Part shown: positions 1 to 64,000 of the stretch, piece by piece
How the letters are laid out: the number at the start of each line of letters is the position of its first letter
Numbering within the stretch: position 1 is the first letter of the stretch
Source: a bacterium
GTDB lineage: Bacteria; Patescibacteriota; Minisyncoccia; Moranbacterales; UBA2206
DNA length: 64,000 bases
Direction of reading: 5' to 3'
Assembly: GCA_021785125.1 (NCBI GenBank)
Contig: JAJYGF010000013.1
Location: forward strand, 41,413-105,412
Notes under the pieces: model-generated
What the model saw: only the letters and a program-made list of their open reading frames with translations
The model's database searches: none
Told to the model about the DNA's origin: nothing
Position numbers and translations under genes: made by a program

Positions 1-24
1 TAATCGGCCTGGCATTACGCGGTC

Positions 25-582
25 TTGAATATGAAAATTAAACTTAATCTCATCCCTCAATACAAAAAAGAAGAATTGATCCGAGCCGCGCGTCTCCGGA
101 CTATTTTGAGATGGCAAACTGAAATCGGATTTATTCTGGCTATCTTTCTGGCGCTGCTCGTGAGTTTGAATTACATACTGCAATTCGATTTGACGGCGGC
201 TACCATGCCGATCAATTCCCAAAGCAAAGAAAAACAGGACAAGCTGGTTCAGTTTGCCGCAGAGTTCAAAGCGGTGAATGTCGAAGCGTCTCTGGATGAA
301 AATATCCAAAAAGATCAGCTGTATTGGTCGAGGCTATATATAAAGCTAAGCTCGCTCGCTCCGGACGGAATCAGTATGGCGAAAATGGCCAATAAGGACT
401 ATAAGGTCTTTCTGGCCGGCACCGCGGATACTCGCGATACGTTGATGAATTTTAAAGATAATCTGTCAAAAGATGATTGCTTTTCCGATATCAATCTGCC
501 GCTTTCAGATCTGGTTTTGCAGAACAATGTCGATTTCCAGATGGATTTTAATGTCAAAGAAAGTTGCGTGAAAAACAAATGA
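25..582 (+). CDS. pilN: Type IV pilus assembly protein PilN-like
   Basis: N-terminal motif KIKLNLIP followed by a single TM helix, ~185 aa; typical PilN architecture; followed by PilO-like gene with overlapping stop/start. Confidence 0.5.
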   Translation: MNMKIKLNLIPQYKKEELIRAARLRTILRWQTEIGFILAIFLALLVSLNYILQFDLTAATMPINSQSKEKQDKLVQFAAEFKAVNVEASLDENIQKDQLYWSRLYIKLSSLAPDGISMAKMANKDYKVFLAGTADTRDTLMNFKDNLSKDDCFSDINLPLSDLVLQNNVDFQMDFNVKESCVKNK

Positions 583-1229
583 AAGAATTCATAAGAAAAT
601 ACAAGTTGAATTTGTCGGTCTGCGCCTACCTGGTCGCGGTAGCTCTTGCTTTCTATTTCTTGTTCTTTCCGCTGGTGGACGGCATTCGAAGCAAGGCGGA
701 TGAAATCGAACGTAAGGAGATCGACGCCCAGATATATCAGGCGAAGCTCGACGGTATTCCGTCCATGGAGAAGAAATACGTTCTGGCCAAAGACGGGGAA
801 AGCAAGTTGGATGTGATCGTCCATGCCGACGGAGAAGTCGACATGATAAAAGAATTGGAAACGATGGCCGGGCAGACCGGCAATAAAATCCAATTTCAAG
901 TTCAGGACACCGCCGACGGCGCCGGAAAAAGCAAGCCGGCGGCCGGCAGCATAAAATCGAAGCTGTCGGACCAGAACTATCTTTCCATGCAGATCGCGCT
1001 GGAAGGAAGTTATGACGACCTGATATATTTTTTGCATAAGCTGGAGAATTACAAAGATTATATAAATGTCGTGAGCTTCAGCTCTGAAAAGATCCAGGCC
1101 GATAACGGCAGCGCCGCGCCGGCCGCCAACCAGCCGAATCCGTTTGCCGGTTCGCAGGCTAAAAGTTCCGCGCCAAGCCATGAAATATTGAATACGATAT
1201 TAGACGTCGTTGTTTATTTAAAAAAATGA
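564..1229 (+). CDS. Type IV pilus assembly protein PilO-like
   Basis: N-terminal TM, coiled-coil region then periplasmic domain; ~220 aa; position after PilN-like gene. Confidence 0.4.
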   Translation: MREKQMKEFIRKYKLNLSVCAYLVAVALAFYFLFFPLVDGIRSKADEIERKEIDAQIYQAKLDGIPSMEKKYVLAKDGESKLDVIVHADGEVDMIKELETMAGQTGNKIQFQVQDTADGAGKSKPAAGSIKSKLSDQNYLSMQIALEGSYDDLIYFLHKLENYKDYINVVSFSSEKIQADNGSAAPAANQPNPFAGSQAKSSAPSHEILNTILDVVVYLKK

Positions 1230-1552
1230 AGTTAGAATTTACAAACTTGCAAAACAAAATAAATTCCAAAGATCTCGTGGCCAAGTCGGCAAATTTTTTG
1301 AATCGGCGCGAAAAGGCCATTCTTATCGCGCTGTTTTTGGCCGCGTTGGCATATTGCGTTTATCTATGGTACGCCTATGCATACGATTTCAGCTGGGAAT
1401 CGGCCAAACGGCAGCAGTACATCGCCAGCCAGAACGATCAGACAAATCTTAACGAGGGTAAGCTTAACGGGGTTTTGGGAAATATTGATGCCCGTCAGAA
1501 AGAATTCGGCCAAGATATCAACGGGCCGGCGGATTTTTTCAGGTTGAAATAA
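1226..1552 (+). CDS. Small membrane protein, last gene of pilus assembly operon (PilP position)
   Basis: 4-nt overlap (ATGA) with upstream gene, N-terminal TM segment, followed by hairpin terminator. Confidence 0.35.
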   Translation: MKLEFTNLQNKINSKDLVAKSANFLNRREKAILIALFLAALAYCVYLWYAYAYDFSWESAKRQQYIASQNDQTNLNEGKLNGVLGNIDARQKEFGQDINGPADFFRLK

Positions 1553-1587
1553 AAACAACCCCGGCGCGGAGTTGTTTTTATTTTTTT
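1552..1587. terminator. Rho-independent terminator (AAAACAAC-loop-GTTGTTTT plus T-run), probably bidirectional
   Basis: Perfect 8-bp inverted repeat flanking GC-rich loop followed by T-run; sits between convergent pilus operon and tRNA array. Confidence 0.5.
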
Positions 1588-1588
1588 G

Positions 1589-1661
1589 TGCGCTGGGCAG
1601 GAATCGAACCTGCGACCAATAGCTTAGAAGGCTACTGCTCTATCCACTGAGCTACCAGCGC
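1589..1661 (-). tRNA. tRNA-Arg (anticodon UCU)
   Basis: Reverse complement folds as cloverleaf: acceptor GCGCTGG/CCAGCGC, D-arm GCTCAGTGGATAGAGC, anticodon loop CTTCTAA, T-arm GCAGGTTCGATTCCTGC; CCA not encoded. Confidence 0.85.
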
Positions 1662-1693
1662 TCAATTTTCGCATGCCAAGAAATCTGCAAGGG

Positions 1694-1765
1694 GGCGACT
1701 ACTGGGAATCGGACCCAGGTCCCAAGTGCCACAAACTCGTGTTCTGCCATTGAACTATAGTCGCC
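1694..1765 (-). tRNA. tRNA-His (anticodon GUG) with encoded G-1
   Basis: Acceptor GCGACTA/TAGTCGC, extra 5' G(-1) opposite discriminator C73 (bacterial His identity), anticodon loop TTGTGGC, T-loop TCCGATT; CCA not encoded. Confidence 0.8.
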
Positions 1766-1800
1766 ACTCTGAAGACTTCTTTTTTTGTTCGATCTTAGTG

Positions 1801-1873
1801 TGCATCCAGCTGGACTCGAACCAGCGACCGTTTGCTTAAGAGGCAACTGCTCTACCGACTGAGCTATGGATGC
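1801..1873 (-). tRNA. tRNA-Lys (anticodon CUU)
   Basis: Acceptor GCATCCA/TGGATGC, D-arm GCTCAGTCGGTAGAGC, anticodon loop CTCTTAA, T-arm GCTGGTTCGAGTCCAGC. Confidence 0.8.
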
Positions 1874-1886
1874 GTGATTTATTCGG

Positions 1887-1959
1887 TGCGCTCGGCAGGA
1901 ATCGAACCCACAACACCTTGGTCCGAAGCCAAGTGCTCTATCCGTTGAGCTACGAGCGC
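1887..1959 (-). tRNA. tRNA-Arg (anticodon UCG)
   Basis: Acceptor GCGCTCG/CGAGCGC, D-arm GCTCAACGGATAGAGC, anticodon stem CTTGG/CCAAG with loop CTTCGGA, T-loop TTCGATT. Confidence 0.75.
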
Positions 1960-2036
1960 CTGTCGGATCAAAGAAACCCGAGGACAATATGGCCATATTA
2001 ACAAAAAAAGCGCGGCTAGTCAATCAATGGAGGTTT

Positions 2037-3284
2037 TTAGCGGGATTTTTTCGATGAAGTTTGGTCGGGATGCGGATATTTGCTGGGAGAATCATAATTG
2101 CTGTTGAAGACATCCGCTCGGATAAGTTTGCCGTCGGTTCCGAACACCTGTTGCGTGAAGGTGGCCTTCATGGATCCGTCGGGATTTCTTTCCAGAATTT
2201 TGGGGCCGATCACGTTGACTTTCCTTCCGTCGTCGGTCCCGTAGAATTGAAAAATGAGTTGTGTGCCGGATATCTTCGTTTGGATGAGGATGTATCCCGG
2301 CGTGTCATTGATGAATCGCAGATCGGGCTGGGGGATATATACGGTAGCGTCCATGCCTTGCGGATCGTAGTAGCTGACCGGGTAAGCATGGTTTACTCGC
2401 TCGGTGATTTTCAGTCCGCTGTAGATGGCTGCTCGGAAAGCGGTGGTAGAAACCTGGCAGATCCCGCCTCCGAATTCCGGTTCGGTCTTGTTTTGTTTGA
2501 TTACCAGTTCCGGCAGATAGCCGTGTTCGGCATCCACCGGTCCTAATATTTTCACGAAAGAAAATTCTTCGCCGGGCTTGATGAGCACTCCGTTGAAACG
2601 TTCGGTAGCCACTTGAATATTGAAGACTCTGTTTCTCGGAGAGCCGCGAAAATCGGAATGTCCCTCTCCGATGAGCGAAGTGATGCCCAGGTTGTCGATG
2701 GAATCGGTCGAAATATCCGGATTTTTTTCGACATAAGGCAGAGAGACGGACGGATCCGGCTGTCTTTTGGACAGATAGTCAATCAGAACGGTGACGCTTT
2801 TTGTTTTGTCCAGCTTGATGCCTTTCTGGCTAAGCGAGAAAACAGAAGCCCGTCCGTCCGTTATTGTCAATTTCGCGTCCACCGGATCACGGTCCGCTTG
2901 CCTGGCGATGTCATCGACATATCGACTGACCGCATCTTTATCGACATACAGATGCGTGGCCAATTGAATGTGATTGTCATTTTTGTCACTGAAAGTCAAG
3001 GCGCATACGACAGATTTCTTGTATTTGCAAAAGTCGTCATTTTCTATTTCGGAACGGTAGCTTGGATTGTAATCGAGATCGCTTTTGGACGAGATCCATC
3101 CGGCAATCTCGGAGGCCGGAAGCACGGTTGAAAAGCCCCCGACATTTATGGTTAGGTCGCGCACGAATCCGGTCGGATCGTCGCCGGCAAAAGATCCCAA
3201 TGGAACGGTTTCGGCGCCAGCCGGTTTCATGCTCGGCAAGGCGATGACAAAAAGGAATAAAAAAAGTTTTATCATGTTTCGCAT
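2037..3284 (-). CDS. VanW-family protein (secreted/lipoprotein-like)
   Basis: Conserved VanW motif GGGICQVSTTAFRAAIYSGL; likely start at internal MIKLFLFLFVIALPS signal peptide (the longer ORF to 3338 adds a non-signal extension). Confidence 0.7.
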   Translation of the reverse strand: MRNMIKLFLFLFVIALPSMKPAGAETVPLGSFAGDDPTGFVRDLTINVGGFSTVLPASEIAGWISSKSDLDYNPSYRSEIENDDFCKYKKSVVCALTFSDKNDNHIQLATHLYVDKDAVSRYVDDIARQADRDPVDAKLTITDGRASVFSLSQKGIKLDKTKSVTVLIDYLSKRQPDPSVSLPYVEKNPDISTDSIDNLGITSLIGEGHSDFRGSPRNRVFNIQVATERFNGVLIKPGEEFSFVKILGPVDAEHGYLPELVIKQNKTEPEFGGGICQVSTTAFRAAIYSGLKITERVNHAYPVSYYDPQGMDATVYIPQPDLRFINDTPGYILIQTKISGTQLIFQFYGTDDGRKVNVIGPKILERNPDGSMKATFTQQVFGTDGKLIRADVFNSNYDSPSKYPHPDQTSSKKSR

Positions 3285-3375
3285 GCGTAAAGAATACCGT
3301 AAATCAGCGACGAAATCAATCTCAAAAATAAAAAACACCCCGCGACATGCCGGCAGGATGTTTCAAGCTTTTTAT

Positions 3376-3906
3376 TTAGAAGCCGCGAACCTGTATTTTC
3401 TTGGTTTTGGTGTTGTCGGCTTTCGGCAAGCGGATGGTCAAAATGCCGTTTTTCATCGAAGCTTCAGCCTTGTCCGCCAATACGTCCACTGGCAAAATGA
3501 CCGAGCGGGAAAAAGTGCCCCAATAACATTCCTGGTAATAATAATTTTCTTCTCCGACCATTTCATCATTTTTTCTTTCGCCACGGATGCTGACCATGTC
3601 GTTGTTGATGCTGACATCCAGATCTTCCGGCTTCACTCCGGCTATGGTCGACTTGATGACGATGTCGTTATCTGTCTGATAAACGTCAATCGTAAGCTGG
3701 CCTTCGCTGTCATCTCCGGACGAGAAACTTTCTTCCGACTGGACATTCAGGCTTTTTTTGGATTGGGGGGAGATTATCGTTTCGGCCTCCTCTTCTTCGT
3801 ATATGTTGGCCAGCGGCCTGATCGGCGTTTCATATTCTTCGTTATTGTCTTCGATGCGCGTAGAGCCCGTTAATTTTTCAAAAAATGACCTTTTTACTTT
3901 GACCAT
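3376..3906 (-). CDS. Hsp20/alpha-crystallin family small heat-shock protein
   Basis: ACD core with ...VSINNDMVSIRGER...GILTIRLPK signature, acidic N-terminal region. Confidence 0.85.
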   Translation of the reverse strand: MVKVKRSFFEKLTGSTRIEDNNEEYETPIRPLANIYEEEEAETIISPQSKKSLNVQSEESFSSGDDSEGQLTIDVYQTDNDIVIKSTIAGVKPEDLDVSINNDMVSIRGERKNDEMVGEENYYYQECYWGTFSRSVILPVDVLADKAEASMKNGILTIRLPKADNTKTKKIQVRGF

Positions 3907-3991
3907 TTATTTTTTTTAAAAAGTTATTTGTTATCTGACATTATTATAATTTAGTCTGGCGCATTTGGCAAATATGTTCGGCAGCCGCAAT

Positions 3992-4558
3992 CTAGGCGCT
4001 GTTCGGCTTCAATCTGCGGCCCAAAAACACCAAGAAAAGATAAGTTATCCCCAGGAACGCATAGGTGAAAACGTACGGCTGTTCATAGATCACCATGAGA
4101 TTGTAGGAGAGGTGCCAAATGAAAGCGAAAGAAATGGTTGTTGCCGTGCGCGCGAAAGACCCGTTCCAGCCATGAATTATGGATATGCCGATGAACAAGG
4201 CAGTGGCGATATGCAGGAGTAAGGCGCCGATGATGCCCGGATCAGGATAAGCCGTACGATTGAGCGCGGCATTTGAAAAGGCGAAAAACAATTCGACGGA
4301 AGCAAAACCCAAGCCGGCGAACAAAGCGCCCGAGATTTTTTTTTGGATTTCGCCGGCATAAAATTTTTCGAGCATTATAAATTTCGCGCTTTCTTCCAGG
4401 AGTACGACCACGAGAAGGAAAAGGGTTATCCGATTGAAATAATTGACCTCAATGTCTTGTCCGGACAGAATGAAATAGAGATTGGATACCAGCATTTCAA
4501 AGATCAGCGCTCCGGAAGCGGCGATTATCCCGAATAAAAATGGTTTCAACTTATTCAT
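3992..4558 (-). CDS. Polytopic membrane protein, possibly PrsW/CPBP-like intramembrane protease
   Basis: Multiple TM helices; EESAKF and conserved His residues reminiscent of PrsW EExxK...H motifs; start overlaps tsaD stop by 4 nt. Confidence 0.35.
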   Translation of the reverse strand: MNKLKPFLFGIIAASGALIFEMLVSNLYFILSGQDIEVNYFNRITLFLLVVVLLEESAKFIMLEKFYAGEIQKKISGALFAGLGFASVELFFAFSNAALNRTAYPDPGIIGALLLHIATALFIGISIIHGWNGSFARTATTISFAFIWHLSYNLMVIYEQPYVFTYAFLGITYLFLVFLGRRLKPNSA

Positions 4559-5625
4559 CGGTCTGACATTTTCAAATTAGCGTCGGTCTTGGTGTTTTTC
4601 CAACCGTCCGACAATCCGCGGAGGCCGGTTTTTTGGCAGCGGAAGTACGCGGCCGCTGCGATCATGGCGGCATTGTCCAATTGGAAAGCCGGTTCCGGGC
4701 AAGAAAATAGCGTGTTCGGAAAATTGTGCTTTACGGCTTCTTGCAGCTGTTTCTGCAGTTCGAGATTGGCGCTGACGCCGCCGGCAACAAGAATGCTCCT
4801 TGGTCCGTATTTTTTGGCCGCCGCGATTGTTTTGGCGGTCAGCACATCGATGACAGCTTGCTGAAACTCGCGACTCATGGACGAAATAAAATCAGGATTT
4901 TTCTTGAAGTCTTCATTTTTTTTCGTAGCGTAGAGCGCCGCCGTCTTCAGGCCGGAAAAGGAAAAATTAAAATCTCCGGAATTTATCATTGGGCGAGGAA
5001 GGCTTATGTCGTAATCTCTGGCGAATTTTGACGGCTGTTTTTGTGCTTCCGATGCTATAGCCGGGCCGCCCGGATAGCCCAAATCCAAAATTCTGGCCAC
5101 TTTGTCGAAAGCTTCGCCGACCGCGTCATCTTGCGTTTCGCCGATAATTCTGTAGTCCAGATGGTCTTCCATAAGAATCAGCTGCGTGTGGCCGCCGGAA
5201 ACGACCAGTGTCAAAACGGGAAAAGGGATGTCCGTGTCACGCTTCCCGATAAAGTTGGCGTAGATGTGTCCTTCAATGTGATGAATGCCGATGAGGGGTT
5301 TTTTCCAGGCATAGGCCAACGTTTTGGCGGCGGCGGTGCCGACCAGCAGTGCCGGAATAAGGCCGGGTCCGGAAGTGACGGCAATAAGATCGATCTCGTT
5401 CTTTCCGATTCCGGCCGTATCCAAGGCGGATTCGATCACCGGCAGAATATTTTTCAGATGTTCCCGGGCCGCCAGATTGGGAACCACACCGCCCCAGCGG
5501 GCATGCAACTTGATTTGCGAAGAAACCATGTTGGACAGCGGCTTGGCGAAGCCGTCAGTCCGGCTTATTCGGATGACGGAAGCGGATGTTTCATCGCATG
5601 ATGTTTCGATGCCGAGAATAATCAT
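4555..5625 (-). CDS. tsaD: tRNA N6-adenosine threonylcarbamoyltransferase TsaD (Kae1/Gcp family)
   Basis: N-terminal MIILGIETSCDETSASV, HxxxH metal-binding (HHIEGH), ASKHA fold motifs throughout. Confidence 0.9.
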   Translation of the reverse strand: MIILGIETSCDETSASVIRISRTDGFAKPLSNMVSSQIKLHARWGGVVPNLAAREHLKNILPVIESALDTAGIGKNEIDLIAVTSGPGLIPALLVGTAAAKTLAYAWKKPLIGIHHIEGHIYANFIGKRDTDIPFPVLTLVVSGGHTQLILMEDHLDYRIIGETQDDAVGEAFDKVARILDLGYPGGPAIASEAQKQPSKFARDYDISLPRPMINSGDFNFSFSGLKTAALYATKKNEDFKKNPDFISSMSREFQQAVIDVLTAKTIAAAKKYGPRSILVAGGVSANLELQKQLQEAVKHNFPNTLFSCPEPAFQLDNAAMIAAAAYFRCQKTGLRGLSDGWKNTKTDANLKMSDR

Positions 5626-5755
5626 AAAATTTTAAGTCCGATTAGCGTATGTTTAAGGCGGTCTGTTGGTATTATAGGTTATTCGAGATTCTCATACAAA
5701 TATAGTCCGACCGGCCGACGTAGTGAAATATTTTTTTAATATTTAAGTAATAATT

Positions 5756-6397
5756 ATGTCTAGCGTCAAATTGTCGGATGTGAAGAGAAAAGCTGGTTTG
5801 ATCGTCAGGCCGGAGAGCGATGCAAATGACAATGAAGTGGTGAAATCCGTGCGAGACGGCGAGCGCGAACTGTACGCTGTAATCATTGAAAGATACCAAG
5901 GGAAATTGTTCGCCTATCTTTATCGTTTGGTCGGCGGGCGAGAAGAGGCTGAAGATCTTCTGCAGGACGTTTTCATCAAGGCGTTTAAAAATCTCAACAG
6001 CTATGATTCGAATCGTAAGTTTTCTTCCTGGATATATCGCATCGCTCACAATGAAGCGGTCAACTATATCAAGCGGAAATCTCTGAAAAAATTCATTTCA
6101 TGGGAAGATGTGACTTCGACCAAGGACAAATTGGCTGGCAATAGTACGGAAGAGAGCGTGGATAATATCTGGATGAAAAAAGAGGCGATCCGCGAAGTGA
6201 ACGAAGCAATCGACAAGCTGCCCATCAAGTACAAACAAGTCCTTCTCTTGAGATATTATTCGGAAAAATCTTATGAAGAGATCGGCGAGATTCTGCGCAA
6301 ACCGGTGAATACCGTGGGCACATTGATCAATCGCGCCAAGAAAAAGATGGCCGAAGAGATGGAGCGATTGGAAAATAACAAACTGAAAAAAAGTTAG
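5756..6397 (+). CDS. ECF-type RNA polymerase sigma-70 factor
   Basis: Sigma-70 region 2 (DLLQDVFIKAF...FSSWIYRIAHNEAVNYIKRK) and region 4 HTH (YEEIGEILRKPVNTVGTLINRAKKKM). Confidence 0.85.
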   Translation: MSSVKLSDVKRKAGLIVRPESDANDNEVVKSVRDGERELYAVIIERYQGKLFAYLYRLVGGREEAEDLLQDVFIKAFKNLNSYDSNRKFSSWIYRIAHNEAVNYIKRKSLKKFISWEDVTSTKDKLAGNSTEESVDNIWMKKEAIREVNEAIDKLPIKYKQVLLLRYYSEKSYEEIGEILRKPVNTVGTLINRAKKKMAEEMERLENNKLKKS

Positions 6398-6619
6398 ATG
6401 CGTAACAATGAAATAGAAAAGCGTTATGAAGGGGATGTCTGCGATGCGGTCATGCGCCGGATACGCGAAGAAAATATCAAGATACGTCCGCGTGGATTTT
6501 TTTTGGCAGAAGATCTGATCGCACGCGGCATGATGGTGTTCGGTATGTTTGCCGCAATTTTGCTCGTTTTGGATATTTTTGCGCGTATGTTCGGATATGT
6601 CCATGCCACGGGCTTTTGA
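6398..6619 (+). CDS. Small membrane protein, putative anti-sigma factor
   Basis: Start codon immediately follows sigma factor stop (translational coupling); C-terminal TM helix. Confidence 0.3.
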   Translation: MRNNEIEKRYEGDVCDAVMRRIREENIKIRPRGFFLAEDLIARGMMVFGMFAAILLVLDIFARMFGYVHATGF

Positions 6620-6933
6620 TGATAAAATTTCCGGAAGGCCTGTTCCTGTCATTTAAGAAATAAAAAGCCCGTCCGATTCAATATCGAGCGGGCCTTACTG
6701 TCCTTGCGAACTGTTCTTTTCTAATTCTTTTTCTTCGACCACCTCCTTCTTTTTTTACCCCGGCTATTTTTATTTTCAGCCAGGCGTTTCATGGTTCCAT
6801 AAATCACCTCATTGGTCATTTCGAAGGATATCCTTCCTTTGTTGAAAGCGTGACCCAACGCGATGGCGCAACCTCTGCAAGCCCGTAGTCCTTTCTTTTT
6901 GGTGCTGGCGTAGAGGTTTTTGTTTTCTTATTC

Positions 6934-7482
6934 TCAGATGGGGCAGGTACCGCCTTCTATGAGTACCTTGGCAACGCGCCGGTGGTTTGAACTTTTCATC
7001 GATATGGTGCGATACCTTTCTTTCATCGCTTTTTGCTTTTCTTCTTTTGCCACAATCCGCAAGGGTGTTTCCGGCGGATCTTCCATACAAACATGGGAAT
7101 AAGCGGACCGAATCAAATCGGAAGGTCTGGCTGGTTGGTAAGTGCTTCGCCCTTCTTGTTCGCTTGTGCGGACAATGAGAAAATCTTCTCGTGACATGCA
7201 CATACGATTTACGATTTTAACAAGGTTTGTTTTCGGCAGGCCGATGCAATCGGTCCAGTGGGGAAATCTGCGCCTGAAATATGAGTAAAGCTCATCGATG
7301 CTTTTCGGATAGTTGCTTATGAAGCGTTGGAGCGCTTTCATTCTTATATAACCGATATGCACGAAGTTCCATGCACCACCCAGTTCGCCGAGAACAGCCT
7401 CCTGTTCGTTGTTAAAGATCTTGATGGCGGAAAAATTTTCGTATCCCGTGTAATACTTTATCTTGCCGATCTCTGCCACCAT
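6934..7482 (-). CDS. Hypothetical protein, possibly 5' portion of a frame-disrupted gene
   Basis: AGGAGG RBS precedes internal ATG (MVAEIGK...); downstream, two further frames (6809..7201 and a 32-codon ORF ~6713..6811) continue without intergenic space, suggesting frameshift decay. Confidence 0.3.
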   Translation of the reverse strand: MVAEIGKIKYYTGYENFSAIKIFNNEQEAVLGELGGAWNFVHIGYIRMKALQRFISNYPKSIDELYSYFRRRFPHWTDCIGLPKTNLVKIVNRMCMSREDFLIVRTSEQEGRSTYQPARPSDLIRSAYSHVCMEDPPETPLRIVAKEEKQKAMKERYRTISMKSSNHRRVAKVLIEGGTCPI

Positions 7483-7635
7483 GACTGCCTCCTTTGGCAA
7501 AATGGGGTTCAAGAATTAATGTTTTCTTAATCTTAAGCTAACAGCAAAAGATCTGTCAAATAGATCATCAATCTTATTTTAATGGAAATATCCAACTAAC
7601 AAGTGTTTCTAAGGTATAAAAACAAAGCTTGTCGT

Positions 7636-7666
7636 AGCCTTATTTTAATTTGTACCGCGTAGGGGA
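7636..7666. repeat. Degenerate copy of tRNA-Glu 3' end plus flanking island-end sequence (copy C)
   Basis: agccttattttaatttgtaccgcgtagggga resembles copy at 9747..9782 and the tRNA-Glu 3' end at 11353..11373; marks GC-content transition. Confidence 0.5.
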
Positions 7667-7734
7667 CAAGTTCAGAACTCTCGATTGGGTTAAGATTAGT
7701 AAAGAATTGCGGATATGGATGGATTTGAAAAGTA

Positions 7735-8769
7735 TTACTGCTTAATATTAATGCCAGTATCAGCAATAGTATTCAAAATATCGTTTGAATTGATAACAAA
7801 TCCAATGAACCTTTCGAATCCTACTCCAAATCCACCACGCACTAAATCGCCCTCTTCTTTAAACAAATTAAAGTACTCTTCAAATGGCATTATTGGGTCC
7901 TGATTCTTATCAGCGATAAATTTTCCTATTTTTGAATTCAAAAGATATTTTTTGATTTTATCGCCATCTTCTTCGCGTACTGCGCCACCAACCGTTTCGC
8001 CTAGAGGAGGGAGAAGCAAATCGAAACTAAATGTTTTTTGACCATCCTTTGTGCGTTTCATATTAAAAAATTTCAGCTTTGTTGGGTGATATGTTATAAA
8101 TGTTGGCACATTATTAAATGACTGCAGAATAAATCTTTCTTCCCTAATTCCCATGTCGTCACCGAATTTATAATGATTCAGATACTTTTTATTAAGTATG
8201 TCTATGGCTTGGTCATATGTAATAATGTTGAAAGGAATATGCGTGATTTTCTGCAAATAATCAACATCTCCTCCAAGTAAACTAAGTTCCCTTCGATTTT
8301 TTAATAATAATTCATCCGTAACTGTTTTAATTATTTGTTCTGCCTGCTTTATGATATTATTCAAAACTCTTTCAGGTTTTTGATTGCCATAAGGTCGTTC
8401 CGGTTCAATAAGGGTAAACTCAGAAAGTCTTCGATTTTTTGATTCTGGATCGTCGTAATTTTCTTCTCTAAAGCTATTATTGACAGTATAAAATCCTTTT
8501 CTTAGGCGCAGGACCAGCGCCTCAAGTTGTAGTTGGGCGCTTTGTGACAAATGGGCCTCACGGCCATAATAGTTCAACTTGAACGAGGCGTGAGGATTTT
8601 CGCAAGAGCCTGCAATATTTACTAGTGATGCCGTTGCAACCTCGTTGTATCCCAGCTTGCACAGTTCCTCGCGAAACGCAAGAAGTGCATTCGTTCTTAT
8701 GGAAGTCAGGGCGGCAAATCTGTCTTTGCTGAAAGTTCCCAGCCTTGTGGTAAAATTATCCTTTTGCAT
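7735..8769 (-). CDS. AsnRS/AspRS-like class II catalytic-core paralog lacking anticodon-binding domain (AsnA-like aspartate-ammonia ligase type)
   Basis: Class II motif 2-like FREENYDD...EFTLIEPE and motif 3 GGFGVGFERFIGFV; parallels aspS in this window (FITYHPTKLKFFNMKR vs FLTHYPSAIRPFYSMP) but starts directly in the catalytic domain. Confidence 0.65.
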   Translation of the reverse strand: MQKDNFTTRLGTFSKDRFAALTSIRTNALLAFREELCKLGYNEVATASLVNIAGSCENPHASFKLNYYGREAHLSQSAQLQLEALVLRLRKGFYTVNNSFREENYDDPESKNRRLSEFTLIEPERPYGNQKPERVLNNIIKQAEQIIKTVTDELLLKNRRELSLLGGDVDYLQKITHIPFNIITYDQAIDILNKKYLNHYKFGDDMGIREERFILQSFNNVPTFITYHPTKLKFFNMKRTKDGQKTFSFDLLLPPLGETVGGAVREEDGDKIKKYLLNSKIGKFIADKNQDPIMPFEEYFNLFKEEGDLVRGGFGVGFERFIGFVINSNDILNTIADTGINIKQ

Positions 8770-8937
8770 AATGTTTAAATGAAATTATTTCTTAATAGGG
8801 TAATTATCGAGTCTTAATGTCAAATTAGTCAACACTAATTTTAATTATTTATATTAAATAAGCCAAAATATGCTAATATATAATAAATTGGCGTCAAAAA
8901 TATTGACATTTATTATTTAAAATGCTAACGTTTATCC

Positions 8938-9687
8938 ATGGATATCAAAGCGACTTTACAAAAAATAGGCTTGAGTAAAAAAGAGGCAGATATATATTTG
9001 ACCTGTCTTGAATATGGCCCCACGACCATTACAAATATTGCCAGATTGTCCGGCTATAAACGGCCGACACTTTACAATTTAATGGAAGGATTACTGCAAA
9101 AAGGATTTGTAATTATAGTTAGAAGAAATAGTAAAACATACTATGATGTCGAGAAGCCAAAGCGCTTGCTTACTGTTTTACATGCCAGGGAAAAGGAGTT
9201 AGAGCAAGCGTTGCCAGAGCTGGAAATAATTAAAAATCGCAAACAGCCGCTACCGGAAGTAGAGATATACGATGCTGATGAGGCAATAAAAAATTTATAC
9301 GATGATATTTATAACCAATTAAACAGTCGTACTGAAACTTGTTTTCTTACTTCAATTTCTGATCTAAAAACGTATGCCCCGCATATCCTAGAGTCATATA
9401 TGTCGAAAATTAAAAATAAAAATTATATTATAAGGGAATTAATCTTTGATGATGAACAGGGTTGCAAATATGCCAAGGAAATGAAGGCATTAAATATTAA
9501 ACATGAAATAAGATTATTGCCGAACGATTTTCCAATATACAATGATATTGCTTTATATAATGGGAAGGTTTCAATTTTTTCTTTTAAAATACGCAGTTCA
9601 GCAACTATGATCGATAATTTGGAAATTGCCGCAACACTTAAAAGTCTGTTTGAATGGGCTTGGGTTAATGGAAAAAACATAAAATAA
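8938..9687 (+). CDS. TrmB-family transcriptional regulator
   Basis: N-terminal wHTH LSKKEADIYLTCLEYGPTTITNIARLSGYKRPTLYNLMEGLLQKGFV typical of TrmB; divergent to AsnA-like gene. Confidence 0.65.
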   Translation: MDIKATLQKIGLSKKEADIYLTCLEYGPTTITNIARLSGYKRPTLYNLMEGLLQKGFVIIVRRNSKTYYDVEKPKRLLTVLHAREKELEQALPELEIIKNRKQPLPEVEIYDADEAIKNLYDDIYNQLNSRTETCFLTSISDLKTYAPHILESYMSKIKNKNYIIRELIFDDEQGCKYAKEMKALNIKHEIRLLPNDFPIYNDIALYNGKVSIFSFKIRSSATMIDNLEIAATLKSLFEWAWVNGKNIK

Positions 9688-9746
9688 GCATTCAGCATAA
9701 GAAGTTCTGACATCCCTTTGGGGTATAAAAAAATAAGCCTCAAAAA

Positions 9747-9782
9747 AGCCTTGTTTTAATAGTACCGCCAAGGGGATTCGAA
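9747..9782. repeat. Partial direct repeat of tRNA-Glu 3' end (21/21 nt gtaccgccaaggggattcgaa) with shared upstream extension (copy B)
   Basis: Identical to 11353..11373; preceded by agccttgttttaat also present in copy C. Confidence 0.7.
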
Positions 9783-10101
9783 ACACTAGAAACTTCGTCT
9801 CATCAAGCCTCTATTAGAAGGAAAATTGGCCCATCTAAGCCTCAAGATAAGTTTTCAAGTATCTACAGGCGAAAACAAAAAAGAACTCATTTTACCATTT
9901 TTTTAGTCACAATAGCGTCACAGTTTTTTTGCGCTAAAGAATGACGGGTAGGTTTTTAATGTCTAGCCAAAAGTCACATTGTGCCTTATTCTTTCTATAG
10001 ACCAGGATGTACTTCTTCTATTACTTTTTTGTCAAAATATCTGCAAAAACTCTATTACCGGTTGCAGAAGCATATAAGTTTAGTTATTAACGAAAATAGA
10101 T

Positions 10102-10434
10102 TTACACGTTTGCTCTGGCCGCAAAATTAAAACTATAGAAATAATTCTGCCAGGACTGATCGCCTGAGTGATATTCGTTTGAGAATATAAAATAGTCGGC
10201 TAACATCTCTCTGAGTCTTAATAATTCTCTAAGATGTTTTTTGTTTTTCTTATCGGCGATAGTTAAATCCAAAAGTTCCAAGGCGCGATCAAAAGCCATG
10301 ACGCAATATACTTGATTTCTTTTGTTCTTCCACTTGATAGCTCGCTCGACCTCGCTACCAATATTGGCCATTTGATCAAATAGTTCCATTTCATTCCAGC
10401 GACCAGAAGCTAATTGTTGATGTTGGTGATTCAT
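10102..10434 (-). CDS. Hypothetical small protein (downstream member of pair, possible toxin/HEPN-like)
   Basis: 110 aa, basic, RELLRLREML...H region; operon geometry typical of TA modules. Confidence 0.25.
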   Translation of the reverse strand: MNHQHQQLASGRWNEMELFDQMANIGSEVERAIKWKNKRNQVYCVMAFDRALELLDLTIADKKNKKHLRELLRLREMLADYFIFSNEYHSGDQSWQNYFYSFNFAARANV

Positions 10435-10772
10435 TTTTCTATCAATTTATTTACAATTTTTATAATTTCCTCTTGTATTCTTTCATCATCCACTCCTCGG
10501 CTTCGATTACCCTGAGAAGGACGAAGATTGATCATAGAATCAAATTCAATAAAATCATCACCAGCCATTTCTGGATAGATGTTTATGCCCCACAGATTCT
10601 TCTGTTGTGATCCATTTTCTATAAGCAATGCTTCTTCATCCGCATGAAGTTCGCCATCCACTGCCATAATGTCCTTTTCCACGTCAACTACCGCCTTAAC
10701 TAAATTCCCGAACATCTTTTGTGACATTTCCTTGAGTTCTCCAATTGTTATTTTGTCTTTGATTATTTTCAT
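10431..10772 (-). CDS. Hypothetical small protein (upstream member of overlapping pair, possible antitoxin-like)
   Basis: 113 aa acidic protein; 4-nt ATGA overlap with downstream 110-aa ORF. Confidence 0.3.
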   Translation of the reverse strand: MKIIKDKITIGELKEMSQKMFGNLVKAVVDVEKDIMAVDGELHADEEALLIENGSQQKNLWGINIYPEMAGDDFIEFDSMINLRPSQGNRSRGVDDERIQEEIIKIVNKLIEK

Positions 10773-10919
10773 AAGTTCTTATTTATTAATACATTCTGAT
10801 TCTATTTCATTTTGGTAGTTTTGGAAAGTTTGGCTTAAATAAAAGAAAAAGCCGAGAGAGATTTCTCAGTCGGCTTTATAGGCTTTATTGCATTGGTTAG
10901 TTTCCCTACCGGCTTTTGA

Positions 10920-11243
10920 TCTGAAATTCAATCAGGGTGCCTTCTTCTCTTTACTGTCAGTAAGGAGAAGCCCTATAAAAAAGAGCAGCTGATACCAACA
11001 AAAAGAAAACCCAGTCTCTTCGATAGGAGCCTATTAAGGGATAAACTCCCCGAGGCATTTGTATTCACGAAGATGCGTACAGGCACGCACGACGGGAATG
11101 GTTTGTTATACATTCGGGCAAGATATTATTCACCTTCAATTGGCAGGTTCATAACAAAGGATCCGTTCAAGGGCGATGACAGAAGCACTCAGGGCTTGAA
11201 CAGATATATTTATGCGCTGAATAATCCGGTCCGGTTATTGTGA
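10920..11243 (+). pseudogene. RHS/YD-repeat core C-terminal fragment (no start codon, no toxin tip)
   Basis: Open frame without ATG encodes ...GLLYIRARYYSPSIGRFITKDPFKGD...NRYIYALNNPVRLL*, the hallmark RHS-core terminal motif (YxRARYYDPxxGRFxxxDP). Confidence 0.6.
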
Positions 11244-11353
11244 CAAAGAAGTGATGAAACGGGTCTTTTCCTGCGACGAATAATAATGAGTAAGAATTGA
11301 GATATTGGCTTTAGATAAGACAGAATGCGGTCTGAAGAGTCTTATCTCGTTTG

Positions 11354-11429
11354 TACCGCCAAGGGGATTCGAACCCCTGATTTCCAGGATGAAAACCTGG
11401 CGTCCTGGACCGGGCTAGACGATGGCGGC
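11354..11429 (-). tRNA. tRNA-Glu (anticodon UUC)
   Basis: GCCGCCATCGTCTAG... anticodon stem CCAGG/CCTGG loop TTTTCAT, T-arm CAGGGGTTCGAATCCCCT; strong resemblance to bacterial tRNA-Glu; CCA not encoded. Confidence 0.8.
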
Positions 11430-11563
11430 ATGGTCTGAAACATTCAGAATAACAGTAGGAATCATAGCATAAAACAAAAATAAATCAAGATTCGGCCGGT
11501 TTCATCCATCTGAAGTATATTCCAATCCTAAGAAGATACCGAAATCATAATTGGGGTTTTCGA

Positions 11564-12811
11564 TTAATTTGTTAAACCCCGGTTAATTTTTTTGAATAAT
11601 TCGTCTTTGGCTTGCATCATCTTTTTTCCAAAATCATTATCGCTTTCCGCATAAGCGATTTTATCCAAATCTTCAAAAGTTATTCCCGCTTTCAAATATT
11701 GAGAGGCCTGATCCAGCGACTTGAATTTTTCGTATGGAGTGAGAGTGATGTTGTATTTCTTTCGTATTTTTCCTTTTGCATCAATTCTTTCTTCAGCGAA
11801 CAAGCAGGGCCGGTGATAGTTGAGGTAAACGTTTACGTACGCGCGGTTGAACTCTTCGATCAATGACGCAAACTTTTGATCGATGAAATTTCTGCCGTAC
11901 AATTTTCTCACGATGCTGCCATTCTTTGATTCCACCAGAGCATTGTCATTGGTATGCCTGGCCCGGGATTTGCTTTGTTCGATTAAAAGTTCGGTCAGAA
12001 GCTCGGCCACAATCCTGTTGAGATATTCACTGCCGTTGTCGGAATGAAATTCGTAAACCTTGAAAGGAAACAATCCTAACAATTCTTTAAGCACCGGCTT
12101 CAAAAAATGATGGCTTATGCCCTCGACTGTGGCTATCATCTCATACTGCGTAACTTCGTCAACGAGATTGATATGGTAAACACCCTTCACTTTGTCTAAA
12201 TCACCCTGATGTACGCTGTCTACGCGCAAATAGCCGGGCTTGCCGTAAGGATTGGGCTTTCTCCTGATTCCGATATTTACATTTGTAGTCGGCGTATGCT
12301 TAAAAAACAGAGCCGGAGAACTTTTGTACTGTCGATTGTGATTGCGGAGATTGTACAGATGGGAGATTGAAATCCTGGCAATATTTGCGTATTCTTTTTT
12401 GCCAAAAATTTCTGATTCGCGGCGCAGGATTTCCTTGGTGGCTTTGCCGTTCAAGCATTGGTGGGTGATATCCGTATCAATCAGCCGCTCTATGTCAGTC
12501 GCGAAATATTTTACCGGAAATTTGTTTCGTTTTCTTCCCGGATTCCAGAAAAGAAGTCCTTTGCGCCAACGGTTAACCAATTTTTTGGTGTGTCCTCGGG
12601 AATAGCCGGTTAAAAATTTCAGATACCGGATGACAATTGCTTTTTCTTTTTTTCTAAGCTTAGCATACCCGGTCTTAATCAATACGGTTTTCAAAAACTC
12701 ATATTTTTCCGGATCGCTCCCGATCTCCATTTGGATGAAGTCGTTGGACTTCAAAAACTCCTCCATCTGGCCTATACTGCCAGTAGGCAAGTTATTCATA
12801 TTGATGTTCAT
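11564..12811 (-). mobile_element. DDE transposase, integrase-core (rve) type, IS481-like
   Basis: N-terminal HTH region, then catalytic core YHINLVDEVTQY...HSDNGSEY...NALVESKNGSIVRK (D,D,E triad context). Confidence 0.75.
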
Positions 12812-12924
12812 ACCTCCAATTATGAATATGACTTGCCTTCCTACAAAGTGAGCCTTTTCGGGCTCATTTTGTGTTGGAACGGAAACTCATTTGGGTATCA
12901 TCTTGCATTGAACAAGACTAAAAG

Positions 12925-12953
12925 TTGACATTTTGTGGTAAATAATTTATTAT
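12925..12953 (+). promoter_or_regulatory. Sigma-70-like promoter (TTGACA-17-TATTAT) upstream of MAT-like operon
   Basis: Consensus -35 and near-consensus -10 with 17-nt spacer, ~38 nt upstream of start codon. Confidence 0.45.
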
Positions 12954-12990
12954 CAACTGAAACAAAAAACAGGTAAATATTAATAATCTT

Positions 12991-14286
12991 ATGGACAAGA
13001 ATATATATTTGCATGAGAATTCTTCAATAATAGCCTTAGATCCAAATGAAGCTAGTTTTGAAGTCGTAGAAAGAAAATTCCGTGGTCATCCTGACTCAAT
13101 GGCCGATATGGTGGCACAGTCATTTACACAGAAATATATCAAGAGTGCGTGGGAAAAAATACCTGAACTTTCCAATATTTATTTTCCAAATTTTTCTTCA
13201 GACAAAGTAGTTTTATCTGGTGCAAGTACAAGGTGTGTAAATGGAAAATGCGAAATTATTAAGCCGGTAGATGCTTTGCTCATAGGCAAAATAACAGAGA
13301 AAATTGGAAATATAGAAATAGATATAGATGCAATTTTTAAAGATTCCGTTGAAACTGTATTAAGCAGATGTCTAGGACACAATGATTTCAAGCCATATGT
13401 AAATAGAAAGACATATTCAATATCATTCGCAGGAGCTGACCATGATAAGGGATTTTACAATCCAAGTTCAGTAGCTGATTTGTTGAAAATACTTAAAAAT
13501 GAGACACATGCAAATGATACGGTTTATGTTGTAGCGTATTCACCATTAAGTGTATCAGAAAAGCTTGTAATCTATCTGGATAATCTTACGGCATCAAAAG
13601 AATTCAAAAAGTTATTTCCAGAGATTGGTTCGGATATTAAAGCGATGGTTCGCAGAAGATCATCGGATTTCGAAATCACAATGTGTTTACCGGTTTTTCC
13701 AGAAAAAATTCAAGATAATCAGCTATATAATCGTATCATTAAAGAAGCTACAAAATATATCCATAAAGAAATTATCCTCTTTCTTGAAAAAAACACTCGA
13801 TATTTCAAAAAACCAACAATAAAACTGTGGACTAATACTAAGGATACAAAGGATAAAAAATATTATGCAATTTGGGGTACCGCTCTTTCAAAAGGTGACG
13901 TTGGGGCGGTTGGACGTGGAAATCGGCAACAAGGATTTATAAGTGGCGTGCGGCCAAGCACGAATGAGGCTATGTCGGGAAAAAATCCAAATCATTTTGC
14001 GGGAATTGTGTATCAGCTTGTTGCAGAAAATATCTCAAAATTGATTTTTGACGAACTTGGGCAAAAAAACGCCATATACATTACTGCGAACAATGGAGAT
14101 TTTTTAGAACATCCGAATTCTATAGATGTAATCCTAGAAAAAAATAGCTTATATCAAAAAGAAGCAATTTCTAAAATCGTAAAAAAATCATTAAAGTTGA
14201 TCCCTGAGTTCCGCATGAATTTCATAAATTCTGATCCATACGAGAGATTCATGAGTTCCAATATGCTTTCACGTAAGGTTAAATGA
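12991..14286 (+). CDS. Archaeal-type S-adenosylmethionine synthetase (MAT) homolog
   Basis: VERKFRGHPDSMADMVAQ, HANDTVYVVAYSPLSVSEKLV, GDVGAVGRGNR...GVRPSTNEAMSGKNPNHFAGIVYQ all parallel archaeal MAT (MJ1208-type) motifs. Confidence 0.8.
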   Translation: MDKNIYLHENSSIIALDPNEASFEVVERKFRGHPDSMADMVAQSFTQKYIKSAWEKIPELSNIYFPNFSSDKVVLSGASTRCVNGKCEIIKPVDALLIGKITEKIGNIEIDIDAIFKDSVETVLSRCLGHNDFKPYVNRKTYSISFAGADHDKGFYNPSSVADLLKILKNETHANDTVYVVAYSPLSVSEKLVIYLDNLTASKEFKKLFPEIGSDIKAMVRRRSSDFEITMCLPVFPEKIQDNQLYNRIIKEATKYIHKEIILFLEKNTRYFKKPTIKLWTNTKDTKDKKYYAIWGTALSKGDVGAVGRGNRQQGFISGVRPSTNEAMSGKNPNHFAGIVYQLVAENISKLIFDELGQKNAIYITANNGDFLEHPNSIDVILEKNSLYQKEAISKIVKKSLKLIPEFRMNFINSDPYERFMSSNMLSRKVK

Positions 14287-14430
14287 TTCGATGAGGTTAA
14301 TAGTTATAGCGAAAAGAATCGATTAGATTTTTTTCGCTGCAACTATACTATTTTGATAGTTGGAGTTGATCATTGACAATTTAAAAATAAGACAGTAAAC
14401 AACAAACAACAAAGAAAGGAGTTGAGAGGC

Positions 14431-15900
14431 ATGGCTTACAGAGATGCAGACAAGGTGATATCTAGAATTGGTATAACACCAGTAGGAAGTGCGAAGTATC
14501 GCGTCAATAGATTGCGGTTTCATCTTTTAGCCTATGCAATAACAAGAAAGTTCCAGTTGGCTGGAAAAGAAGCCGCATTTTTTATAAGATGCGATGACAC
14601 TGACAGTAGTAATGTAAATCTTGCATTTCTAGATTCGTATCTGGAAGTGCTGTTCTCATTGGGAGTTGTGCCGAATTTAACCCCCTATGACAAAGATAGT
14701 GGGGGCTTCTCCCTTTTCCAGTCCAAAAGAGGCGATCTTTATAAGATGTTTATAGACCGTCTTTTGGAATCCGGCTTGGCATTTAAGGATTCTACCGGGG
14801 CAATCTTTTTTCACACAGAAGAGTTTTCGAGGAGATTTCAGGGTTTATTAACAGATAATAAACTTGAAGTTGAGGATGCTTCAATCGGAAGCTTCGCTGT
14901 TGATATCCGAACTCCGCTGAAAGAAAAAAGCGGTAAAATTGGGCTGATTTCATTTCCCTTAGTGCGAGCAAATGGAACATATCTCTTCAGTCTGTGTTCG
15001 CCAGTGGACGATGGGGTGATGGGAATTACACATGTTGTAAGGGACCGGGATAAACTCGATTTACTTTCGAGACAGGAAATGGTTAGGATTTCACTGGGAT
15101 TTCCGTCCATAACATATGTCCATGTTCCGTTGCTTGTTAACCAAGACGGCAAGAGATTTGTTTGTGATGAGTACTGGGGAGATGCTACATTTCAGGATTT
15201 TGTAGCCAAAGGAATATTTCCCAAGGCGTTAGTGTCGTATCTTCTTTCTGGATTCTTTGGTCCGTCAGAGAAGTATTACTCATCAATTGAAGATTTTGCT
15301 TCCCAAATAAATCTTGGGCGACTTCATCAGTCCAATACAGTCTTTGATGAGTCGGTTCTTAAGCAACACAACAAAAAAGCATTGGAAGGTTCTTCGGTGC
15401 TGGAGTACGAAACAGCACTAAAAAACTTCCTTGCTGGCGATAACCCAGTGGCCCTTGATTGTCTTAAATCAGATTCAGATATGCTGGAAATGATGATAAG
15501 AATGAAGAGGGGGCTATCAGAAACAGGCGACATTATCCATAGCTTGTCTCAATTTCTGCACGACGATCCGGACATCAAGCACATAAGAATACTAAATACG
15601 ATTATCACCTTCTTTTTACAGAAAGAGAGTGGGATGCGGGATCATTCTTGTGCAAATTTCATGCTTGAAATGGCTACGGAGCATGCGAAAAACCTTGGTA
15701 CTTCCAGAAAGGAATATTATAAGGCGTTAAGATATATTCTTACTGGCAAATACCAAGGGTGTGATTTGCATGAGGTAGTGGGGTATCTGGAAAAGAAGGG
15801 AGTTGTGATGGCGAGGATAAAAGCTACAAGAAACGAGCTGATAAAACGCAATCTCCTAATGGAATCTAGGAGTCACACTTTAAGCAGGAGGTTAGAATGA
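14431..15900 (+). CDS. Glutamyl-tRNA synthetase paralog with degenerate HIGH and KMSKS motifs
   Basis: Collinear with GluRS: RIGITPVG|SAKYR (PSPTG|xxHIG position), FFIRCDDTDSSN (RIEDTDxxR), ITHVVRDRD (THVIRGEDH), LVSYLLSGFFG (LxNYLxxLGWS); KMSKS position reads GKRFV; AAAGGAG RBS 9 nt before ATG at 14431. Confidence 0.7.
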   Translation: MAYRDADKVISRIGITPVGSAKYRVNRLRFHLLAYAITRKFQLAGKEAAFFIRCDDTDSSNVNLAFLDSYLEVLFSLGVVPNLTPYDKDSGGFSLFQSKRGDLYKMFIDRLLESGLAFKDSTGAIFFHTEEFSRRFQGLLTDNKLEVEDASIGSFAVDIRTPLKEKSGKIGLISFPLVRANGTYLFSLCSPVDDGVMGITHVVRDRDKLDLLSRQEMVRISLGFPSITYVHVPLLVNQDGKRFVCDEYWGDATFQDFVAKGIFPKALVSYLLSGFFGPSEKYYSSIEDFASQINLGRLHQSNTVFDESVLKQHNKKALEGSSVLEYETALKNFLAGDNPVALDCLKSDSDMLEMMIRMKRGLSETGDIIHSLSQFLHDDPDIKHIRILNTIITFFLQKESGMRDHSCANFMLEMATEHAKNLGTSRKEYYKALRYILTGKYQGCDLHEVVGYLEKKGVVMARIKATRNELIKRNLLMESRSHTLSRRLE

Positions 15901-16787
15901 AAACCGTGTTAAAGGTTGGTAGGTATAACGTGATGCTTGTAGTTGCAGATAGTCTCAGATATGATCTGGCTCAAAAGGCTAAGACTCCATTTCTGAACAA
16001 GCTCTCGGCACTAAGATTGGCAGAGGCACCTGCGACATACACACTGCCATCACACATGTCTTTCTTTGTTGGCATTCTCCCTGTATTGATTGATGGTAAT
16101 CCCGAATTTTTGCCGGGAATTCGTCAGCTCTGGAGGTCTGTTAATGCCAGGGAAAGCGATAAATCGTCCGCCGTTATTTTTCAGGGAGAAACAATTATCG
16201 ACTACTACGTAAGGAATCAATATGAAGTGCTTGGTGCGGGGGGCGTGTCCTTTTTCAGTGGGGCCAAAGATAATATTTTGCCCAAGCTTTTTCCAAAGTT
16301 TCTTCACTTTGAAAAGCCGGCAAACTTACCAAGGGATGCCAACGTGCCTCGCAACATGAGACAATTTCCACTGGCAAACATCGGAAGACTTATGGATAAT
16401 CTGAATTTTTCAAATCCATTTTTCCTTTTTATTAATTGTCCTGAAACACATATGCCCTATGATTCTCCCGGCGTTGAAATTACGGAGAGTTATAAAATGG
16501 CGATAAAAAAACTTTACGCCATTGACAATGTCAAACATTGTCCGGTAAGGGATCAGGATAAGTTGACGGAAGAGGAGAGGCGGATACTAATGGATGCCCA
16601 GAGACAATCGCTCGAGTGGATAGATCGGATGACTGAGGATCTGCATAGCAGAATACACAACGGACTACCTACGCTCGTGGTTGTCATGGGAGATCATGGT
16701 GATGAATTCGGAGAAGGAGGAAGGTATGGCCATGCTCATTACCATTCTTCAGTAATGCATGTCCCACTTTGGTGTGGTATGCTATGA
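15897..16787 (+). CDS. Alkaline-phosphatase superfamily enzyme, type I phosphodiesterase/nucleotide pyrophosphatase-like
   Basis: VVADSLRYD metal-site Asp, Thr nucleophile context ATYTLPSHMSFF, distal MGDHGDEFGEGGRYGHAHYH metal ligands; 4-nt overlap with upstream gene, GGAGG RBS. Confidence 0.65.
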   Translation: MKTVLKVGRYNVMLVVADSLRYDLAQKAKTPFLNKLSALRLAEAPATYTLPSHMSFFVGILPVLIDGNPEFLPGIRQLWRSVNARESDKSSAVIFQGETIIDYYVRNQYEVLGAGGVSFFSGAKDNILPKLFPKFLHFEKPANLPRDANVPRNMRQFPLANIGRLMDNLNFSNPFFLFINCPETHMPYDSPGVEITESYKMAIKKLYAIDNVKHCPVRDQDKLTEEERRILMDAQRQSLEWIDRMTEDLHSRIHNGLPTLVVVMGDHGDEFGEGGRYGHAHYHSSVMHVPLWCGML

Positions 16788-16800
16788 TAAGGAGTAAGAA

Positions 16801-17416
16801 TATGTTCAACGGAAATATGTATAAAAAGGTCATACTCAACGGTGGTTACCCGGATAGGGCCCCAGATGGCGGACTTGCTTTCTGTAGGGAAGTAACAGGT
16901 GGACTGAGTCAGCCGGTGAAAATTTTGGAATGCCTTTTTGGGCGGGAAAAGAATACTTGGGATTCAGCTCTTAAAAAAGATGTTGAGCTGTTTCACAATG
17001 TATTGGCAGGTGTTCAGGTTGAATTTCAGATAGCCAAAGAAAGAACGCTTGTTGACCAGATTGGATGGGCAGATGTAGTTTACTTTCGTGGAGGTTACAC
17101 CCAAAGACTTTATGATGTTCTTAGTGTCATTCCTCAATGGCAGGATGCGTTAAAGAATAAAGTTGTTGTCGGGTCTTCTGCCGGTGCGTATATACTTTCA
17201 GAAGTATATGTTCATGCTGCAGAAAAGCCTGAGGCAAGAAAGGGATTTGGCCTGGTCCAAATTAAAACAGTTGCCCATTATCGTTCGACATTTTTCCATA
17301 ATGGAGATCACGATAAGGCACGACAATATTGGGACATGGTTGATGAACTTCTTGAAAATTTAGGCCCTCACTTGGAAATGATGAAGCTGGGAGAGGGCGA
17401 ATTCAGAGTTCTGTAA
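16801..17416 (+). CDS. S51-family peptidase (PepE alpha-aspartyl dipeptidase / cyanophycinase-like)
   Basis: Nucleophile elbow VVVGSSAGAY (GxSAG), upstream GGYTQRL; AAGGAG RBS 6 nt before ATG at 16801. Confidence 0.6.
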
Positions 17417-17437
17417 TCCCTTTATTATCAACAATTA

Positions 17438-17477
17438 GGCGGGGTACTTCCTTGGAAGATATCCCGCTTTTATTTTG
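17438..17477. terminator. Rho-independent terminator after S51 peptidase gene
   Basis: GGCGGGG...CCCGC stem with T-run. Confidence 0.5.
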
Positions 17478-17561
17478 TAAATTAAAAAATTGTAGGTTAA
17501 AGTTTTATGTAATTTATGTCTTCAGATTTAAATCTGGAATGTAAACATACTCATTTCTTTT

Positions 17562-17648
17562 CATAAAAATAGTTCTAACATCATTTACTACCCCGTGCTT
17601 TGAAAGTTTTGTCAAAATTGAGGCTTGCAGAAGCCTCTTTTTTGGTTC
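17562..17648 (+). repeat. ~85-nt intergenic repeat element, copy 1 (ends in hairpin GAGGCTTGCAGAAGCCTC + T-run)
   Basis: Shares cataaaa(a)tagttctaac...aaggctt..agcct..ttttt with copy at 19093..19168. Confidence 0.55.
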
Positions 17649-17705
17649 TAACTTTTATAATACTTACTTTAAAAATGCCCGATCTATTGAACCATTACGT
17701 TGCTA

Positions 17706-17735
17706 TTGACAACTTATAAAAATTTATGCTATGGT
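17706..17735 (+). promoter_or_regulatory. Sigma-70-like promoter (TTGACA-18-TATGGT)
   Basis: Consensus -35, ~50 nt upstream of 17788 start with AAGGAGG RBS. Confidence 0.4.
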
Positions 17736-17787
17736 AATGGACTGATTGTGTTGTATCTGAAACAAATCAAAAACCAAGGAGGGACAT

Positions 17788-18342
17788 ATGCAAGACAAAG
17801 AAGAAAGGGTTCTTTCAAAAAAGGAAAAGCGGTTACTGGCAAACGCAAACCTGACACCTAGGGTAGAAAGGTTTGTCCGAGGGATATGGTCCAAAGAAAA
17901 GGAACCTGCTGCCAGCGGAGTGATAGGCGGAATAATAACTTCTGTCATCGCTGTAGCGTTGATACCCACATTGATTTTCATCCTGGGTGCCAACATTTTC
18001 CACTGGGCCTCAGTTCCGAAGGGCTTCGAGAACATAGCCTTTTTCGTAATATGGATACTCTTCGTGGTCGTAGCGCTGATATTTTCTATCGCGCGGTATT
18101 TCATGGTAAATGATATGGAGCCTTCCTCTATTTTGAGCTACCAGTCGATAAAAACCCTGGTGGGCGGCAACATATTCTATGCATATTACTCGAGGCTAAC
18201 GGTCTTAGTTCTCATCTGTCTGATTGCGTATAGAGGAGAGCTAATTACAGCCGCCGCCTTGCTCATAGTGTGGATAATCGGACTTGCATCAAACTCAGCG
18301 CTAAAAGGCAGGATTAAAACGGCAATAGAAGCGCTGGAATAA
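17788..18342 (+). CDS. Hypothetical polytopic membrane protein
   Basis: Strong RBS AAGGAGG; four predicted TM helices; terminator hairpin 18365..18406 downstream. Confidence 0.5.
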   Translation: MQDKEERVLSKKEKRLLANANLTPRVERFVRGIWSKEKEPAASGVIGGIITSVIAVALIPTLIFILGANIFHWASVPKGFENIAFFVIWILFVVVALIFSIARYFMVNDMEPSSILSYQSIKTLVGGNIFYAYYSRLTVLVLICLIAYRGELITAAALLIVWIIGLASNSALKGRIKTAIEALE

Positions 18343-18478
18343 CAGTTTCTGCCCATAACTAAAAAACGGGAAGCTTGGTCAACATTGCCACTTCCCGTTT
18401 TATTTTTGAAAAATAAACTCCTTCGAAGATTCGGAGCGTGTGATTAATAAATTTTAAAGAATATTGTATTATTGTCAT

Positions 18479-19078
18479 ATGAGCAAAATACATACAACCG
18501 ATAAGCTTATAATTTTTGAGGATATTAAGAGTCCGCAAGAGCTGTTGGCTTTTATGAAGAAAAATATAGCATATGGTTTTATTGGGAAAAGCAATCGAAG
18601 GGTATATTCTTCGAAGGATGATATGTATGATAATTTTAGCAATGAATATTTTTTGCAAAGTCCTGAAGAATTGATAAAAAGTGGACACGGGGTTTGTTGG
18701 GATGACGCTGAGCTAGAAAGACATTGGTTTGGAAAAAATGGTTATAATTTTAAAGTATTTTTTATAATCTTTAATAAGGAATATGAAAACAATTTGCCAA
18801 CACATTCTTTTTTGGCTTACATGGAAAGGGATAAGTGGTTTTGGTTTGAATATTCATTTAGTGTCCATAGGGGTATCCATGAGTATGATAGTTTGGAAGA
18901 TTTGATTTCGGATGTAAAGAAAAAACATTTCGATTATGCCATTAAACATCGCGAAGCAACGATTGAAGATGAGAAAGATTTGATGATTTTCGAATTTGAA
19001 AAACCAAAATATGGCTCAAGCCCACAAGGATTTGTTGATCAGGCTATGGGTGGAAAAGTAATTACTTTAGAAAATTAG
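18479..19078 (+). CDS. Hypothetical protein with candidate Cys/His catalytic pair (transglutaminase/papain-like fold?)
   Basis: GHGVCWDDAE Cys context and downstream THSFLAY His; start ambiguous between 18464 and 18479. Confidence 0.3.
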   Translation: MSKIHTTDKLIIFEDIKSPQELLAFMKKNIAYGFIGKSNRRVYSSKDDMYDNFSNEYFLQSPEELIKSGHGVCWDDAELERHWFGKNGYNFKVFFIIFNKEYENNLPTHSFLAYMERDKWFWFEYSFSVHRGIHEYDSLEDLISDVKKKHFDYAIKHREATIEDEKDLMIFEFEKPKYGSSPQGFVDQAMGGKVITLEN

Positions 19079-19092
19079 GCAGTCCTTTTTAC

Positions 19093-19168
19093 TCATAAAA
19101 TAGTTCTAACGTCCCTGACCGTGGTGTGCATTTAAATTCAAGGCTTGTTTGAGCCTTGTTTTTGTTTA
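19093..19168 (+). repeat. ~85-nt intergenic repeat element, copy 2 (ends in hairpin AAGGCTTGTTTGAGCCTT + T-run)
   Basis: Homologous to 17562..17648. Confidence 0.55.
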
Positions 19169-19296
19169 GGGTGGTGGGAAGTTAGAATTAAAATATAAAA
19201 CACTTGCTTTTTTAGTTTTTTTACACTAACCTTTTTGATATGGTAAAGGACATTCCAAACTAAATAAGAGGAGATAAAACGTGGATACGACGGATA

Positions 19297-19626
19297 ATGG
19301 TTAAAATAGACTTGCGTGGGAAGACGGCAGAAGAAGTCGCTGCTTTAGTCAAGAAACACGACTTTGGAACCGGCGAAATCGGCAAGGGAACGCATCTGTG
19401 GTTGCCGCTGTCTCTAGAATACAAAGAAGTCGTTATAGTTTGGCTTAATGACAAGGCGGCAAGTTGCTACAAAAAAGACAAGGGTGATTTGCCAGCCAAA
19501 GTCACCTACACTTTATGGAACGGAAAAGAGTCTCAGCCAAGGCAAGGGGATGACCTTCATGGTTTCATCAAGGTAGATGGCGGCATAGACTGGGGTAAGG
19601 CACATACAATGAACCTTATGCGGTAA
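19297..19626 (+). CDS. Hypothetical protein
   Basis: 109-aa ORF, higher GC than neighbours. Confidence 0.3.
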   Translation: MVKIDLRGKTAEEVAALVKKHDFGTGEIGKGTHLWLPLSLEYKEVVIVWLNDKAASCYKKDKGDLPAKVTYTLWNGKESQPRQGDDLHGFIKVDGGIDWGKAHTMNLMR

Positions 19627-19671
19627 AGTTTATAACCATAAACATTCTATTCTTCCGAAAGGAGACAGGCT

Positions 19672-20373
19672 ATGACTATTAAGAAAGATAAAGGAGGAGT
19701 TGGGGAGGCAGAAACGAAACTGCGTGTAATTGGTGCGGACGAAATGCTCTCGCTGTCTCTGCCAGCAACACTGGTTTTGACAGATAAGACGGATGAGAAA
19801 ACTCCCGCAGGATTTCAGAAAGTCCTTGTGGGCGGCGTGCTGTTTGCTCCTGGGAATATACTCGGCGACGACGATGTGGTCAGGCTGGACTGCCAGATTA
19901 TAATTGTGCCGAAAAGGAGGAGAGGAGGATATAAATACAAAGGCGCAACCCTGGAGATTATCTTGACCGATTCGGAGGCGAGTTTTGCCAAAGATGAGAA
20001 CTGGTCAAGGGAGATGCCTTTTGAAAAGACCTGTGACAAAGGTTTCGATATCGAGAAGGCCGTAGAAGTGGCTGGCAAGATGATGGATAGGTGTATGCGG
20101 GAAAGCCGTGCGAGATATAAGAGGTTATGCGACCTACTTATCCCGCTTCTCACACCCAAGACCGTCAGCAAGATTATAAAAAAGAAAAAGGAGGACTATG
20201 TTTTTTACAAACAGACACCGCCTTCGGATGACAGGCTCTTACGGGACCATCTCGAACATCTGATAAACGAGTTCGACTGCAATATCCACTACCTGGAGGA
20301 TAGCGAGATGGCCGACTTCGCCAAGACGGTTAACAAAAACCATTCGCCTGTTTTCTATGACGGGCTGGATTAA
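19672..20373 (+). CDS. Hypothetical protein
   Basis: AAAGGAGA RBS 7 nt upstream; 233 aa; followed by two hairpin terminators. Confidence 0.45.
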   Translation: MTIKKDKGGVGEAETKLRVIGADEMLSLSLPATLVLTDKTDEKTPAGFQKVLVGGVLFAPGNILGDDDVVRLDCQIIIVPKRRRGGYKYKGATLEIILTDSEASFAKDENWSREMPFEKTCDKGFDIEKAVEVAGKMMDRCMRESRARYKRLCDLLIPLLTPKTVSKIIKKKKEDYVFYKQTPPSDDRLLRDHLEHLINEFDCNIHYLEDSEMADFAKTVNKNHSPVFYDGLD

Positions 20374-20526
20374 GCTTCGGAAGGCAAAACGAAGACAGTT
20401 AGGAGGGATTTGGTTGTAGAATTATTTGCAATTTAGATCCCTCTTTTTATTTTTCTCTAAATATATAGTGAGTAACCCCCGTGAGGCCTCTTTTTTGTTC
20501 CAATTTTTTTGTGATAAAATAGACAC

Positions 20527-21237
20527 ATGAAAACAAAAAAGAGAAAAAGAAAAAATAACAGAAAGGTCATGGCGGTTATTGTCGGAATATCGGTGCTGGC
20601 GGTGATCATCGGCTGGTCGATCTGGTTCAGCTATCGAAAGCCGCAGACTGTCTGGCAAGACCTGTTGTCGCGTGTCGGATATGACAGGCCGGCCGCGGAC
20701 GCATCAAGCCAGACCGTCTTTTTGGGAGACAGCATCACGGCGCATGAGGATTGGGGCGTGCTGTTCGGAGTTACATTCATTATGAATGATGGCATTTCAG
20801 GCGATACGACGGATGATGTTTTGGCCAGATTGGATCCGGCCACGAGTGCCAAGCCCAAAAAATTATTCCTGATGATCGGTATCAATGATTTTTTGCGGGG
20901 AAAAGACGTCGCTTATGTCTGGAACAATTATCAGAAAATAATAAGCGGGATACGGTCGGAATCGCCCGATACGACCGTTTATATGCAAAGCGTTCTGCCG
21001 GTGAATAACGATATTTCAAAATTAAGATATGGGACGGTGGATCCGCAAAAGATTCTGGAGCTGAACAACAAGATTAAGTCATTGGCGGATGGCAACAAGC
21101 TTATCTTTCTTGATTTGTATCCGTCTTTCTGCGGTTCCGACAATAAATTATACCCGCAATACTCCGCGGACGGATTGCATCCCAATTCCCACGGCTATGC
21201 TCTTTGGGAAAAATTGATAGCCCCATATGTGAAATAA
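20527..21237 (+). CDS. SGNH/GDSL-family hydrolase with N-terminal signal anchor
   Basis: Blocks FLGDSIT (Ser), GINDF (Gly/Asn), DGLHPN (Asp-x-x-His). Confidence 0.75.
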   Translation: MKTKKRKRKNNRKVMAVIVGISVLAVIIGWSIWFSYRKPQTVWQDLLSRVGYDRPAADASSQTVFLGDSITAHEDWGVLFGVTFIMNDGISGDTTDDVLARLDPATSAKPKKLFLMIGINDFLRGKDVAYVWNNYQKIISGIRSESPDTTVYMQSVLPVNNDISKLRYGTVDPQKILELNNKIKSLADGNKLIFLDLYPSFCGSDNKLYPQYSADGLHPNSHGYALWEKLIAPYVK

Positions 21238-21288
21238 AGAATCAGGAAATTTTTCCTCACATTAAAAAAGACCTGGCTGTCTTTCTTT

Positions 21289-22428
21289 TCAGTTTTTGCC
21301 AAAAGCCAAATTTATCCTGTTTCGCATCGGCACTTCGAACAGATAATAAGTTAGGGAAGAGACGGAGATGACAATGGCCAGGAAGACCGAGGCGTAGATC
21401 CAAGCGGCAGTCCAGCCGAGATCGCTCATCTTTACCAGGGGATATTTTTTCAGGAAATTGAGAAGAAAGAACATGATGGGCAGGTGCATGAGATAAAGCG
21501 AGTAAGAAATGTCGCCAAGATAGACCAATGGCTTTATATTAAGAATGCGCTTGCCGAAGCCTTCGGCATAGACGCTGACCAAAATAAGGACGGCCAAAGC
21601 GATGATCGGAACAAGGTCTGGCATGGAAAAACTGGTCATAAGCAGGACAATGCCGATCACTGACAGCAGCCAGACGATATCTTTTTTCAAATAGCGCCGG
21701 CCCCAGCCGATGCGGTACAGCTCATATAACAGCATGCCGAAAAAGAAACCGAAGAAAGCGCGCACGAAACCGAAATCATAAGTGACGTCCAGGGTGTATT
21801 TTCTGGGATCGAGCGAGCCGTTGGTGGCGAGTGATAACGGATAGAGATAATAGATTACGAACAAATAGCCAGATATCACCCCGAAAAAAAGAAAGATTTT
21901 TTTCCAGTCGGTAATTTTTCGGAAAGGGATGAGGAGGAACGGAAAGACGACATACATCCACCATTCGACGCTGATCGACCAGGAGGCGCTGACCCAGGAA
22001 AGATTTTTGAACAAGCCCATGGACTGGACAAGCAGAAGCTGGGCCCAAATGGCGTGGAAATTGAAAGTGTAGAGGTAATCGCTCGGGTAAAGGGTGAAGT
22101 TGGTGCGATACCAGAAATATAGGGCAACCATGGTGAGGAGCGAAAATATGTGGAGCGGATAGATGCGGGCGAACCGCGACTGCATGAACTTTTTGAAATT
22201 CCCTCGGACATTTTCTTTAAATGATTCGGAATAGACGTGCATCATGATGAAGCCGGAAAGCAGGAAGAAGAAATCCACCCACAAGTAGCCTCTTTGGATG
22301 AAGCGGTCGAAAGAGCCGTCCCAAGGCGCCAGCGCAAAGCAGAAAACATTGAAATGGAGAAGGATGACCAAAAGCGCGGCAATGCCGCGAAGAGAGGTGA
22401 GTGAAGAGAGATAGTTTGCTTTTTTCAT
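21289..22428 (-). CDS. Acyltransferase family 3 (OafA-like) membrane O-acyltransferase
   Basis: LRGIAALLVILLH N-terminal signature, ~10 TM helices. Confidence 0.75.
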   Translation of the reverse strand: MKKANYLSSLTSLRGIAALLVILLHFNVFCFALAPWDGSFDRFIQRGYLWVDFFFLLSGFIMMHVYSESFKENVRGNFKKFMQSRFARIYPLHIFSLLTMVALYFWYRTNFTLYPSDYLYTFNFHAIWAQLLLVQSMGLFKNLSWVSASWSISVEWWMYVVFPFLLIPFRKITDWKKIFLFFGVISGYLFVIYYLYPLSLATNGSLDPRKYTLDVTYDFGFVRAFFGFFFGMLLYELYRIGWGRRYLKKDIVWLLSVIGIVLLMTSFSMPDLVPIIALAVLILVSVYAEGFGKRILNIKPLVYLGDISYSLYLMHLPIMFFLLNFLKKYPLVKMSDLGWTAAWIYASVFLAIVISVSSLTYYLFEVPMRNRINLAFGKN

Positions 22429-22704
22429 ATCCAGTTTATGTTTAAAATCCTGTTTGCTATTATATAATCCTGGGTCCGAAGAGTAAAGCTTGCCGCAAAA
22501 AGCGCTTCTGTTTTTTTTAAAGGCTTCGGCTATGGTAAAATGAATATAAACCAGAATAAAATTTTCAAGATGAAAAAAATATTAGCCATCGAGATGCAAG
22601 CCTAATGGGGCAGGATTGCTTTTTTGCCAAAGTGTGCTATAGTGAAAAGCTGGTTGAAAAAAGAACGTTTTTTAAAAATCACCAAAACTGCTTAAGGAGG
22701 CAAC

Positions 22705-23052
22705 TTGATAAACCTCAGGCTTTTGGCGCGAATGATCAAGCAAGGTTCGGAAGCGGAGATACACAGCTTTATCCAATATACGCTGAAAAGATGCATTAGG
22801 ATCAAACTTCGCTATCATCTGAAATGCAACGCGAAGCTGGGAATCTCCGCCTTTACTGAGGAAGTGAAAGATCTTCTTGACGTGTTTGAGGAAATAGTCA
22901 GGTGGAGCGGGGAGGAGGATGAACTTATTAAGATACATGCCATATCTCTTATCGAAGAATATGGCATAAAAGTGCCAGGTGAGGCTTTTGAGGGAGCGGT
23001 GGAAAAAATTATCAAAGAGGTATGCAAAGCAAGGAGAAGAAAGGGCCGGTGA
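22705..23052 (+). CDS. Hypothetical protein (TTG start)
   Basis: AAGGAGG RBS 5 nt upstream of TTG; 115 aa. Confidence 0.4.
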   Translation: MINLRLLARMIKQGSEAEIHSFIQYTLKRCIRIKLRYHLKCNAKLGISAFTEEVKDLLDVFEEIVRWSGEEDELIKIHAISLIEEYGIKVPGEAFEGAVEKIIKEVCKARRRKGR

Positions 23053-23412
23053 AAAGTTTTCACGGCCCTTTAAATTTGCCTATTTTGCTTGTGTATATTT
23101 CTAACCGATGCAGTTCCAGATGAGCGACATCATGCTCCTGAACATTTCGACGATGGCCGGCTGTTCGATCAGCTATAACGGTTCGACAGGAGCCTCCGCT
23201 TTCAAGACGCTCGGCAAGGAATACGCCATGTTGTACGCGAGACGAAACCTTTCCTCGGAGCTGTCGATATCGTGTCGGCCCAGGTGTTCTATACCTGGAA
23301 ATAGCTAGAAGTCTTTTAAAAGGCCCTCGCAGGCAACAGTTTTGCGGGGCTTGATTTTTTCATAAAGCTATTTATAATGTAAAATTAAGGATAAATAAAT
23401 TGTATAAAATAT

Positions 23413-23826
23413 ATGCCTATGAATGCATGTAGTAGTACGGAAAATTTTGGTGAGCATGTAATGATTGATGGATATGGCGGAGATCCCGAAAGATTAAACG
23501 ATAAGGATTTGGTAATGCTTTCTCTTGTGGAATTGCCTCATCAGCTTGGAATGAAAAGATTGTCGGATCCATTAGTGCTTGAAGCTCAAAGTAATAACGC
23601 TAAAGACCCTGGAGGATGGAGCGGGATTGTCATTATTGCGGAAAGCCATATTAGTGTTCATACTTTTCCAAAGAGGAAGTTTGTTAGTATTGATGTTTAT
23701 ACATGTATGAATGGTTTGAATCGCGATTTTATTAAAAATTATTTTCGAGAGATATTTAAATTGGAGGATATTGAGGAAAATTTTGTGCGGAGGGGAACGC
23801 GATATCCTATGCACAATCTTTGTTAA
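23413..23826 (+). CDS. speH: S-adenosylmethionine decarboxylase proenzyme (small pyruvoyl type, SpeH-like)
   Basis: MIDGYGGDPERLND, cleavage/pyruvoyl site AESHISVHTFPK, VSIDVYTC. Confidence 0.8.
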   Translation: MPMNACSSTENFGEHVMIDGYGGDPERLNDKDLVMLSLVELPHQLGMKRLSDPLVLEAQSNNAKDPGGWSGIVIIAESHISVHTFPKRKFVSIDVYTCMNGLNRDFIKNYFREIFKLEDIEENFVRRGTRYPMHNLC

Positions 23827-23842
23827 TCTGTGCTAATTATAA

Positions 23843-23878
23843 AGGGGCGTCTACTGTAGACGCCCCTTCTTTTTCTCT
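23843..23878. terminator. Bidirectional terminator AGGGGCGTCTAC-TG-TAGACGCCCCT + T-run
   Basis: Perfect 11-bp inverted repeat between convergent genes; arms resemble the REP element arms. Confidence 0.6.
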
Positions 23879-24356
23879 ACCCGAATTTCAGGGCAAGAAA
23901 GATAACCACGGTGGCCAGGGCTTCAAGTGAAACTTCCATGACCGCCGAATAGAATATGAACCGGGGAAGCTTTCTTCCACCGATAATGAGGAGGTAAGCG
24001 GGACTCACGAAGGAGACGCCTCTATTCATGGCGAACCCTACCCAACCGATAATTCCGATCACATGCATGGTCTTTACATCGAAGTGCTCAACCACGCTGA
24101 AGAATTTTACGACCTCCAGCCTGGTCAGGTCCTGCATGACATTGACTCCCATGGCTGAAAGGATCATCACGACGCCCACTATCCAGAAAACTTCGACCGA
24201 CCCAATCAGGGTTAAGTAGACTTTAAGCGATACGCCCGACTCTTCCCTTATCTCCTTCCTTTTGGCGACGATGCCTAAGGTAATGAACACCACTATGACG
24301 CCGGTAGCCAAAGCCGCACCATCTAGTATGAGCTTCTGAAGCTCGCTTAACTGCAT
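23877..24356 (-). CDS. Hypothetical membrane protein
   Basis: 159 aa, 4-5 TM helices; abuts upstream gene (operon). Confidence 0.45.
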   Translation of the reverse strand: MQLSELQKLILDGAALATGVIVVFITLGIVAKRKEIREESGVSLKVYLTLIGSVEVFWIVGVVMILSAMGVNVMQDLTRLEVVKFFSVVEHFDVKTMHVIGIIGWVGFAMNRGVSFVSPAYLLIIGGRKLPRFIFYSAVMEVSLEALATVVIFLALKFG

Positions 24357-25139
24357 TCAAGCCTCCCTTCTCTGTGGGGATCCCAGAAACAGCAGTTTTC
24401 CTATGAATCGGATTAAGGGTTTAAGAAAAGGCAGAGCCTCGGTGGTCCTATAAAGCGGGTTGCTCCACTTTATCAAGACTCCGTAGTTCAAGCTGTCCGG
24501 GTCGTCCATGTACTCCGGGATTACTTCCACGATCTCGAAGCCGTCCTTCATGTAGAAGTAAAGCTCTGGGTCGAGTGGCTTCCCGTTGGCTCGCTTGCCG
24601 AAAACGTAGTCTTCCACCTTCATGTCCATGTTCTTCCGGTAGCCGGGAATACGCGCGCCCAGGTATACGGCTTTAAGGCCTTGGCCAATGACGCCGTCGA
24701 ATATGGCCGCCAGAACCAGTTTGTCCGAAAGTTTCTTGGGCGCTTCCCGTGTAACCGTCAGGTCCACTCCGAACCCGACGTCGCCTTCCGGCCGGTGGGT
24801 CGTGAGATATCCGTCACCCGTCTTTTCGAGCCACGACTTGTTTCTGTGAAGAAGGTCCTCTGTGGTGAAGATGTTTGTGAGCGTCGCCATCATCTTGCCG
24901 TTTGAAAAGGCACAGTAGATGATGTGCGGGCAGGTATTGAAATGCTTCTTCACGCGTTTCTCGGTCCAGAGATACTCCTCCTTGGTTAATGTTCCCCAGA
25001 CTTCCTGGTTGATCCTCACGAATTCCTTCGCGAGGTAGTCGATCTCGAACCCGCTTGCGAGCAGGTTGCTCACTTTCGCGACAACCAAGCCGCTTTTCGC
25101 CTTCCGGATATTCCAAAAGGCTTGTATTTTATTCCTCAT
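24357..25139 (-). CDS. Hypothetical protein, possibly GNAT-fold acyltransferase-like
   Basis: ~260 aa soluble protein; start likely internal MRNKIQ; no firm motif assignment. Confidence 0.35.
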   Translation of the reverse strand: MRNKIQAFWNIRKAKSGLVVAKVSNLLASGFEIDYLAKEFVRINQEVWGTLTKEEYLWTEKRVKKHFNTCPHIIYCAFSNGKMMATLTNIFTTEDLLHRNKSWLEKTGDGYLTTHRPEGDVGFGVDLTVTREAPKKLSDKLVLAAIFDGVIGQGLKAVYLGARIPGYRKNMDMKVEDYVFGKRANGKPLDPELYFYMKDGFEIVEVIPEYMDDPDSLNYGVLIKWSNPLYRTTEALPFLKPLIRFIGKLLFLGSPQRREA

Positions 25140-25256
25140 AATTTCACCTCCAGTTTGAAAGAACACGACTTTTAATCATACTATATATTTTATGATTTGT
25201 CAAACAAATTATTATATAATATACTTTCACAAAGAGATTAATCAAATCAATTATTT

Positions 25257-26930
25257 ATGGGAAATGACTTCATAACATTTTTATTAGTCGTTATTTTTAT
25301 CTTATCTTTAGGTTGGATTATTTTTTTAAAAAACAGAAAAAATAAAATTGCGCAAGCATTTTTATTTTTTTCAATTACTATGGCAATTTGGGTTTTTAGT
25401 AATTACATGGAGGATGCTGTATCGATTGGGTATATGAAAAATTTTTTGCTAAGAATGGATTTTGTCTCAGCTGCTTTTATGAGTTTCTCATTTTTATTAT
25501 TTTCTTATAATTTTTCAAAAGATTTTTTTAAATTTAAAATAAAGATCTACGGTATTGTTTTTTTAGTTTTGACACTTATTTTTGTCGCTCAGATTTTTTT
25601 TGGTAAACTTGTAATTTCTGGAACAGAGTTATTTTCCGGTGTTATTAATCCAATTTATGGACCTATATATTATTTCTACATCGCATTTAACTTGTTAAAT
25701 ATTTTTTTGGGTTTGTTATTGCTTGTAGTCAAATATAAGAAAGAATCTCGCGATACGAGACATCAAACTTTATTTATTTTCATAGGATTTTTTTTGATGA
25801 TTGTCACTGTATTTATAACCAATGTACTGTTGCCAAATTTTATTGAAACGCAGTCAGACTTTCTATTTATCTCTCGATTGGGTATCTATAGTGGATTAAT
25901 TCTGGCTGGTTTTATGAGTTATTCTGTAGCGAAAACTAGTTTTTTGAATATGAAAGTAATTTCCGCCCAATTGTTTTCGGTGGCAATGGTCTTGGTCTTT
26001 TTTCTTCAATTATTTTCTTTACAAACTAAATCAGATTTATTTTTTAAGGTTGTATTTTTATTTATAGTAATTTATTTTTCAAAAATGATTGTATCCTCAG
26101 TTAAATCTGAAGTTCAGCGAAAGGAAGAGCTTCAATTGATGTCCGACAAGCTGGCGCAGGCCAATGACCAATTGCGTAAACTGGACAATGCCAAGTCGGA
26201 ATTTATTTCCATCGCCTCGCACCAGCTACGCACGCCGCTGACAGCCATCAAGGGCTTCATCTCGCTCATGCTGGAAGGCTCATACGGCAAAATGGCGCCG
26301 GAGCAGGTGGATGTCTTGAACAAGGTATATTCCAGCAACGAGCGTTTGGTCAATCTGGTCGAGGACCTCTTGAACATCTCCCGCATCGAATCCGGTCGCA
26401 TGGAATTCCAATTCGACAAATGGCAGATCGAGAATATCTGCCAAGAAGTGATCGACACTTTCGTTCTGAAGGCGAAGGAACACAAATTGTACTTGGAATA
26501 CAAAAAACCGAACCAGCCGTTGCCGGAACTGATCATTGACGGCGTGAAAGTCAGGGAGGTCATTTCCAATCTGGTGGACAATGCCATCAAGTATACTTTG
26601 GAAGGCAAGGGCGGCGTCACTTTGAAGGTGGAACAGCGAGGAGAAAGCATCCGGGTGACAGTTTCCGACACGGGCATCGGCATCCCGGAGAGCGAATTGC
26701 CATATCTGTTCGCCAAGTTCTCGCGCGGCAAAGACACGTCGCGTCTCAACACGGGCGGCACCGGATTGGGACTCTATGTCGGCAAGACCATGATTGAGAA
26801 CAACGGCGGCAAGATCTGGGCCGAATCGGACGGCCAAGGCCTGGGCTCGCGCTTCATCATCGAACTGCCGATCGTCAAGCACAAGGAAGAAGCGGAAGAG
26901 CGCCTGCAGAAGTTTATCAATAAGATTTAA
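25257..26930 (+). CDS. Sensor histidine kinase with multi-TM N-terminal sensor domain
   Basis: ~8 TM helices then HisKA (SIASHQLRTPLTAIKGF) and HATPase_c (N, G1 DTGIGI, G2 GGTGLGL boxes). Confidence 0.85.
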   Translation: MGNDFITFLLVVIFILSLGWIIFLKNRKNKIAQAFLFFSITMAIWVFSNYMEDAVSIGYMKNFLLRMDFVSAAFMSFSFLLFSYNFSKDFFKFKIKIYGIVFLVLTLIFVAQIFFGKLVISGTELFSGVINPIYGPIYYFYIAFNLLNIFLGLLLLVVKYKKESRDTRHQTLFIFIGFFLMIVTVFITNVLLPNFIETQSDFLFISRLGIYSGLILAGFMSYSVAKTSFLNMKVISAQLFSVAMVLVFFLQLFSLQTKSDLFFKVVFLFIVIYFSKMIVSSVKSEVQRKEELQLMSDKLAQANDQLRKLDNAKSEFISIASHQLRTPLTAIKGFISLMLEGSYGKMAPEQVDVLNKVYSSNERLVNLVEDLLNISRIESGRMEFQFDKWQIENICQEVIDTFVLKAKEHKLYLEYKKPNQPLPELIIDGVKVREVISNLVDNAIKYTLEGKGGVTLKVEQRGESIRVTVSDTGIGIPESELPYLFAKFSRGKDTSRLNTGGTGLGLYVGKTMIENNGGKIWAESDGQGLGSRFIIELPIVKHKEEAEERLQKFINKI

Positions 26931-26934
26931 ATAC

Positions 26935-27615
26935 ATGATTCTGACGATGATCCATCTCATCCTGGCTTTAGCCATGCTTCTGGCGGCTATCGCCGTCTTT
27001 TTCAAATGGCGGTCGGACAAATTCGACCGGCAGTCGCCGGTGAAATATTTTTTCTGGTTCTTCGCCTTCTTCGCGGTCGCGCATTTTTCGCTGTCATTGC
27101 CACTCATCCTGACCGGTGACCCGGAGGCCATGCGCTGGGGATATGATCTTTCCATCTTCTTCGTGTTTGTGATGATCGCGATCTTTTCCCGGATCTGGGT
27201 CTATTTCTCCGGCTTTTCCATGAAAAAGACCCTGCATGCGCCGTTTGCGATCATGGCCGTGGGCTTGGTGGTCCTTCTGATCGAAGCCAGATATGCAGGC
27301 TTGCCGTCCATCGATGGAAACATGGTTGTTTGGAATGCGGCACCGGCAGCTTCTCTACTCATTGTGTCGCTCGCGTTTCTGAGCAGTTTTGCTTTGTCAT
27401 ATTCCTTAATCCGCAGTCTGATGAAGGGAATCGATCCGACATCTCGGCTGAAGCTTTTTCTCATCAATCTCAGCGTGATCAGCATCGGCATCTCCGGATT
27501 GTATTTCATCGCCAGCGGCTGGACGGCCATCATAACCGCGCTGGCTTTCAATTTCCTCGGCGCCATCTCCGCCGCCAGCGCGTTCATGATGAAGGAGGAA
27601 AAAGTGAAGGCATAG
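26935..27615 (+). CDS. Hypothetical polytopic membrane protein
   Basis: Starts 5 nt after the kinase stop; six TM helices. Confidence 0.45.
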   Translation: MILTMIHLILALAMLLAAIAVFFKWRSDKFDRQSPVKYFFWFFAFFAVAHFSLSLPLILTGDPEAMRWGYDLSIFFVFVMIAIFSRIWVYFSGFSMKKTLHAPFAIMAVGLVVLLIEARYAGLPSIDGNMVVWNAAPAASLLIVSLAFLSSFALSYSLIRSLMKGIDPTSRLKLFLINLSVISIGISGLYFIASGWTAIITALAFNFLGAISAASAFMMKEEKVKA

Positions 27616-27685
27616 CGATCGGATCGCAATTTTTTGAAAAGGTATTTTGCTTGGCAAGTGCCTTTTTTTGTATTAAAATACGCAT

Positions 27686-27973
27686 ATGCCCGGTAGTGAA
27701 ACTTCAAGCGCGATTATGTTCTATATTTATGTGTTAGAGAGCTTGAAAAGTAAAAATTTATATACAGGCTATACCAAAGATTTAAGAAATAGATTGAAAG
27801 AACATAATCGCGGATTAAATGAATCAACTAAGCCATATTTGCCATGGAAAGTTATTTACTACGAGGCTTGTTTAAATGAAAAAGACGCAAAAAGAAGAGA
27901 AAAATATTTAAAAACAACACACGGAAGGAGATTATTAAAAAGAAGACTCAAGGAATATTTTTATGAAAAATAA
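27686..27973 (+). CDS. GIY-YIG nuclease-domain protein (UPF0213-like)
   Basis: FYIYVLES...LYTGYTKDLRNRLKEHN GIY-YIG signature; apparently leaderless start. Confidence 0.7.
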   Translation: MPGSETSSAIMFYIYVLESLKSKNLYTGYTKDLRNRLKEHNRGLNESTKPYLPWKVIYYEACLNEKDAKRREKYLKTTHGRRLLKRRLKEYFYEK

Positions 27974-29234
27974 ACTTGAAGTTCTACTACCGGGTATGAA
28001 ACAATCAAAATTATTCACCAAAACTACCAAGGATGCGCCGAAAGACGAGGTGAGCGTGAATGCTCAGCTTCTGATCCGTGCCGGATTCATCGACAAAGAA
28101 ATGGCTGGCGTCTATACGCTTTTGCCATTGGGACTCAGAACGCTGAAAAAGATCGAGAATATCATCCGCGAAGAGATGAACGCGATCGGCGGCCAAGAGA
28201 TTTTGATGCCATCGCTTCATCCGAAAGAAAATTGGCTGAAAACCGGACGCTGGGATACCATGGATGATCTATACAAGGTGAAGGATGCGAGCGGACGCGA
28301 AATGGCACTCGGTCCGACGCATGAAGAAGTGGTCGTGCCGCTCATGCAAAGATTCATCAATTCCTACAAAGACCTGCCATTTGCCGCCTATCAGTTCCAG
28401 ACGAAATTCAGGATGGAACTGCGCGCGAAATCCGGCATCTTGCGCGGGCGAGAATTTGTCATGAAAGATTTATATTCTTTTCATCTGACGGAAAAAGATC
28501 TGGATGAATATTATGAAAAATCCAAGGAAGTGTATTTTAAAATTTTTACCCGTGTCGGATTGAAAGATGTGACGCACCTGACTTTCGCTTCCGGCGGATC
28601 TTTTTCCAAATATTCGCATGAGTTTCAAACAGTAACTCCGGCCGGCGAGGATACGATTTATGTCTGCAGTAAGTGCGGCTTGGCGATCAACAAAGAGATC
28701 AAGGACGAGGTGCATGAATGTCCGGAATGTCAGAACAAGGATTTTATCGAAGAGAAGTCGATTGAAGTGGGAAATATATTCAAATTAATGAACAAGTATT
28801 CCGCGCCTTTTGATCTCAGTGTGAAGGATGAATCCGGCGAAAAGAAAAATGTTCTGATGGGGTGCTATGGCATCGGATTGGGACGCCTGATGGGAACGGT
28901 GGTGGAGGTGCATCATGATGAGAAGGGAATGATCTGGCCGGAAGCGGTCGCGCCGTTCAAAGTGCATCTTTTGAGCTTGAATCAAAACGATAAATCGCAA
29001 GAAATATATGATGCGCTGGCAGAAGCGGGAATCGAAGTTCTGTTTGATGATCGCGAGGCGAATCCGGGTGTGAAGTTTGCGGATGCGGATCTCATCGGCC
29101 TGCCATATCAATTGATCGTGAGCGAAAAGAATCTGAAAGAAAATAAGGTCGAAGTTAAAAATAGAAAAACCGGTGAAGTGGAATATATATCTTTGAGCAG
29201 TTCTGAAGTAGTGAAATATTTTCAGAATAAATAA
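27963..29234 (+). CDS. proS: Prolyl-tRNA synthetase
   Basis: Class II motifs; ProRS-typical catalytic core, zinc-binding CSKCG...CPEC, C-terminal anticodon-binding domain. Confidence 0.85.
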   Translation: MKNKLEVLLPGMKQSKLFTKTTKDAPKDEVSVNAQLLIRAGFIDKEMAGVYTLLPLGLRTLKKIENIIREEMNAIGGQEILMPSLHPKENWLKTGRWDTMDDLYKVKDASGREMALGPTHEEVVVPLMQRFINSYKDLPFAAYQFQTKFRMELRAKSGILRGREFVMKDLYSFHLTEKDLDEYYEKSKEVYFKIFTRVGLKDVTHLTFASGGSFSKYSHEFQTVTPAGEDTIYVCSKCGLAINKEIKDEVHECPECQNKDFIEEKSIEVGNIFKLMNKYSAPFDLSVKDESGEKKNVLMGCYGIGLGRLMGTVVEVHHDEKGMIWPEAVAPFKVHLLSLNQNDKSQEIYDALAEAGIEVLFDDREANPGVKFADADLIGLPYQLIVSEKNLKENKVEVKNRKTGEVEYISLSSSEVVKYFQNK

Positions 29235-29286
29235 AAAGGATATTTGCCGCTCCGCCGAAAACGGGGCGGTTATTTTTATTAAGCCT

Positions 29287-30273
29287 ATGAAAAAAGCGAT
29301 AATCGAAGTTAGAAAATTGAATAAGACGTATGAATATTCCAATAAGAAGGAGGGTTTGAAAAATTCTTTCCGGGATCTTTTTAAACGGAAGAAGCTTTAT
29401 AAGCATGCCGTGAAAGATGTCAGTTTTGATATTCAAGAGGGTGAGTTGGTGGGTTTTTTGGGGCCTAATGGGGCGGGGAAAACCACGACTCTCAAGATGC
29501 TTTCCGGAATTCTGACTCCATCAAGCGGAGAGATGAAAATTATGGGATTTGATCCCTCTAAGCGTGAAGAAAAATATCAGATGCAATTCGCGTTTGTAAT
29601 GGGTCAGAAAAGCCAATTGTGGTGGGATTTGCCTGCTATGGAGAGCTTCATCTTGAATAAAGAAATTTATGAGATAAGTGACAAAGATTTTAAGGAACGA
29701 TTGGATGAATTTGTGGAGCTTCTGGATGTGAAGGATGTCATTTACAAGCAGGTGCGCCAGCTTTCTTTGGGCGAACGGATGAAATGCGAACTGATCGCCT
29801 CGCTTCTGCATGCTCCGAAAGTTTTGTTCTTGGATGAGCCGACGATCGGCATGGATGTGGTGGCGCAGAAAAACATCCGTGATTTCATAAAGAAATATAA
29901 CAAAGAGAAAAAAGTTACGATCATACTGACTTCTCACTATATGGAAGATATATTGCAGCTTTGTGAGCGCATCATTATCATCAATCTGGGCCAAGTAATC
30001 TATGACGGTCCGATGGATGCTTTGATAAGGAAATACGCGGCCAATAAATTGATCAGCGTTTCTTTTGAAAATGAGGTAAAATCCGAGGATGTGGAAAAAT
30101 TTGAATTTTTGAAGAAGTTTGAAGGAGCACAAGCATCTTTCGATGTACCCAGGGAAAAAGTCAAGGATGTGGCAAGAGAAATCTTATCTTCAAATCTACC
30201 GGTCAAGGACATCGATATCAGTGAAGAAGATGTTGACGCGATAATAAGAAATATTTATGTGGAAAAGAAATAA
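29287..30273 (+). CDS. ABC transporter ATP-binding protein
   Basis: Walker A GPNGAGKTT, signature LSLGERMK, Walker B LFLDEPT. Confidence 0.85.
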   Translation: MKKAIIEVRKLNKTYEYSNKKEGLKNSFRDLFKRKKLYKHAVKDVSFDIQEGELVGFLGPNGAGKTTTLKMLSGILTPSSGEMKIMGFDPSKREEKYQMQFAFVMGQKSQLWWDLPAMESFILNKEIYEISDKDFKERLDEFVELLDVKDVIYKQVRQLSLGERMKCELIASLLHAPKVLFLDEPTIGMDVVAQKNIRDFIKKYNKEKKVTIILTSHYMEDILQLCERIIIINLGQVIYDGPMDALIRKYAANKLISVSFENEVKSEDVEKFEFLKKFEGAQASFDVPREKVKDVAREILSSNLPVKDIDISEEDVDAIIRNIYVEKK

Positions 30274-31060
30274 AAAATATATCCATGTGGCTAAGAATAG
30301 TTTCCAGGAAGCGATAATTTATCGAGTTAGTACGCTGGCCTTTTTCTTTTCGGAAATTTTCTCTTTTATCTTTATTTTCTATCTTTGGACTTCAATTTAT
30401 AAACAAGGCGGTCAAATTGGAAATTATGAATTGAAAGATTTGATTCTGTATTATTTCGTATCAAATTTTTTATGGATAACCATCAAGGGGACTGACATAG
30501 CTTGGGATGTTGGGGATGAAATACGAATGGGCCAAATAACTAATGTATTGCTTAGGCCCATGAGATATGCAAGATATAAGTTTTCACAGATGTTGGGAGG
30601 ATTGGCTTATCGAACCAGCGTATTCATGGTGGTTTTTATGCTGATTGGAATTTTTTTAAGTTCTTATATCAATTTCAATATTGAATTGAAAAATATTTTA
30701 TTTTTTATAATTTTCTTTGCAATCGGTTACGTTATTAATTATTTTATTTTTTACACTTTAGGATTGACCACATTTTGGCTTGGCCTGGTGCGTGGATTTA
30801 ATTTCTCGCTTAGTGTGATTACTGGATTTATGGATGGAAGTGTCATCCCGGTTGATTTGTTGCCTAGAATTGTCCGAAACATAAATGATTTTTTGCCATT
30901 TAAATATATCATCTTTACTCCGGTATCTGTTTTTAATGGAAAAATACAGGTCACTTGGGAAACCTTGGTCATACCGATTGCTTGGATTATTGTTTTATAT
31001 TTATTGGCTAAATTTGTTTTGAATAAAGGAATAAAAGTTTATGAGGGATATGGTGCGTAA
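30257..31060 (+). CDS. ABC-2 type transporter permease
   Basis: 6 TM helices; overlaps ATPase gene end. Confidence 0.6.
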   Translation: MWKRNKKYIHVAKNSFQEAIIYRVSTLAFFFSEIFSFIFIFYLWTSIYKQGGQIGNYELKDLILYYFVSNFLWITIKGTDIAWDVGDEIRMGQITNVLLRPMRYARYKFSQMLGGLAYRTSVFMVVFMLIGIFLSSYINFNIELKNILFFIIFFAIGYVINYFIFYTLGLTTFWLGLVRGFNFSLSVITGFMDGSVIPVDLLPRIVRNINDFLPFKYIIFTPVSVFNGKIQVTWETLVIPIAWIIVLYLLAKFVLNKGIKVYEGYGA

Positions 31061-31856
31061 AATTAAGAAATATTTCAGAGTATTTTTGCATTTCCAGAAA
31101 ATCGGTTTTATGAATAGGATGCAGTACAGAATTAATTTTGTGGTTATAATAGCCACCGTCTTTATTCAGATTGCTATTAATCTGGCTTTCATACGAGTGG
31201 TTTTCGGATTTGTGAATAATATTTCAGGGTGGGGCTATTACCAGACTCTCATCGTACTTGCCTCATATCTGATTATCGATGGTGCCACATGGGCACTCAC
31301 CGCTTATGTTAACGGAATTGATAGTCATGTAAGAATGGGAACGCTCGATGGAATCATCTTGAAGCCGATAAATACTCAGTTTATAGTTTCATTTTGGAGA
31401 GGCGACACAGAAAATTTGGGGGAGTTGGCTACGGGTGTTGGCTTGGCCGTATATAGCTTGAGCCATTTGAAAATAAATACGAGAATTCTTCTTGAAAATA
31501 TATCCGCTTATGTGCTATTAATTATTTTGGCGCTGGTCATAATCTATAGCTTGAGTATCCTTGTTAGATCAGCTGTATTTTGGCTAATGAATAGTGGCGG
31601 ACTTTTCTCTATCGTTATGAAAATTACCGAATCTTCCAAATATCCTATAGATATCTTTTTTCATAAAATAGTTCGAGGATTTTTCACTTTCATCATTCCC
31701 TTAGCTTTCGTAGCTACCGTTCCAGCCGAAATTTTGACCAAGGGAATTGACTTGAAATTGATCGCCATGTCGGTTATAATGGCAACGCTTTTCTTTGTCG
31801 TGAGTCGCAAGTTTTTTAACTTCGCGCTCAGGCATTATTCAAGCGCTAGTAGTTGA
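31041..31856 (+). CDS. ABC-2 type transporter permease (second subunit)
   Basis: 6 TM helices; overlaps preceding permease. Confidence 0.6.
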   Translation: MRDMVRKIKKYFRVFLHFQKIGFMNRMQYRINFVVIIATVFIQIAINLAFIRVVFGFVNNISGWGYYQTLIVLASYLIIDGATWALTAYVNGIDSHVRMGTLDGIILKPINTQFIVSFWRGDTENLGELATGVGLAVYSLSHLKINTRILLENISAYVLLIILALVIIYSLSILVRSAVFWLMNSGGLFSIVMKITESSKYPIDIFFHKIVRGFFTFIIPLAFVATVPAEILTKGIDLKLIAMSVIMATLFFVVSRKFFNFALRHYSSASS

Positions 31857-31923
31857 CAGAAGGTTTTGACAAGCTGAGAGGGCGCTCCGGTATTCTTATT
31901 TTTTTAAAATAGATAAGTTATAA

Positions 31924-32595
31924 TTGATTTATATTTTCATGAAAAACGAAGACATTATTAAAAAAACTGCTGATTTTGTAAAAAAAGAACTAGATGGAGA
32001 ATCAACCGGACATGATTGGTTGCATACCTATAGGGTTTGGAAAATGTCGATGAAAATAGCAAAAAGCGAAAAAAATGTTGATAAATTCATTGTTCAATTA
32101 GCTGCCTTACTTCACGATGTTGCAGATTGGAAATTTAATCAGGAAAACAGTTTGATTGGCTCAAGATTAGCAGGTAAATGGCTTAGAAAAATGAAAGTTG
32201 ATACTAGAATTATTATCGATGTTTGTAATATTATAGACAACATGTCTTTTAAGGGCATGAAAGTAAGCTCACGAATGTTAACCAAGGAAGGAATGATAGT
32301 TCAGGATGCTGATAGGTTGGATGCTATAGGTGCAATTGGCATTGCAAGAACATTTGCATTTGGAGGACATGTAAAAAGGGAAATATATAATCCAAAGTTA
32401 GAAATTATTCAGCATAAATCATTTCAGGAATATAAAAAAACGCAAACAACCTCTATAAACCATTTTTATGAAAAACTTCTTTTGTTGAAAGATTTAATGA
32501 ATACTAGTTTGGCAAAAAAAATTGCGAGAAAAAGACACAAATTTTTAGAAAATTTTTTGGAAGAATTTTTTAGTGAATGGCATGATTCGAATTAA
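31924..32595 (+). CDS. HD-domain phosphohydrolase
   Basis: H...HD motif (HDWLHTYRV...LLHDVADWK), downstream D. Confidence 0.7.
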   Translation: MIYIFMKNEDIIKKTADFVKKELDGESTGHDWLHTYRVWKMSMKIAKSEKNVDKFIVQLAALLHDVADWKFNQENSLIGSRLAGKWLRKMKVDTRIIIDVCNIIDNMSFKGMKVSSRMLTKEGMIVQDADRLDAIGAIGIARTFAFGGHVKREIYNPKLEIIQHKSFQEYKKTQTTSINHFYEKLLLLKDLMNTSLAKKIARKRHKFLENFLEEFFSEWHDSN

Positions 32596-32706
32596 GCTCT
32601 TGAACTCACCTGCTAAACACTTGACTAGGTTTTATAGATGTGATTAAATAGGATGTGCTGTTGTCATTTTCGAGAATCTTGAAAACTTAACAAAGGAGGC
32701 TGGGCA

Positions 32707-33642
32707 ATGAGTATGAAGCGAGAATTGCGTTTTGTTGTAACGCAACGATGTATTTACGAATGCTCGTTTTGTCATGGTGAAGGGCTGCAAACAGTCAAGC
32801 GTGACGCATTAAGTATAGAAGATTTTCGCTTCATATTTAATGTTGCACGATCGCAGTTTGGTTTTGATTATACAACCCTGAGCGGCGGTGAGCCATTGGT
32901 GCGTAGCGACATAGTTGAAATTGCTGCCGGATTGTATTATGATTCTGGCAAGACAACTCTAACGACTAATGGTTTTTTTCTTGATGAAAAACTTTACATC
33001 GGCAACTATATAAAGCGCTTAAACGTTTCTATACACAGTTTCAATAGAGATGTTTATGAGTCTATAGTTGGAAGATCGAATGTTTTTCATAGGGTAATCT
33101 ATGGGCTGAAGAAGTTTCGCTCAAAATATCCGGAGGTGGAGATAAGACTAAACACCACTGTGGTAAGGGGGTTGAATTCCGGCGAGAAGGACATTGATGA
33201 CTTATTGAAGTTTGCTTCTAGATTAGGAGCTTCAATAAAATTCGTCGAGCTTTATCCTTCATCGTGTTCAGGATTCTTTCCTATAAAGGAAGTGGAGATT
33301 ATGCTTATGCAACGCGGATTTAAGCAATTCATTTCACCTACTCGTAAGCGTGACTACTCCGATGGAGTTATTGAGGTAGGATTAACTAAGATTTTTTGTG
33401 CTGCTGCGGCTGATAGCGAAATCCCATCTCGGTTTTGCAATGAGAATAACGATCTCTTTGTATCGCCTGATGGTATGCTTAAGCCTTGCAGACACAACTT
33501 GATGGAGGTAGATATATTGCCTGAAGTTCGTGAACGTGATGCAGAAAAATTATTTCTAAAGCTCAAAAAGGCTTTTGAGCTTTTGGGAAAAAACTGCGTT
33601 GCTACTGGTACGAATATGGTTCAGCGTGACTCAAGCATCTAA
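32707..33642 (+). CDS. Radical SAM enzyme, MoaA-like (GTP 3',8-cyclase family)
   Basis: CIYECSFC (CX3CX2C), GGEPL, NTTVVRG; C-terminal Cys triad FCAAA...FCNENNDLFVSPDGMLKPC like MoaA auxiliary cluster. Confidence 0.7.
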   Translation: MSMKRELRFVVTQRCIYECSFCHGEGLQTVKRDALSIEDFRFIFNVARSQFGFDYTTLSGGEPLVRSDIVEIAAGLYYDSGKTTLTTNGFFLDEKLYIGNYIKRLNVSIHSFNRDVYESIVGRSNVFHRVIYGLKKFRSKYPEVEIRLNTTVVRGLNSGEKDIDDLLKFASRLGASIKFVELYPSSCSGFFPIKEVEIMLMQRGFKQFISPTRKRDYSDGVIEVGLTKIFCAAAADSEIPSRFCNENNDLFVSPDGMLKPCRHNLMEVDILPEVRERDAEKLFLKLKKAFELLGKNCVATGTNMVQRDSSI

Positions 33643-33660
33643 TTTTGTAAGGAGAAGAAC

Positions 33661-34110
33661 ATGGAGAGACATTTCAATGTGACCGTTTACATCTTTAACC
33701 CTGAAAATGGGAAATTCCTTTTCTTGAGACATAAGAAGCTCAAGAAGTGGCTTTCTCCCGGGGGACATATAGATGCAAACGAAAATCCGGAGGTTGCCGC
33801 CCTGCGTGAAGTTATGGAAGAAACCGGTATCGAGACAAGGTTGATTGGTGAACGCTTGCCAAGCGAAGATGACTTAATCTGTCCATTTGGAATCCAGCTA
33901 AACGTGATTGCGCCTGGTGAACATGAGCACATGGATTTGATTTATTTGTCCATTCCTGTAGGAAGTACTGAGGAAAGGTTGAATAAAGAAGAATCCAATG
34001 ATATCGCTTGGTTTAGCTTGGATCAGATTTTGGCACCAGAATTTGATTCCTTTGAAAAAAACAAAAAATGGTGCGCATTTTTCCATGAGTTCATGGAAAA
34101 AAACCGCTAA
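33661..34110 (+). CDS. NUDIX hydrolase
   Basis: Nudix box GGHIDANENPEVAALREVMEETGIE. Confidence 0.8.
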   Translation: MERHFNVTVYIFNPENGKFLFLRHKKLKKWLSPGGHIDANENPEVAALREVMEETGIETRLIGERLPSEDDLICPFGIQLNVIAPGEHEHMDLIYLSIPVGSTEERLNKEESNDIAWFSLDQILAPEFDSFEKNKKWCAFFHEFMEKNR

Positions 34111-34118
34111 TATTATTT

Positions 34119-34148
34119 ACCCCCAGCTAACGCTGGGGGTTTCTTTTT
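34119..34148. terminator. Rho-independent terminator ACCCCCAGC-TAACG-CTGGGGGT + T-run
   Basis: Perfect 9-bp stem with T-run after NUDIX gene. Confidence 0.65.
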
Positions 34149-34228
34149 AAGGCATAGATTCCGGTGGGTAAGCTTTGTTTTTTATGATTAAGTTTGGCAA
34201 CAAGCTTTTTTTGTATTAAAATAGTTAG

Positions 34229-35086
34229 ATGAAAATCACCCTCAGTCAATTTGCCGGGTTTTGTGACGGCGTACGACGGGCCTTTGACATCGTCAATAAT
34301 CTGGATGAGGCGAAGACAAAAAAGCCTGTTTTTGTGCTGGGATCTTTGGTGCATAACCAGGACGTGGTGGACAGGATCGAGGAAAAGGGCATCCGGAAGA
34401 TCGACATGCAGAAATTTCTGGACGCCGAGCCGGGAGAGATCGGCACGCTTATCATAACCGCGCATGGCGTCGGGCCGCAGATTTATGAAACCGCCAAAGA
34501 AAAAAATATCGAACTGATCGACACGACCTGTCCGCGGGTCATCAAAGTTCAGCGCCTGGCCCAGCTGTATGTCAAAAAAGGCTATTCCATAGTTCTGGTC
34601 GGCGACAAGGACCACAAAGAAGTAAGAAGTATTTTTGAATGGGGTGGAGAAAAAGCGGCCATAGTGTCCGATGAGGATGATTTGGCCAGGCTGAATCTTG
34701 GACAGACTGAAAAGATCATTATCTTGTCGCAGACGACTCAGAGCAAGGATTTTTTGGAGTTGGTGCATAGCCGTCTCAGGGAAAGATATCCGTCCGTCGA
34801 AATCATGGACACGATCTGCCTGACGACGGATCAGCGCCAGGACGAGATCAAGAAATTGGCGGCCGAGAATGAGGCGGTGGTTGTGATCGGCGGCAAAGAA
34901 AGCGCCAATTCGAACCGGCTGTTTGAGATCGCCAAAAGCATCAATGAAAAGACAGTCTTCATCGAAAGAGTGGATCAGCTCGAAGATTCCTTCTTGCAGG
35001 GGGCGCAAAGCGTGGCAGTGACGGCCGGGGCGTCGACTCCCGATTGGATCATCGAAGGTGTCATGAAGCGCCTGGAAAGGTTGTAA
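34229..35086 (+). CDS. ispH: 4-hydroxy-3-methylbut-2-enyl diphosphate reductase IspH/LytB
   Basis: GFCDGVRRA N-terminal Cys motif, TTCPRV, ICLTT Cys ligands. Confidence 0.9.
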   Translation: MKITLSQFAGFCDGVRRAFDIVNNLDEAKTKKPVFVLGSLVHNQDVVDRIEEKGIRKIDMQKFLDAEPGEIGTLIITAHGVGPQIYETAKEKNIELIDTTCPRVIKVQRLAQLYVKKGYSIVLVGDKDHKEVRSIFEWGGEKAAIVSDEDDLARLNLGQTEKIIILSQTTQSKDFLELVHSRLRERYPSVEIMDTICLTTDQRQDEIKKLAAENEAVVVIGGKESANSNRLFEIAKSINEKTVFIERVDQLEDSFLQGAQSVAVTAGASTPDWIIEGVMKRLERL

Positions 35087-35143
35087 AATTGCGCCAAAGG
35101 CTGTATGATACATTCATAACAAGCCTTTTTATCAAATAAAAAA

Positions 35144-35950
35144 ATGACCAAGATCGCCATCGTCGAGGATGACCCGATGATATCCGAGATATATTACAAG
35201 AAGTTCACAGACTCGGGATTCGAAGTTCTGACCGCCGCTTCCGGCGACCAGCTTTTGAATCTGCTCAAAGATCAAAAAGTCGACGTGGTCATGACCGATC
35301 TGATCATGCCCAAGATGGACGGCTTCCAGCTGATCGAGAAATTGCGCGGCGGTGAATATAATCCGGACATCAAGATCATCGTCGCGAGCAATCTGAGCCA
35401 GAGGGAGGATCGTGAAAAGGCTATCAATCTGGGCGCCAACGGATTCGTCGCCAAGGCGGAATATAGTCCGAGCGAATTGGTCAAGGAAATTCAAAGGCTT
35501 TTGAATCAATTCCAGGAACAGCAGAAGAACGAGTATCGCGAGAATGCCAAAGCGTCGGGGGTGGACATGGCCGATTCCGGGCCGAAGAAAAAGATCCTGA
35601 TGATCGAAGACGAGGAGATCTTCATCGACATGTTTGGATCGAAGATGAAGCAGGATGGCTATGATGTGGATGCGGCGAGAAACGGTGCATGGGGCATCAA
35701 GGAAGCGCTGAACGGGGAATATGACCTGTTTGTCATCGATATGGTGATGCCGGCCATGACAGGCGACGAGATCGTGGCGAAATTGAAATTGGAAGACAAG
35801 ACCAAAAATATTCCGATCATCGTGCTGTCGGCTTCGGTTGACGACGGGGTGGCGAAGAAGGTCAAGGATTTGGGCGTGCAGGAATTTTTCGTGAAGACGC
35901 AGATCACGCCGAGCGAATTGTCCAAAAAGATCGCAGAAATTTTAGTATAA
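35144..35950 (+). CDS. Tandem-receiver (REC-REC) response regulator protein without output domain
   Basis: Two CheY-like domains each with DD...D phospho-acceptor (VVMTDLIMP and LFVIDMVMP) and K. Confidence 0.75.
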   Translation: MTKIAIVEDDPMISEIYYKKFTDSGFEVLTAASGDQLLNLLKDQKVDVVMTDLIMPKMDGFQLIEKLRGGEYNPDIKIIVASNLSQREDREKAINLGANGFVAKAEYSPSELVKEIQRLLNQFQEQQKNEYRENAKASGVDMADSGPKKKILMIEDEEIFIDMFGSKMKQDGYDVDAARNGAWGIKEALNGEYDLFVIDMVMPAMTGDEIVAKLKLEDKTKNIPIIVLSASVDDGVAKKVKDLGVQEFFVKTQITPSELSKKIAEILV

Positions 35951-35973
35951 GAAATTAAGTAAGAATCAATCAG

Positions 35974-37293
35974 ATGGAAAGAACATTGATCAGCGAGACT
36001 CCGCAATCGGTCGGACAAATAGTGAAGCTCAAAGGATGGGTGAATATCCGCCGCGACCATGGCAAGCTCATCTTCATCGATCTTCGCGACCGGTCGGGCA
36101 TGATCCAGATGGTCATCATTCCGGACAAGGAGGAGGCATATAAAGTTGCCAAAGACGTGCGCAACGAATTTGTGATTGAAGTGGAGGGATTGGTGAAGCA
36201 AAGGCCCGGAGGCGCGACCAAAGAGGGATCGGCGACCGGCGGAGTGGAGATTGAAGTCGAAAAGATGGCAGTCATATCACAGCCGGAGGATGTATTACCT
36301 TTGGACGTTTCTGAAAATGATATGAATGTTAATCTTGATACATTATTAAATCTTCGCCATCTGACTTTACGAAATAAAAAAATCAAATCTATTTTCAAAG
36401 TCTATGCGGAAGTTATAAATGCTTATGCAAAGATAATGAATCGTGAGGAATTTACGGAAATAAAAACTCCTAAAATCTTAAATTCAGCAACTGAAGGGGG
36501 CGCCAATTTTTTCAAGATAAAATATTTCGAGAAAGAGGCGTTTCTGGCGCAGAGCCCGCAATTCTACAAGCAGGCGGGAGCCGGTATATTCGAGCGTGTT
36601 TTTGAGATTGGTACGGTTTTCCGAGCAGAACCGCATTTTACTACGAGGCATGTCAATGAATATACAAGTTTGGATGCGGAGATGGCTTTCATCGACGGGT
36701 TTGAGGATGTGATGGATGAGCTAGAAAAAGTTATGAAATTTATGATGGAGTCAGTTAATGAACATTGCCGGGAAGAATTGGCGATGTTTGGCGCGGAAAT
36801 CCTGCCGGTCAAATCCATCCCGCGCATAAAATTGACCGAAGCGTTGAGCATTCTGGAAAAGGAATATGGCAAGAAGATGGAAGAGGTCGACATCGATGCG
36901 GAAGGCGAGCGCATGATATGTGAATGGGCCAGAAAGAATTATGATTCGGATTTCGTCTTTCTGACGCATTATCCATCCGCCATCCGGCCGTTCTATTCCA
37001 TGCCGAGCGCCGATCCGCAATATACGGAAACCTTCGACCTTCTTTTCATGGGCGTGGAAATTGCTAGCGGCGGGCAAAGAATACATGATTACAATCAATT
37101 GATTTCTAGTATAAAGAAACATAAGCTGAATCCGGATGATTTTGAGCATTATCTGGATATTTTCAAATACGGCATGCCGCCGCATGGAGGCTGGGGACTC
37201 GGTTCAGAAAGGATCGTCCAGAAGATTCTTGGATTGGGCAGTATCAAGGAAGCTATCCTTTTCCCAAGAGACGTGAAAAGATTGACCCCGTAG
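35974..37293 (+). CDS. aspS: Aspartyl-tRNA synthetase, archaeal/type-2 (possibly non-discriminating)
   Basis: N-terminal OB fold, class II motifs 1-3 (FRAEPHFTTRH..., GGQRIHD, GMPPHGGWGLGSERIV). Confidence 0.85.
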   Translation: MERTLISETPQSVGQIVKLKGWVNIRRDHGKLIFIDLRDRSGMIQMVIIPDKEEAYKVAKDVRNEFVIEVEGLVKQRPGGATKEGSATGGVEIEVEKMAVISQPEDVLPLDVSENDMNVNLDTLLNLRHLTLRNKKIKSIFKVYAEVINAYAKIMNREEFTEIKTPKILNSATEGGANFFKIKYFEKEAFLAQSPQFYKQAGAGIFERVFEIGTVFRAEPHFTTRHVNEYTSLDAEMAFIDGFEDVMDELEKVMKFMMESVNEHCREELAMFGAEILPVKSIPRIKLTEALSILEKEYGKKMEEVDIDAEGERMICEWARKNYDSDFVFLTHYPSAIRPFYSMPSADPQYTETFDLLFMGVEIASGGQRIHDYNQLISSIKKHKLNPDDFEHYLDIFKYGMPPHGGWGLGSERIVQKILGLGSIKEAILFPRDVKRLTP

Positions 37294-37326
37294 TTTTCTA
37301 TACTTCATAAAATAAAAACAAAATCG

Positions 37327-38550
37327 ATGAAGACCGACCATGTCGAAAGGCTGGATCGCAAGCGCATAGAAATTGCAAATATCGTTTCTCTTCTGATGGG
37401 TTTTTCCCAATCCATCTTGGCCTATGTCTTGTCATCCTATTTCAAGATCGCATCCGGCAGTGAGAATGTCGGCACTTTCTACATGGTTGCGTATGTCATA
37501 TCCCTCGTCATCCTTCTCAATCTGCACAAGATCGTGCGCCTGATCGGCAAAGCGAATGTGTATTATTTCGCCCTGATCGCAAAAATCATCTCGGTCACCC
37601 TGCTGATTTTTCTGGATCCGTCCCGGCTGGGCATCGCTCTTTTGATGATTTATCTTATCGCGGTCAATGTCGAATGGACGACGCTGGACGTGATTTTGGA
37701 ATCATATTCGACCGACAAAAAATCCGGCCGCATCAGGGGACTGCATCTGACCATTCTCAACGCGGGATTCTTGTTCGGGCCGCTGATCTCGGCCAAGATT
37801 CTGGATGTCATGAGCTATCAAGGAATCTTCTTCTTCGCGCTGGTTTCCAGCGCCTTGACCCTTGCCTTCGCTCTGCCGGCTTTTCGCAACATCAACCACC
37901 GGTTCGAACAGAAGCTGAAGGTGGCAGAAATGATCCGCAAAGTAATTTCCAGAAAAGATCTGCTCCGGATCTATTATGTCTCATTTTCCTTGGAATTTTT
38001 CTATGCCTTGATGGTTGTCTACACCCCACTCTATCTTCTGGACCTGGGCTATTCCTGGGACAAGATCGGCATCATCTTCACAATCATGCTCGTCCCGTTC
38101 GTCGTCTTGCAATATCCGATGGGCATTTTGGCTGACAAGAAATTCGGAGAGAAGGAATTTCTGATCTTTTCCGTTTTCCTGATGGGCATCTCGACTTTCA
38201 TGATATTTTTCATCGGCGCGGCCAGCGTGGCGGTCTGGGCGTCGATACTTTTCATCACGCGGGTCGGGGCGGCGCTCGTCGAGATCCTGCGCGATTCATA
38301 TTTTTTCAAGCGGATCGACGGCTATGACGTGGATATGATCAATTTTTTCCGGACAGCCGTGCCGATGGCATACATTTTGGGAACTATGGTCGCCACTTTG
38401 GCCGTGTTTTTCTTTTCGACCAGATTCATCTTTCTGATCATCGCGGCCGTGGTGCTGTCGGCACTCTATCCGGCTTTCAAGCTGGCGGACAACAAGTCGG
38501 AGAAAGAGATGGCGCATGAGCAATATGTCCTGGCGGAAGAGAGGCAATAG
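37327..38550 (+). CDS. MFS transporter
   Basis: 12 TM helices in two 6-TM halves, 407 aa. Confidence 0.65.
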   Translation: MKTDHVERLDRKRIEIANIVSLLMGFSQSILAYVLSSYFKIASGSENVGTFYMVAYVISLVILLNLHKIVRLIGKANVYYFALIAKIISVTLLIFLDPSRLGIALLMIYLIAVNVEWTTLDVILESYSTDKKSGRIRGLHLTILNAGFLFGPLISAKILDVMSYQGIFFFALVSSALTLAFALPAFRNINHRFEQKLKVAEMIRKVISRKDLLRIYYVSFSLEFFYALMVVYTPLYLLDLGYSWDKIGIIFTIMLVPFVVLQYPMGILADKKFGEKEFLIFSVFLMGISTFMIFFIGAASVAVWASILFITRVGAALVEILRDSYFFKRIDGYDVDMINFFRTAVPMAYILGTMVATLAVFFFSTRFIFLIIAAVVLSALYPAFKLADNKSEKEMAHEQYVLAEERQ

Positions 38551-38697
38551 GACTACTTGATTTAATTACGTAATTAAATATGTAATTCCGCGCTCGGGAG
38601 AAAAGCGGTTTTTTTTGTCTATGGTATAATAAAATCACAAAAATCTTGATCCGTCTTGGCGGGTCGCGTATTTTTCTTGAAACAAAAATAACATCAT

Positions 38698-41031
38698 ATG
38701 GAAAACAAGGGACTCACGAGCAAAGAGGCTGGGAAAAAATTGCGGGCGATCGGGCCTAACAAGATCGAAGAGAAAAAGCCGGGATTTTTCGCGAAATTTT
38801 TCAAATGGCTGATCTCGCCGATCTCGCTCATGCTGTTGGCGGCGGCCGGACTGTCCTTTTTTTCCGGCAAGATCTTCGATTTCTATTTCATCCTTTTCTT
38901 GATGGCGCTCAATTTCTTCGTCAGCTTCTGGCAGGAGAAGAAAGCCGACAATGCCATCCAGAAATTGCAGGAAACTCTCTTGGTCAAAGTCAAGGTCATG
39001 CGGGACGGCGCTTGGACGACTTTGGATTCGGCCTTTCTGGTGCCGGGCGATGTCATCCAGATCGGAGTGGGCAACATCATTCCGGCCGACATCCGGATCC
39101 TTTCTGCATCGAACCTTTTCATCAACGAGGCGGCGCTGACCGGCGAATCTCTGCCGCAGGAAAAATTGCCCAAAGACAATGTCTATTCCGGCGCGTTCGT
39201 CGTGACCGGCATGGCGGAAGCCGAGGTGCAGGCGACCGGCAAGAACACATATTTCAACAAGACGCTCCTCATGGTGGACAACGTCGCACAGAGGAGCTTG
39301 CTGGAACAGGACATTTTGCGCATCGCCAAATTCCTTTCTATCTTGAGCCTTGTTGCGGTGGTCATTTTGACTGCAGTGTTTATGCTGACCAAGGCAAGCT
39401 TTCTCGACACTCTGACGCTCGATCTGAGTCTGGTCATCGCCGGCATTCCGATCTCTCTGCCGACGGTCATCACTTTGATCATCAGCCTTGGCATTGTCGC
39501 GCTGACCAAGAAGGGCGCGGTCGTGAGAAGGCTGTCATCGCTCCAGGATCTGGCCAATGTGGATCTTCTGTTCACGGACAAGACTGGCACGCTGACCAAA
39601 AACGAGATCACGGTGCACGGAGTGAAGGCATATGATGCCAATGAGGAAAAAGTCATTTTGTATGCGCTCCTGGCGGAAGCCGAGGACAAGGATAATCCGA
39701 TCACCCGGGCCATTTCAAAAAAAGCGGATGAATTGAAACTGGAAGCCGGAACATATGAGACGCTGAATTTCATCCCGGCTGATTCGACGCGCAAAAGAAG
39801 CTCGGCTTCGGTGGAATCAAAAAGCGATGGCAAGATCTTCATCTCTTCCGGGGCGCCGCAGATCATTGAAAAGTTCTGTGCGCTGGATGAAGAACGGAAG
39901 AAAAGATTCGAAAAAGACATCGAAGAGGCGGCGCAAGCCGGCTATCGGTCTTTGGCGGTCGCCATCAACACGAAGGATAATGTCGAAAAAGATATGCAGT
40001 TGGTCGGATTGGTCATGCTCTCCGACACTTTGAGAAAAGAAGCTAAAAGCGTTATCAGATTTCTGGATGAGAACGGAGTCGATGTGCGGATGCTGACCGG
40101 TGATCACAAAGCGATCGGCGAAAGAGTCGGCAAAGAATTGGGTTTGGCGCCCGAGCAGATATTTTCCGAGATTTTGCCGGAGGACAAGTATAATTTTGTG
40201 AATGCGGCCAAAGGCAAGCATATCGTGGCGGTGACCGGCGACGGCGTGAACGATCTGCCGGCCGTCAAAAGCGCGGACGTGGGAATTGCAGTCTCGAATG
40301 CGGTGGATGCGCTCAAAAGCTCGGCCGACATCGTCCTGCTTCTGTCCAGCATCTCGGTCATTAAAGACGCCATCATCGAAGCCAGAAAGATTTTCGCCCG
40401 CGTCTATAGCTATTCCGTTTATCGTATCTCAGAAAGCTTCCGGCTGATCATCACGATCGCGGTTTTGGGACTCATCTATCACGACTATCCGCTGTTGCCG
40501 ATCCAATTGATCCTTTTGGCGCTTCTCAACGACATTCCGATCATTTCTTTGGCCTATGACCGCGTGAAAGTGGCGACCAAGCCGGCCAAGATCAATGTCA
40601 GGGAAAGATTCATCTTGAGCACCTTGTTTGGCCTGACCGGCGTGGCGAACAGCTTGATCCTGTTTTTCATTATGCTGCATTGGACGCATCTGAGTTGGGA
40701 CATGATTCAGACGATCTTTTTTCTCAAGCTGGCCATCTCTGGACATCTTCTGATCTATGTGGCGCACACCAAAGAACGCTGGTGGAAATTCCTGCCGAGC
40801 AGGCAGGTCATTCTGGCGACGTTGGGAACGCAGGCGGTCGCGACCGTCCTGGCTCTGACCGGAACATTTGTATCTAAAGTGCCCATTGAATGGGTCATAA
40901 TTGTATGGATTTGGTCTTTCTTTTGGATGCAGGTCAGCGAAGTGACGAAGGTCCTCGCCGACCGGATCTTCAAAAAAAGAGACGCGGATGAAGTCGCTTT
41001 GGCTTCAGTTCTGGCAAATCCGGGTAAATAA
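38698..41031 (+). CDS. Cation-transporting P-type ATPase (P2/P3-type)
   Basis: DKTGTLT phosphorylation site, TGES, MLTGDH, VTGDGVNDLPAVKSADVGIAV hinge. Confidence 0.85.
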   Translation: MENKGLTSKEAGKKLRAIGPNKIEEKKPGFFAKFFKWLISPISLMLLAAAGLSFFSGKIFDFYFILFLMALNFFVSFWQEKKADNAIQKLQETLLVKVKVMRDGAWTTLDSAFLVPGDVIQIGVGNIIPADIRILSASNLFINEAALTGESLPQEKLPKDNVYSGAFVVTGMAEAEVQATGKNTYFNKTLLMVDNVAQRSLLEQDILRIAKFLSILSLVAVVILTAVFMLTKASFLDTLTLDLSLVIAGIPISLPTVITLIISLGIVALTKKGAVVRRLSSLQDLANVDLLFTDKTGTLTKNEITVHGVKAYDANEEKVILYALLAEAEDKDNPITRAISKKADELKLEAGTYETLNFIPADSTRKRSSASVESKSDGKIFISSGAPQIIEKFCALDEERKKRFEKDIEEAAQAGYRSLAVAINTKDNVEKDMQLVGLVMLSDTLRKEAKSVIRFLDENGVDVRMLTGDHKAIGERVGKELGLAPEQIFSEILPEDKYNFVNAAKGKHIVAVTGDGVNDLPAVKSADVGIAVSNAVDALKSSADIVLLLSSISVIKDAIIEARKIFARVYSYSVYRISESFRLIITIAVLGLIYHDYPLLPIQLILLALLNDIPIISLAYDRVKVATKPAKINVRERFILSTLFGLTGVANSLILFFIMLHWTHLSWDMIQTIFFLKLAISGHLLIYVAHTKERWWKFLPSRQVILATLGTQAVATVLALTGTFVSKVPIEWVIIVWIWSFFWMQVSEVTKVLADRIFKKRDADEVALASVLANPGK

Positions 41032-41050
41032 AGAGTGGAAATGTCTTTGC

Positions 41051-41081
41051 GGCGCGCCTGGAACAGGCGCGCCTTTATGTT
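41051..41081. terminator. Rho-independent terminator GGCGCGCCTG-GAA-CAGGCGCGCC + T-run
   Basis: Perfect 10-bp GC stem after P-type ATPase. Confidence 0.65.
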
Positions 41082-41135
41082 GAAATATGCAAACAAATCT
41101 GCTAAAATACGTATTTACATGTGTAATATCCAATC

Positions 41136-41711
41136 ATGGCGGAAGCAAAAGAAAAGTCCGATTCTGAACTGATCGGTCTGGCCAAAGAAAATCCGGAGTC
41201 TTTCGGATTGCTGATGGAGCGGTATCAAGGCCCGTTGTTTCATTATGTCCGCCGCCTTACCCAGGGCACGCACGAGGAGATCGAGGATCTCCTGCAGGAA
41301 ATTTTCATCAAGATATATCAGCATCTCAATGAGTATGAATCATCGCTGAAATTCTCCAGTTGGGCGTACCGCGTGGCGCACAACCATGTGGTCGACCATT
41401 TCAGAAAGATCAGTGCCCGTCCGAAAGCGGATGCGCTGGAAGAAAAAGAGTGGGAAACTTTGATCCGCGCCAGCATCGATCCGGAAAAGGATTTTTCCAA
41501 CCGCGATTGCCTCGACCGCATCAAGGAGTGTCTGGAAGATCTGCCTCTGCAGTACAAAGAAATCCTGATCCTCAGATTTTTGGAAGAGAAAAGCTATGAT
41601 GAAATCATGGATATTTTGAAAAAACCCAAAGGCAGTGTGGCGACGCTCATCGCGCGCGGACGGGGAAAACTGTTGGACAAGATGCGGGAGAAAAATATAA
41701 ATTGTTTTTAA
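41136..41711 (+). CDS. ECF-type RNA polymerase sigma-70 factor (paralog of 5756..6397)
   Basis: Regions 2 and 4 conserved; same ERYQGxLF...EDLLQ...FSSWxYRxAHN pattern as first ECF sigma. Confidence 0.85.
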   Translation: MAEAKEKSDSELIGLAKENPESFGLLMERYQGPLFHYVRRLTQGTHEEIEDLLQEIFIKIYQHLNEYESSLKFSSWAYRVAHNHVVDHFRKISARPKADALEEKEWETLIRASIDPEKDFSNRDCLDRIKECLEDLPLQYKEILILRFLEEKSYDEIMDILKKPKGSVATLIARGRGKLLDKMREKNINCF

Positions 41712-41715
41712 ATAT

Positions 41716-42600
41716 ATGGATAGCAATAACCTGATCAAAAATACATTGGCGGAGATTGAGAAGAAGCACATCAAGCCGGAACCGAAAAGCAAGTATCTTC
41801 TGAAAAAATATTCTCGCTGGGGGATGTTTTCGGCAGTGGCATTGGCTGCGGCGTTGGTGGGCGCGGTCATGTATGATCTTTTGTCGCAATTGGACTGGAG
41901 CACGTATCAATTTTCGCACGCGAATTTTTTCAGCTATGCGCTGTCGCTTTTGCCATATCTGTGGGTAGTCATTTTTATCATTCTGGCGGGGCTGGCTTTC
42001 TGGGTGATCCGGAAAACGAACAGCGGATATCGTTTCGGACGCATGCAGATCATTTTGATCGTGGGCGGCGCTATTTTGGCAGCCGGCACGGTTTTGGCAG
42101 TTTCCAATTTTGGCGGCAATTTGAATTCCGCGATGGTACAGGATTTTCCGAACTACGCGCGGATGGTGCCGACCAAAGAGTCGCAGTGGTCGCAGCCGCA
42201 AAGCGGACTCTTGTCCGGCACGATTGAAAATGTTCAAGGAAACATCATCACACTTCAAGATTTCCAAGGCCAAGAATGGCAGGTGGATCTGGATCAGAAT
42301 ACTTTGGTCCGGCCGACGGCGGACATGCAGGCGGGGGAACTGATCAAAATTATCGGTACGGTTTCCGGCCAGAATATTTTCAAGGCGACTGAGATCCGGC
42401 CATGGGGCGGCATGGGCAGCATGATGCAAAATATGATGGGAAGCGGCGGCGGATGCGCGACTGGCGGCGATGTATGTCAATTGCCGGGCGGAAATATCAA
42501 TGGTGACGGACCGCAAGGCCCGGCGCAAGGCAATGGTTATGGTCCGGAGGGAAATGGTCCGCGCGGCATGATGCAGGGCGGCGGCATGATGGGACGCTAG
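41716..42600 (+). CDS. Membrane protein with Met/Gly-rich C-terminal tail, putative anti-sigma factor
   Basis: 5 nt after sigma stop; TM helices; C-terminus GMGSMMQNMMGSGGG...GMMQGGGMMGR. Confidence 0.4.
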   Translation: MDSNNLIKNTLAEIEKKHIKPEPKSKYLLKKYSRWGMFSAVALAAALVGAVMYDLLSQLDWSTYQFSHANFFSYALSLLPYLWVVIFIILAGLAFWVIRKTNSGYRFGRMQIILIVGGAILAAGTVLAVSNFGGNLNSAMVQDFPNYARMVPTKESQWSQPQSGLLSGTIENVQGNIITLQDFQGQEWQVDLDQNTLVRPTADMQAGELIKIIGTVSGQNIFKATEIRPWGGMGSMMQNMMGSGGGCATGGDVCQLPGGNINGDGPQGPAQGNGYGPEGNGPRGMMQGGGMMGR

Positions 42601-42681
42601 GCGAAATGAAAACTTTTCCGTTCCGTTACGTCCTATAGATTGCTAGCGTTTCAAATCAAATAAGAATTAATAATCATAACT

Positions 42682-43005
42682 ATGAAAAAAACAGGATATA
42701 TCGTTGCGGGAGTTGTCGGAGCTTTGGCGATCGGAGTTTTGGCAACAGCCGGCGCCTTCGCGTATCGCGGCAATCCGACGCAATTCGGCCCGAACCATCC
42801 GTACGGATACGGATATCAAAATCAGGCTCAGAACAATTCCGACAATCAAAATTTTTTTGATGAGATGAGATCATACATGTTCGGCAACCGTTACGGCAAC
42901 AACAATGCTGATCCGGATGGTGATCGCGCGCCGGTGAATCAAGGACAAGGCTACGGTCCCGGTTACGGCTACGGCGGCGGCTTCGGTTGTCCGATGTGGA
43001 ACTAA
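42682..43005 (+). CDS. Small secreted Gly/Tyr/Asn-rich low-complexity protein
   Basis: Signal peptide MKKTGYIVAGVVGALAIGVLATAGAFA then YGYGYQNQAQNN...GYGPGYGYGGGFGCPMWN; terminator hairpin 43025..43052. Confidence 0.45.
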   Translation: MKKTGYIVAGVVGALAIGVLATAGAFAYRGNPTQFGPNHPYGYGYQNQAQNNSDNQNFFDEMRSYMFGNRYGNNNADPDGDRAPVNQGQGYGPGYGYGGGFGCPMWN

Positions 43006-43104
43006 AATATTTCGAACAACAAAGCAGGATGCAAAATCCTGTTTTTGTTTTGCAAAAATTTTTTGTTTGTAATAAATTATATAAATAACAAATAAGCTAA
43101 AGTT

Positions 43105-43683
43105 ATGGAAAAATTGGAAATCGACAAAAACAGCACGGCTCTGGTGGTTATCGATCTGCAAAAAGGCATCGCCGGCATGCCGACCCAGCCGTATGCGGCC
43201 GAGGCGGTGATTGCGAACGCGGCTAAATTGGCGCAGGCATTCCGTCAAAATGACATGCCGGTCTTTTTGGTGCGGGTGAAACCTTCCGCCGATGCGCGCG
43301 ACGCGCTTAAGCCGGAAGCGGATGTGAAGATGCAGATGAATGCTTCCGCCATGCCGGCCGATTGGAGCGAGATCGTGCCGGAGATGGGGCCGGAGCCGAC
43401 GGATTTTCTGATCACCAAAAAACAATGGGGCGCTTTCTATGGCACCGAGCTGGATCTGCAGCTCAGAAGACGCAAGATCGGGGCGATCGTCCTATGCGGC
43501 ATCGCCACCAGCATTGGCGTGGAAAGCACGGCCCGGTTCGCGTATGAATACGGCTATGAGCAGATATTCGCCGAAGACGCGATGGCCAGCCGCTCAAAAG
43601 AAGAACATGACAGCACGATCAAAAATATTTTTCCGCGCATGGGCCGCGTCCGGAAGACGGAAGAAATTCTGGCGGAATTATAG
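43105..43683 (+). CDS. Isochorismatase-family cysteine hydrolase
   Basis: ALVVIDLQ Asp, Lys, and catalytic Cys in IVLCGIATSIGVEST. Confidence 0.75.
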   Translation: MEKLEIDKNSTALVVIDLQKGIAGMPTQPYAAEAVIANAAKLAQAFRQNDMPVFLVRVKPSADARDALKPEADVKMQMNASAMPADWSEIVPEMGPEPTDFLITKKQWGAFYGTELDLQLRRRKIGAIVLCGIATSIGVESTARFAYEYGYEQIFAEDAMASRSKEEHDSTIKNIFPRMGRVRKTEEILAEL

Positions 43684-43780
43684 AATTGAAAGATCCGTCG
43701 TTTGCGGGTGGTTTTTTATACACAGGGACAAAAGAGAGAAATAGTGATATGATAACACTATAATAAATAAAAACAAAAAA

Positions 43781-44329
43781 ATGATTGAAACAAAGCCGCA
43801 ATCAAGGCCCGGCTATGAATATCTGACCACCTACATGTTGGGGAAAGTCATCCAAGACCTGACCGTGGAATTTTGCAATCGCTGGATCGACAGGAAAAGC
43901 AGGACACATGATCAGATGGTCCAAGCGGCCAGGAGCAATCCGCAGAACATCGCCGAAGGGTACACGGTCGAATCACTCAAGAGCTACATCATGCTTGTCG
44001 GCGTCGCGCACGGTTCAAACGAAGAATTGGCCAAGGATTATCAAGATTTTCTACGGCAGAGAAATTTTCATATCTGGAGCAAGGACGATCCGCGAGTTAG
44101 GGTGTTTAGGGAATTTAGGGTGATTTGGGTTTCCCCAACATCCCTAAACACCCCAAAGTTGCCCAACAATCCCGAACAAGCCGCAAATTTTTTGCTCACT
44201 CTTTGCAATCTTGAAGGCTTCTTGATCAAGCGTCATGTCGATTCATTGAAGCTGAAACATGAGCGCGAAGGCGGTTTCTCGGAAAATCTTTACAGGAAAA
44301 GGATCGAATTCAGAAGAAGCGGCGATTAG
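43781..44329 (+). CDS. Four-helix-bundle protein (23S rRNA intervening-sequence protein family) with internal insertion
   Basis: QMVQAARSNPQNIAEGY...SYIMLVGVAHGSNEEL pattern; ~60 aa longer than typical due to G-tract/C-tract insert. Confidence 0.6.
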   Translation: MIETKPQSRPGYEYLTTYMLGKVIQDLTVEFCNRWIDRKSRTHDQMVQAARSNPQNIAEGYTVESLKSYIMLVGVAHGSNEELAKDYQDFLRQRNFHIWSKDDPRVRVFREFRVIWVSPTSLNTPKLPNNPEQAANFLLTLCNLEGFLIKRHVDSLKLKHEREGGFSENLYRKRIEFRRSGD

Positions 44330-44641
44330 TCATGTGCTATAATATAAACAATAACTATTAACAAACAAGTATGTCTATCGAAGCGATCATATTTTATCTC
44401 TTGCTCATCGATAGTATCTCGTGCAACCTGATCGTCCTGTTCGGCGAGAAATGGTACGTGAAGCATTTCCGCATCGTCTCGCGCCTGTTTCCGCCGGCCA
44501 AAGGCTGGGCCGCGTATTATCTGGTCCTGGTGCTGTGGATCGGAACGCTCATATATCGGGCCGGATTGTTCTAAGCAAAAAAGAGCTTTGGCTCTTTGCG
44601 GATAATATAAAAACAAAAAAAGAGAGGAGGTGTGATAACAC

Positions 44642-44893
44642 ATGGCAAAATTGAGCATCAAGGGATTGGCGTTGGGCTTCGGCCTCGCGTGGGGATTGTA
44701 TATGCTTTGCTTGGGCTGGGTCTCCGTGACCGGCTGGGGCGCCGGAATAGTGAGTAATTTTTCTTCTCTGTATATCGGATTTGCACCCGGATTTGTCGGT
44801 GGCATCGTCGGCGCCCTGTGGGGATTTTTGGACGGGGCGGTCGGCGGCATCCTGATTGCGTATTTCTATAACATGTTTGCGGCGAAAAAATAA
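44642..44893 (+). CDS. Small glycine-zipper (GxxxG-rich) membrane protein
   Basis: GAGGAGG RBS 11 nt upstream; 83 aa; two hydrophobic Gly-rich helices; terminator after. Confidence 0.4.
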   Translation: MAKLSIKGLALGFGLAWGLYMLCLGWVSVTGWGAGIVSNFSSLYIGFAPGFVGGIVGALWGFLDGAVGGILIAYFYNMFAAKK

Positions 44894-44981
44894 GCCGCGC
44901 CTCAGAACAACAAAAAGCTCGCAATTTTCTGCGGGCTTTTTGTTTCGAGCGCGTGAAGCGTGGTAGAATATAAATGTAATT

Positions 44982-46037
44982 GTGAAAAAAAGAGAGATGA
45001 TCTATCAGTTGATAATTTTTATTATTTCCGGCGCGTTTGTCTGGCTGGCCGGCACGACATTGACTAAGACGACTGATTCTTTGGATTGCCGCTTCAAGAT
45101 CGGAGAAGCTTTCGGCGGCCTGATCCTTCTGGGCATTACCGGCAATCTGACGGACATCGCGGTGGCCATCAGTGCCGCTTGGCGCGGACATATTCCGGTC
45201 GTCATCGGCAACTTGATCGGCGGCATTGCGATCCAGACGCTTTTGATCGTGATTTTTGATTTCGCAGTCAGGGGCAAGCGGCCGTTGTCATATCTGGCTG
45301 GATCGATGACCTTGTTTTTTGAAACGGTTTTCGCGATCGCGCTGGTCGTGATGGCGCTCGTCGGCACGTATATTCCCGCCAAAGATTCGATCTGGCACAT
45401 GAATCCGTTTTCAATCCTGATTCTGGCGGCGTGGTTCGTCGGACTGTATCTGGTCGACAAGGCGCACAAAATCAGGCGCTTCAACGAAGTGGAGAATGAT
45501 GCCGATCCTGGCCGGTCGCATGACGAATGCCGGACGACGGAGAACAGCGCTTTCTATTCCGGAAAGAAGACGTTCTATGTGATCAAAGTTTTTGTCCTGG
45601 CTTCCGCCGTCACTTTAGTCGCCGGCTATTTTTTGGAAGAATCGGGCGCAGCCTTGGCGGAATCGCTGGGTCTGAATGCGGGAATTTTCGCGGCTACGAT
45701 CTTGGCCTTGGTCACTTCCTTGCCCGAGCTCAGCACCGGCTTGGAAGCGGTCTTGATCGGCGACAATCATCTGGCCTTCAGTGATATCTGGGGCGGCAAC
45801 GCGTTCATGATGGTGCCGTTTTTTGCGGCCGATCTTCTGGTCGGCAAGCCGGTTTTGTCATACGCCCAAAACTCGGACCGTTTGGTCGCATTTTTGGGCG
45901 TCGCCATGATGGCGGCATACGCGGCCGCTTTTCTGGCGAGATGGCACAAGCGATATTTCCGTCTGGGTCTCGATTCCATCCTTGAGATCCTTATTTTCGC
46001 CGGCGGAATGGCGGTTTTGTTTGGAATCGTGAAATGA
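44982..46037 (+). CDS. CaCA-family Na+/Ca2+ (cation) antiporter
   Basis: Two alpha-repeats (GNLTDIAVAIS.. and LVTSLPELSTG), ~10 TM. Confidence 0.7.
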   Translation: MKKREMIYQLIIFIISGAFVWLAGTTLTKTTDSLDCRFKIGEAFGGLILLGITGNLTDIAVAISAAWRGHIPVVIGNLIGGIAIQTLLIVIFDFAVRGKRPLSYLAGSMTLFFETVFAIALVVMALVGTYIPAKDSIWHMNPFSILILAAWFVGLYLVDKAHKIRRFNEVENDADPGRSHDECRTTENSAFYSGKKTFYVIKVFVLASAVTLVAGYFLEESGAALAESLGLNAGIFAATILALVTSLPELSTGLEAVLIGDNHLAFSDIWGGNAFMMVPFFAADLLVGKPVLSYAQNSDRLVAFLGVAMMAAYAAAFLARWHKRYFRLGLDSILEILIFAGGMAVLFGIVK

Positions 46038-46125
46038 TATTTTGGGAGAAGGCGGATAATGTGCAGCTGATTGAAAAAACCGCCTGAAGATGCTATTATG
46101 ATGGAGAGATAAAATAGGCGAAAAC

Positions 46126-46842
46126 ATGACCTATCACGTCAAAACCGACAAATTTGAAGGACCTTTGGACCTGCTTTTGGAGCTGATTGAGAAAGAAAAA
46201 TTAAATATTACGGAATTGAGCTTGGCGCATGTAGCCGACCAGTATTTGGATCATATCCGCGACAACGAGAACATCCATTTAGAAAATCTGGCCGAATTTT
46301 TGTCAGTCGCTGCCAAATTGATCTTGATCAAGTCGCGCGCGCTTCTGCCGCTTCTGGAATTCACGGAGGAAGAGGAAGAAGAGATCAAAGATCTGGCCAA
46401 ACAGCTGGAAGAATACAAGAAATTCAAAGAAGCTTCGCTCGTTCTGGGCAAGATCGCTGAGTCGGGCATGATCAGCTATTCGCGTTCCGGCTATCTCGGC
46501 GTGCAGCCACTTTTTTATCCGCCGGAAAATTTCAACGTGTTCGATTTCAAAAAATATTTCCAAGCGGTATTGGCTGAAATTCCTATCATTGAAAAGTTGG
46601 AAGAAGAGGTTGTGCGGGAAGTTGTGACCCTGGAAGAGCGGATAAATGATTTGCAAAATACGCTTCGACGGAGGGTAGAAACATCCTTTAGTGAAATAAC
46701 GCATAATGCTTCGGACAAGATCGATGTAATCCTTTCTTTTTTAGCGATGTTGGAGATGGTAAAGCAAAGAATAATCGAGGCTGAACAACAGGAACTGTTT
46801 CATGATATAAAATTAAAAAATAAAAGCGTAATTTCAGCATAA
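46126..46842 (+). CDS. scpA: Segregation and condensation protein A
   Basis: FEGPLDLLLELIEKEKLNITELSLAHVADQYL kleisin N-terminus. Confidence 0.85.
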   Translation: MTYHVKTDKFEGPLDLLLELIEKEKLNITELSLAHVADQYLDHIRDNENIHLENLAEFLSVAAKLILIKSRALLPLLEFTEEEEEEIKDLAKQLEEYKKFKEASLVLGKIAESGMISYSRSGYLGVQPLFYPPENFNVFDFKKYFQAVLAEIPIIEKLEEEVVREVVTLEERINDLQNTLRRRVETSFSEITHNASDKIDVILSFLAMLEMVKQRIIEAEQQELFHDIKLKNKSVISA

Positions 46843-46844
46843 CT

Positions 46845-47411
46845 ATGGAACTCGGAAAATTAAAATCAATCATTGAAAGCGTATTGTTTATCAGCGGCGA
46901 ACCGGTCAGTCTGGCCAAGATCGCCAAGATTACGCAAGTGCCGATGCCGGAAATCGAAAATGCAGTCATGCTTATGCAGGGGGAATATGCCGAAAACAGC
47001 AGAGGGCTGGTCATAATCAAAAAAGAAAATGAGATTCAGATGGCGACCAATTCGGACAATGCGACGATCTTGGACCAGCTGGTCAAAAGCGAGATCCAGG
47101 AAAACCTGAGCAAAGCGGCTCTGGAAGTTTTGGCGATCATCGCGTATCGCGGTCCGATTTCGCGCGTCGAAGTGGAGGCTATCCGCGGGGTCAATTGCAG
47201 TTTCACCGTCCGCTCTCTCATGATGCGCGGTCTTTTGGAGAGGGTCGACAACCCGAAAGACAATCGCGGCTATCTGTACAAGGTATCTTTTGATTTTCTC
47301 AAAAAGCTCGGCTTGGACGGCATCGAGAAACTGCCGGATTATGAAGCTTTGTCCCAGGATGAGAGGATCGACAGCATAATCGACAAAGAAAACAAAGGAA
47401 GCGATGCTTAA
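46845..47411 (+). CDS. scpB: Segregation and condensation protein B
   Basis: IESVLFISGEPVSLAKIAKI, tandem wHTH domains. Confidence 0.8.
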   Translation: MELGKLKSIIESVLFISGEPVSLAKIAKITQVPMPEIENAVMLMQGEYAENSRGLVIIKKENEIQMATNSDNATILDQLVKSEIQENLSKAALEVLAIIAYRGPISRVEVEAIRGVNCSFTVRSLMMRGLLERVDNPKDNRGYLYKVSFDFLKKLGLDGIEKLPDYEALSQDERIDSIIDKENKGSDA

Positions 47412-48426
47412 TCTGATTTTTACATTATTTATAATTCCGTTCATACCTTTCTGGCTGTTCGGCCATCTGATCAGCAATGCAAGCGGAGGTGCGAACATTA
47501 CATGCCAAGGAAGCATCTGCGATTTATCCGCCAAGATGGCTGATTCCAGCGATTTCATAGTTAAAAATCTGTTTCCCGTGGATTCCGCTTTGGCTTCCGG
47601 CTATGTGCCTGTCAGAACTACCAACGCGGATGATATAAAATTATGGGCCGGTTCTTCTGCGGCTATCGATGCTGATTCAGGCACGATACTGCACTATGAC
47701 CAGGGGCGCAAGCATGTGCAGATCGCTTCGCTCACCAAAATGATGACGGCTATTTTGGCTGTTGAAAATATCCAAGATCTTGATAGCGCGGTCGTAACCA
47801 TAAATGCGGAAGACTTGGATGTGGATGGGACGAAAGTTGGCTGTCCGACCAGCGTATATTGCAACGGTAATCGGATGTTTGTGGGAGAAAAAGTCAAAGC
47901 TATCGATCTTTTGCGCGTGATGCTGATGAACAGCGCCAATGACGCCGCCACGGCTCTGGGTTCGTACATTGGTGGCAGTCCGAAAAAATTCGTGGACATG
48001 ATGAACGCTAAAGCCAAAGACATGGGTCTGACCGATACGCATTTTTGCACGCCGAGCGGACTGGAAATTGACGGTCATGAAGACGAATGTTATTCTTCTG
48101 CCTATGATATAGCCAGGATCGCGGCCTATTCGATGCGTTATGATACGATTTGGAATATAATGCGGACTCTTGACGGCCAATTTTACTCCGTTGACGGAAG
48201 AACCATGCATATCTTGCAGAATACGGATATGCTTCTGAATACTCTGCCCGGCTGTATCGGAGGCAAAACCGGGTTTACGCCGCTGGCCGGAAAATCACTT
48301 CTTTTGGGCGCGGCTGATCCGACCGGCAAACATAAGATAATCGCGGTTGTACTAAACGATGATCAGCGCTGGAGCGACATGAAAAGTTTGGTGGATTGGA
48401 TTTTCAACAATTATAAATGGCAGTAG
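47404..48426 (+). CDS. D-alanyl-D-alanine carboxypeptidase (S11, PBP5-like)
   Basis: SxxK (SLTKMMT), SxN (SANDAA), KTG (KTGFT) motifs, signal/TM at N-terminus. Confidence 0.8.
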   Translation: MLNLIFTLFIIPFIPFWLFGHLISNASGGANITCQGSICDLSAKMADSSDFIVKNLFPVDSALASGYVPVRTTNADDIKLWAGSSAAIDADSGTILHYDQGRKHVQIASLTKMMTAILAVENIQDLDSAVVTINAEDLDVDGTKVGCPTSVYCNGNRMFVGEKVKAIDLLRVMLMNSANDAATALGSYIGGSPKKFVDMMNAKAKDMGLTDTHFCTPSGLEIDGHEDECYSSAYDIARIAAYSMRYDTIWNIMRTLDGQFYSVDGRTMHILQNTDMLLNTLPGCIGGKTGFTPLAGKSLLLGAADPTGKHKIIAVVLNDDQRWSDMKSLVDWIFNNYKWQ

Positions 48427-48429
48427 CTT

Positions 48430-49536
48430 ATGGTGATATCACAGATACAAAATATTCCGGCGGTGGTTAACATACTCAAAATCTTGGTGACTGGAGTCGG
48501 CGCTTTTATCCTAGCTCTTTTGGGCGCGCCGGTCCTGACTAATTTTCTGTATAAGAAAAAGATCGGAATAAAGATTAAAAACAACTCTGTCGACGGTGAC
48601 AAGCTGATGTATGTCAACAATCTGCATCGGAACAAGAATGGGACTCCGACCATGGGCGGTTTGCTGGTGTGGGTGACGGTATTGGTCTTAATTTTGCTGT
48701 CGCATTATATTTTTCCGGATATCGCCAGGCTGCTGTATGTAAATTTCATAGCCCGTTTGGATTTTTTCAGCCGTTCGCAGACATGGCTTCCGCTGTTTGC
48801 GCTGGTGTCAGCCGGCATATTGGGATTATTCGACGATTGGATGAGTGTGCGCGGCATCGGAAGCAACAAAGGGGGCGGCATGCGCTTCGCCATGCGCTTC
48901 GGATGGCTGATCGCCATTTCCATCCTGGGGGGATGGTGGTTCTATTTTAAATTGAACAGGCATATTGTCCACATTCCGGCGGTCGGAAATTTCGATGTGG
49001 GAATGTGGTCTATTCCGCTGTTTGTCCTGGTCATTCTTTTTACGGCTGTTTCTTCCAATGAGACGGACGGGCTGGACGGTTTGAATGGCGGCATCCTCCT
49101 GATCGCGTTCAGTTCGTTCGCGGCCATCTCATTTTTCCACAATATGATCGATCTGGCTTCTTTTTGCGCGGCCATCGCCGGAGCGCTGATGGCTTTTTTG
49201 TGGTTCAATATTTATCCGGCTAGATTTTTCATGGGTGATACTGGCGCGGTGGCGCTGGGAACGACCTTGGGCGTGGTGGCGCTTCTGACCGATTCGGTTC
49301 TAGCCATGTTTTTCATCGTTTTCATCTATCTGATCGAGTCTGGTTCGGTAGTTATCCAATTGTTGTCAAAAAAACTGTTCAAGCGTAAAGTTTTTCTGGC
49401 GGCTCCGATCCATCACCATTTCGAGGCCAAAGGCTGGCCGGAAACGAAAGTGACGATGCGCGCTTGGATACTTTCTTTGGCGATGGCGCTTGTCGGAGTG
49501 ATTGTGGCCATAATGGGAATGGGCAAGATACATTGA
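48430..49536 (+). CDS. mraY: Phospho-N-acetylmuramoyl-pentapeptide transferase
   Basis: KNGTPTMGG, DDW, NETDGLDGL, 10 TM helices. Confidence 0.85.
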   Translation: MVISQIQNIPAVVNILKILVTGVGAFILALLGAPVLTNFLYKKKIGIKIKNNSVDGDKLMYVNNLHRNKNGTPTMGGLLVWVTVLVLILLSHYIFPDIARLLYVNFIARLDFFSRSQTWLPLFALVSAGILGLFDDWMSVRGIGSNKGGGMRFAMRFGWLIAISILGGWWFYFKLNRHIVHIPAVGNFDVGMWSIPLFVLVILFTAVSSNETDGLDGLNGGILLIAFSSFAAISFFHNMIDLASFCAAIAGALMAFLWFNIYPARFFMGDTGAVALGTTLGVVALLTDSVLAMFFIVFIYLIESGSVVIQLLSKKLFKRKVFLAAPIHHHFEAKGWPETKVTMRAWILSLAMALVGVIVAIMGMGKIH

Positions 49537-49611
49537 CCGCTCGATCTATTTCAAAACTAATAATTATTTTTTTTGCTACAGATTACAGTATATTGTAGCA
49601 GTTAAATAAGT

Positions 49612-50664
49612 ATGGAAATAAAAAAAATACAGGATTTGGATGTTGCGGGCAAAAAGGTTTTGCTGCGCGTGGATTTCAATGTGGCGATCGAAAATGGAAA
49701 GGTGCAGGAATCTTTCAAGATCGCGGCCGCTAAAGAGACATTGGATTATCTTTTGAACCGCAACTGCAAAGTAGCAATGATCTCACACTTGGGAAGGCCG
49801 GAAGGGAAAGCGGATCCAAAATTCTCTTTGGCGCAGATCGTGTCCGATGCGGAAAATATTTTGGCTTCGAAAATAACATTTGTTCCGGATTGCATCGGAG
49901 AAAAAGTGAAAGAAGCCCTTGAATCGGATGTAGAGACGCAAGGCATTGCGTCTGTACTGCTTCTGGAAAATGTGCGTTTCTATCAGGGTGATGAAGCAAA
50001 TGATTCTGAATTTTCCCGGAAGTTGGTGGAAAATTTCGATGTGTTTGTAAATGACGCATTCAGCGCGTCGCACCGCGATCATGCTTCAGTCTCCGGTGTG
50101 GCAAAGATTCTTCCGAGTGCGGCCGGCTTGCGTTTGCAGGAAGAGATTCATGAGATGACCATTATCAAGGACCATCCGGTGAGTCCGGCGGTGGCCATCA
50201 TCGGAGGAGCCAAGATCGAAACCAAGCTGCCCGTCATAAAATTTTTCGAGGAAAAATATGATCATATCCTGGTCGGTGGCAAAATTGCCAATGAAGCGAT
50301 CGATCAGAAGATTGGATTTTCAGAGAAAGTTATTTTGCCGGTTGATTTCGTTGATGACAGGTTGGATATCGGGCTGGAAACCGTTTCTAAATTCAAAGAG
50401 ATAATCGCGACGGCCAAGACGATCGCCTGGAACGGACCGACCGGAAAATTTGAAGATGAAAAATACGCCAAAAGTTCCAATGAGATTCTGGAAGCGGTCA
50501 TTGCCAGCGGTGCATATGTTCTGGTGGGCGGTGGCGAAACTTTGGAAATTTTGGAAAAGAACCATGCGATGGATGAGATTTCTTTCGTTTCGACCGGCGG
50601 GGGCGCGATGCTGGATTATCTGGCGGGCAACCCGATGCCGGGCATCGAGGTTTTGGAAAAATAG
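49612..50664 (+). CDS. pgk: Phosphoglycerate kinase (short form)
   Basis: LLRVDFNV, ISHLGRP, C-terminal GGGA...LEGK nucleotide-binding motifs. Confidence 0.8.
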   Translation: MEIKKIQDLDVAGKKVLLRVDFNVAIENGKVQESFKIAAAKETLDYLLNRNCKVAMISHLGRPEGKADPKFSLAQIVSDAENILASKITFVPDCIGEKVKEALESDVETQGIASVLLLENVRFYQGDEANDSEFSRKLVENFDVFVNDAFSASHRDHASVSGVAKILPSAAGLRLQEEIHEMTIIKDHPVSPAVAIIGGAKIETKLPVIKFFEEKYDHILVGGKIANEAIDQKIGFSEKVILPVDFVDDRLDIGLETVSKFKEIIATAKTIAWNGPTGKFEDEKYAKSSNEILEAVIASGAYVLVGGGETLEILEKNHAMDEISFVSTGGGAMLDYLAGNPMPGIEVLEK

Positions 50665-50677
50665 ATATTGAATTGTG

Positions 50678-50706
50678 GTAGAGACGCCCCGCCGGGGCGT
50701 CTCTAC
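50678..50706. repeat. REP palindrome GTAGAGACGCCCCG-C-CGGGGCGTCTCTAC (copy 1)
   Basis: Perfect 14-bp arms; identical copy at 51002..51030. Confidence 0.8.
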
Positions 50707-50716
50707 GTTTCAATGT

Positions 50717-51283
50717 ATGCAACCAAAATTCAAAAACAAATACAAAATAAAATCCGCCAGATTATCGGGATATGATTATTCCCACAATGGGATGTATTTT
50801 ATAACCATCTGCACCAAGGATAGGCAGGAATTTTTTGGACGCGTTGAAAATGGGGAAATGGTTTTATCGGATATGGGGAAAATCATTCAAGATGAATTAT
50901 TGCAAACGCCGAAAATCCGTCCGAATGTAAAATTGGACGAATGGGTGATAATGCCAAACCATATCCATGTGATTATTGAAATATGCAATGCAAGGGTTCC
51001 CGTAGAGACGCCCCGCCGGGGCGTCTCTACGAATGGAAACAAACGTGGTGGTTATAATCCTAAATGGAAACCAAATTCGATCGGTTCAATTATTAATCAA
51101 TTAAAATCCATTTGCACAAAACGCATTTTAAAATTAGAAAATGTTACATTCGCCTGGCAATCGCGGTTCTACGACCACATCATCCGCAATGAAATTTCTT
51201 TGGACAAGATCCGCGAATATATACGAACCAATCCCCAGATGTGGGAACGGGACAGAAATAATATTGAGAATCTCTGGATCTAA
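50717..51283 (+). mobile_element. REP-associated tyrosine transposase (RAYT, IS200/IS605 Y1-transposase fold)
   Basis: HuH motif HIHVII and catalytic-Tyr block WQSRFYDHIIRNE; start likely ATG 50717 (longer ORF from GTG 50675 translates REP copy 1). Confidence 0.75.
51002..51030. repeat. REP palindrome copy 2, in-frame inside RAYT coding sequence
   Basis: 29/29 identical to copy 1; encodes VETPRRGVST within ORF. Confidence 0.8.
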
Positions 51284-51287
51284 ATAA

Positions 51288-51312
51288 AGGCTCGAAAAAG
51301 CCTTATTTTTTA
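51288..51312. terminator. Rho-independent terminator AAGGCT-CGAAAA-AGCCTT + T-run
   Basis: After RAYT stop. Confidence 0.6.
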
Positions 51313-51436
51313 TGTCTTACTGTTAACCTTGACTTTTGGGTTGATTTGGAGTATAATGTAAAATTACTGTGAAGTTGTTTTAAAATTCAAAACCCGCTTT
51401 TCCGACGGCTAAAATATCGGATAGGAGGTGCGACAA

Positions 51437-51712
51437 ATGAAAAAGGTGCTTAGTGAAGACAAGTATAGGGGTTGGAATGTATGGCTGGAAGAAGGCTTTT
51501 GTGCTGTCTATGCGAGATTTCACTATACGCTTCAATATCCCAATCCAAATTGGGGAAAAGTAGTTTCCTACATCGAAAGTGTGGATATTGGCGAGGAGGA
51601 ATATCGTCGCCTCTATGATGGTGAGGATCCGGCAATTGTTCTGGCTTCTTGGGAAGAAACTAAAGAGAGAATAAAAAGGGAAATATATTCTTTCTTTACC
51701 TTGCAGAAGTAA
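51437..51712 (+). CDS. Hypothetical small protein
   Basis: AGGAGGT RBS 7 nt before ATG at 51437. Confidence 0.45.
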   Translation: MKKVLSEDKYRGWNVWLEEGFCAVYARFHYTLQYPNPNWGKVVSYIESVDIGEEEYRRLYDGEDPAIVLASWEETKERIKREIYSFFTLQK

Positions 51713-51729
51713 ATATTAAAAAAGATATC

Positions 51730-51935
51730 TATCCATCTTAAAACTGGGATAGGAAAGTTGGACATAATAACTGCAAATGTCCCGCTCTGAAGGCAGGTAA
51801 CTCAGAGTTGTAGAAGAAAACACCCGTGAGCCACAATAAATTTGTTGGCCATAGATCAGGTGTTCCTGCATCCCTTTTGGGATCCAAGGGTTTTGATTAT
51901 AGTATCGAAGCCCTTTTTTGTTTGGTTTTTGCATA
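51730..51935 (+). ncRNA. Candidate structured small RNA upstream of eno (unclassified)
   Basis: Series of local hairpins (GGACAT..ATGTCC; CTCTGA..TCAGAG; ACACC..GGTGT; CCCTT..AAGGG) ending with GGG..CCC stem + T-run. Confidence 0.25.
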
Positions 51936-51976
51936 TGATATAATAACTATAAGTAAAAATTAACACTTTTAAATTT

Positions 51977-53245
51977 ATGTCTGCGATCAAGAAAATATTT
52001 GCCAGAGAAATTTTAGATTCACGAGGCAATCCGACGGTGGAAGTTGAAGTTGAATTGGAATCAGGAACAAAAGCGTTGGCGGCGGTGCCATCTGGCGCTT
52101 CGACCGGAACATATGAAGCCTTGGAGCTGCGCGACGGAGACAAAAAAAGATATAACGGGCTTGGAGTTTTGCGGGCGGTGGAAAATGTGAATAAAAAGAT
52201 CCAGCCGGAAGTTGTCGGCATGGAAGTTTCGGATCAAGAATTGATTGATAAAAAAATGCTGGAACTGGACGGCACCGAAAACAAAACTAACTTGGGTGCC
52301 AATGCGATTCTCGGAGTCTCTTTGGCAGTATGTCGCGCTGCAGCGACCGAAACTGGATTGCCGCTATATAAATATATTGCACAGGCCTACAAACTACCAA
52401 CTAAAAACTACAAGCTTCCTATCCCTATGTTCAACGTGATCAACGGCGGCAAGCATAGTGATTCAGGCTTGGCTATCCAGGAATATAAAATTGTGCCAAA
52501 CGGCATCAAGACTTTCAAGGAACAATATCGCGCCGGCAGTGAAATTTTCCACAAACTGAAAGAGTTGATCGTGGCCGAAGGCGGCAGTGTCGGAGTGGGT
52601 GACGAGGGCGGCTTTGCACCGCACTTGGAAAGCAATTCCAAGCCATTGGAGCTGATGAACCGCGCTATCGAGGAAGCCGGATACAAAAAGGGCGAACAAG
52701 TGAGTTGCGGCGTGGATGCCGCGGCCTCCTCATTTTTCGATGAAAAAGAAAATCAATATATATTCAAGCCGGACAGCAACGGCATCTTGCGTGAAATGCT
52801 GGTCAACATATACAACGAATGGATTTCCAAGTATCATGTGATTTCGGTCGAGGATGGCCTGAATGAGAATGATTGGGAAGGTTGGCGCGCGATGAACGAA
52901 AAGATCGGCGGAAAAATCATGCTGATCGGGGACGATCTTCTGGTGACCAATGTCAAAAGACTGCAGAAAGCGATCGAAGAAAAGGCTTGTAACGCGGTCT
53001 TGATCAAGGTCAATCAGATCGGTTCGCTTTCTGAAACGATCGATTGTATCAAGCTGGCCAAGAAGAACAAGATGAAAATCGTCATCTCTCACCGCAGTGG
53101 CGAGACGACTGATGATTTCATCGCGGATCTGGCGGTGGGAACCGGCGCGGAATATATCAAGTCCGGTTCGCTTTCGAGAGGCGAAAGAATCTGCAAATAC
53201 AATAGGCTTTTGAGGATTGAAGAAGAATTAAAAAATAAAAAGTAA
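51977..53245 (+). CDS. eno: Enolase
   Basis: SRGNPTVEVEVELESG, catalytic loops, DDL, KVNQIGSLSET signature. Confidence 0.95.
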   Translation: MSAIKKIFAREILDSRGNPTVEVEVELESGTKALAAVPSGASTGTYEALELRDGDKKRYNGLGVLRAVENVNKKIQPEVVGMEVSDQELIDKKMLELDGTENKTNLGANAILGVSLAVCRAAATETGLPLYKYIAQAYKLPTKNYKLPIPMFNVINGGKHSDSGLAIQEYKIVPNGIKTFKEQYRAGSEIFHKLKELIVAEGGSVGVGDEGGFAPHLESNSKPLELMNRAIEEAGYKKGEQVSCGVDAAASSFFDEKENQYIFKPDSNGILREMLVNIYNEWISKYHVISVEDGLNENDWEGWRAMNEKIGGKIMLIGDDLLVTNVKRLQKAIEEKACNAVLIKVNQIGSLSETIDCIKLAKKNKMKIVISHRSGETTDDFIADLAVGTGAEYIKSGSLSRGERICKYNRLLRIEEELKNKK

Positions 53246-53270
53246 AGACGCTCCGGCGGAGCGTCTCTAC
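53242..53270. repeat. REP-like palindrome copy 3 (GTAAAGACGCTCCG-G-CGGAGCGTCTCTAC) with compensatory substitutions
   Basis: Same architecture as REP copies 1/2; C>T and G>A changes preserve the stem; eno-gpmI intergenic. Confidence 0.7.
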
Positions 53271-53275
53271 GGGAC

Positions 53276-54835
53276 ATGGAAAACAAAAAATCACCTACAG
53301 TATTAGTGATCCTGGATGGCTACGGCGTGGCTCCGGCCGGACCGGGCAATGCCATTGCGCTTGCCAAAAAACCGAACATCGATCGGCTGTTTGAAATTTA
53401 TCCGTCAACGACGCTCGGCGCGACGGGTGAAGATGTCGGATTGGAAGATCACAAGATGAGCGGCTCCGAAGCTGGACATATGAATATCGGCGCGGGCCGG
53501 ATTATCATCCAAGATTCCAAGATTATCAGTGACACGATCCGTGACGGAAGTTTTTTCACGAATCCGGCCATGGTTGGGGCGATAGTGCATGCCAAAAAAT
53601 TCGGCGGCAAGCTGCACGTCATGGGACTCATGGGCGATTCCGATAGTCCGCATAGCGATCCGGAGCATTTACGTGCTATCTTGAAACTGGCCAAACAAGG
53701 CGATGTTTCGGAAGTTTTTTGCCATCTTTTTACTGACGGCCGCGATTCGTATCCAAGAAGCGCGTCGGAACATCTGAAGCATTTTCGAAAGATAATGGAA
53801 GAAGAAGGGATCGGCAAGATCGCCACGATGAGCGGCCGGTTCTATGCCATGGATCGGGCCAAAAATTGGACGCGCCTGACCAAAGCGTATGACGCGATGG
53901 TTTTTGCTCGCGGCGAAAAAGCCGGAAGCGCGGAAGAGGCGATCGAGAATACCTACAAAAATAATTTGACAGATGAATATCTGTTGCCGACGGTAATCAT
54001 GGAAGACGGTTCTCCGGTGGCCAAGATAGGAAGAGATGATTCACTCATATTTTTCAATCTGCGTTCCGATCGGGCGCGACAGATGAGCAAACTTTTTGTC
54101 GCTATGGACAAGGAAAGTATCATTCGTGACAACATGCCGGTCCTTGATAAGATAGAAAATATGTATTTTGTGGCCATGACTGATTTCGGGCCGGGCCTGG
54201 ATGAGCATACGGCTTTTCCGGAAGTTATGGTGCTGGCTACTTTACCGATGTTGTTGGGAAAACGGATGAAACAGCTTTATATCGCGGAATCCGAAAAATT
54301 CGCCCATATCACGTATTTTTTCAACGGCGGCTATGCCGATCCGGTGGATGACGAGGAAAGAATCATGATTCCGTCGCCGGTCGTCGAATCTTATGCAAAA
54401 ATTCCGCAAATGTCAGCGGCAAAAATAACAGAAACAGTTTTGGAAAAGATCAAAAATGAAGAATTTGATTTTATTGCTATAAATTATGCGAATGCAGACA
54501 TGGTTGGACACACCGGAAATTTGCCAGCCACTGTCAGGGCAGTGGAAATCTTGGATGAACAGATCGGCATCCTGTCTCAAGAAGTCTTGGAACGCGGCGG
54601 CAATCTGATAATTACGGCCGATCATGGCAACGCGGACAACATGCTGGATGAAAATTCCGACCAGCCGAACACTTTCCACACCAAAAATCCGGTGCCGTTC
54701 CTGTTGGTCAGCGACAGATTCAAGGGAGCGAAATTGAGAGCGGACGGGGTGCTGGGCGATATCGCGCCGACCATTTTGGATGTTTTGGACATCGACAAGG
54801 CAAACATCATGATCGATTCGCTTCTAATAAAATAA
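53276..54835 (+). CDS. gpmI: 2,3-bisphosphoglycerate-independent phosphoglycerate mutase
   Basis: VLVILDGYG N-terminus, Ser phosphoenzyme region, C-terminal metal-binding DHGN. Confidence 0.9.
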   Translation: MENKKSPTVLVILDGYGVAPAGPGNAIALAKKPNIDRLFEIYPSTTLGATGEDVGLEDHKMSGSEAGHMNIGAGRIIIQDSKIISDTIRDGSFFTNPAMVGAIVHAKKFGGKLHVMGLMGDSDSPHSDPEHLRAILKLAKQGDVSEVFCHLFTDGRDSYPRSASEHLKHFRKIMEEEGIGKIATMSGRFYAMDRAKNWTRLTKAYDAMVFARGEKAGSAEEAIENTYKNNLTDEYLLPTVIMEDGSPVAKIGRDDSLIFFNLRSDRARQMSKLFVAMDKESIIRDNMPVLDKIENMYFVAMTDFGPGLDEHTAFPEVMVLATLPMLLGKRMKQLYIAESEKFAHITYFFNGGYADPVDDEERIMIPSPVVESYAKIPQMSAAKITETVLEKIKNEEFDFIAINYANADMVGHTGNLPATVRAVEILDEQIGILSQEVLERGGNLIITADHGNADNMLDENSDQPNTFHTKNPVPFLLVSDRFKGAKLRADGVLGDIAPTILDVLDIDKANIMIDSLLIK

Positions 54836-54870
54836 TGATTCCTAAAACTCGGTTTTAGGAAAAAAAATTT

Positions 54871-55854
54871 ATGGCAAAAATAATCTGCATCGGTTCATCC
54901 ACCAAGGATATCATTTTTCCGATCACTGACGGATGGGTGGTGGAAACACCTGAGGATATTGAAGCGCAGGAAAAAATAATTTTTGAGCTGGGCGCGAAAT
55001 ACCAAGTTTCCGAAGAGCGCCATGAAACGATCGGCGGCTGCGCGGCCAATGTGTCGTGCGGATTGGCCAAACTTGGTCTTGCGGCATATTGTTGCACGCG
55101 AGTCGGAAGTGACATCTCCGGCAATTGGATAAAAAAAGAACTGGAAAAATTCGGCGTAAAACCCGATCTGGTTCAGACCGGCGAGCACAGAAGTGATCTT
55201 TCTGCGATTATTGCCAATATTCCAAGCGAGGATCGGATAGTTTTTTCCGACCGCGATGCCAATGAAAAATTGAAAATCACGGAAGAAATTAAAAATCATC
55301 AAGCCGAATTCATTTTCATAAGTTCGTTGAACGGAAACGGTGATGAGAGTTGGGATAAAAAATTGGATAAGATCTTGTCATTGTTGTCGTCTGAAAAAAT
55401 TATTTTCAACCCCGGGCAGAAAAATATTAAGACTCATCCGGAAAAAATCATTGAAACGATCCGGAAATCCCATATGCTGATCATCAATAAGGATGAGGCG
55501 ATCGAAGTTGTCGACAAATTGGACGGATTTTCCGAAGAACAGCTGAATGATGAAAAATTCTTGGCGGAAAAATTAAATGAGCTTGGAGCTAAGATCGTGG
55601 CGCTGACGGACGGTTTACGCGGAGCGTGGGCCTTTGATGGAAAAGAATTTTTGCATGTGGAGGCCAGGAAAGAAAAAGTGGCGGACAGTCTGGGTGCGGG
55701 GGATGCTTTTTCCAGCGGATTTATCGCGGCGCATCTGAAAGGAAAAAACTTAGAAGAATGTTTGGAATGGGGAATTGCCAATGCCTCTAGCGTAGTGAAA
55801 TATTACGGAGCTGTAGAAGGCTTGCTGACAGAAGAAAAAATAAAACAAGCATGA
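54871..55854 (+). CDS. PfkB-family carbohydrate/nucleoside kinase
   Basis: GG motif GGCAANVSCGLAKLG and C-terminal DSLGAGDAFSSGFIAA. Confidence 0.8.
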   Translation: MAKIICIGSSTKDIIFPITDGWVVETPEDIEAQEKIIFELGAKYQVSEERHETIGGCAANVSCGLAKLGLAAYCCTRVGSDISGNWIKKELEKFGVKPDLVQTGEHRSDLSAIIANIPSEDRIVFSDRDANEKLKITEEIKNHQAEFIFISSLNGNGDESWDKKLDKILSLLSSEKIIFNPGQKNIKTHPEKIIETIRKSHMLIINKDEAIEVVDKLDGFSEEQLNDEKFLAEKLNELGAKIVALTDGLRGAWAFDGKEFLHVEARKEKVADSLGAGDAFSSGFIAAHLKGKNLEECLEWGIANASSVVKYYGAVEGLLTEEKIKQA

Positions 55855-57917
55855 AAAATTTAGAAAAATTGTTCAATCCGCAATCGATCGCCATCGTCGG
55901 AGCCTCGCAGGAACGCGGCAAGGTCGGTTATGTTATAAGCAAAAATTTGCTCGAGCTTGGTTATGACGGCAAGATTTTTTTGGTTAACCCGAAGCATGAC
56001 AAACTTTTTGATCATCGAAGCTACAAGAGCTTGACGGATATTACGGAAAAAGTCGATCTGGCTATCATTGCTATTCCGTCCAAGATTGTGGTGCCGACCA
56101 TCCGTGCGGCTTCCGATCGCATCAAAAATTTTGTGGTAATTTCGGCCGGTTTTGCCGAAACGGATGAAAAAGGAAAACAGCGGGAAAAAGAGTTGCAACA
56201 ATTGGCGGAAGAAAAAAAATTGAATATTCTGGGGCCGAATTGTCTCGGCTTCATCGTTCCGAAATTGAAGCTCAACGCGTCCTTTGCCGGCGGATTGCCG
56301 AAGGCGGGCAACATCTCATTCATCTCCCAATCCGGCGCGCTGGCGGTGGCCATCATGGACATCGCCCACAAGGAGAATATCAGATTTTCCAATATTGTTT
56401 CAGTCGGCAACAAGATGCAGATCGACGAATCGCGCCTGTTGGAATACTTGGCTCAAGATGCAGACACGAAAGTCATCGGGATGTATCTGGAAGGCATTTA
56501 TGACGGACAAAAATTTCTAGAAATCTCGCAAAAAGTTTCCAAGGAAAAACCGATTGTGATCCTGAAGGCGGGCAAGACGGAAAAGGCGCAGAAAGCCATT
56601 TCGTCGCATACCGGCGCCTTGGCCGGAAGCGATGACATCATGAGCGCGGCCTTTGCGAAAGCCGGCATATTGCGGGCGGAAAATCTGGAAGATTTTTTCG
56701 CGTTGTTGCAATTGATTTCCGCCAGTAAAGTTCCGGAAAACAACAAAGTTGCCGTGGTTACCAATGCCGGCGGACCCGGAGTTCTGACGACGGACGCTTT
56801 TCGCCAAAAGTCGATCGAGCCGGCCAATTTAAGCGACAAAACCAAATCGGCTTTGCGCAGTTTTTTGCCGCTTGAATCTTCCGTGGAAAATCCGATCGAT
56901 CTTCTGGGCGATGCGATGGAGGACAGATATGAAAAAGCTTTGGAAATTCTGGATGAAGAAAAAGAGGTCGGTTCCATCCTGTGCGTCCTGACGCCGCAGG
57001 ACCAAACACCGGTCGCGAAAATTGCGGACAAAATAATCAAATTCAAAAAACGATCCAGAAAATCCGTTCTTACGATTTTTATCGGAGGAGAACGGGTTGA
57101 AAAAGAAATTATGCGGCTAAAGGAAAATGATGTGCCTAATTTTTCTTTTCCGGACCAAGCGGTGGATGCGTTGAGCAAATATTATTCCTGGAAAGCGCGA
57201 GCCGTAGCGACCGAATCGCCACAAAAAGAAAAGGTAAACGCGGAGCGGCGTAAAAAAGTTTTGGAAATTATTAAAAAATCCAAAGAAGAAAAGCGAGGAG
57301 CCTTGCTGTTTTCAGAAGCGCAGGAAATTATGTCGCTTTATGGCATCAGAACCCCGGACATAAAGAATGTCAAAGTGGGCGAGTCTTTGCCGCAAGATTT
57401 GGAATTTCCGGTAGTTATGAAAGTGGATAGTGACAAAGTTTTGCACAAAACCGACCGCCAGGGAATTATTCTTGGCATAAGAAATCGCAGTGATTTGGAA
57501 AAAGCGTTTGAAACGATGCGGACAAATTTTCCGGGAGAAAATTTCCTGATCCAAAAGATGCTCCCGATCAAAACCGAGCTCATTCTGGGCATCAAGCGGG
57601 ATGCGACCTTCGGGCCGATCGTGGTCTATGGGCTGGGAGGAATATATACCGAGATCTTGAAAATGGTCGATTTTTTAGTTCCGCCGCTGTCGGAAGAAGA
57701 AATAAAAAATGCACTTCTGGAGAGCCGGATAAAATTTTTGTTTTCTGAAACGCGCGGACAGGAGTCATATGACGCGGATGAGATGGCCAGGATACTGCAT
57801 GATATGTCGCGCCTGGCGCAAGAAGCCGAGGATATCAAGGAATTGGATATCAACCCGCTTCTGGCCTATAATGACGGCAAGGAGGCGGTCGCGATCGATG
57901 TCAAAATCATAATTTAA
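55851..57917 (+). CDS. ADP-forming acetyl-CoA (acyl-CoA) synthetase, fused alpha/beta
   Basis: CoA-binding Rossmann (IAIVGASQERGKVGY), succinyl-CoA-synthetase-like ligase domain, C-terminal ATP-grasp. Confidence 0.8.
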   Translation: MKNLEKLFNPQSIAIVGASQERGKVGYVISKNLLELGYDGKIFLVNPKHDKLFDHRSYKSLTDITEKVDLAIIAIPSKIVVPTIRAASDRIKNFVVISAGFAETDEKGKQREKELQQLAEEKKLNILGPNCLGFIVPKLKLNASFAGGLPKAGNISFISQSGALAVAIMDIAHKENIRFSNIVSVGNKMQIDESRLLEYLAQDADTKVIGMYLEGIYDGQKFLEISQKVSKEKPIVILKAGKTEKAQKAISSHTGALAGSDDIMSAAFAKAGILRAENLEDFFALLQLISASKVPENNKVAVVTNAGGPGVLTTDAFRQKSIEPANLSDKTKSALRSFLPLESSVENPIDLLGDAMEDRYEKALEILDEEKEVGSILCVLTPQDQTPVAKIADKIIKFKKRSRKSVLTIFIGGERVEKEIMRLKENDVPNFSFPDQAVDALSKYYSWKARAVATESPQKEKVNAERRKKVLEIIKKSKEEKRGALLFSEAQEIMSLYGIRTPDIKNVKVGESLPQDLEFPVVMKVDSDKVLHKTDRQGIILGIRNRSDLEKAFETMRTNFPGENFLIQKMLPIKTELILGIKRDATFGPIVVYGLGGIYTEILKMVDFLVPPLSEEEIKNALLESRIKFLFSETRGQESYDADEMARILHDMSRLAQEAEDIKELDINPLLAYNDGKEAVAIDVKIII

Positions 57918-57921
57918 AAAT

Positions 57922-58488
57922 ATGGAAAAAATAAAAATTCTTCTGGTGGATGATGACGAGTCTATCCGCGGGATGTATGCGGAGATCTTCAAGCGGGAAA
58001 ATTTCGAGGTGTCCGAGGCGGCGGATGGCGTAGCGGGTCTGGATATGGCCGTGAAAAATGTTCCGGATGTCATCTTCACCGGAATCGTCATGCCGACGAT
58101 GGACGGCTTCGCTCTGATGGAAGCGCTCAAGAAAAATGTCATTACGGCGAAGATTCCAGTCGTGATCTCTTCACATCTCGGCCGCGAAGAAGACCAGCGG
58201 CGGGCCGACGAGCTTGGCGCCAAAGGTTTTTTTGTCCGCGGATTCTACACACCGAACGAGATCGTGGAGAAGATCCGCGCCATCTTCAACCTGGCGGAGT
58301 ATCGGCTGAAATTCTCGCCGAGTGAAGCTGACGCGCCGCAGTTGGCCAAAGATATGCATTTCCAGGAAAATTTCAAATGCGCGAGCTGCGGTGGCGAGCT
58401 GGTTTTGTCACTCAAGCTGACTGACGTCGAAGGGCATAATTTCAATGCCCGATTCATCTGTTCGAAATGCAACAAAGTCCAGGAGTAA
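57922..58488 (+). CDS. Single-domain response regulator with C-terminal CxxC...CxxC zinc ribbon
   Basis: REC domain (LLVDDDE...DVIFTGIVMP...K) followed by CASCGG...CSKCN. Confidence 0.7.
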   Translation: MEKIKILLVDDDESIRGMYAEIFKRENFEVSEAADGVAGLDMAVKNVPDVIFTGIVMPTMDGFALMEALKKNVITAKIPVVISSHLGREEDQRRADELGAKGFFVRGFYTPNEIVEKIRAIFNLAEYRLKFSPSEADAPQLAKDMHFQENFKCASCGGELVLSLKLTDVEGHNFNARFICSKCNKVQE

Positions 58489-58537
58489 TGTCTGTAAAAT
58501 TATATTTTGAAGCGGGGTTTCCAGGCCTCGCTTTAGA

Positions 58538-60265
58538 TTGAAAGAATATATGACACACAAGATTTGGAACGTAAAAGATAAAATTTCAGAGATAAGTTCC
58601 GGATTGAGGGATAAATTCCATCCGGTCGTCCTCCAGCTTCTTCACAATCGCGGCATTCTGACCGATCAAGCGATTGAAAAATTCTTCAACTTTAGCTATG
58701 ACGCCGACGTGCATAACCCGTTTTTATTCAAGGATATGCAAAAAGCCGTCGGTCGGATCATCCAGGCCAAAGAAAAAGGTGAGAAAATCGCCGTTTTCGG
58801 CGATTATGACGCGGATGGTGTGACAGCCACGGCTCTTCTTTTCGAAGCCTTGTCGGATCTGGGCTTCAAAGATGTCGTCGCGTATATTCCGGATCGGCAG
58901 AGCGAAGGATATGGCATGAACACGTCGGCTGTCGGATATTTGTCAAAAGAAGGCGTCCGATTGATTGTTACGGTCGATTGCGGCATCACTAATATGGCCG
59001 AAGTGAAAAAAGCCGAAAGCCTTGGAATCGATGTGATCGTAACCGATCATCATCATGTGCCGAAAGATCTGCCGCAAGCCGTCGCTCTAATCAATCCGCA
59101 CAGGGAAAATTGTGGCTATCCTTTTACCGATCTGGCCGGCGTAGGCGTGGCTTTCAAATTGGCGCAGGCATTATATATGAAGATGGAACCGGCCAAGATC
59201 GACCGATTGAAGTGGCTTTTGGACTTGGTGGTGATCGGCACGGTGGCGGATTGCGTGCCCTTGATCGGAGAAAATCGGGTGTTGGTGAAATACGGATTAG
59301 TCGTGCTATCAAAAACTCGCCGGGCGGGGCTTTTGGAAATGTTCAAAGTTGGGCGGATTTCGATCGATGAAAATAACGTTCCGGATACGCGGAAGATCGC
59401 TTTCCAGATCGCTCCGCGCATCAACGCAGCCGGACGGATGGATCATGCCAGCATATCATATAGACTGATGATTGAAAAAAATACGGTCATGGGCCGTGAT
59501 ATGGCGCTGGAAGTCGAAAAGAAGAATCAGGATCGCCAAAAAATCACCGGTGAGATCGCCAGAGAAGTGCGGACCTTGGCGGAAAATTCTTTCAAGGATA
59601 GGAAATTGATCTTTGCATCAAACGAGCATTGGCAGGTTGGAATTCTCGGCCTCATTGCCGGTCGGATCGCGGATGAATTCAATAAACCGACGGCTATCTT
59701 CCAGAAGCAGGGTGGGGAATTTGTCGGATCCTTCCGCAGTATCGATCAAGTCAATATCATTGAAGCGCTTGAAAAATGTTCGGATCTTCTGATTCGCTTC
59801 GGCGGACATTCGCAGGCGGCCGGCGTGACCGTCAAAGAAGAAAATATGGAAAAATTATATGAAAAATTGTCCGATCTGATCGAAAAAGAATTGGCTGGCA
59901 AGGATATCGCGCCGAGCATTGATGTCGATGCGGAGATATCCGCTGGAGATGTCGATTGGAACTTGCTCCAAGAAATAAAAATGATGGAACCGTTCGGCGA
60001 AGGCAATGAAGAGCCGGTCTTTCTGATGAAGAACCTCCTGGTTGAAGATGTGAAGACTGTCGGCAATGGCAGCAAACACATGAAGCTCGGCTTGCGTTCC
60101 GAGGGCGTTCCGAAGCTGTTTGAATCGATCGGATTCGGATTGGGCGAAAATGCCTTGGACTTGAAAGCCGGTGATTCAATCGATATCGTTTGCAATCTGC
60201 AGGAGGATGAATGGAATGGGAACAAAAAGATACAGTTCAATCTTGTGGATATAAAAAGAACTTGA
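58538..60265 (+). CDS. recJ: Single-stranded-DNA-specific exonuclease RecJ
   Basis: DHH motifs (GDYDADGVTA, DHH), DHHA1 domain, C-terminal OB. Confidence 0.85.
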   Translation: MKEYMTHKIWNVKDKISEISSGLRDKFHPVVLQLLHNRGILTDQAIEKFFNFSYDADVHNPFLFKDMQKAVGRIIQAKEKGEKIAVFGDYDADGVTATALLFEALSDLGFKDVVAYIPDRQSEGYGMNTSAVGYLSKEGVRLIVTVDCGITNMAEVKKAESLGIDVIVTDHHHVPKDLPQAVALINPHRENCGYPFTDLAGVGVAFKLAQALYMKMEPAKIDRLKWLLDLVVIGTVADCVPLIGENRVLVKYGLVVLSKTRRAGLLEMFKVGRISIDENNVPDTRKIAFQIAPRINAAGRMDHASISYRLMIEKNTVMGRDMALEVEKKNQDRQKITGEIAREVRTLAENSFKDRKLIFASNEHWQVGILGLIAGRIADEFNKPTAIFQKQGGEFVGSFRSIDQVNIIEALEKCSDLLIRFGGHSQAAGVTVKEENMEKLYEKLSDLIEKELAGKDIAPSIDVDAEISAGDVDWNLLQEIKMMEPFGEGNEEPVFLMKNLLVEDVKTVGNGSKHMKLGLRSEGVPKLFESIGFGLGENALDLKAGDSIDIVCNLQEDEWNGNKKIQFNLVDIKRT

Positions 60266-60284
60266 AATATGCTAGAATATAATC

Positions 60285-60716
60285 ATGGATGAAAAAATAA
60301 CCATGTTCACCGACGGCGGTTCAAGGAACAATCCGGGTCCGGCGGCGATCGGTGTCTATATTGAAACGCTCGGTAAAAAATATTCGGAATATATCGGTGA
60401 AAAAACCAATAATGAAGCCGAATATATGGCGCTTATCTTCGGCCTGCAGAAATTGAAACAGCTTCTGGGCAAAGAGAAGATGAAGCAAGCGGAGGTCGAT
60501 TGCTATTTGGACAGCGAACTGGTTGTGAAGCAGTTGAACCACGAATATAAATTAAAAGAAAAACATATCCAGGAGTTTTTCATCGATATCTGGAATCTGA
60601 TGTTGGATTTCAAGTCGGTTCGGTTCACCCATGTTTTGCGGGAAAAAAATAAGATTGCCGATGCTTTGGTGAATGAGGCGTTGGACGCGAGGAAAAAACA
60701 AAATAATTTGTTCTAA
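60285..60716 (+). CDS. rnhA: Ribonuclease HI
   Basis: DGGSRNNPGPAAIGV, NNEAEYMALIFGL, catalytic DEDD context. Confidence 0.85.
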   Translation: MDEKITMFTDGGSRNNPGPAAIGVYIETLGKKYSEYIGEKTNNEAEYMALIFGLQKLKQLLGKEKMKQAEVDCYLDSELVVKQLNHEYKLKEKHIQEFFIDIWNLMLDFKSVRFTHVLREKNKIADALVNEALDARKKQNNLF

Positions 60717-60790
60717 AATAAATATTTCAAGACATTGGATGTCCGACGCGCCGAAAGGTTAAAGACATCCGATGTCCAGCGTTAGCAAAT

Positions 60791-61798
60791 ATGACAAAAA
60801 AACGCATAATCTGGCTGATCATAATCATCGCCGTGATCATCAGCGGATATCTGATGCTTCGCAAGAAGCCAGTCAGTCCGTACACGACGGAAGCGGCAAC
60901 GCGGGGAAATTTAAAACAGACCGTCTCTTCGACCGGAACTTTGAAAGCGGAGCAGGAGATAGATCTGAACTATAAAGCGGTCGCGAAGATCGACAGCATC
61001 TTGGTGAATGTGGGCGATGCGGTCAAGAAAGGGCAATTATTGGCTGTCATCGATCAAGAGACTTTGCCCGAACAATTGGTCCAGGCTCGGGCCAATTTCG
61101 TCACCCAGAAACAGACTTTGATAAATATGAAAAGAAGGGATGATCTGTACAATGGCGCTCAGGTGGAAGCGCAAAGAGCGGTGGTTGATTCGGCCCAAGC
61201 CGGCATCGATTCGATCCTGACTCAGATCGCGAATACGAAAATAATTTCTCCGATCGACGGCATCGTCACTCAGAAAAACGGCGATGTCGGAGAGCTGACC
61301 TCATTGACGACGCCGATCCTGACCGTGGCCAGCCCCGGACAATTGCATATCGAGTCGAACATCTCGGAATCGGATATTGCCAAAGTGGCGGTCGGGCAAA
61401 CCGCCCAGGTGACTTTTGACGCGTTCGGGCAGAATCAGATCTTCAATGCGACAGTGACTGATATCGATCCGGCGGCAACTGTGATTTCGGACGTGGTCTA
61501 TTATCGCGTGAAACTTAATCTGGACAACAATGACCCGCGCTTGAAATCCGGAATGAGCGCCAATGTCGATATTTTGACGGCGGAAAAAGACAATGTTTTA
61601 ATGATTCCGCAAAGGGCGGTCAAGACGGACAATAATGGCCAGCAATACGTAGACGTTTTGATAGGAACGGACGTGAAAACGCAAACCACACAGAGAAAAA
61701 ATGTTGAAACGGGATTGTCCGGCGATGACGGGATGATTGAAATAAAATCCGGATTGAATGAAGGGGATAAGGTGGTAACATTCACGAAGGCTTCTTAG
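60791..61798 (+). CDS. HlyD/MacA-family periplasmic adaptor subunit
   Basis: N-terminal TM, coiled-coil, beta-barrel and MP domains. Confidence 0.75.
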   Translation: MTKKRIIWLIIIIAVIISGYLMLRKKPVSPYTTEAATRGNLKQTVSSTGTLKAEQEIDLNYKAVAKIDSILVNVGDAVKKGQLLAVIDQETLPEQLVQARANFVTQKQTLINMKRRDDLYNGAQVEAQRAVVDSAQAGIDSILTQIANTKIISPIDGIVTQKNGDVGELTSLTTPILTVASPGQLHIESNISESDIAKVAVGQTAQVTFDAFGQNQIFNATVTDIDPAATVISDVVYYRVKLNLDNNDPRLKSGMSANVDILTAEKDNVLMIPQRAVKTDNNGQQYVDVLIGTDVKTQTTQRKNVETGLSGDDGMIEIKSGLNEGDKVVTFTKAS

Positions 61799-61993
61799 AC
61801 ATTGGATGTCTAAGTGTTAGGCGGCCTGTCCGCTGCATCTCAAAAGCTGAGCTTTAAAGAATCCTTAAAGGAAACTCAAAAGCTCAGCTTTGGGATACTC
61901 GGCGGACAGGCCGCTTGAATTGAAAGTATTTTTGAAAATAAAAAGCCCGCTTACTTTCCACGAATGTTATCGTAGATTTTCAGCGGAGCTTCA

Positions 61994-62146
61994 CTAAAGG
62001 AGGCCACCCACGGATAATATAGTGCCAAAACAAAACATAAGTATTTTGTTAGGTGCTTGCATGTGGGTGCAAAAGGTAAGGACTAAAGTCAGCATGATGC
62101 AAATTGAAAACATCATGACGTCTAACTTTGTGTATCTCTCGCTCAT
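61994..62146 (-). CDS. Unannotated 50-aa Cys-rich hydrophobic peptide with strong RBS
   Basis: AGGAGG 6 nt upstream of ATG; MSERYTKLDVMMFSICIMLTLVLTFCTHMQAPNKILMFCFGTILSVGGLL; below the ORF-track length cutoff. Confidence 0.4.
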   Translation of the reverse strand: MSERYTKLDVMMFSICIMLTLVLTFCTHMQAPNKILMFCFGTILSVGGLL

Positions 62147-62214
62147 TGCGTGCCTCCTGTAAACGGTGAATGTGATTTTTAAGGTGTTTTAAATTATACT
62201 CTTTATTTTATTAA

Positions 62215-62940
62215 ATGTCAAGTTCAATAATCCAAGTTAAAAATCTTCAAAAGACGTACGATAGCGACGGCGTTTTGACTCCCGCGGTGAAAGGAGTTTC
62301 TTTTGGAATTGAAAAAGGCGAGTTTGTCTCGATCATGGGTCCGAGCGGATCCGGCAAATCGACGCTCATGCAGATGCTGGGTTTTTTGGATCGGCCGAGC
62401 GGCGGGGAATATATTTTTGATGGCACGAACACGGAGAATTTTTCTGATGATCAGTTGGCCACGATCCGTAATGAAAAGATCGGATTCGTTTTTCAGACTT
62501 TCAACCTTCTGCCGAAAACGACCGTCTTTGAAAATGTGGAATTGCCGTTGATGTATGATCCGCATATCTCAAAGATAAACGAAGAACAGGTTCTGGATGC
62601 TTTGAAAAGCGTGGGGATGGACCATCGCAAAGATTATTTTTCCAACCAGCTGTCCGGCGGGGAAAGACAGCGGGTGGCGATCGCCCGCGCCTTGGTCAAC
62701 AATCCGAGCGTGATTTTTGCGGACGAGCCGACCGGCAACTTGGATTCCAAATCCGGCACGCAGGTGATGAAAATTCTTCAAGCTTTGAATGACGCCGGCA
62801 ACACAATCGTGCTTGTCACGCACGAAACTTTCACAGCCGAGCATGGAAAGAGAATGATCCAAATGAAAGATGGAGAAATTGTTTCTGATCAGAAAATAAC
62901 CAACCGCCGCTTCGCGACAGATGGAGAGTTGTTGAAATAA
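62215..62940 (+). CDS. MacB/LolD-type ABC transporter ATP-binding protein
   Basis: Walker [19 protein letters not shown], Walker B IFADEPT. Confidence 0.85.
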
Positions 62941-64000
62941 ATGCAATTTACAGATCCTGTCAAAATCGCATACAGAAATCTGGCGGCGAATAAGTTTCGC
63001 TCGTTTTTGACTATTTTGGGAATCATCATCGGTGTCGGTTCTGTCATTTTAATCATGGCCATCGGCCAATCGGCGCAAGGCTTGATCCTGGACCAGATCA
63101 AAGGTGTCGGATCGAATCTGGTCGTGGTCATGCCGGGCGGTAGCGATGAAAAGGGACCGCCGGCGGAAGCGATGGGAATCAAGATTACCACTTTGAAATA
63201 CGACGACTTTCTGGCAGTGACTGACACTAACAACGTGCCGGAAGTGCAGGACGGCGCGGCGTATGTGCAGGCGAACGAGATCGTGGACTACAACGGCAAT
63301 GAGATGTCATATTCCATAAACGGCGTGACGCATGATTATGCCAATGTCGAGAATATCGACATCCAAAAAGGCCGTTCGTTTCTGCCGGAAGAAGATACGA
63401 ATATGGCGCGTGTGGCCGTCATCGGCGCGAATGTGCAACGCGATCTTTTCAATAGGGATGACGCAGTCGGCAAACAGATTAAAATCAACGATCAATTGTT
63501 TACGGTGGTCGGAGTTTTCAAGGTCAAAGGCGGCGCTGGCTTCGGCGGCGGAGCGACGGACGACATGATTCTTCTGCCGTTTCGGACGACGCAGAAGTTA
63601 ATTTTGGGCATTGATTACATCGACATAATGCGTCTGCGGATCACGGATGCGTCGCAGATCCAGGCGGCCAAGGATGACATCGCCAAAACTTTGCGTATCC
63701 GGCACAATATTTCCGATCCGACAAATGATGATTTTTCCGTGCGCGACATCGCCTCGGCCCTGTCGGCTGTCACGAGCGTCACGGACGTCTTGCGCTATTT
63801 TCTTTTGGCAGTGGCTTCCATTTCTCTTTTGGTCGGCGGAGTCGGCATCATGAATATCATGCTTATCTCCGTCAATCAACGCATCCATGAAGTGGGTCTC
63901 CGGAAAGCGGTAGGGGCCAAAAACTCCGATATCCTCGAGCAATTTTTGATCGAATCGGCCACGATCACTCTGGTCGGAGGATTGGTCGGCATAATTTGGG
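62941..64000 (+). CDS. MacB-type FtsX-family ABC permease (3' end beyond window)
   Basis: N-terminal TM FRSFLTILGIIIGVGSVI, large periplasmic domain, no stop before window end. Confidence 0.7.
   Translation, partial: MQFTDPVKIAYRNLAANKFRSFLTILGIIIGVGSVILIMAIGQSAQGLILDQIKGVGSNLVVVMPGGSDEKGPPAEAMGIKITTLKYDDFLAVTDTNNVPEVQDGAAYVQANEIVDYNGNEMSYSINGVTHDYANVENIDIQKGRSFLPEEDTNMARVAVIGANVQRDLFNRDDAVGKQIKINDQLFTVVGVFKVKGGAGFGGGATDDMILLPFRTTQKLILGIDYIDIMRLRITDASQIQAAKDDIAKTLRIRHNISDPTNDDFSVRDIASALSAVTSVTDVLRYFLLAVASISLLVGGVGIMNIMLISVNQRIHEVGLRKAVGAKNSDILEQFLIESATITLVGGLVGIIW

Follow-up and report, generated by a model that had tools for sequence, protein, structure and literature searches.

The window analysed here, a stretch of 64,000 nucleotides, carries four consecutive genes on the forward strand that form a compact operon. 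Gene 1 (12991..14286) encodes a 431-residue protein resembling archaeal-type methionine adenosyltransferase (MAT) and belongs to a cassette-specific clade. Gene 2 (14431..15900), the subject of this analysis, encodes a full-length, 489-residue paralogue of bacterial-type GluRS that lacks both HIGH and KMSKS. Its ATG at 14431 follows an AGGAG ribosome-binding site by about 11 nt, and its stop codon (15898-15900) shares an ATGA overlap with the start codon of gene 3. Gene 3 (15897..16787) specifies a soluble, 296-residue member of the alkaline-phosphatase (AP) superfamily ("sulfatase-like", distantly of the STM4013 type), and gene 4 (16802..17416) a 204-residue Peptidase_S51-like serine hydrolase, whose ATG at 16802 has an AAGGAG ribosome-binding site; another possible ATG, at 16784, overlaps the stop codon of gene 3.

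A consensus scan placed a promoter-like site (TTGACA-17-TATTAT, 11/12 matches, forward strand) at 12925..12953, 38 nt upstream of the MAT-like start; it is the probable operon promoter, and the total of such sites in the region was not above shuffled expectation. The spacer between genes 1 and 2 holds a stable forward-strand hairpin (14300..14346; dG -24.4 kcal/mol, z -6.3), which recurs in two other loci, L022 (z -7.0) and L004 (z -3.9), despite proteins only 50 to 70% identical, with a conserved 30-nt block and pair-preserving changes. This hairpin is possibly an intercistronic stabiliser or attenuator. About 200 nt downstream of gene 4, a forward-strand terminator-like hairpin, GAGGCTTGCAGAAGCCTC, followed by a T run (17620..17647), probably marks the operon end. 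No riboswitch or T-box was found upstream of or between the genes, where Rfam searches at the gathering threshold and at E<=1 returned tRNA only. A reverse-strand tRNA-Glu(UUC) gene (11353..11429) is the nearest upstream neighbour of the cassette if one discounts the IS481/IS3-like transposase with an rve domain (11564..12811, reverse strand) that lies between them and at which contigs from other samples break.

The most informative fact, which goes beyond the initial annotation, is that the GluRS-like gene is the second gene of a conserved four-gene operon. The cassette was recovered from 14 independent loci, all of them in uncultured bacteria mostly labelled Patescibacteria, and its order is MAT-like enzyme, GluRS-like protein, AP-superfamily enzyme with a Thr nucleophile, and S51 peptidase with a Ser-His-Glu set. 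The MAT-like gene adjoins the GluRS-like gene in 12 of the 13 assessable loci; an S51-like gene is present in 13/14, as is a phosphatase of either the AP-like or the HAD type, the HAD phosphatase taking the place of the AP-like enzyme in one subclade. MAT-like stop and GluRS-like start codons overlap in four loci (L007, L008, L018 and L019). The order differs in L009, where the GluRS-like gene comes last with two genes between it and the MAT-like gene, and L010 has no MAT-like gene immediately upstream. The partnership is held across proteins down to 28% identity. The metagenome and genome pattern scans retrieved 2 and 5 loci, respectively, and these counts are lower bounds because the scans need two exact peptide patterns.

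The flanks are more variable. In L004 and L007 the cassette is immediately preceded by a tRNA-Asp(GUC) gene, and in L019 it abuts tRNA-Gln(UUG), so that tRNA-Asp, -Glu or -Gln genes neighbour 4 of the 14 loci; they could be integration sites rather than partners. NUDIX genes occur nearby in L011, L015, L018 and L019 and a HIT gene in L019; both kinds are common in the genomes concerned, and the copies at different loci are not orthologues. A P-loop kinase (weak PSTK-like match), a PHP protein and a Ser/Thr kinase were also seen. We left all these accessory genes out of the core model because they are not orthologous across loci. The cassette is patchy in distribution, and the region studied here is low in GC and flanked by IS sequence. 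A mobile-element origin was rejected, since tBLASTn against PLSDB plasmids and INPHARED phages gave only ordinary gltX at 21 to 25% identity. A defence system was likewise discarded: PADLOC-DB gave no meaningful match for the four cassette proteins or four downstream neighbours.

The gene 2 product is a genuine, though divergent, relative of GluRS. It scored 55.8 bits against PF00749 in a Pfam profile search and 131.5 bits against TIGR00464 (gltX_bact), below the equivalog cut-off of 289.95. A profile-profile comparison (hhalign) of its 31-member family with 13 canonical GluRS sequences was collinear from residues 8-476 to 1-480 (Prob 100, E 1.6e-45), which bears out the annotation's claim of a collinear GluRS homologue. 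The AF2 model (pLDDT 91.3, pTM 0.86) is a confident five-domain GluRS fold, and Foldseek aligned it to more than 40 GluRS chains at TM 0.65 to 0.73, reaching 0.73 with the full-length enzyme 8jpv. The protein thus resembles canonical glutamyl-tRNA synthetase (GltX, TIGR00464, EC 6.1.1.17; Thermus thermophilus 1J09 and 8JPV) in its five domains, including the alpha-helical anticodon-binding domain, which is present here, the GluRS alignment extending to residue 476. Pairwise identity is 0.59 and 0.60 in the two Rossmann halves and 0.22 to 0.30 in the anticodon-binding domain, the same profile as in real GluRS.

Both class I signatures, HIGH at the start of the first Rossmann helix and KMSKS behind the second Rossmann half, are gone, as the initial annotation had noticed. 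The HIGH-equivalent segment S20-A-K-Y-R24-V-N-R27 (14488..14511, forward strand) belongs to a longer family motif, PVGSxKYRxNRLRFHLLAY. HIGH itself aligns by profile to R24-V25-N26-R27, behind a two-residue insertion (S20-A21), so that Arg stands in for its His, and Asn and Arg occupy its Gly/Thr positions. KLSKR aligns to R242-F243-V244-(C245-D246)-E247-Y248 in the KMSKS-equivalent loop G240-K-R-F-V-C-D-E-Y248 (15148..15174, forward strand), where the second Lys is absent. The strings first proposed for the two positions, SAKYR (residues 20-24, nt 14488-14502) and GKRFV (residues 240-244, nt 15148-15162), were therefore right about the loss and a few residues off in register. R24 and H31 are each found in 31/31 members of the tight family. 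Distant members read K/R-I-G-x at the HIGH position, with a basic residue in place of its His in 13/26, and the KMSKS-equivalent loop varies within the tight family and has been deleted from the distant, extended members. A displaced copy of either motif, the finding that the annotation had named as refuting it, did not emerge from the profile alignment or from a regex scan: H.G. was absent from the first 80 residues of 31 tight and 39 extended members, and K.SK. at a sensible position from every family member, while canonical GluRS matches from the same search contained both. All of the roughly 50 clusters at 50% identity lack the two motifs, and replacement conserved on this scale is not due to chance.

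In the pocket, compared across 57 sequences of only about 25 to 30% overall identity, R12 (=R5 of T. thermophilus GluRS), D55 (=E41), D56, T57 (=T43), Q97, R100, Y104, D193/D194, R204 (=R205), K208 and H231 are invariant or nearly so; T57 is kept in 28/31 tight and 20/26 extended members. Shared with GltX are the equivalents of R5, D42, T43, Q82, R85, the VDD motif, R205, H232 and R435, and across the roughly 50 clusters the glutamate/A76 pocket keeps R5, T43 and R205 with E41 changed to Asp. R5, E41, Y187, N191, R205 and W/H209 are the residues that, from the T. thermophilus structures, we take to recognise glutamate. The claim that substrate and tRNA-acceptor regions are preserved thus stands only in part. 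R5, D42, T43, R205, H232 and P234 have equivalents, but position 41 is Asp in 57/57 sequences, N191 has become Ser, H/W209 Lys and Y187 Phe (Tyr in some), and, unlike in GltX, the acceptor-arm contacts R47 and R147 and about 25 to 30 residues of the Zn-binding, acceptor-contacting insertion are missing. Canonical tRNA docking is less likely for that reason. The predicted A76 contacts T57/D58(N) appear to be retained, as does R434, the equivalent of the anticodon contact R435 in the RYxLTG motif; the C36-reading R358 has no alignable counterpart. The family has largely preserved the backbone segment of the adenine pocket (H231-x-P-L-L) and D207, the acid that binds ribose.

Selection on the gene is purifying (dN/dS 0.15), and in at least one genome the gene coexists with a true gltX, which adjoins the cassette in L020 (512 bits against the TIGR00464 cut-off of 290); canonical GltX differs from it also in that the GluRS-like gene sits in an operon with a MAT-like gene. 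These data uphold the proposal that this is a repurposed synthetase-like protein, predicted from sequence to have given up canonical adenylation. The specific parallel drawn with GluQRS or YadB does not hold. GluQRS/YadB is the glutamyl-queuosine synthetase of tRNA-Asp, which carries a KLSKQ-type motif and adenylates glutamate without tRNA. It consists of a catalytic domain of about 300 residues with no anticodon-binding domain, keeps HIGH and the ATP activation of glutamate, and has lost the Thr of EDTD (PMC3542578). Our protein is the converse, keeping the anticodon-binding domain and T57 and lacking HIGH and KMSKS. It scores 64.2 bits against the GluQRS model TIGR03838 (cut-off 276.7) and 35 to 69 bits against other GluQRS models (cut-offs 250 to 453), and its query-length-normalised TM-score to GluQRS 4a91 is 0.43. 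What the two would share is a largely conserved glutamate pocket in a GluRS paralogue with a non-translational role; GluQRS acts on tRNA-Asp, and two loci have a tRNA-Asp gene immediately before the cassette. Full-text searching found neither the family nor the cassette described in the literature covered, and on this subject a survey of aaRS paralogues (PMC5388404) mentions only that GluRS paralogues are frequent. Because both motifs are lost in a gene that is nonetheless strongly conserved and belongs to a small operon with a MAT-like partner, we consider gene 2 a GluRS derivative that has very probably been repurposed for an undescribed job in candidate-phyla-radiation bacteria.

The three partners retain intact catalytic residues. 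The MAT-like protein scored 205.6 bits against PF01941 and 252 bits against its best NCBIfam equivalog, about half of the cut-off of 481. Like archaeal MAT, it keeps the GHPDS, ANDT, GDxGxVGRGNR and SGKNP motifs, and it aligns over its full length to Methanocaldococcus jannaschii MAT (7p82); it differs in its identity of only about 30% and in forming a small clade tied to the cassette. That clade, of about 50 sequences (gene 1 dN/dS 0.094), is as small as the GluRS-like family and sits on the same contigs, which makes a housekeeping MAT unlikely. Its relatives occur in Bacillus secondary-metabolite clusters, as opposed to housekeeping MAT, and archaeal-type homologues are found in the nucleoside and phosphonate biosynthetic clusters of B. 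thuringiensis. Since all canonical MAT motifs are retained, the enzyme may simply provide ordinary SAM. The gene 3 product (30.8 bits against PF00884; 111 bits against NF038075, cut-off 250) has Thr49 at the position of the formylglycine Cys of sulfatases, with D18, T49, H53, H185, D266, H267 and H279 invariant, a confident AF2 model (pLDDT 95.8) and a dN/dS of 0.085. Its nearest folds are phosphoethanolamine/phosphoglycerol transferases and sulfatases at TM 0.5 to 0.6, a generic likeness that does not narrow the substrate. The closest homologue of the AP-like gene in a cultured organism is from Allokutzneria (P0281). That an unrelated HAD phosphatase can stand in for this enzyme implies that the step is a simple phosphatase reaction. 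The gene 4 product (34.2 bits against PF03575; dN/dS 0.21) aligns to the cyanophycinase-like exopeptidase 6nqc. Its GxSAGA Ser, its H(Y/F)xS His and a C-terminal Glu do not vary across 12 loci.

What we observed is that the motifs are lost, that fold and pocket persist, that selection is purifying, that the operon is conserved and that the catalytic residues of the partners are intact. From this anatomy we infer the rest, including every substrate, tRNA binding and the transfer chemistry. We tentatively favour, at somewhat less than even confidence, a non-adenylating GluRS derivative that acts jointly with the MAT-like enzyme on a substrate that is pre-activated or adenosyl-linked. The MAT-like enzyme would make SAM or another 5'-adenosyl compound from ATP, and the phosphatase would, as a guess, clear the tri- or pyrophosphate released. 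The GluRS-like protein would have given up ATP-driven activation of glutamate while continuing to use its ancestral active-site cleft and probably also its anticodon-binding domain. In the retained pocket (R12, D55, S190, R204 and K208), it might bind a glutamate-like acid along with a terminal adenosine, contributed by A76 of a previously charged Glu-family tRNA or by the adenosyl compound that the MAT-like enzyme makes. It could then carry out an ATP-independent transfer from the pre-activated donor, as cyclodipeptide synthases (CDPSs) do with aminoacyl-tRNA, and the acidic-aminoacyl bond so formed would be hydrolysed by the S51 peptidase, whether for maturation, for recycling or for self-protection. 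CDPSs (class Ic) likewise have a class I Rossmann fold with neither HIGH nor KMSKS; their cleft binds activated aminoacyl-tRNA, a property that we only postulate for the GluRS-like protein and of which its A76 and anticodon contacts, together with the tRNA genes beside 4 of the 14 loci, give indirect hints. They differ in their origin from TyrRS/TrpRS, their size (about 230 to 300 residues), their catalytic Ser and the absence of an anticodon-binding domain.

Alternatively, the MAT-like enzyme might have in this protein a regulatory or sensor subunit, which would have no catalytic role and would keep its glutamate and/or uncharged-tRNA site for allosteric control of the adenosyltransferase, as HisZ or the HisRS-like domain of GCN2 would suggest by analogy; we consider this unlikely. 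The tight adjacency of the two genes, often with overlapping stop and start codons, is typical of complexes, the loss of catalytic motifs beside a conserved ligand pocket fits a sensor, and the conserved intercistronic hairpin could set subunit stoichiometry. There is also a precedent in HisZ, an aaRS paralogue acting in histidine biosynthesis (PMC3542578). HisZ, a HisRS paralogue serving as the regulatory subunit of ATP-phosphoribosyltransferase, and the GCN2 domain would share with our protein the logic of aminoacylation lost, amino-acid or tRNA binding kept and a partner enzyme. However, both descend from class II HisRS and are not homologous to it, HisZ has no anticodon-binding domain, and the partner complex is proven there, whereas here it would be suggested by gene adjacency and by the overlapping stop and start codons of four loci. 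Moreover, control of a MAT by glutamate or tRNA-Glu has no obvious logic, the equally conserved peptidase and phosphatase are left unexplained, and the gene orders in L009 and L010 do not fit a tightly coupled pair.

It is very unlikely, in our estimation, that the protein binds, or serves as a decoy for, a glutamyl-adenylate-like compound or an adenosyl-amino-acid, in a cassette that makes or detoxifies an aminoacyl-nucleoside antimetabolite, with the GluRS-like protein sequestering or presenting the compound and the S51 peptidase cleaving it. Conservation of the Glu-AMP pocket and not of the catalytic residues accords with such a role, as do the near-universal Ser-His-Glu hydrolase, the Bacillus clusters noted above, the patchy distribution in a low-GC, IS-flanked setting and the variable NUDIX and HIT neighbours, which are nucleotide-X hydrolases. 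These neighbours are, however, non-orthologous and commonplace in these genomes. Stoichiometric sequestration would be a costly form of immunity, the core cassette includes no transporter, peptide precursor or recognisable toxin-synthesis gene, and the retained anticodon-binding domain would have no explanation.

There is only a slim chance that the protein is still an ATP-dependent ligase with non-canonical motifs, KYRxNRLR (K/R-I-G-x in distant members) standing in for HIGH and KMSKS, that joins glutamate or an analogue to tRNA or another acceptor. Class I synthetases do tolerate a single atypical motif: TrpRS carries TIGN, and KMSKS is missing from many ArgRS, in which a Lys that precedes HIGH takes its part. 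An Arg/Lys-rich replacement motif could, on that ground, still handle a nucleotide, and a basic residue does replace the HIGH His throughout the tight family and in half of the distant members, while the adenine-pocket segment and D207 are largely kept. In addition, GluRS-type enzymes need tRNA for activation, so their chemistry is partly substrate-assisted. Here, however, both motifs are absent simultaneously, the tight family has Asn and Arg where HIGH has its essential small residues (Gly), distant members have physically lost the KMSKS loop yet conserve the rest of the pocket, the score lies far under the gltX cut-off, and a true gltX stands alongside the cassette in L020. Finally, we give practically no credence to a decaying, functionless gltX duplicate on its way to becoming a pseudogene, for which the lost motifs and sub-threshold family score might speak, because the 489-codon reading frame is intact, selection is purifying, some 50 clusters share family-specific invariant residues, the AF2 model is confident, and the operon partnership persists among proteins as low as 28% identical.

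Beyond the preferred reading of a non-adenylating GluRS derivative coupled to a MAT-like partner, the family may represent an undescribed enzyme family derived from subclass Ib GluRS that has abandoned ATP chemistry, part of a new tRNA- or adenosyl-linked pathway in Patescibacteria with a dedicated archaeal-type adenosyltransferase, a phosphatase and an S51 hydrolase. We offer this as a speculative possibility, on balance doubtful. Such a pathway might, for example, move the glutamyl group of Glu-tRNA onto an adenosyl acceptor or use SAM to modify tRNAs of the Glu/Asp/Gln family, and the family would then be the first case in which a full-length synthetase was repurposed in CDPS-like fashion with its anticodon-binding domain kept.

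Synthetase paralogues have repeatedly exposed new biochemistry, as with GluQRS, PoxA, HisZ, MshC and the cyclodipeptide synthases. The present family is distinctive in being full length, with the anticodon-binding domain kept and both ATP motifs lost, in being tied to an archaeal-type SAM-synthetase-like enzyme in a four-gene, 4.4 kb module, and in its hosts, uncultured and mostly candidate-phyla-radiation bacteria with poorly understood metabolism. The pipeline label of such genes, "glutamate--tRNA ligase family protein", may lead to their being miscounted as gltX in reconstructions of reduced genomes. A regulatory role would make the protein the class I equivalent of HisZ; a catalytic one would mean a new ATP-independent reaction on the class I scaffold, and perhaps also a new metabolite linked to adenosyl or tRNA.

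The GluRS-like open reading frame (14431 to 15900, forward strand, 489 residues) starts at an ATG at 14431 after an AGGAG sequence; a possible TTG start at 14422 falls within the ribosome-binding region. Its product matched the class I Glu/Gln synthetase catalytic domain (PF00749) with 55.8 bits and, along the full protein, the bacterial gltX equivalog with 131.5 bits versus a cutoff of 289.95 bits. Profile-profile alignment of 31 GluRS-like proteins with 13 canonical GluRS was collinear over residues 8 to 476 (probability 100, E value 1.6e-45), placing the counterpart of HIGH at R24-V25-N26-R27, downstream of a two-residue insertion, and that of KLSKR at R242-F243-V244-(C245-D246)-E247-Y248. 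The initial annotation had read SAKYR (residues 20 to 24) and GKRFV (240 to 244) in place of the two signatures; both lie at these counterparts, which confirmed the motif loss. Nor do the signatures sit elsewhere, as neither H.G. nor K.SK. occurs at a plausible position in any family member scanned, and the canonical hits of the same search carry HIGG or HVGG together with KLSKR. The curated score and the motifs ruled out an ordinary GluRS.

Among 5.8 billion proteins searched, the GluRS-like sequences form a tight family (P0001 to P0031, E values 0 to 1e-43); ordinary GluRS appear only after a gap, at 1e-17. Searching 1.84 billion cluster representatives exhaustively with a profile added about 39 further clusters (P0113 to P0151, 1e-114 to 1e-49), all missing both motifs; motif-bearing GluRS start at about 1e-46. 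All homologues come from uncultured organisms. The AlphaFold2 model, built with a 31-sequence alignment, was confident (pLDDT 91.3, pTM 0.86), and its top Foldseek matches in the PDB were more than 40 bacterial GluRS chains (8jpv, TM score 0.73, about 20% identity), with GluQRS matching only partially (TM score 0.43). The protein thus has the complete five-domain fold of a bacterial-type GluRS, including the anticodon-binding domain.

We placed 57 full-length members on Thermus thermophilus GluRS numbering, using a reference sequence that we take to be correct since it reproduced all published residue numbers; the residue roles are likewise assumed from the T. thermophilus assignments. R12, D56, T57, and R204 (R5, D42, T43, and R205 in T. 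thermophilus) are conserved, as are Q97, S98, R100, Y104, D193/D194, H231, and P233. Systematic changes are E41 to D (57/57), N191 to S, H/W209 to K, and Y187 to F/Y, while His31 and a Q-E-M-x-R segment at 215 to 219 are family specific. The acceptor contacts R47 and R147 and about 25 to 30 residues of the Zn-binding insertion are missing, and the anticodon contact R435 (RYxLTG motif) is retained. Per-domain conservation follows the true GluRS pattern, the two Rossmann halves being most constrained, and dN/dS against an 85%-identical relative (L022) is 0.149. These patterns indicate a protein under selection, with the former active-site cleft still its functional center.

In the window, the gene is the second of four co-directional genes, flanked by an archaeal-type methionine adenosyltransferase (MAT)-like gene (12991 to 14286, forward strand), a "sulfatase-like" alkaline-phosphatase-superfamily (AP-like) gene (15897 to 16787, forward strand), and a Peptidase_S51-like gene (16802 to 17416, forward strand). 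ATGA overlaps mark the junctions of genes 2/3 and 3/4, the latter with an alternative ATG at 16784. A promoter-like site (12925 to 12953) lies upstream and a terminator-like hairpin (17620 to 17647) downstream. The MAT-like/GluRS-like spacer holds a conserved, very stable hairpin (14300 to 14346, forward strand; dG -24 kcal/mol), also present in loci L022 (about 1529 to 1575) and L004 (about 9871 to 9909), with z of -6 to -7 in the window and L022 and of -3.9 in L004; it is kept among loci whose proteins share only 50 to 70% identity, and loci lacking the spacer have overlapping genes in its place.

The key new result of the context analysis is that this cassette, with its MAT-like enzyme, is conserved. 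Pattern-limited scans placed it in 14 independent loci, with GluRS-like identity as low as 28%; the MAT-like gene adjoins the GluRS-like gene in 12 of 13 assessable loci (with stop-start codon overlap in four), and the S51-like and AP-like genes occur in 13/14 and 11/14 loci. Because the flanks vary, the cassette itself is what is conserved. The clade of MAT-like proteins is no larger than the GluRS-like family and shares its contigs. The cassette is rare, occurring in at least 5 of 185,579 species genomes, a lower bound as the scans were pattern limited; all are metagenome-assembled, labeled Saccharibacteria (1), Patescibacteria (1), "bacterium" (2), and "Deltaproteobacteria" (1). No canonical gltX lies within the 64-kb window. 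In L020, a genuine gltX (512 bits; 10351 to 12096, reverse strand), extended by about 95 residues at its N terminus, directly adjoins a distant cassette version; there a P-loop protein lies upstream, and no S51 member was found among genes called within 8 kb.

The partners appear catalytically intact. The MAT-like protein, aligned with the Methanocaldococcus jannaschii enzyme, retains GHPDS, ANDT, GDxGxVGRGNR, and SGKNP. The AP-like invariants (D18, T49, H53, H185, D266, H267, H279) correspond to a predicted metal site and a Thr nucleophile where sulfatases carry Cys; its confident model (pLDDT 95.8) resembles phosphoethanolamine/phosphoglycerol transferases and sulfatases only generically. 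In the S51-like protein, Ser (GxSAGA), His, and Glu are invariant, and partner dN/dS values are 0.085 to 0.21. In the L006/L011 subclade, a HAD-family phosphatase and a small P-loop kinase replace the AP-like gene (L006, 3428 to 4598; L011, 7494 to 8756); the HAD_2 matches include pyrophosphatase PpaX and phosphoglycolate phosphatase, and the 190-residue kinase best matches, weakly, L-seryl-tRNA(Sec) kinase (27.6 bits). About 6 kb downstream from the MAT-like gene is a small S-adenosylmethionine decarboxylase gene (PF02675; 23419 to 23826, forward strand), which none of the other loci showed in the vicinity of the cassette. Archaeal-type MAT homologues also sit in two Bacillus secondary-metabolite clusters (L017, B. 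thuringiensis VDNA01000018, 10001 to 11290; L021, pCT127, 8974 to 10215), one (44% identical) within a PEP-mutase (phosphonate) cluster and another (29%) within the thuringiensin (thu) cluster beside a glycosyltransferase. Thuringiensin contains adenosine linked via its 5' carbon to glucose. The published pathway reportedly has a "polymerisation protein" carry out this joining; the true adenosyl transferase may be encoded by the MAT-like gene.

Only an IS481/IS3-like transposase (11564 to 12811), at which contigs from other samples break, stands between the cassette and a tRNA-Glu(UUC) gene (11353 to 11429, reverse strand). L004 (8346 to 8420) and L007 (6383 to 6457), with otherwise different flanks, carry tRNA-Asp(GUC) upstream of the MAT-like gene and in the same orientation, at a distance of 160 to 320 nt, and tRNA-Gln(UUG) (3253 to 3324) abuts the cassette in L019. 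Glu/Asp/Gln-group tRNAs border 4 of 14 loci, more than the chance rate, roughly estimated at about 1 to 2% per locus; they could be functional partners or integration sites. The surrounding block (about 8000 to 24000; GC 0.34 to 0.41 versus 0.46 to 0.50 in the flanks) looks like an acquired island. It holds an AsnRS-like paralogue, a TrmB-like regulator, the tRNA-Glu, transposase, and cassette, and open reading frames without family matches (17788 to 18342, 18464 to 19078, 19672 to 20373). The AsnRS-like paralogue (7735 to 8769, reverse strand), about 6 kb from the GluRS-like gene in the lowest-GC part (0.34), is a 344-residue class II core without the anticodon-binding OB fold. It best matches asparagine-tRNA ligase (165 bits, cutoff 414), with a weaker match to archaeal-type asparagine synthetase A (67 bits); a full-length AsnRS/AspRS lies at 35974 to 37293. 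Elsewhere the gene content of the window (TsaD, a sigma factor, two class II synthetases, enolase, iPGM, RecJ, MraY) looks like that of a bacterium with a small genome, and four tRNA genes cluster at the left end (1588 to 1959, reverse strand; Arg-TCT, His-GTG, Lys-CTT, Arg-TCG). Nucleotide-directed hydrolases, non-orthologous across loci, recur near the cassette: PHP (like 3',5'-nucleoside bisphosphate phosphatase/RNase AM), NUDIX (NudE-like), and HIT proteins (L004, 13153 to 14870; L020, 3140 to 4069; L011, 9467 to 10033; L015, 4249 to 4623; L018, 14270 to 14695; L019, 3227 to 3853 and 8405 to 8884). L004 additionally carries a small gene resembling Ser/Thr kinases.

The comparisons show that the protein has lost the ATP-handling motifs and retains both the glutamate/A76 cleft and at least one anticodon contact. 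It is inherited together with an adenosyltransferase-like enzyme, a phosphatase, and a Ser hydrolase. We tentatively propose that it acts on a preactivated substrate in an ATP-independent step. A less likely reading is a regulatory subunit of its MAT neighbor, like HisZ or GCN2; the likeness to HisZ, as to cyclodipeptide synthases, is in logic only. A role in binding an aminoacyl-nucleoside, or as a decoy for one, seems more doubtful still, and slightly less probable again is an active ligase with basic residues in place of the motifs. A pseudogene, in a family under selection, is scarcely credible. In the proposed ATP-independent step, the substrate would be either Glu-tRNA bound in a product-like mode or an adenosyl compound from the MAT-like partner sitting in the former AMP site. 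The phosphatase would remove the PPPi/PPi left by adenosyl transfer, and the HAD replacement argues for a simple phosphatase substrate. S51 relatives cut N-terminal Asp dipeptides and beta-Asp-Arg, and the S51-like enzyme would hydrolyze the acidic-aminoacyl product.

Members of the GluQRS family retain HIGH and activate glutamate; they have no anticodon-binding domain, and their EDTD Thr is replaced (PMC3542578). Comparison of these features ruled out GluQRS identity. PADLOC, Rfam, plasmid and phage collections, and the literature searched yielded no earlier description of the family or cassette. The GluRS-like protein is best classed as a repurposed synthetase paralogue, and there is a real chance that it hides new chemistry.

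Follow-up and report, generated by a model that had tools for sequence, protein, structure and literature searches.

An ECF sigma factor cassette with a three-helix, OB-fold membrane partner in a Moranbacteria-type bacterium

The window analysed here, a stretch of 64,000 nucleotides from a bacterium of the Moranbacterales (GenBank contig JAJYGF010000013.1), carries a three-gene stress-signalling cassette typical of Moranbacteria-type ultra-small bacteria. The conserved unit consists of an ECF sigma factor, a membrane protein with three transmembrane (TM) helices and a small secreted protein. On balance, we favour the view that it is a self-contained, autoregulated ECF sigma signalling cassette of these CPR/Parcubacteria bacteria. 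The identities of the genes and their conserved order, the fold of the membrane protein, and the promoter motif and where it lies were shown directly, whereas sequestration of the sigma factor, its cue and the feedback are proposed from them.

Gene order and boundaries of the cassette

The following features were recognised, all on the plus strand.

38698-41031, plus strand: P3A-type ATPase gene, outside the three-gene module
41051-41073, plus strand: intrinsic terminator of the ATPase gene (10-pair stem, 9 GC, then a T-run)
41089-41117, plus strand: candidate autoregulatory ECF-type promoter of the sigma operon, GCAAAC-N15-CGTATTTA (PWM score 15.0 bits)
41136-41711, plus strand: ECF (group 4) sigma-70 factor, 191 aa (Pfam Sigma70_r2 and Sigma70_r4_2; TIGR02937)
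41716-42600, plus strand: membrane protein, 294 aa, adjoining the sigma gene
41716-41820, plus strand: cytoplasmic N-terminal region of the membrane protein, about aa 1-35, proposed anti-sigma segment (conserved residues, AF2 helices)
41821-42105, plus strand: three TM helices, about aa 36-130 (AF2 helices 24-58, 81-99 and 109-129, pLDDT >90)
42106-42405, plus strand: putative extracytoplasmic sensor region with short helices, a five-stranded OB-fold barrel and an invariant EIRPW end
42406-42597, plus strand: disordered Gly/Met-rich C-terminal tail with a C-x6-C pair, aa 231-294 (AF2 pLDDT, composition)
42607-42636, plus strand: ECF-type promoter of the small-protein gene, TGAAAAC-N15-CGTCCTAT (PWM score 25.6 bits)
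42641-42648, plus strand: conserved palindrome-like element TGCTAGCG, at or just past the predicted transcription start (TGCYRGCA in relatives)
42682-43005, plus strand: small secreted protein, 107 aa, divergent, shortened and GY/N-rich (position, promoter, N-terminal alignment)
43021-43045, plus strand: terminator-like hairpin at the module end (10-pair stem, T-run)

The four open reading frames on the plus strand lie at the coordinates given for them. An earlier note on this DNA had called the second an ECF sigma factor, and the profile searches agree: Sigma70_r2 matched residues 26-92 (3.3e-17) and Sigma70_r4_2 residues 127-179 (6.1e-12) in Pfam, and TIGR02937 scored 108.5 bits (cut-off 42.9). 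Possessing only the sigma-2 and sigma-4 domains in about 190 aa, it belongs to the group 4 ECF factors. Its identity to the sigma factors of related loci was 36-68%.

The sigma gene was found directly upstream of the membrane-protein gene in all 33 loci with upstream sequence, and also in L035 and L036, with a gap of 4 nt in the window and 4-12 nt across loci. The two terminators flank the transcription unit, and the one at 41051-41073, which is strong, stands between the ATPase and the sigma gene, forming the 5′ boundary of the module. The suggestion that the region is a regulon stands for the three genes, which make up one regulatory module (33/33 adjacency, shared ECF promoter), but it does not extend to the ATPase.

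The ATPase is a proton-pump-type gene unrelated to the cassette. It scored 647.5 bits with TIGR01647, the type IIIA H+-ATPase model (cut-off 615.5), whereas the heavy-metal models stayed below their cut-offs (TIGR01525, 285.9 against 346.25; TIGR01511, 204.6 against 397; TIGR01512, 206.5 against 313.5). A Pfam search found no HMA domain in it and its TM4 motif is IPISLPTV, not CPC. An identity as a P1B heavy-metal pump was rejected on these grounds. A scan with the PWM from related loci detected no ECF promoter at the ATPase gene, and synteny with the sigma locus was found in 0 of 34 related loci. The functional tie to the module assumed in the earlier note thus fails on subtype, terminator, promoter and synteny.

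A shared promoter motif

In related loci, the motif TGAAAAC-N15/16-CGTnnTAT precedes both the small-protein gene and the sigma gene. The PWM was trained only on these other loci, and 200 simulated windows served as the null. The site at 42607-42636 scored above all 200 null windows (null maximum 24.9), and the motif lies at the equivalent place in related loci. Across the loci (365 kb) there were 65 matches on the gene strand and 0 on the other strand. The motif was found ahead of 25 of the 26 clustered small-protein genes, including those situated 2-3 kb away in L012 and L029-L031, and at most 200 nt from 20 of the 30 clustered sigma genes. Elsewhere, the same promoter precedes a YgaP-like membrane protein, a NapH-like polyferredoxin and a MacB permease.

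The candidate site of the sigma operon, at 41089, is not significant window-wide, as 16% of the null windows reach 15 bits. It has one -35 mismatch, and it is positioned where most orthologous loci have TGAAAAC-N15/16-CGTATTAT, about 40-90 nt before the sigma start. Since this weak match overlaps a good sigma-70-type promoter (TTGAAA-17-TAAAAT, 41080-41108), autoregulation may be minor in this genome. The palindrome-like element is held at a fixed distance from the -10 CGT in most small-protein promoters and is followed by AATTAATAA. No Rfam match was found for it.

The outside domain, its tail and the possible cue

Trp, Asp and Glu are among the invariant residues of the OB domain but His, Cys and Met are not, which speaks against a metal site of the classical kind within the fold. 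Scored against this domain, OB folds of DNA-binding proteins do at least equally well, so the match is to a generic fold. Proteins of the BOF/YgiW type combine a five-stranded OB barrel with a Pfam BOF match, and the latter was not found in the membrane protein.

The Met/Gly-rich end described in the earlier note is present, the sequence ending in GGMGSMMQNMMGSGGGC...RGMMQGGGMMGR. The 64-residue tail contains 24 Gly, 9 Met and 2 Cys, and AF2 pLDDT is <50 at residues 233-292. In the family as a whole the tails, with a median length of 19 aa, contain 23.8% Gly and 10.4% Met, against 2.6% Met in the protein body. At least two Met were counted in 70 of 125 tails and many end in GGMMGR. The tail is therefore retained in orthologues, its absence there being one part of what the note had named as grounds for abandoning its reading. 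Gly/Met tails are nevertheless common rather than universal in the family, and a C-x6-C pair is present in a subset of them. Signalling may not need the tail, given that in the most distant members it is short or has no Met.

In other loci, genes for an ArsP_1 permease (8 of 35 loci), Thioredoxin_3, ArsR, cation efflux and HlyD/MacB were found in the neighbourhood. ApbE, Thioredoxin_3 and Ferric_reduct genes, the last with the fold of YedZ/MsrQ, are near some loci, and a NapH-like Fe-S protein is also among the neighbouring gene types. Taken with the Met/Cys tails, these gene types are compatible with a metal, and equally with an oxidant or a general envelope signal.

One alternative, which follows the earlier note and which we consider unlikely, is a Cu(I)/Ag(I)-sensing regulon in which the MxxM/MM tail of the anti-sigma factor binds metal and is coupled to the adjacent P-type ATPase. 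Tail Met is enriched about 4-fold over the protein body and directly follows an invariant Trp on an OB fold; in CusF, itself an OB fold, Met and Trp are used for Cu(I)/Ag(I). The C-x6-C pairs and the ArsP_1, Thioredoxin_3, ArsR, cation-efflux and HlyD/MacB neighbours point the same way. However, the ATPase is of the P3A type and independent of the module, no invariant residue of the OB domain is a metal ligand, and the tails of distant family members are without Met.

Similarly doubtful is an oxidant-responsive module of the SigF/NrsF-MrpX kind, in which Met and Cys of the tail would be oxidised by HOCl, chloramines or peroxide and the freed sigma factor would direct extracytoplasmic redox repair. 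The habitat typical of these organisms, anoxic groundwater, argues against it, and no methionine sulfoxide reductase was seen in the flanks. In its favour, the tail is disordered and Met-rich, NapH-like polyferredoxin genes are found under the same promoter, and ApbE, Ferric_reduct and Thioredoxin_3 genes are nearby. There are also precedents, in MrpX, which is a periplasmic sink for oxidants, natively unfolded, rich in Met and controlled by an ECF sigma factor (PMC4436054), and in NrsF, the signalling of which uses two conserved Cys residues (PMC3511200). The small secreted proteins, though, are modestly enriched in Met (median 4.2%, window 3.8%) compared with the 20% of MrpX (PMC4436054).

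The membrane protein as a probable partner of the sigma factor

At 50% identity (E<=1e-3), the unnamed family to which the membrane protein belongs comprises 3403 representatives; their length is about 225-295 aa throughout, and no Pfam domain was found in any of them. The membrane protein probably holds the sigma factor in check. As no anti-sigma domain was recognised by Pfam or NCBIfam, this role is argued from gene context and topology. The N-terminal region is K/R-rich, with conserved residues I14, P21, W25/K26 and W35, and was modelled by AF2 as a helix at 3-16 and the beginning of the helix at 24-58. It is weakly similar to the N-terminus of the protein following the other ECF sigma factor in the window. 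Because of the basic residues in this region and in the loop between TM helices 2 and 3, we infer that the C-terminus lies outside the cell.

In class I anti-sigma factors (ZAS/RsiW-like, zf-HC2, RskA), the anti-sigma domain takes up about 80-90 aa at the N-terminus and frequently includes HxxxCxxC. In the protein described here no such profile matched, and the N-terminus of about 35 aa contains neither His nor Cys. Class II segments (CnrY/NepR-like) are short peptides in the cytoplasm, with about two helices, that bind sigma-2 and sigma-4; the size and helices of the predicted structure are compatible with such a segment. NrsF proteins span the membrane with six TM helices, match the DUF1109 profile and conserve Cys residues in the periplasm, whereas three TM helices, no DUF1109 match and Cys in only some tails were found here.

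It is improbable, more so than either cue discussed above, that the membrane protein is instead the first effector of the operon (e.g. an OB-fold wall or ligand-binding protein), the sigma factor being controlled otherwise or only by its own transcription. The lack of a detected anti-sigma domain and the brevity of the cytoplasmic segment would fit such a role, and a cognate anti-sigma factor is missing in some ECF groups. However, adjacency to the sigma gene is strict in every locus, the N-terminal segment is conserved and weakly resembles that of the other sigma partner, and the N-in topology is typical of membrane anti-sigma factors. Moreover, the short class II anti-sigma segment of CnrY is of similar size.

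The small secreted protein

The 107-aa protein occupies the same position, under the same promoter, as the family gene in other loci, and its N-terminal AFAYRGNPxQxGPN and its NQNFFDEMR align with this family of >700 proteins. No Pfam or NCBIfam match was found for it. The hydrophobic N-terminus ending in AFA looks like a signal peptide, as the earlier note had proposed. The terminal Cys it reported is a single Cys near the C-terminus, but the fifth residue from the end. The description of the protein as almost entirely GY was mistaken, since it has 21 G, 13 N and 10 Y among 107 residues and only two short GY patches, PYGYGY and GYGPGYGYGGGFG, outside which it is N/Q/D-rich.

Canonical family members have a confident helical core and a dockerin/EF-hand-like C-terminal loop. 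The loop, NF[VI]DxNxDGxC[DE], was present in 111 of 120 members, while Pfam Dockerin_1 and EF-hand_5 matches to the family were sub-threshold only. We took D-x-[DN]-x-D-G-x-[hydrophobic]-x-x-x-[DE] to define a Ca2+ loop. The window protein is without the C-terminal loop and has at most a degenerate internal DPDGDR. Half of the helical core has been lost together with the loop, so the protein may have departed from the canonical function or be losing its function. We regard it as a degenerate, lineage-specific representative of a family that is helical and has a Ca-loop-like C-terminus.

That it is a structural or amyloid-like Gly/Tyr wall protein, a reading close to that of the earlier note, is very improbable: such proteins repeat GY-type units through most of the mature chain and conserve them in homologues, whereas here, despite the two patches, 20% Gly and 11% Tyr in the mature part and sub-threshold Pfam Mfp-3 matches in a few canonical members, TRF found no repeat array, only about 80 aa remain after signal-peptide cleavage, and the GY form is confined to one 90%-identity cluster, variable inside it (P0177 reads GPGPGYGRGFG) and absent from homologues, which have the helical core and loop instead.

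Proposed mechanism

In the cassette as we envisage it, the sigma factor and the 3-TM protein would be made from one transcript, and the short basic cytoplasmic helices of the latter would keep the sigma factor inactive. The sequestering segment would be closer to the short CnrY/NepR type than to the zinc-binding RsiW type. The sensing end would comprise the outside OB-fold barrel, with its invariant Trp, Asp and Glu, and the adjoining disordered Gly/Met(/Cys)-rich tail. An extracytoplasmic cue may free the sigma factor via conformational change or proteolysis of the partner. The free sigma factor would then transcribe its own operon from the weak TGCAAAC-N15-CGTA site and, much more strongly, the small-protein gene from TGAAAAC-N15-CGTCCTAT. 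The secreted protein may buffer the stress or feed back on the sensor, in the manner of CpxP and ZraP.

As to the cue, an envelope signal of some other kind has somewhat less than an even chance, a thiophilic metal (Cu/Ag-like) is a lesser possibility and an oxidant acting on Met/Cys a slightly smaller one still. A more far-reaching version is speculative and improbable as a whole. According to it, the 3-TM/OB-fold proteins would be a large, CPR-wide unnamed anti-sigma class (>3,400 clusters at 50% identity), and the invariant Trp residues and the disordered Met/Cys-rich tail next to them would form a CusF-like soft-metal or Met-oxidation sensor within the anti-sigma factor itself. The secreted protein under its control, with related GxGMM or CPM-type segments, would take up the same ligand in competition or as a buffer, and a feedback loop would result. 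If so, the circuit would be among the earliest of signal transduction to be defined in Candidate Phyla Radiation bacteria.

Comparison with known systems

Like SigW-RsiW of Bacillus subtilis (ECF30-type), the cassette as proposed has an autoregulated ECF sigma factor with a membrane partner on the same transcript. The SigW promoter consensus is TGAAAC-N16-CGTA, which the TGAAAAC-N15/16-CGT found here closely resembles. Among the named NCBIfam models, it was also SigW that scored highest (103.7 bits here; 140.6 bits with the other ECF sigma factor of the window), but these scores are far under the SigW cut-off of 209, and of the equivalog models NF007223 / TIGR02948 the second reached 85.4 bits against 243.1. 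The partner also differs in its three TM helices and its outside OB fold with a Gly/Met tail, and neither the zinc-binding HxxxCxxC motif nor an anti-sigma domain of class I was found in it. The likeness to SigW is one of promoter type only.

The SigF-NrsF systems of Azospira and Caulobacter (PMC4436054, PMC3511200, PMC11626156) resemble the proposed cassette in combining an ECF sigma factor with a negative regulator that passes the membrane several times, its short N-terminus in the cytoplasm and its sensing residues facing outward. Their small regulons are built around a Sec-exported small stress-buffering protein, either MrpX (PMC4436054) or the bufferins (PMC11626156), and they respond to metal or reactive chlorine, as the cassette may also do. 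NrsF, however, is a predicted six-TM DUF1109 protein without an OB domain, and no such Pfam match was found here. In the cassette, the exported protein falls short of 20% Met and is not a RiPP precursor rich in Cys, and, unlike in SigF-NrsF systems, no MNIO or YedY genes were found in the flanks examined.

With CnrYXH of Cupriavidus metallidurans the cassette would share a three-part ECF system, made up of a sigma factor, a short anti-sigma factor in the membrane whose binding segment in the cytoplasm has about 30-45 aa, and a small extracytoplasmic protein that is helical. The Pfam family Metal_resist (PF13801), to which CnrX and ZraP belong, faintly matched 6 of 36 members of the small-protein family. 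None of these matches reached the threshold (best E 0.024, with 13.7 bits where the cut-off is 29.2), and the family profile found nothing among PDB sequences. The small protein here is, moreover, a predicted target of the sigma factor and not a co-transcribed sensor.

CpxP, Spy and ZraP are also small, helical, stress-induced exported proteins able to feed back on a sensor. The C-terminus of Escherichia coli ZraP is Gly/Met-rich with a Cys, resembling the tail here and GGGFGCPMWN, and one JGI record labels the family member P0112 as 'Spy/CpxP family'. Members of the CpxP/Spy/ZraP/CnrX group (Pfam Metal_resist, LTXXQ) are recognised by a profile score that exceeds the gathering threshold or by helices folded as a hooked hairpin; neither was found for the small protein, and its family showed no significant sequence or fold similarity to CpxP, Spy or ZraP. 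These proteins are controlled by two-component systems and not by an ECF sigma factor. Finally, the five-stranded OB barrel of the outside domain is shared with periplasmic proteins of the BOF/YgiW and CusF types, but here it is fused to a 3-TM anchor and encoded after a sigma gene.

Gene layout and transcription unit

An ECF sigma factor gene, a gene for a membrane protein with three transmembrane (TM) helices and a gene for a small secreted protein form a real, conserved and probably autoregulated cassette, in which the partner of the sigma factor belongs to an undescribed family. The following features were identified.

Features of the module and its upstream neighbour (positions in the window)
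38698-41031, + strand: P-type ATPase, 777 aa (ORF)
41051-41073: terminator, 10-bp GC-rich, downstream of the ATPase gene
41136-41711, + strand: ECF sigma factor, 191 aa (ORF; Pfam, TIGR02937)
41716-42600, + strand: membrane protein, 294 aa (ORF), starting 4 nt past the sigma stop codon
42682-43005, + strand: small protein, 107 aa, with an N-terminal hydrophobic segment (ORF), preceded by an 81-nt gap
43021-43045: hairpin downstream of the 107-aa gene

Since a terminator follows the ATPase gene and a hairpin follows the 107-aa gene, the transcription unit consists of the sigma factor, the membrane protein and the small protein, and the ATPase is excluded from it. By its domain matches, the assignment of the sigma factor to the ECF group is solid. 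It matched Pfam Sigma70_r2 and r4_2, and TIGR02937 with 108.5 bits (cut-off 42.9), and scored well below the cut-offs of the SigW models. Upstream of the module, the G+C content rises from about 0.34 (30000-34000) to about 0.50 (34500-46000), a compositional shift within the contig. Two genes further downstream lack the ECF promoter described below. The first (43781-44329, +) encodes a four-helix-bundle protein with a match to the TIGR04258 suffix domain (47.8 bits), resembling 23S rRNA intervening-sequence proteins, and the second (44642-44893, +) an 83-aa glycine-rich membrane protein (66.8 bits, holin_4 cut-off 70).

The earlier note had coupled the module, as a possible metal- or envelope-stress regulon, to the adjacent P-type ATPase. 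Judged from its sequence, this ATPase is not a metal pump. It passed the curated cut-off of one model only, the plasma-membrane H+-ATPase TIGR01647 (647.5, cut-off 615.5), and all heavy-metal ATPase models scored under theirs. An HMA domain is missing, and TM4 carries IPISLPTV in place of CPC. The coupling also fails on the note's own terms, as the flanks of the related loci contained no orthologue of the ATPase; in one of these loci, a fragment of an unrelated P-type ATPase lies about 5 kb off. Its subtype, the terminator, the missing promoter motif and the absent synteny together rule the ATPase out as a regulon member. Its neighbourhood with the module is coincidental, and the annotation gains by losing a tempting but wrong ‘metal’ link.

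Related loci

A search with the closer homologue set (A2) recovered 34 genomic loci, mostly from Candidatus Moraniibacteriota. In each of the 33 loci with sequence on the upstream side, the membrane-protein gene is directly preceded by a sigma gene that is 36-68% identical to that of the window, and the closest relative (L035/L036) has the same arrangement. Within 6 kb, the recurrent neighbours in 35 loci were an HlyD-type adaptor (15 loci), a YgaP-like protein (13), a NapH-like Fe-S protein (11), an ArsP_1 permease and an ABC ATPase (8 each), a MacB/FtsX permease (5) and Thioredoxin_3 (3), with occasional ApbE, Ferric_reduct, ArsR and Cation_efflux genes. Such neighbours suggest a response to envelope, toxic-compound or redox stress.

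Individual loci differ in their layout. In L012 (3871-5162) Thioredoxin_3 and ArsP_1 permease genes separate the small-protein gene, which retains an ECF promoter of its own, from that of the membrane protein. An ArsP_1 permease gene is found just upstream of the sigma promoter in L035 (721-1680). The recurring YgaP-like protein, of about 295 aa, combines a YgaP-like (DUF2892) TM N-terminus with an uncharacterised domain of about 230 aa at its C-terminus (FFTKKIFVEDFNAMNKDYKQTLFETGQE...), and had no Pfam or NCBIfam match past the N-terminus. It was located in L002 (3243-4196), L003 (2502-3392), L009 (2713-3603), L011 (2819-3706), L027 (4118-5008), L021 (3388-4275) and L035 (3619-4341), and its gene bears the module's ECF promoter in several loci.

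Promoter motif and regulon

The motif TGAAAAC-N15/16-CGT(T/A)nTAT sits in the gap between the membrane-protein and small-protein genes of the listed loci. It is similar to TGAAAC-N16-CGTA, the SigW-type consensus. Most sigma genes have the motif of the loci some 40-90 nt upstream, and autoregulation is therefore implied. It was also present 5′ of small-protein genes relocated 2-3 kb away (L012, L029-L031) and of genes for the YgaP-like TM protein, NapH/MauN-like polyferredoxins and MacB-type permeases. Over 365 kb of loci, all 65 matches read in the direction of the genes, with none on the opposite strand.

The window was scanned with a weight matrix (PWM) trained only on the related loci, against a null of 200 simulated windows. 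This replaced the simple pattern GAAAAC-N14-17-CGT, which is uninformative alone (3 matches in the window, 2.8 expected). Three matches exceeded 14 bits. The strongest, at 42608 before the small-protein gene, scored 25.6 bits (null maximum 24.9). A match of 15.0 bits at 41089, which is not significant window-wide, lies at the orthologous position 47 nt 5′ of the sigma start and has one −35 mismatch (GCAAAC). The third, at 18785 (17.2 bits), lacks the CGT and was dismissed as a promoter.

A conserved palindrome-like element was found at 42641-42648. In relatives it reads TGCYRGCA (TGCTGGCAGCA, TGCTAGCA or TGCCGGCA), followed by AATTAATAA, and stands about 12 nt past the −10 CGT in L003, L005-L010, L013, L015-L020, L022 and L024-L027. 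This places it where the small-protein transcript is predicted to begin, and the sigma-gene promoters lack it. Its role could be that of an operator or of a conserved, initially transcribed stretch. It had no match among the Rfam families. The single match in an Rfam scan of 38-44.5 kb, to the mir-3047 precursor (44097-44154, −; 34.6 bits, gathering score 53), falls inside the four-helix-bundle gene of a bacterial sequence and is almost certainly spurious.

No YgaP-like, NapH-like, Trx3 or ArsP homologues were found in the window. Its sole MacB-like gene (62947-63996, +), about 20 kb from the module and running to the window edge, encodes a protein that shares 33% identity with the MacB under sigma control in L008; within the window, no ECF promoter was detectable there with the PWM. 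Within the window, the sigma factor has one clearly assigned target, the small-protein gene.

The membrane protein

All 53 word-indexed homologues of the membrane protein come from Parcubacteria/Moranbacteria metagenomes and none carries a Pfam domain. An exhaustive profile search raised the family to 3403 representatives at 50% identity. In the AF2 model (pLDDT 82.7) a short N-terminal helix (aa 3-16) precedes three long TM helices, several outside helices, a five-stranded barrel (aa 165-229) and a disordered tail (aa 233-292). Because basic residues occur in the N-terminal region and in the TM2-TM3 loop, the N-terminus is probably inside the cell, and the OB domain and the tail outside. Invariant positions in the alignment include W158, D182, W188, K211 and E226-I-R-P-W230, and no His, Cys or Met is invariant.

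The Gly/Met-rich C-terminal tail of the earlier note was borne out (GGMGSMMQNMMGSGGGCATGGDVC...RGMMQGGGMMGR; of its 64 residues, 24 are Gly, 9 Met and 2 Cys). A 9-nt, 2.1-copy tandem array in the region encoding it was the sole repeat in the TRF output. Among 125 family members, tails begin directly past RPW, have a median length of 19 aa and reach a Gly content of 23.8% and a Met content of 10.4%; in the protein body Met makes up 2.6%. At least two Met were present in 70 of these tails and at least two Cys in 18. In the most distant members the tail is short, basic and free of Met. Some tails finish in ...SCPMNRN or ...GCPMMRN, resembling the CPMWN end of the small protein in the window, and G(R/Q/K)GMM is found in many tails as well as in 24 of 120 small proteins. 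It is tempting to speculate that this shared sequence type reflects a partner or ligand met by both.

The partner of the sigma factor is a member of a very large, undescribed family without Pfam match, with a putative OB-fold sensor and a Met-rich tail. Because no anti-sigma domain was detected with Pfam or NCBIfam, the case for a putative anti-sigma factor is drawn from strict adjacency to the sigma gene, membrane topology, the conserved N-terminal segment and a weak pairwise match (E 4e-4) between this segment and the N-terminus of a 73-aa protein encoded after the other ECF sigma factor of the window. The common segment may be a short sigma-binding module shared by anti-sigma partners in CPR bacteria. 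That other sigma factor (5756-6397, +) is 38% identical to the one studied here and matched SigW models best (140.6 bits, below cut-off); the 73-aa protein directly after it (6398-6619, +) has a single TM segment.

The small secreted protein

The 107-aa protein had been described as almost entirely Gly/Tyr (GY) low complexity with a terminal Cys. Its actual make-up is more moderate, with two short GY patches and an overall composition of 21 G, 13 N and 10 Y of 107, and the single Cys is fifth from the end. TRF found no repeat array in the gene. A homologue search with this protein alone returned its own 90%-identity cluster only, and the family emerged only via the neighbours of membrane-protein homologues. 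In most loci, a gene downstream of that for the membrane protein specifies a product of about 135-143 aa, built from a signal peptide, AY(R/Q)GxPxxxGPNYTPERH, a helical middle region, a linker rich in Gly, Gln and Asn, and GGNFVDANGDGKCDxxx at the C-terminus. The family profile retrieved 728 proteins, all unnamed except for one ‘Spy/CpxP’ label from JGI.

The window protein occupies the family position and shares the N-terminus AFAYRGNPTQFGPN and the helical part NQNFFDEMR. About half of the core is lost and GQGYGPGYGYGGGFGCPMWN replaces the C-terminal loop. This form is restricted to a single 90%-identity cluster, inside which even the GY patch varies. A frameshift origin of the GY tail was rejected, since the other two frames encode nothing family-like. 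With no repeats and with patches that vary within one cluster, the structural or amyloid-like reading has no support. On sequence grounds, the GY-rich look is a lineage-specific decay product of a family member, not a new structural protein, and an eye-catching ORF is recast in the annotation.

For a canonical member, the AF2 model has a confident helical core (41-102, pLDDT about 90) with disordered flanks. No solved structure resembles this core (Foldseek E ≥5; no PDB sequence match), and the Pfam matches of the family (Metal_resist, DUF5667, Dockerin_1 and EF-hand_5) were all sub-threshold. D-A-N-G-D-G-K-C-D, present in 111 of 120 members, fits the dockerin/EF-hand loop pattern, and the family loop NFVDANGDGKCD may bind Ca2+. 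Forms of 81-95 aa (L002 6837-7124, L003 6847-7092, L009 6847-7092, L027 6814-7080 and L035 3292-3546) wholly lack the helical core. What they retain is the signal peptide, a Gly-rich linker, in many cases with GRGMMG, and a C-terminus with NFVDxNGDGxCD, so that linker and loop may form the smallest unit that still functions.

Signal and comparison with known systems

The genomes of CPR bacteria are tiny and encode few regulators, and the literature searched contained no paper on the ECF sigma factors of CPR bacteria, Parcubacteria or Patescibacteria. For one such system, a concrete wiring scheme that can be tested now emerges, with a sigma factor, a partner family, a defined promoter motif and, in related loci, a small promoter-bearing gene set (secreted protein, YgaP-like membrane protein, NapH-like polyferredoxin and MacB-type permease). 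If the anti-sigma role is confirmed, the partner would represent a new sensor architecture in ECF signalling and would help to establish which envelope stress is monitored by these uncultivated organisms. An envelope cue other than metals or oxidants is at least as likely a signal as either of these. Oxidant sensing is about as likely as metal sensing, and metal sensing through the Met/Cys tail, as the Cu(I)/Ag(I)-like tail of the earlier note would have it, seems rather unlikely.

Other systems are on record in which an ECF pair controls a small exported protein with a buffering role. SigF controls the copper-binding bufferins (PMC11626156), and the SigF/NrsF pair signals through Cys residues under Cr/Cd stress (PMC3511200). 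MrpX, a small exported buffering protein under the same ECF pair, serves as a Met-rich oxidant sink (PMC4436054). Unlike MrpX, the small proteins described here contain only about 4% Met and are not Met-rich sinks.

Follow-up and report, generated by a model that had tools for sequence, protein, structure and literature searches.

The suffix gene and its protein

The feature studied here lies within a single protein-coding gene of the window (the whole 64-kb stretch of DNA that was analysed). The gene, and its stretch that encodes an excursion between helices, are:

43781 to 44329, + strand: host gene, encoding a 182-aa four-helix-bundle 'suffix domain' protein of the S23p/Avd-like family, from the open reading frame (ORF) and profile matches
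44060 to 44170, + strand: sequence encoding a protein excursion that leads from helix 3 to helix 4 (residues about 94-130), from the AF2 secondary structure

The protein passed the cutoffs of two profiles, the TIGR04258 suffix domain at residues 131-178 (47.8 bits against a cutoff of 40) and, in its core at residues 28-85, TIGR02436 (32.9 bits against a cutoff of 24). PF05635 scored 32.4 bits on residues 28-85, just below its gathering score of 33.8, and an identical protein (P0001) has a precomputed Pfam match to this family. Among 8000 scored candidate proteins, 7990 had E values of 0.001 or below, and those that are named belong to Patescibacteria. In the AF2 model of the host protein (pLDDT 88.3), helices span residues 11-35, 41-62, 66-93 and 131-163; the excursion between the last two contains a short helix (104-110) and beta bridges (116-118 and 121-122), and its pLDDT of 91-94 marks it as ordered. 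Searching with Foldseek, we found that the best solved folds were 2gsc and 2rld of the S23p family, which are 108-117 aa long (probability 1.00, target-normalised TM 0.78-0.80, E about 0.01-0.05); a sequence search against solved structures gave no match to the host protein.

One homologous contig (L091) is identical to the window over the 2 kb compared. The six Pfam-annotated genes downstream on that contig encode a Na/Ca exchanger, ScpA, ScpB, a peptidase, a glycosyltransferase and PGK, and no reverse transcriptase is among them; the gene upstream of the host gene has no Pfam entry. Because no reverse transcriptase neighbours it in L091, the host gene does not look like the avd gene of a diversity-generating retroelement (DGR), and we rejected this assignment given both the annotated neighbours and the lack of a second copy of the repeat block, described below, in the window.

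A repeat block of G and C tracts in the coding sequence

Read directly from the sequence, positions 44096-44176 (+) consist of four TTWGGG units followed by five CCCNAA units:

44096 to 44129, + strand: G block, with units GTTAGGG (44096-44102), TTTAGGG (44105-44111), TTTAGGG (44114-44120) and TTTGGG (44124-44129)
44133 to 44176, + strand: C block, with first units CCCCAA (44133-44138), CCCTAAA (44142-44148) and CCCCAAA (44151-44157), and last units CCCAAC (44162-44167) and CCCGAA (44171-44176)

This reading confirms the preliminary description of a telomere-like G-tract block followed by a mirrored C-tract block inside a coding sequence, with five C tracts in place of the four CCC(C) tracts counted there; the block also lies, as had been described, in frame in the four-helix-bundle gene (codons 106-132 of the ORF at 43781-44329). 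The units of the G block start 9, 9 and 10 nt apart (8-10 nt when counted as TTWGGG units) and encode V-R-V-F-R-E-F-R-V-I-W. The C block is the inverted complement of the G units, its own units start 9-11 nt apart, and it encodes S-P-T-S-L-N-T-P-K-L-P-N-N-P-E. Tandem Repeats Finder reported a 9-nt period with 3.8 copies at 44097-44130, and a repeat search reported inverted arms at 44097-44120 and 44133-44156 that are 83% complementary.

Such a block is rare in its surroundings. The 64-kb window has two canonical G-quadruplex (G4) motifs on the + strand and one on the - strand, and the block accounts for two of these three. In 300 first-order Markov simulations the mean numbers of motifs were 0.56 and 0.02, and an adjacent G/C pair arose 0 times, which indicates that the block exceeds chance. 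Matches to TTTAGGGNNTTTAGGG with at most two mismatches were confined to the block, with five overlapping matches against 0.39 expected in the 64-kb window.

It had been proposed that the block adds residues absent from typical family members and that it may be an inserted repeat or a hotspot of phase variation. The first proposal stands relative to plain four-helix-bundle proteins, over which about 35 residues are extra, but fails among close relatives, every one of which has them. The profiles leave the segment unmatched, as Pfam and TIGR02436 cover only residues 28-85 and the suffix model 131-178. Our alignment, in which the segment is present in 21 of 21 homologues (65-85% identical), rules out an insertion relative to homologues of the subfamily; the consensus of these sequences is DPRVRxFREFRAVWxSxTSLNTPxLPN, with R110, F112, W116 and L122-P125 invariant. 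Being ordered in the model and present in all close homologues, the segment is not a recent insert. Neither did phase variation find support: no pair with 95% identity or more differed in the number of units, and four independent assemblies that match the window exactly were among those compared; the in-frame spacing of 9 nt keeps the reading frame, which therefore cannot be switched. A phase-variable contingency locus was thus rejected on the absence of indels among close pairs and on the period. Pattern and covariance-model searches found no other copy of the block elsewhere in the 64-kb window, and the two-unit motif occurs only three times in 236 kb of homologue flanking DNA; with a single copy in the one and three matches in the other, a dispersed palindromic or mobile repeat (RPE-, REP- or MITE-like) was likewise rejected.

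Conservation of silent sites across homologues

We compared codons across 58 non-identical coding sequences that are 53-73% identical overall to the window sequence. Non-repetitive DNA encoding the same segment was not what we found in homologues; they use the same repetitive DNA, even at synonymous sites. Relative codon entropy was 0.33 inside codons 106-128 and 0.85 outside (Mann-Whitney p = 3e-5), and the block was also recovered by a covariance model:

44096 to 44164, + strand: frozen synonymous-site zone, codons 106-128, from relative codon entropy across homologues
44090 to 44170, + strand: covariance-model match, for a model built from 45 homologous blocks (90.3 bits, E = 3e-23)

The covariance model had no other match in the window except a palindromic self-match on the - strand. 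For conserved Arg, Leu, Thr and Pro residues outside 106-128, all synonymous codons are used, whereas inside this range the codons are nearly fixed. In the G block, F109 is TTT in 52 of 52 homologues and F112 in 51 of 51, and AGG encodes R107, R110 and R113 in 77-90%. The codons that follow AGG are GNN in 45/53, 46/53 and 53/53 sequences while the residue varies among V, E, G, A and D. The C block has L122 as CTA in 90%, T124 as ACC in 98%, P125 as CCA in 81-87% and L127 as CTC in 74-76% of homologues, and codon 126 is ANN in 53/53 sequences while the residue varies among K, N, T, S, I and M. Elsewhere in the window CTA makes up 3% of Leu codons, CCA 16% of Pro codons and AGG 15% of Arg codons. 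A codon or context bias of the genome was rejected as the cause, given that the window's genome disfavours the block codons, also before codons starting with G. Two homologous loci (L018 and L050) carry a second G block in the 5' leader, out of frame or behind a stop, and its sequence is still kept.

The retention of silent codon positions, almost letter for letter in many ultra-small Patescibacteria, indicates that the DNA or RNA itself has a function. These sequence comparisons show that the nucleotides of the block are themselves under purifying selection, beyond what the encoded peptide accounts for.

Predicted pairing of the G and C blocks

The two halves of the block are predicted to fold onto each other:

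44100 to 44153, + strand: predicted hairpin core, a 13-bp perfect stem enclosing an inner G3/G4:C1 helix

The arms of the stem are GGGTGTTTAGGGA (44100-44112) and TCCCTAAACACCC (44141-44153), which are perfectly complementary over 13 bp. The hairpin potential that had been ascribed to the C tracts was borne out for the block by predicted RNA folding, with a minimum free energy (MFE) of -33.9 kcal/mol and z = -3.07 relative to dinucleotide shuffles; the DNA fold of the hairpin core gave -18.1 (z -2.98), and the window block reached z = -4.4 relative to synonymously recoded versions. Blocks of homologues had a mean MFE of -25.4 kcal/mol, compared with -15.8 kcal/mol for recoded controls, with z < -2 in 68%, and for the hairpin in register 85% of cells pair across 45 sequences.

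Several findings speak against the pairing. Within the main subfamily, covariation did not rise above that of shuffles in either of the two hairpin registers tested, and as both arms are simply conserved without covariation, the sequence itself could be what is read. The RNAalifold consensus was weak (-4.1 kcal/mol), and a conserved A.C mismatch (TTTAGGG against CCCCAAA) falls in two of the four helical segments. Three loci (L025, L029 and L073) have lost the AGG codons or the whole G block and kept the C block, and the blocks of L029, L037 and L072 fold no better than recoded controls (z about 0). As for known RNA families, none in Rfam was matched at its gathering score, the best being a miRNA hairpin model at 34.6 bits against 53.

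We tentatively favour an explanation in which the block is a conserved cis-acting nucleic-acid module of the Patescibacteria suffix gene, its G and C arrays pairing as an imperfect hairpin; we regard this as plausible, somewhat short of probable. The pairing itself we infer, and it would take place in the transcript or in transiently single-stranded DNA. The module would consist of TTTAGGG units, each followed by two free bases to give the 9-nt period, and then of the inverted complement CCCTAAA or CCCCAA; the window copy would fold into a single imperfect hairpin, about 60-75 nt long, where the sequence encodes the linker from helix 3 to helix 4. The stem may serve as a processing site of the mRNA, may stabilise it or may slow its translation. 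RNase III processes the stems of rRNA intervening sequences, and the likeness invoked is to such stems flanking the protein's relatives there. The protein would tolerate the element because it occupies an excursion at the surface, where the chain passes from one helix to the next; the peptide of this excursion may have been co-opted into an ordered mini-domain.

Unit arrays in other lineages and in gene flanks

The inverted order, G and then C, is kept in every lineage examined, including those with a different unit. The unit is AGTAGGG/CCCTACT in L076 and L081 and TTAGG/CCTAA in L095, a purine block precedes a pyrimidine block in L088, L090 and L097, and L098 has the quasi-palindromic GACAGGTCA. 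The switch from TTTAGGG:CCCTAAA to AGTAGGG:CCCTACT amounts to two compensatory pair changes, with few lineages behind it. Of 56 main-subfamily loci, about 55 have the two-unit motif in the linker. Many homologues repeat the unit in the 5' leader, in another loop of the protein and 3' of the gene, with hardly any copies elsewhere in the flanks. G arrays in the 5' leader co-occur with extra C units, either as a block in the helix 1-2 loop or as an expanded linker block (L016-L021, L062 and L081). In L005, the duplex of a 5' G array with a 3' C array was predicted at -91.7 kcal/mol, compared with -72.5 +/- 5.2 for shuffles. Against pairing, L065 and L070 have C-type arrays at both gene ends, which are unable to pair with each other, and in L090 the G units are far more numerous than the C units.

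These arrays also bear on a close rival to the hairpin, a repeat-binding factor, which we consider possible and on balance doubtful. In this explanation a sequence-specific factor, perhaps the Avd-like protein that the gene itself encodes, would recognise the units and bind their arrays either on double-stranded DNA, as at an operator or a centromere-like site, or on RNA; structure would be incidental, and the inverted order would reflect convergent arrays. This explanation accords with the conservation of sequence rather than structure, in a pattern of seven fixed and two free bases, and with the independent loss of G and C blocks. Arrays in the 5' flank occur in either orientation (13 G-type and 8 C-type), the arrays are tied to the suffix gene and nearly absent from the 236 kb of flanks, and the arrays of one gene, in its 5' leader and its linker, share one lineage-specific unit (L081, L090 and L097). 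Precedents exist in parS inside spo0J and in the heptad arrays of the omega repressor. Orientation is biased, however, where coding does not dictate it, as 3'-flank arrays are C-type at 14 loci and G-type at 2, with both at one locus, and the order in the linker is always G then C; this bias argues for a role in RNA that is specific to one strand. An operator within a region that encodes an ordered mini-domain would also be unusual.

Genes for tRNA-Arg(CCT) and tRNA-Pro(CGG) lie within a few hundred nt of the gene in 16 of 44 homologue loci, in varied arrangements, and five further loci have tRNA-Pro(GGG) directly upstream of it; the gene directly abuts a tRNA gene in several loci, and no tRNA gene adjoins it in the window or in the nearest relatives. 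This linkage, seen in many lineages, suggests expression from stable-RNA transcripts. A resemblance of the units to acceptor ends of tRNA-Pro or to anticodon loops, judged by eye, is too weak to claim. One further interpretation of the array sequences, which we put forward as unlikely, is that the suffix gene is a self-referential cassette, in which arrays of the unit and its complement in the leader, two loops and the 3' end co-evolve as a pairing or recognition code. Such a code might be used by the Avd-like product, or by the machinery that processes the tRNA or rRNA transcripts carrying the gene, to control or propagate the cassette. If this were true, it would amount to a previously undescribed gene-plus-repeat system in Patescibacteria, with a protein sequence partly dictated by a nucleic-acid signal.

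Less likely explanations

One may postulate that a G-quadruplex arises from the G block, with an i-motif or a template-strand G4 in the C block, and that these structures act on transcription, translation or recombination; we think this very unlikely. The G4 potential pointed out in the preliminary description is present in the window, with canonical motifs at 44100-44129 (+) and 44142-44173 (-), and these G3 N5-6 motifs on both strands are two of the only three noted above. The GGG tracts are moreover retained through the choice of AGG and then GNN codons, and the flank arrays of homologues often have four tracts or more. Nevertheless, four G3 tracts with loops of at most 7 nt are kept in only 23% (+) and 33% (-) of 57 homologues, counts that rule out a G4 as the conserved property. 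About half of the homologues have TGG-A in place of the fourth tract, conservation is as strong for the loop bases TTTA as for the G tracts, although a G4 has no need of this, and a G4Hunter check of the G block gave scores of only 1.0-1.2.

We give similarly little credence to control by codon supply, in which the three UUU-AGG-G heptamers would be hungry-codon sites that cause pausing or abortive +1 shifting, so that expression depends on tRNA-Arg(CCU). The model for hungry-codon +1 shifting is CUU-AGG-C of Ty1. The heptamer is indeed what is conserved, only a minority of Arg codons in the window are AGG, both other sense frames are stopped within the block in 96% of sequences, and the tRNA genes near many loci, which include those for tRNA-Arg(CCT), fit such a dependence. 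However, this explanation leaves unaccounted for the C block, the fact that it complements the G block, and the copies in non-coding leaders and 3' flanks; no tRNA gene is adjacent in the window or its nearest relatives; neither tRNA-Pro(CGG) nor tRNA-Pro(GGG), the ones encoded nearby, reads CCA, which among the Pro codons is the most fixed; and any +1 product would be abortive.

The chance is also slight that the block has no function of its own, whether it arose in a tolerant loop as a by-product of replication slippage and quasi-palindrome correction or is an old palindromic repeat that was inserted. Linker length is hypervariable in the wider family, and its linkers are rich in three-residue (9-nt) repeats such as DRS, KTY, GRT and RGV. 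The C block has gained 9-nt units over long evolutionary times in one clade (L016-L021 and L050), variants with block deletions exist (P0121 and L073), and the 5'-leader array of L081 is missing in L082, a locus 96% identical to L081 over the aligned 1.5 kb. Neutral repeats, however, would not hold silent bases across lineages in which other synonymous sites are saturated, and the equal silent-site divergence that a by-product predicts is contradicted by the entropy comparison (p = 3e-5); there are also no dispersed copies in the window or the 236 kb of flanks, and close strains are unchanged.

Least credible of all is an overlapping antisense reading frame that constrains the silent sites: one antisense frame is stop-free across the block in 96% of homologues (median 78 codons from stop to stop), with a 53-aa antisense ORF at 44068 to 44229 in the window, but most of these open frames lack an ATG and have no conserved ends, the constraint spans only about 22 codons and not 78, and unit copies lie also in non-coding leaders. 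Overlapping genes were rejected as a whole, given the stops within the block in both other sense frames and two antisense frames and the lack of start codons and of conserved ends in the open one.

Implications and comparison with known systems

Functional nucleic-acid signals inside coding sequence are generally known, and this block is an unusually clear one, with about 66 nt whose silent sites are frozen across divergent bacteria of the candidate phyla. It offers a concrete handle on the widespread suffix family, on the S23p proteins of rRNA intervening sequences and on the Avd proteins of diversity-generating retroelements, and its repeat units indicate likely interaction partners of the gene, its transcript or its product. 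It also advises caution in scans for G-quadruplexes, as a telomere-like motif of this kind may have been completed by chance in one lineage, within a conserved element that is selected for something else. In the searchable literature we found no description of the suffix subfamily TIGR04258 or of a nucleotide-level element in it.

The host protein resembles the S23p/bAvd family (PF05635, TIGR02436), passing the cutoffs of TIGR02436 and TIGR04258 and superposing on 2gsc and 2rld. Genes of relatives lie within rRNA intervening sequences, those of CPR bacteria included (10.1101/2024.02.27.582315). The block resembles the stems of these intervening sequences in that inverted repeats lie beside a gene of the same family, and in L005 complementary arrays flank the whole ORF; it differs in that the predicted stem of the window lies inside the coding sequence of a gene that is not in rRNA.

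The vertebrate and plant telomeric repeats, (TTAGGG)n and (TTTAGGG)n, share the identical core heptamer TTTAGGG with the block, which has four GGG tracts in the window. Unlike telomeric repeats, the units here are parted by two free bases with a 9-nt period, stand in frame in a bacterial gene and are followed by their own complement, and unlike the G-quadruplexes of telomeres, the four-tract motif is not conserved in homologues.

Sites such as parS within spo0J/parB and the heptads of the omega repressor lie in or beside the gene of the protein that binds them. The block is likewise a short sequence conserved at the nucleotide level within a coding region, and the unit arrays of suffix genes, like those of omega heptads, are direct and inverted near the same gene; the 3'-flank arrays differ in being strongly strand-biased, and binding is putative here.

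Rickettsia palindromic elements are selfish palindromes inserted in frame, and the block is similar to them as a palindromic repeat translated in frame in a tolerant part of a protein. It differs from them in having no dispersed copies, in occupying one fixed position throughout a whole gene family and in the selection that acts on its silent sites.

Structure of the block and its host protein

Direct reading of positions 43800-44500 resolved four G units (TTTAGGG-like) followed by five C units (CCCTAAA-like), in frame with the open reading frame at 43781..44329 (forward strand, 182 aa), which confirms the preliminary description of a telomere-like G-tract block and a mirrored C-tract block within a coding sequence.

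Units of the block (all on the forward strand, by direct sequence reading)
44096-44102, G unit, GTTAGGG
44105-44111, G unit, TTTAGGG
44114-44120, G unit, TTTAGGG
44124-44129, G unit, TTTGGG
44133-44138, C unit 1, CCCCAA
44142-44148, C unit 2, CCCTAAA
44151-44157, C unit 3, CCCCAAA
44162-44167, C unit 4, CCCAAC
44171-44176, C unit 5, CCCGAA

Tandem Repeats Finder assigned a period of 9 nt to 44097-44130, and a repeat search identified inverted arms at 44097-44120 and 44133-44156 with 83% complementarity. Across both strands of the 64-kb window there are three canonical G-quadruplex (G4) motifs, two of which constitute the block (0.56 and 0.02 expected by chance in 300 Markov simulations, none of which produced an adjacent G/C motif pair). 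The third, GGGTTTTTTGGGGCCTAATGGGGCGGGG at 29451-29478 on the forward strand, has the top G4Hunter score in the window (1.72).

The host protein exceeds the cutoffs of two NCBIfam models, TIGR04258 ('four helix bundle suffix domain') over residues 131-178 and TIGR02436 over residues 38-84, and scores slightly below the gathering score of Pfam PF05635. Nearly all scored candidate homologues had E <= 0.001 (7990/8000); those that are named belong to Patescibacteria (Parcubacteria, Moranbacteria, Woesebacteria, Gottesmanbacteria, WWE3), and the best 120 matches are mostly 176-200 aa long. An AlphaFold2 model (pLDDT 88, 22-sequence alignment) places helices at residues 11-35, 41-62, 66-93 and 131-163, with an ordered excursion between them (short helix 104-110, beta bridges 116-122, pLDDT 91-94). 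The closest solved folds are S23p-family bundles of 108-117 aa (2gsc, 2rld), and a sequence search of solved structures with the host protein gave no match. Given these shorter folds and the modelled excursion, residues ~94-130 are indeed additional relative to plain four-helix-bundle proteins, as had been proposed for ~25 residues, but they are universal within the suffix subfamily. The segment is ungapped in all 21 aligned homologues (65-85% identical; consensus DPRVRxFREFRAVWxSxTSLNTPxLPN, with R110, F112, W116 and L122-N123-T124-P125 invariant), and the suggestion of an inserted repeat is not borne out insofar as a recent insertion is meant.

Selection on the nucleotides

From 87 homologous loci of genomic and metagenomic origin we compiled a codon alignment that comprises 58 non-identical coding sequences; these share 53-73% overall identity with the window. 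Conserved Arg, Leu, Thr and Pro positions outside residues 106-128 use all synonymous codons, with a third-position entropy of ~1.8-2.0 bits. Within residues 106-128 codon choice is almost invariant: Phe is encoded by TTT at F109 (52/52) and F112 (51/51), R107, R110 and R113 by AGG in 77-90% of homologues, L122 by CTA (90%), T124 by ACC (98%), P125 by CCA (81-87%) and L127 by CTC (74-76%); relative codon entropy is 0.33 there versus 0.85 outside (Mann-Whitney p = 3e-5). These codons are little used in the window's other long ORFs, where AGG accounts for 15% of Arg, CTA for 3% of Leu, CCA for 16% of Pro and TTT for 53% of Phe codons; Arg codons that precede G-starting codons show the same tendency. 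The residues adjacent to the tracts are chemically variable while the tract-extending base is kept: the codons following AGG begin with G (GNN, encoding V, E, G, A or D) in 45/53, 46/53 and 53/53 sequences, and ANN (K, N, T, S, I or M) stands at codon 126, following ACC-CCA, in 53/53. Mean column identity over the 81-nt block is 80%, and each repeat has seven bases that are fixed and two that are free. Homologues encoding the segment in non-repetitive DNA, the counter-case raised by the preliminary description, were not what we found; they carry the same repetitive DNA. We regard it as well established that the nucleotides of the block are themselves under selection.

Possible pairing between the G and C arrays

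For the block in the window the predicted folding energy is -33.9 kcal/mol for RNA (z -3.07) and -18.1 for DNA (z -2.98). Across homologues the mean is -25.4 kcal/mol versus -15.8 for synonymously recoded controls, and z is below -2 against such controls in 68%; hairpin potential is widespread. In an in-register hairpin (G4:C1, G3:C2, G2:C3, G1:C4), 85% of cells pair. Within the main subfamily no covariation above shuffled controls was detected, the RNAalifold consensus for the block is weak, no Rfam family matches it, and a few lineages (L025, L029, L073) have lost the G arm and retained the C arm. In more distant lineages, too, a G block precedes a C block complementary to it, both made of other units.

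Units in distant lineages
L076, L081: AGTAGGG with CCCTACT
L088, L090, L097: 9-mers, purine-rich then pyrimidine-rich
L095: TTAGG/CCTAA mini-hairpins
L098: quasi-palindromic GACAGGTCA repeat, Asp-Arg-Ser

The step from TTTAGGG:CCCTAAA to AGTAGGG:CCCTACT amounts to two compensatory pair changes; in the protein, Ser replaces Phe and Pro-Thr replaces Leu-Asn. Because these lineages keep complementary blocks built from different units, pairing of the two arrays gains support, and we tentatively favor, at somewhat under even odds, a mode of action in which G and C arrays would pair, giving one imperfect hairpin in the window.

Further arrays around the gene

The block belongs to a wider set of arrays associated with this gene; the window itself carries just the linker copy, between helices 3 and 4. 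A covariance model made from 45 blocks matched once per homologous gene, plus a palindromic self-hit, with additional sites near gene 5' ends in L018, L021 and L050. At the gene start, the L016-L021/L050 clade carries another G block, resembling ATTAGGGAATTTGGGGGATTTAGGG; it forms an in-frame N-terminal extension in L016, L017 and L021, whereas in L018 and L050 it lies in another frame or after a stop codon, so its nucleotides are conserved irrespective of coding. A few bases 5' of it, a TGnTAnAAT box resembles by eye a putative promoter -10 element. In these loci, the loop joining helices 1 and 2 also contains an insertion with a second C block. A two-unit motif was mapped systematically.

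Two-unit motif in 64 non-redundant loci (orientation on the forward strand)
Linker: ~55/56 main-subfamily loci, G then C
5' flank: 21 loci, 13 G-type and 8 C-type
Helix 1-2 loop: 11 loci, C-type in all
3' flank: 17 loci, 14 C-type, 2 G-type, 1 both
Remaining 236 kb of flanks: 3 matches, at one locus

Arrays of a TTRGGG + 3 nt unit, or its complement, occur in L016-L021, L050, L004, L005, L007, L062, L065, L066, L070 and others; their sites are the 5' leader, an insertion (KSPKDPTYPNF) between helices 1 and 2, and the stop codon or the sequence beyond it. The first CCCTAA unit of L005 includes the TAA stop. All arrays of one gene share a lineage-specific unit, as with AGTAGGG in both leader and linker of L081 and (AGAGGGGNA)n upstream and in the linker of L090; L097 has units of AAAGGG type. 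The 5' G array of L005 is complementary to its 3' C array (-91.7 versus -72.5 +/- 5.2 kcal/mol for shuffles), and in L065 and L070 both gene ends carry C-type arrays. At 1102-1250 and 1252-2809, L090 also has a fused version of the protein (376 aa) with ~14 AGAGGGGNA units in the linker, preceded by a similar long array and directly followed by a separate bAvd-like four-helix-bundle gene (PF22296).

Alternative readings

A close but less probable rival reading is that some factor, perhaps the Avd-like protein encoded by the gene itself, would recognize the units sequence-specifically. A G4 or i-motif seems very improbable: canonical motifs are present in the block, whose G tracts the preliminary description credited with G-quadruplex potential, but only 23% (forward strand) and 33% (reverse strand) of 57 homologues retain four G3 tracts separated by loops no longer than 7 nt, so canonical G4 is not the conserved property; the fourth G tract is TGG-A in about half of homologues. 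We give little credence to a hungry-codon device built on AGG and tRNA-Arg(CCU), and likewise consider a non-functional slippage by-product or old inserted palindrome very unlikely. An overlapping antisense reading frame can be dismissed almost entirely. One such frame stays open in 96% of sequences, but it has neither starts nor conserved ends.

Variation and stability

Unit number is unchanged in pairs at least 95% identical, and four independent assemblies equal the window over the compared region (43105-46037 is identical, over the 1-2 kb compared around the gene, to contigs L091-L094, from GCA_027428275.1, GCA_021833205.1 and two ENA metagenome assemblies). The nearest named relative is a Parcubacteria-group genome (L001, protein identity 81%). 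On a longer timescale, 9-nt C units were added in one clade; in the 147-aa variant P0121 a deletion bounded by two LP-N direct repeats has removed the entire block (...RQRNLP joined directly to NDPTEAAN), L073 lacks only the G arm, and in the wider family the linker is hypervariable and built of three-residue repeats. A 5'-leader array just upstream of the ATG, AGTAGGGAAAGTGGGGAGAGTAGGG, with the unit of the L081 linker, is present in L081 (1800-1838) and absent from L082 (1470-1503), at 96% identity across the aligned 1.5 kb, and so represents a recent gain or loss. Because close pairs are unchanged while such clade-level gains, deletions and hypervariability exist, the region is evolutionarily plastic, yet the proposed phase-variation hotspot is not a fast switch. 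Frame-breaking deletions of 10 nt and 22 nt in the near-identical gene copies L084 (versus L041, position 3227) and L083 (versus L075, position 3479), respectively, may mark pseudogenes or assembly errors.

tRNA genes and other neighbors

The suffix gene lies near specific tRNA genes in 21/44 scanned homologue loci (among them L008, L009, L011-L014, L032, L035, L036, L043, L047, L049, L051, L054, L061 and L075-L077); the window gene has no adjacent tRNA. In 16 loci tRNA-Arg(CCT), the dedicated reader of AGG (the codon fixed at three positions of the G block), and tRNA-Pro(CGG) lie within ~10-800 nt in varied order and orientation, and in five tRNA-Pro(GGG) is directly upstream on the same strand. 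The tRNA-Pro 3' CCA end abuts or overlaps the ATG in L008 (3915-3995), L012 (3914-3992) and L049 (2910-2990), with junctions such as ...CCCCGACCAATGGAA and ...GACCATGGAA, so that neither a promoter nor a ribosome-binding site can fit in between; tRNA processing there would leave a leaderless mRNA. In the window, 44872-45038, just upstream of a Na/Ca-exchanger gene, gave sub-threshold Rfam matches to Thr, Leu and Trp operon leaders (18-28 bits versus gathering scores of 41-55), probably by chance.

Relation to known systems

We class the block as a functional nucleic-acid element overlapping a coding sequence, a known kind, with a minority chance that it is part of a more unusual, self-referential gene-plus-repeat system. 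23S_rRNA_IVP ORFs occur inside CPR rRNA insertions (preprint 10.1101/2024.02.27.582315). Neither the suffix domain nor telomere-like repeats in Patescibacteria are covered in the searchable literature. The nearest analogies are intervening-sequence stems processed by RNase III, cis sites within the gene of their own binding protein (parS in spo0J), operators made of repeat arrays (omega heptads) and Rickettsia in-frame palindromic elements, each of which is unlike the block in a tested respect.
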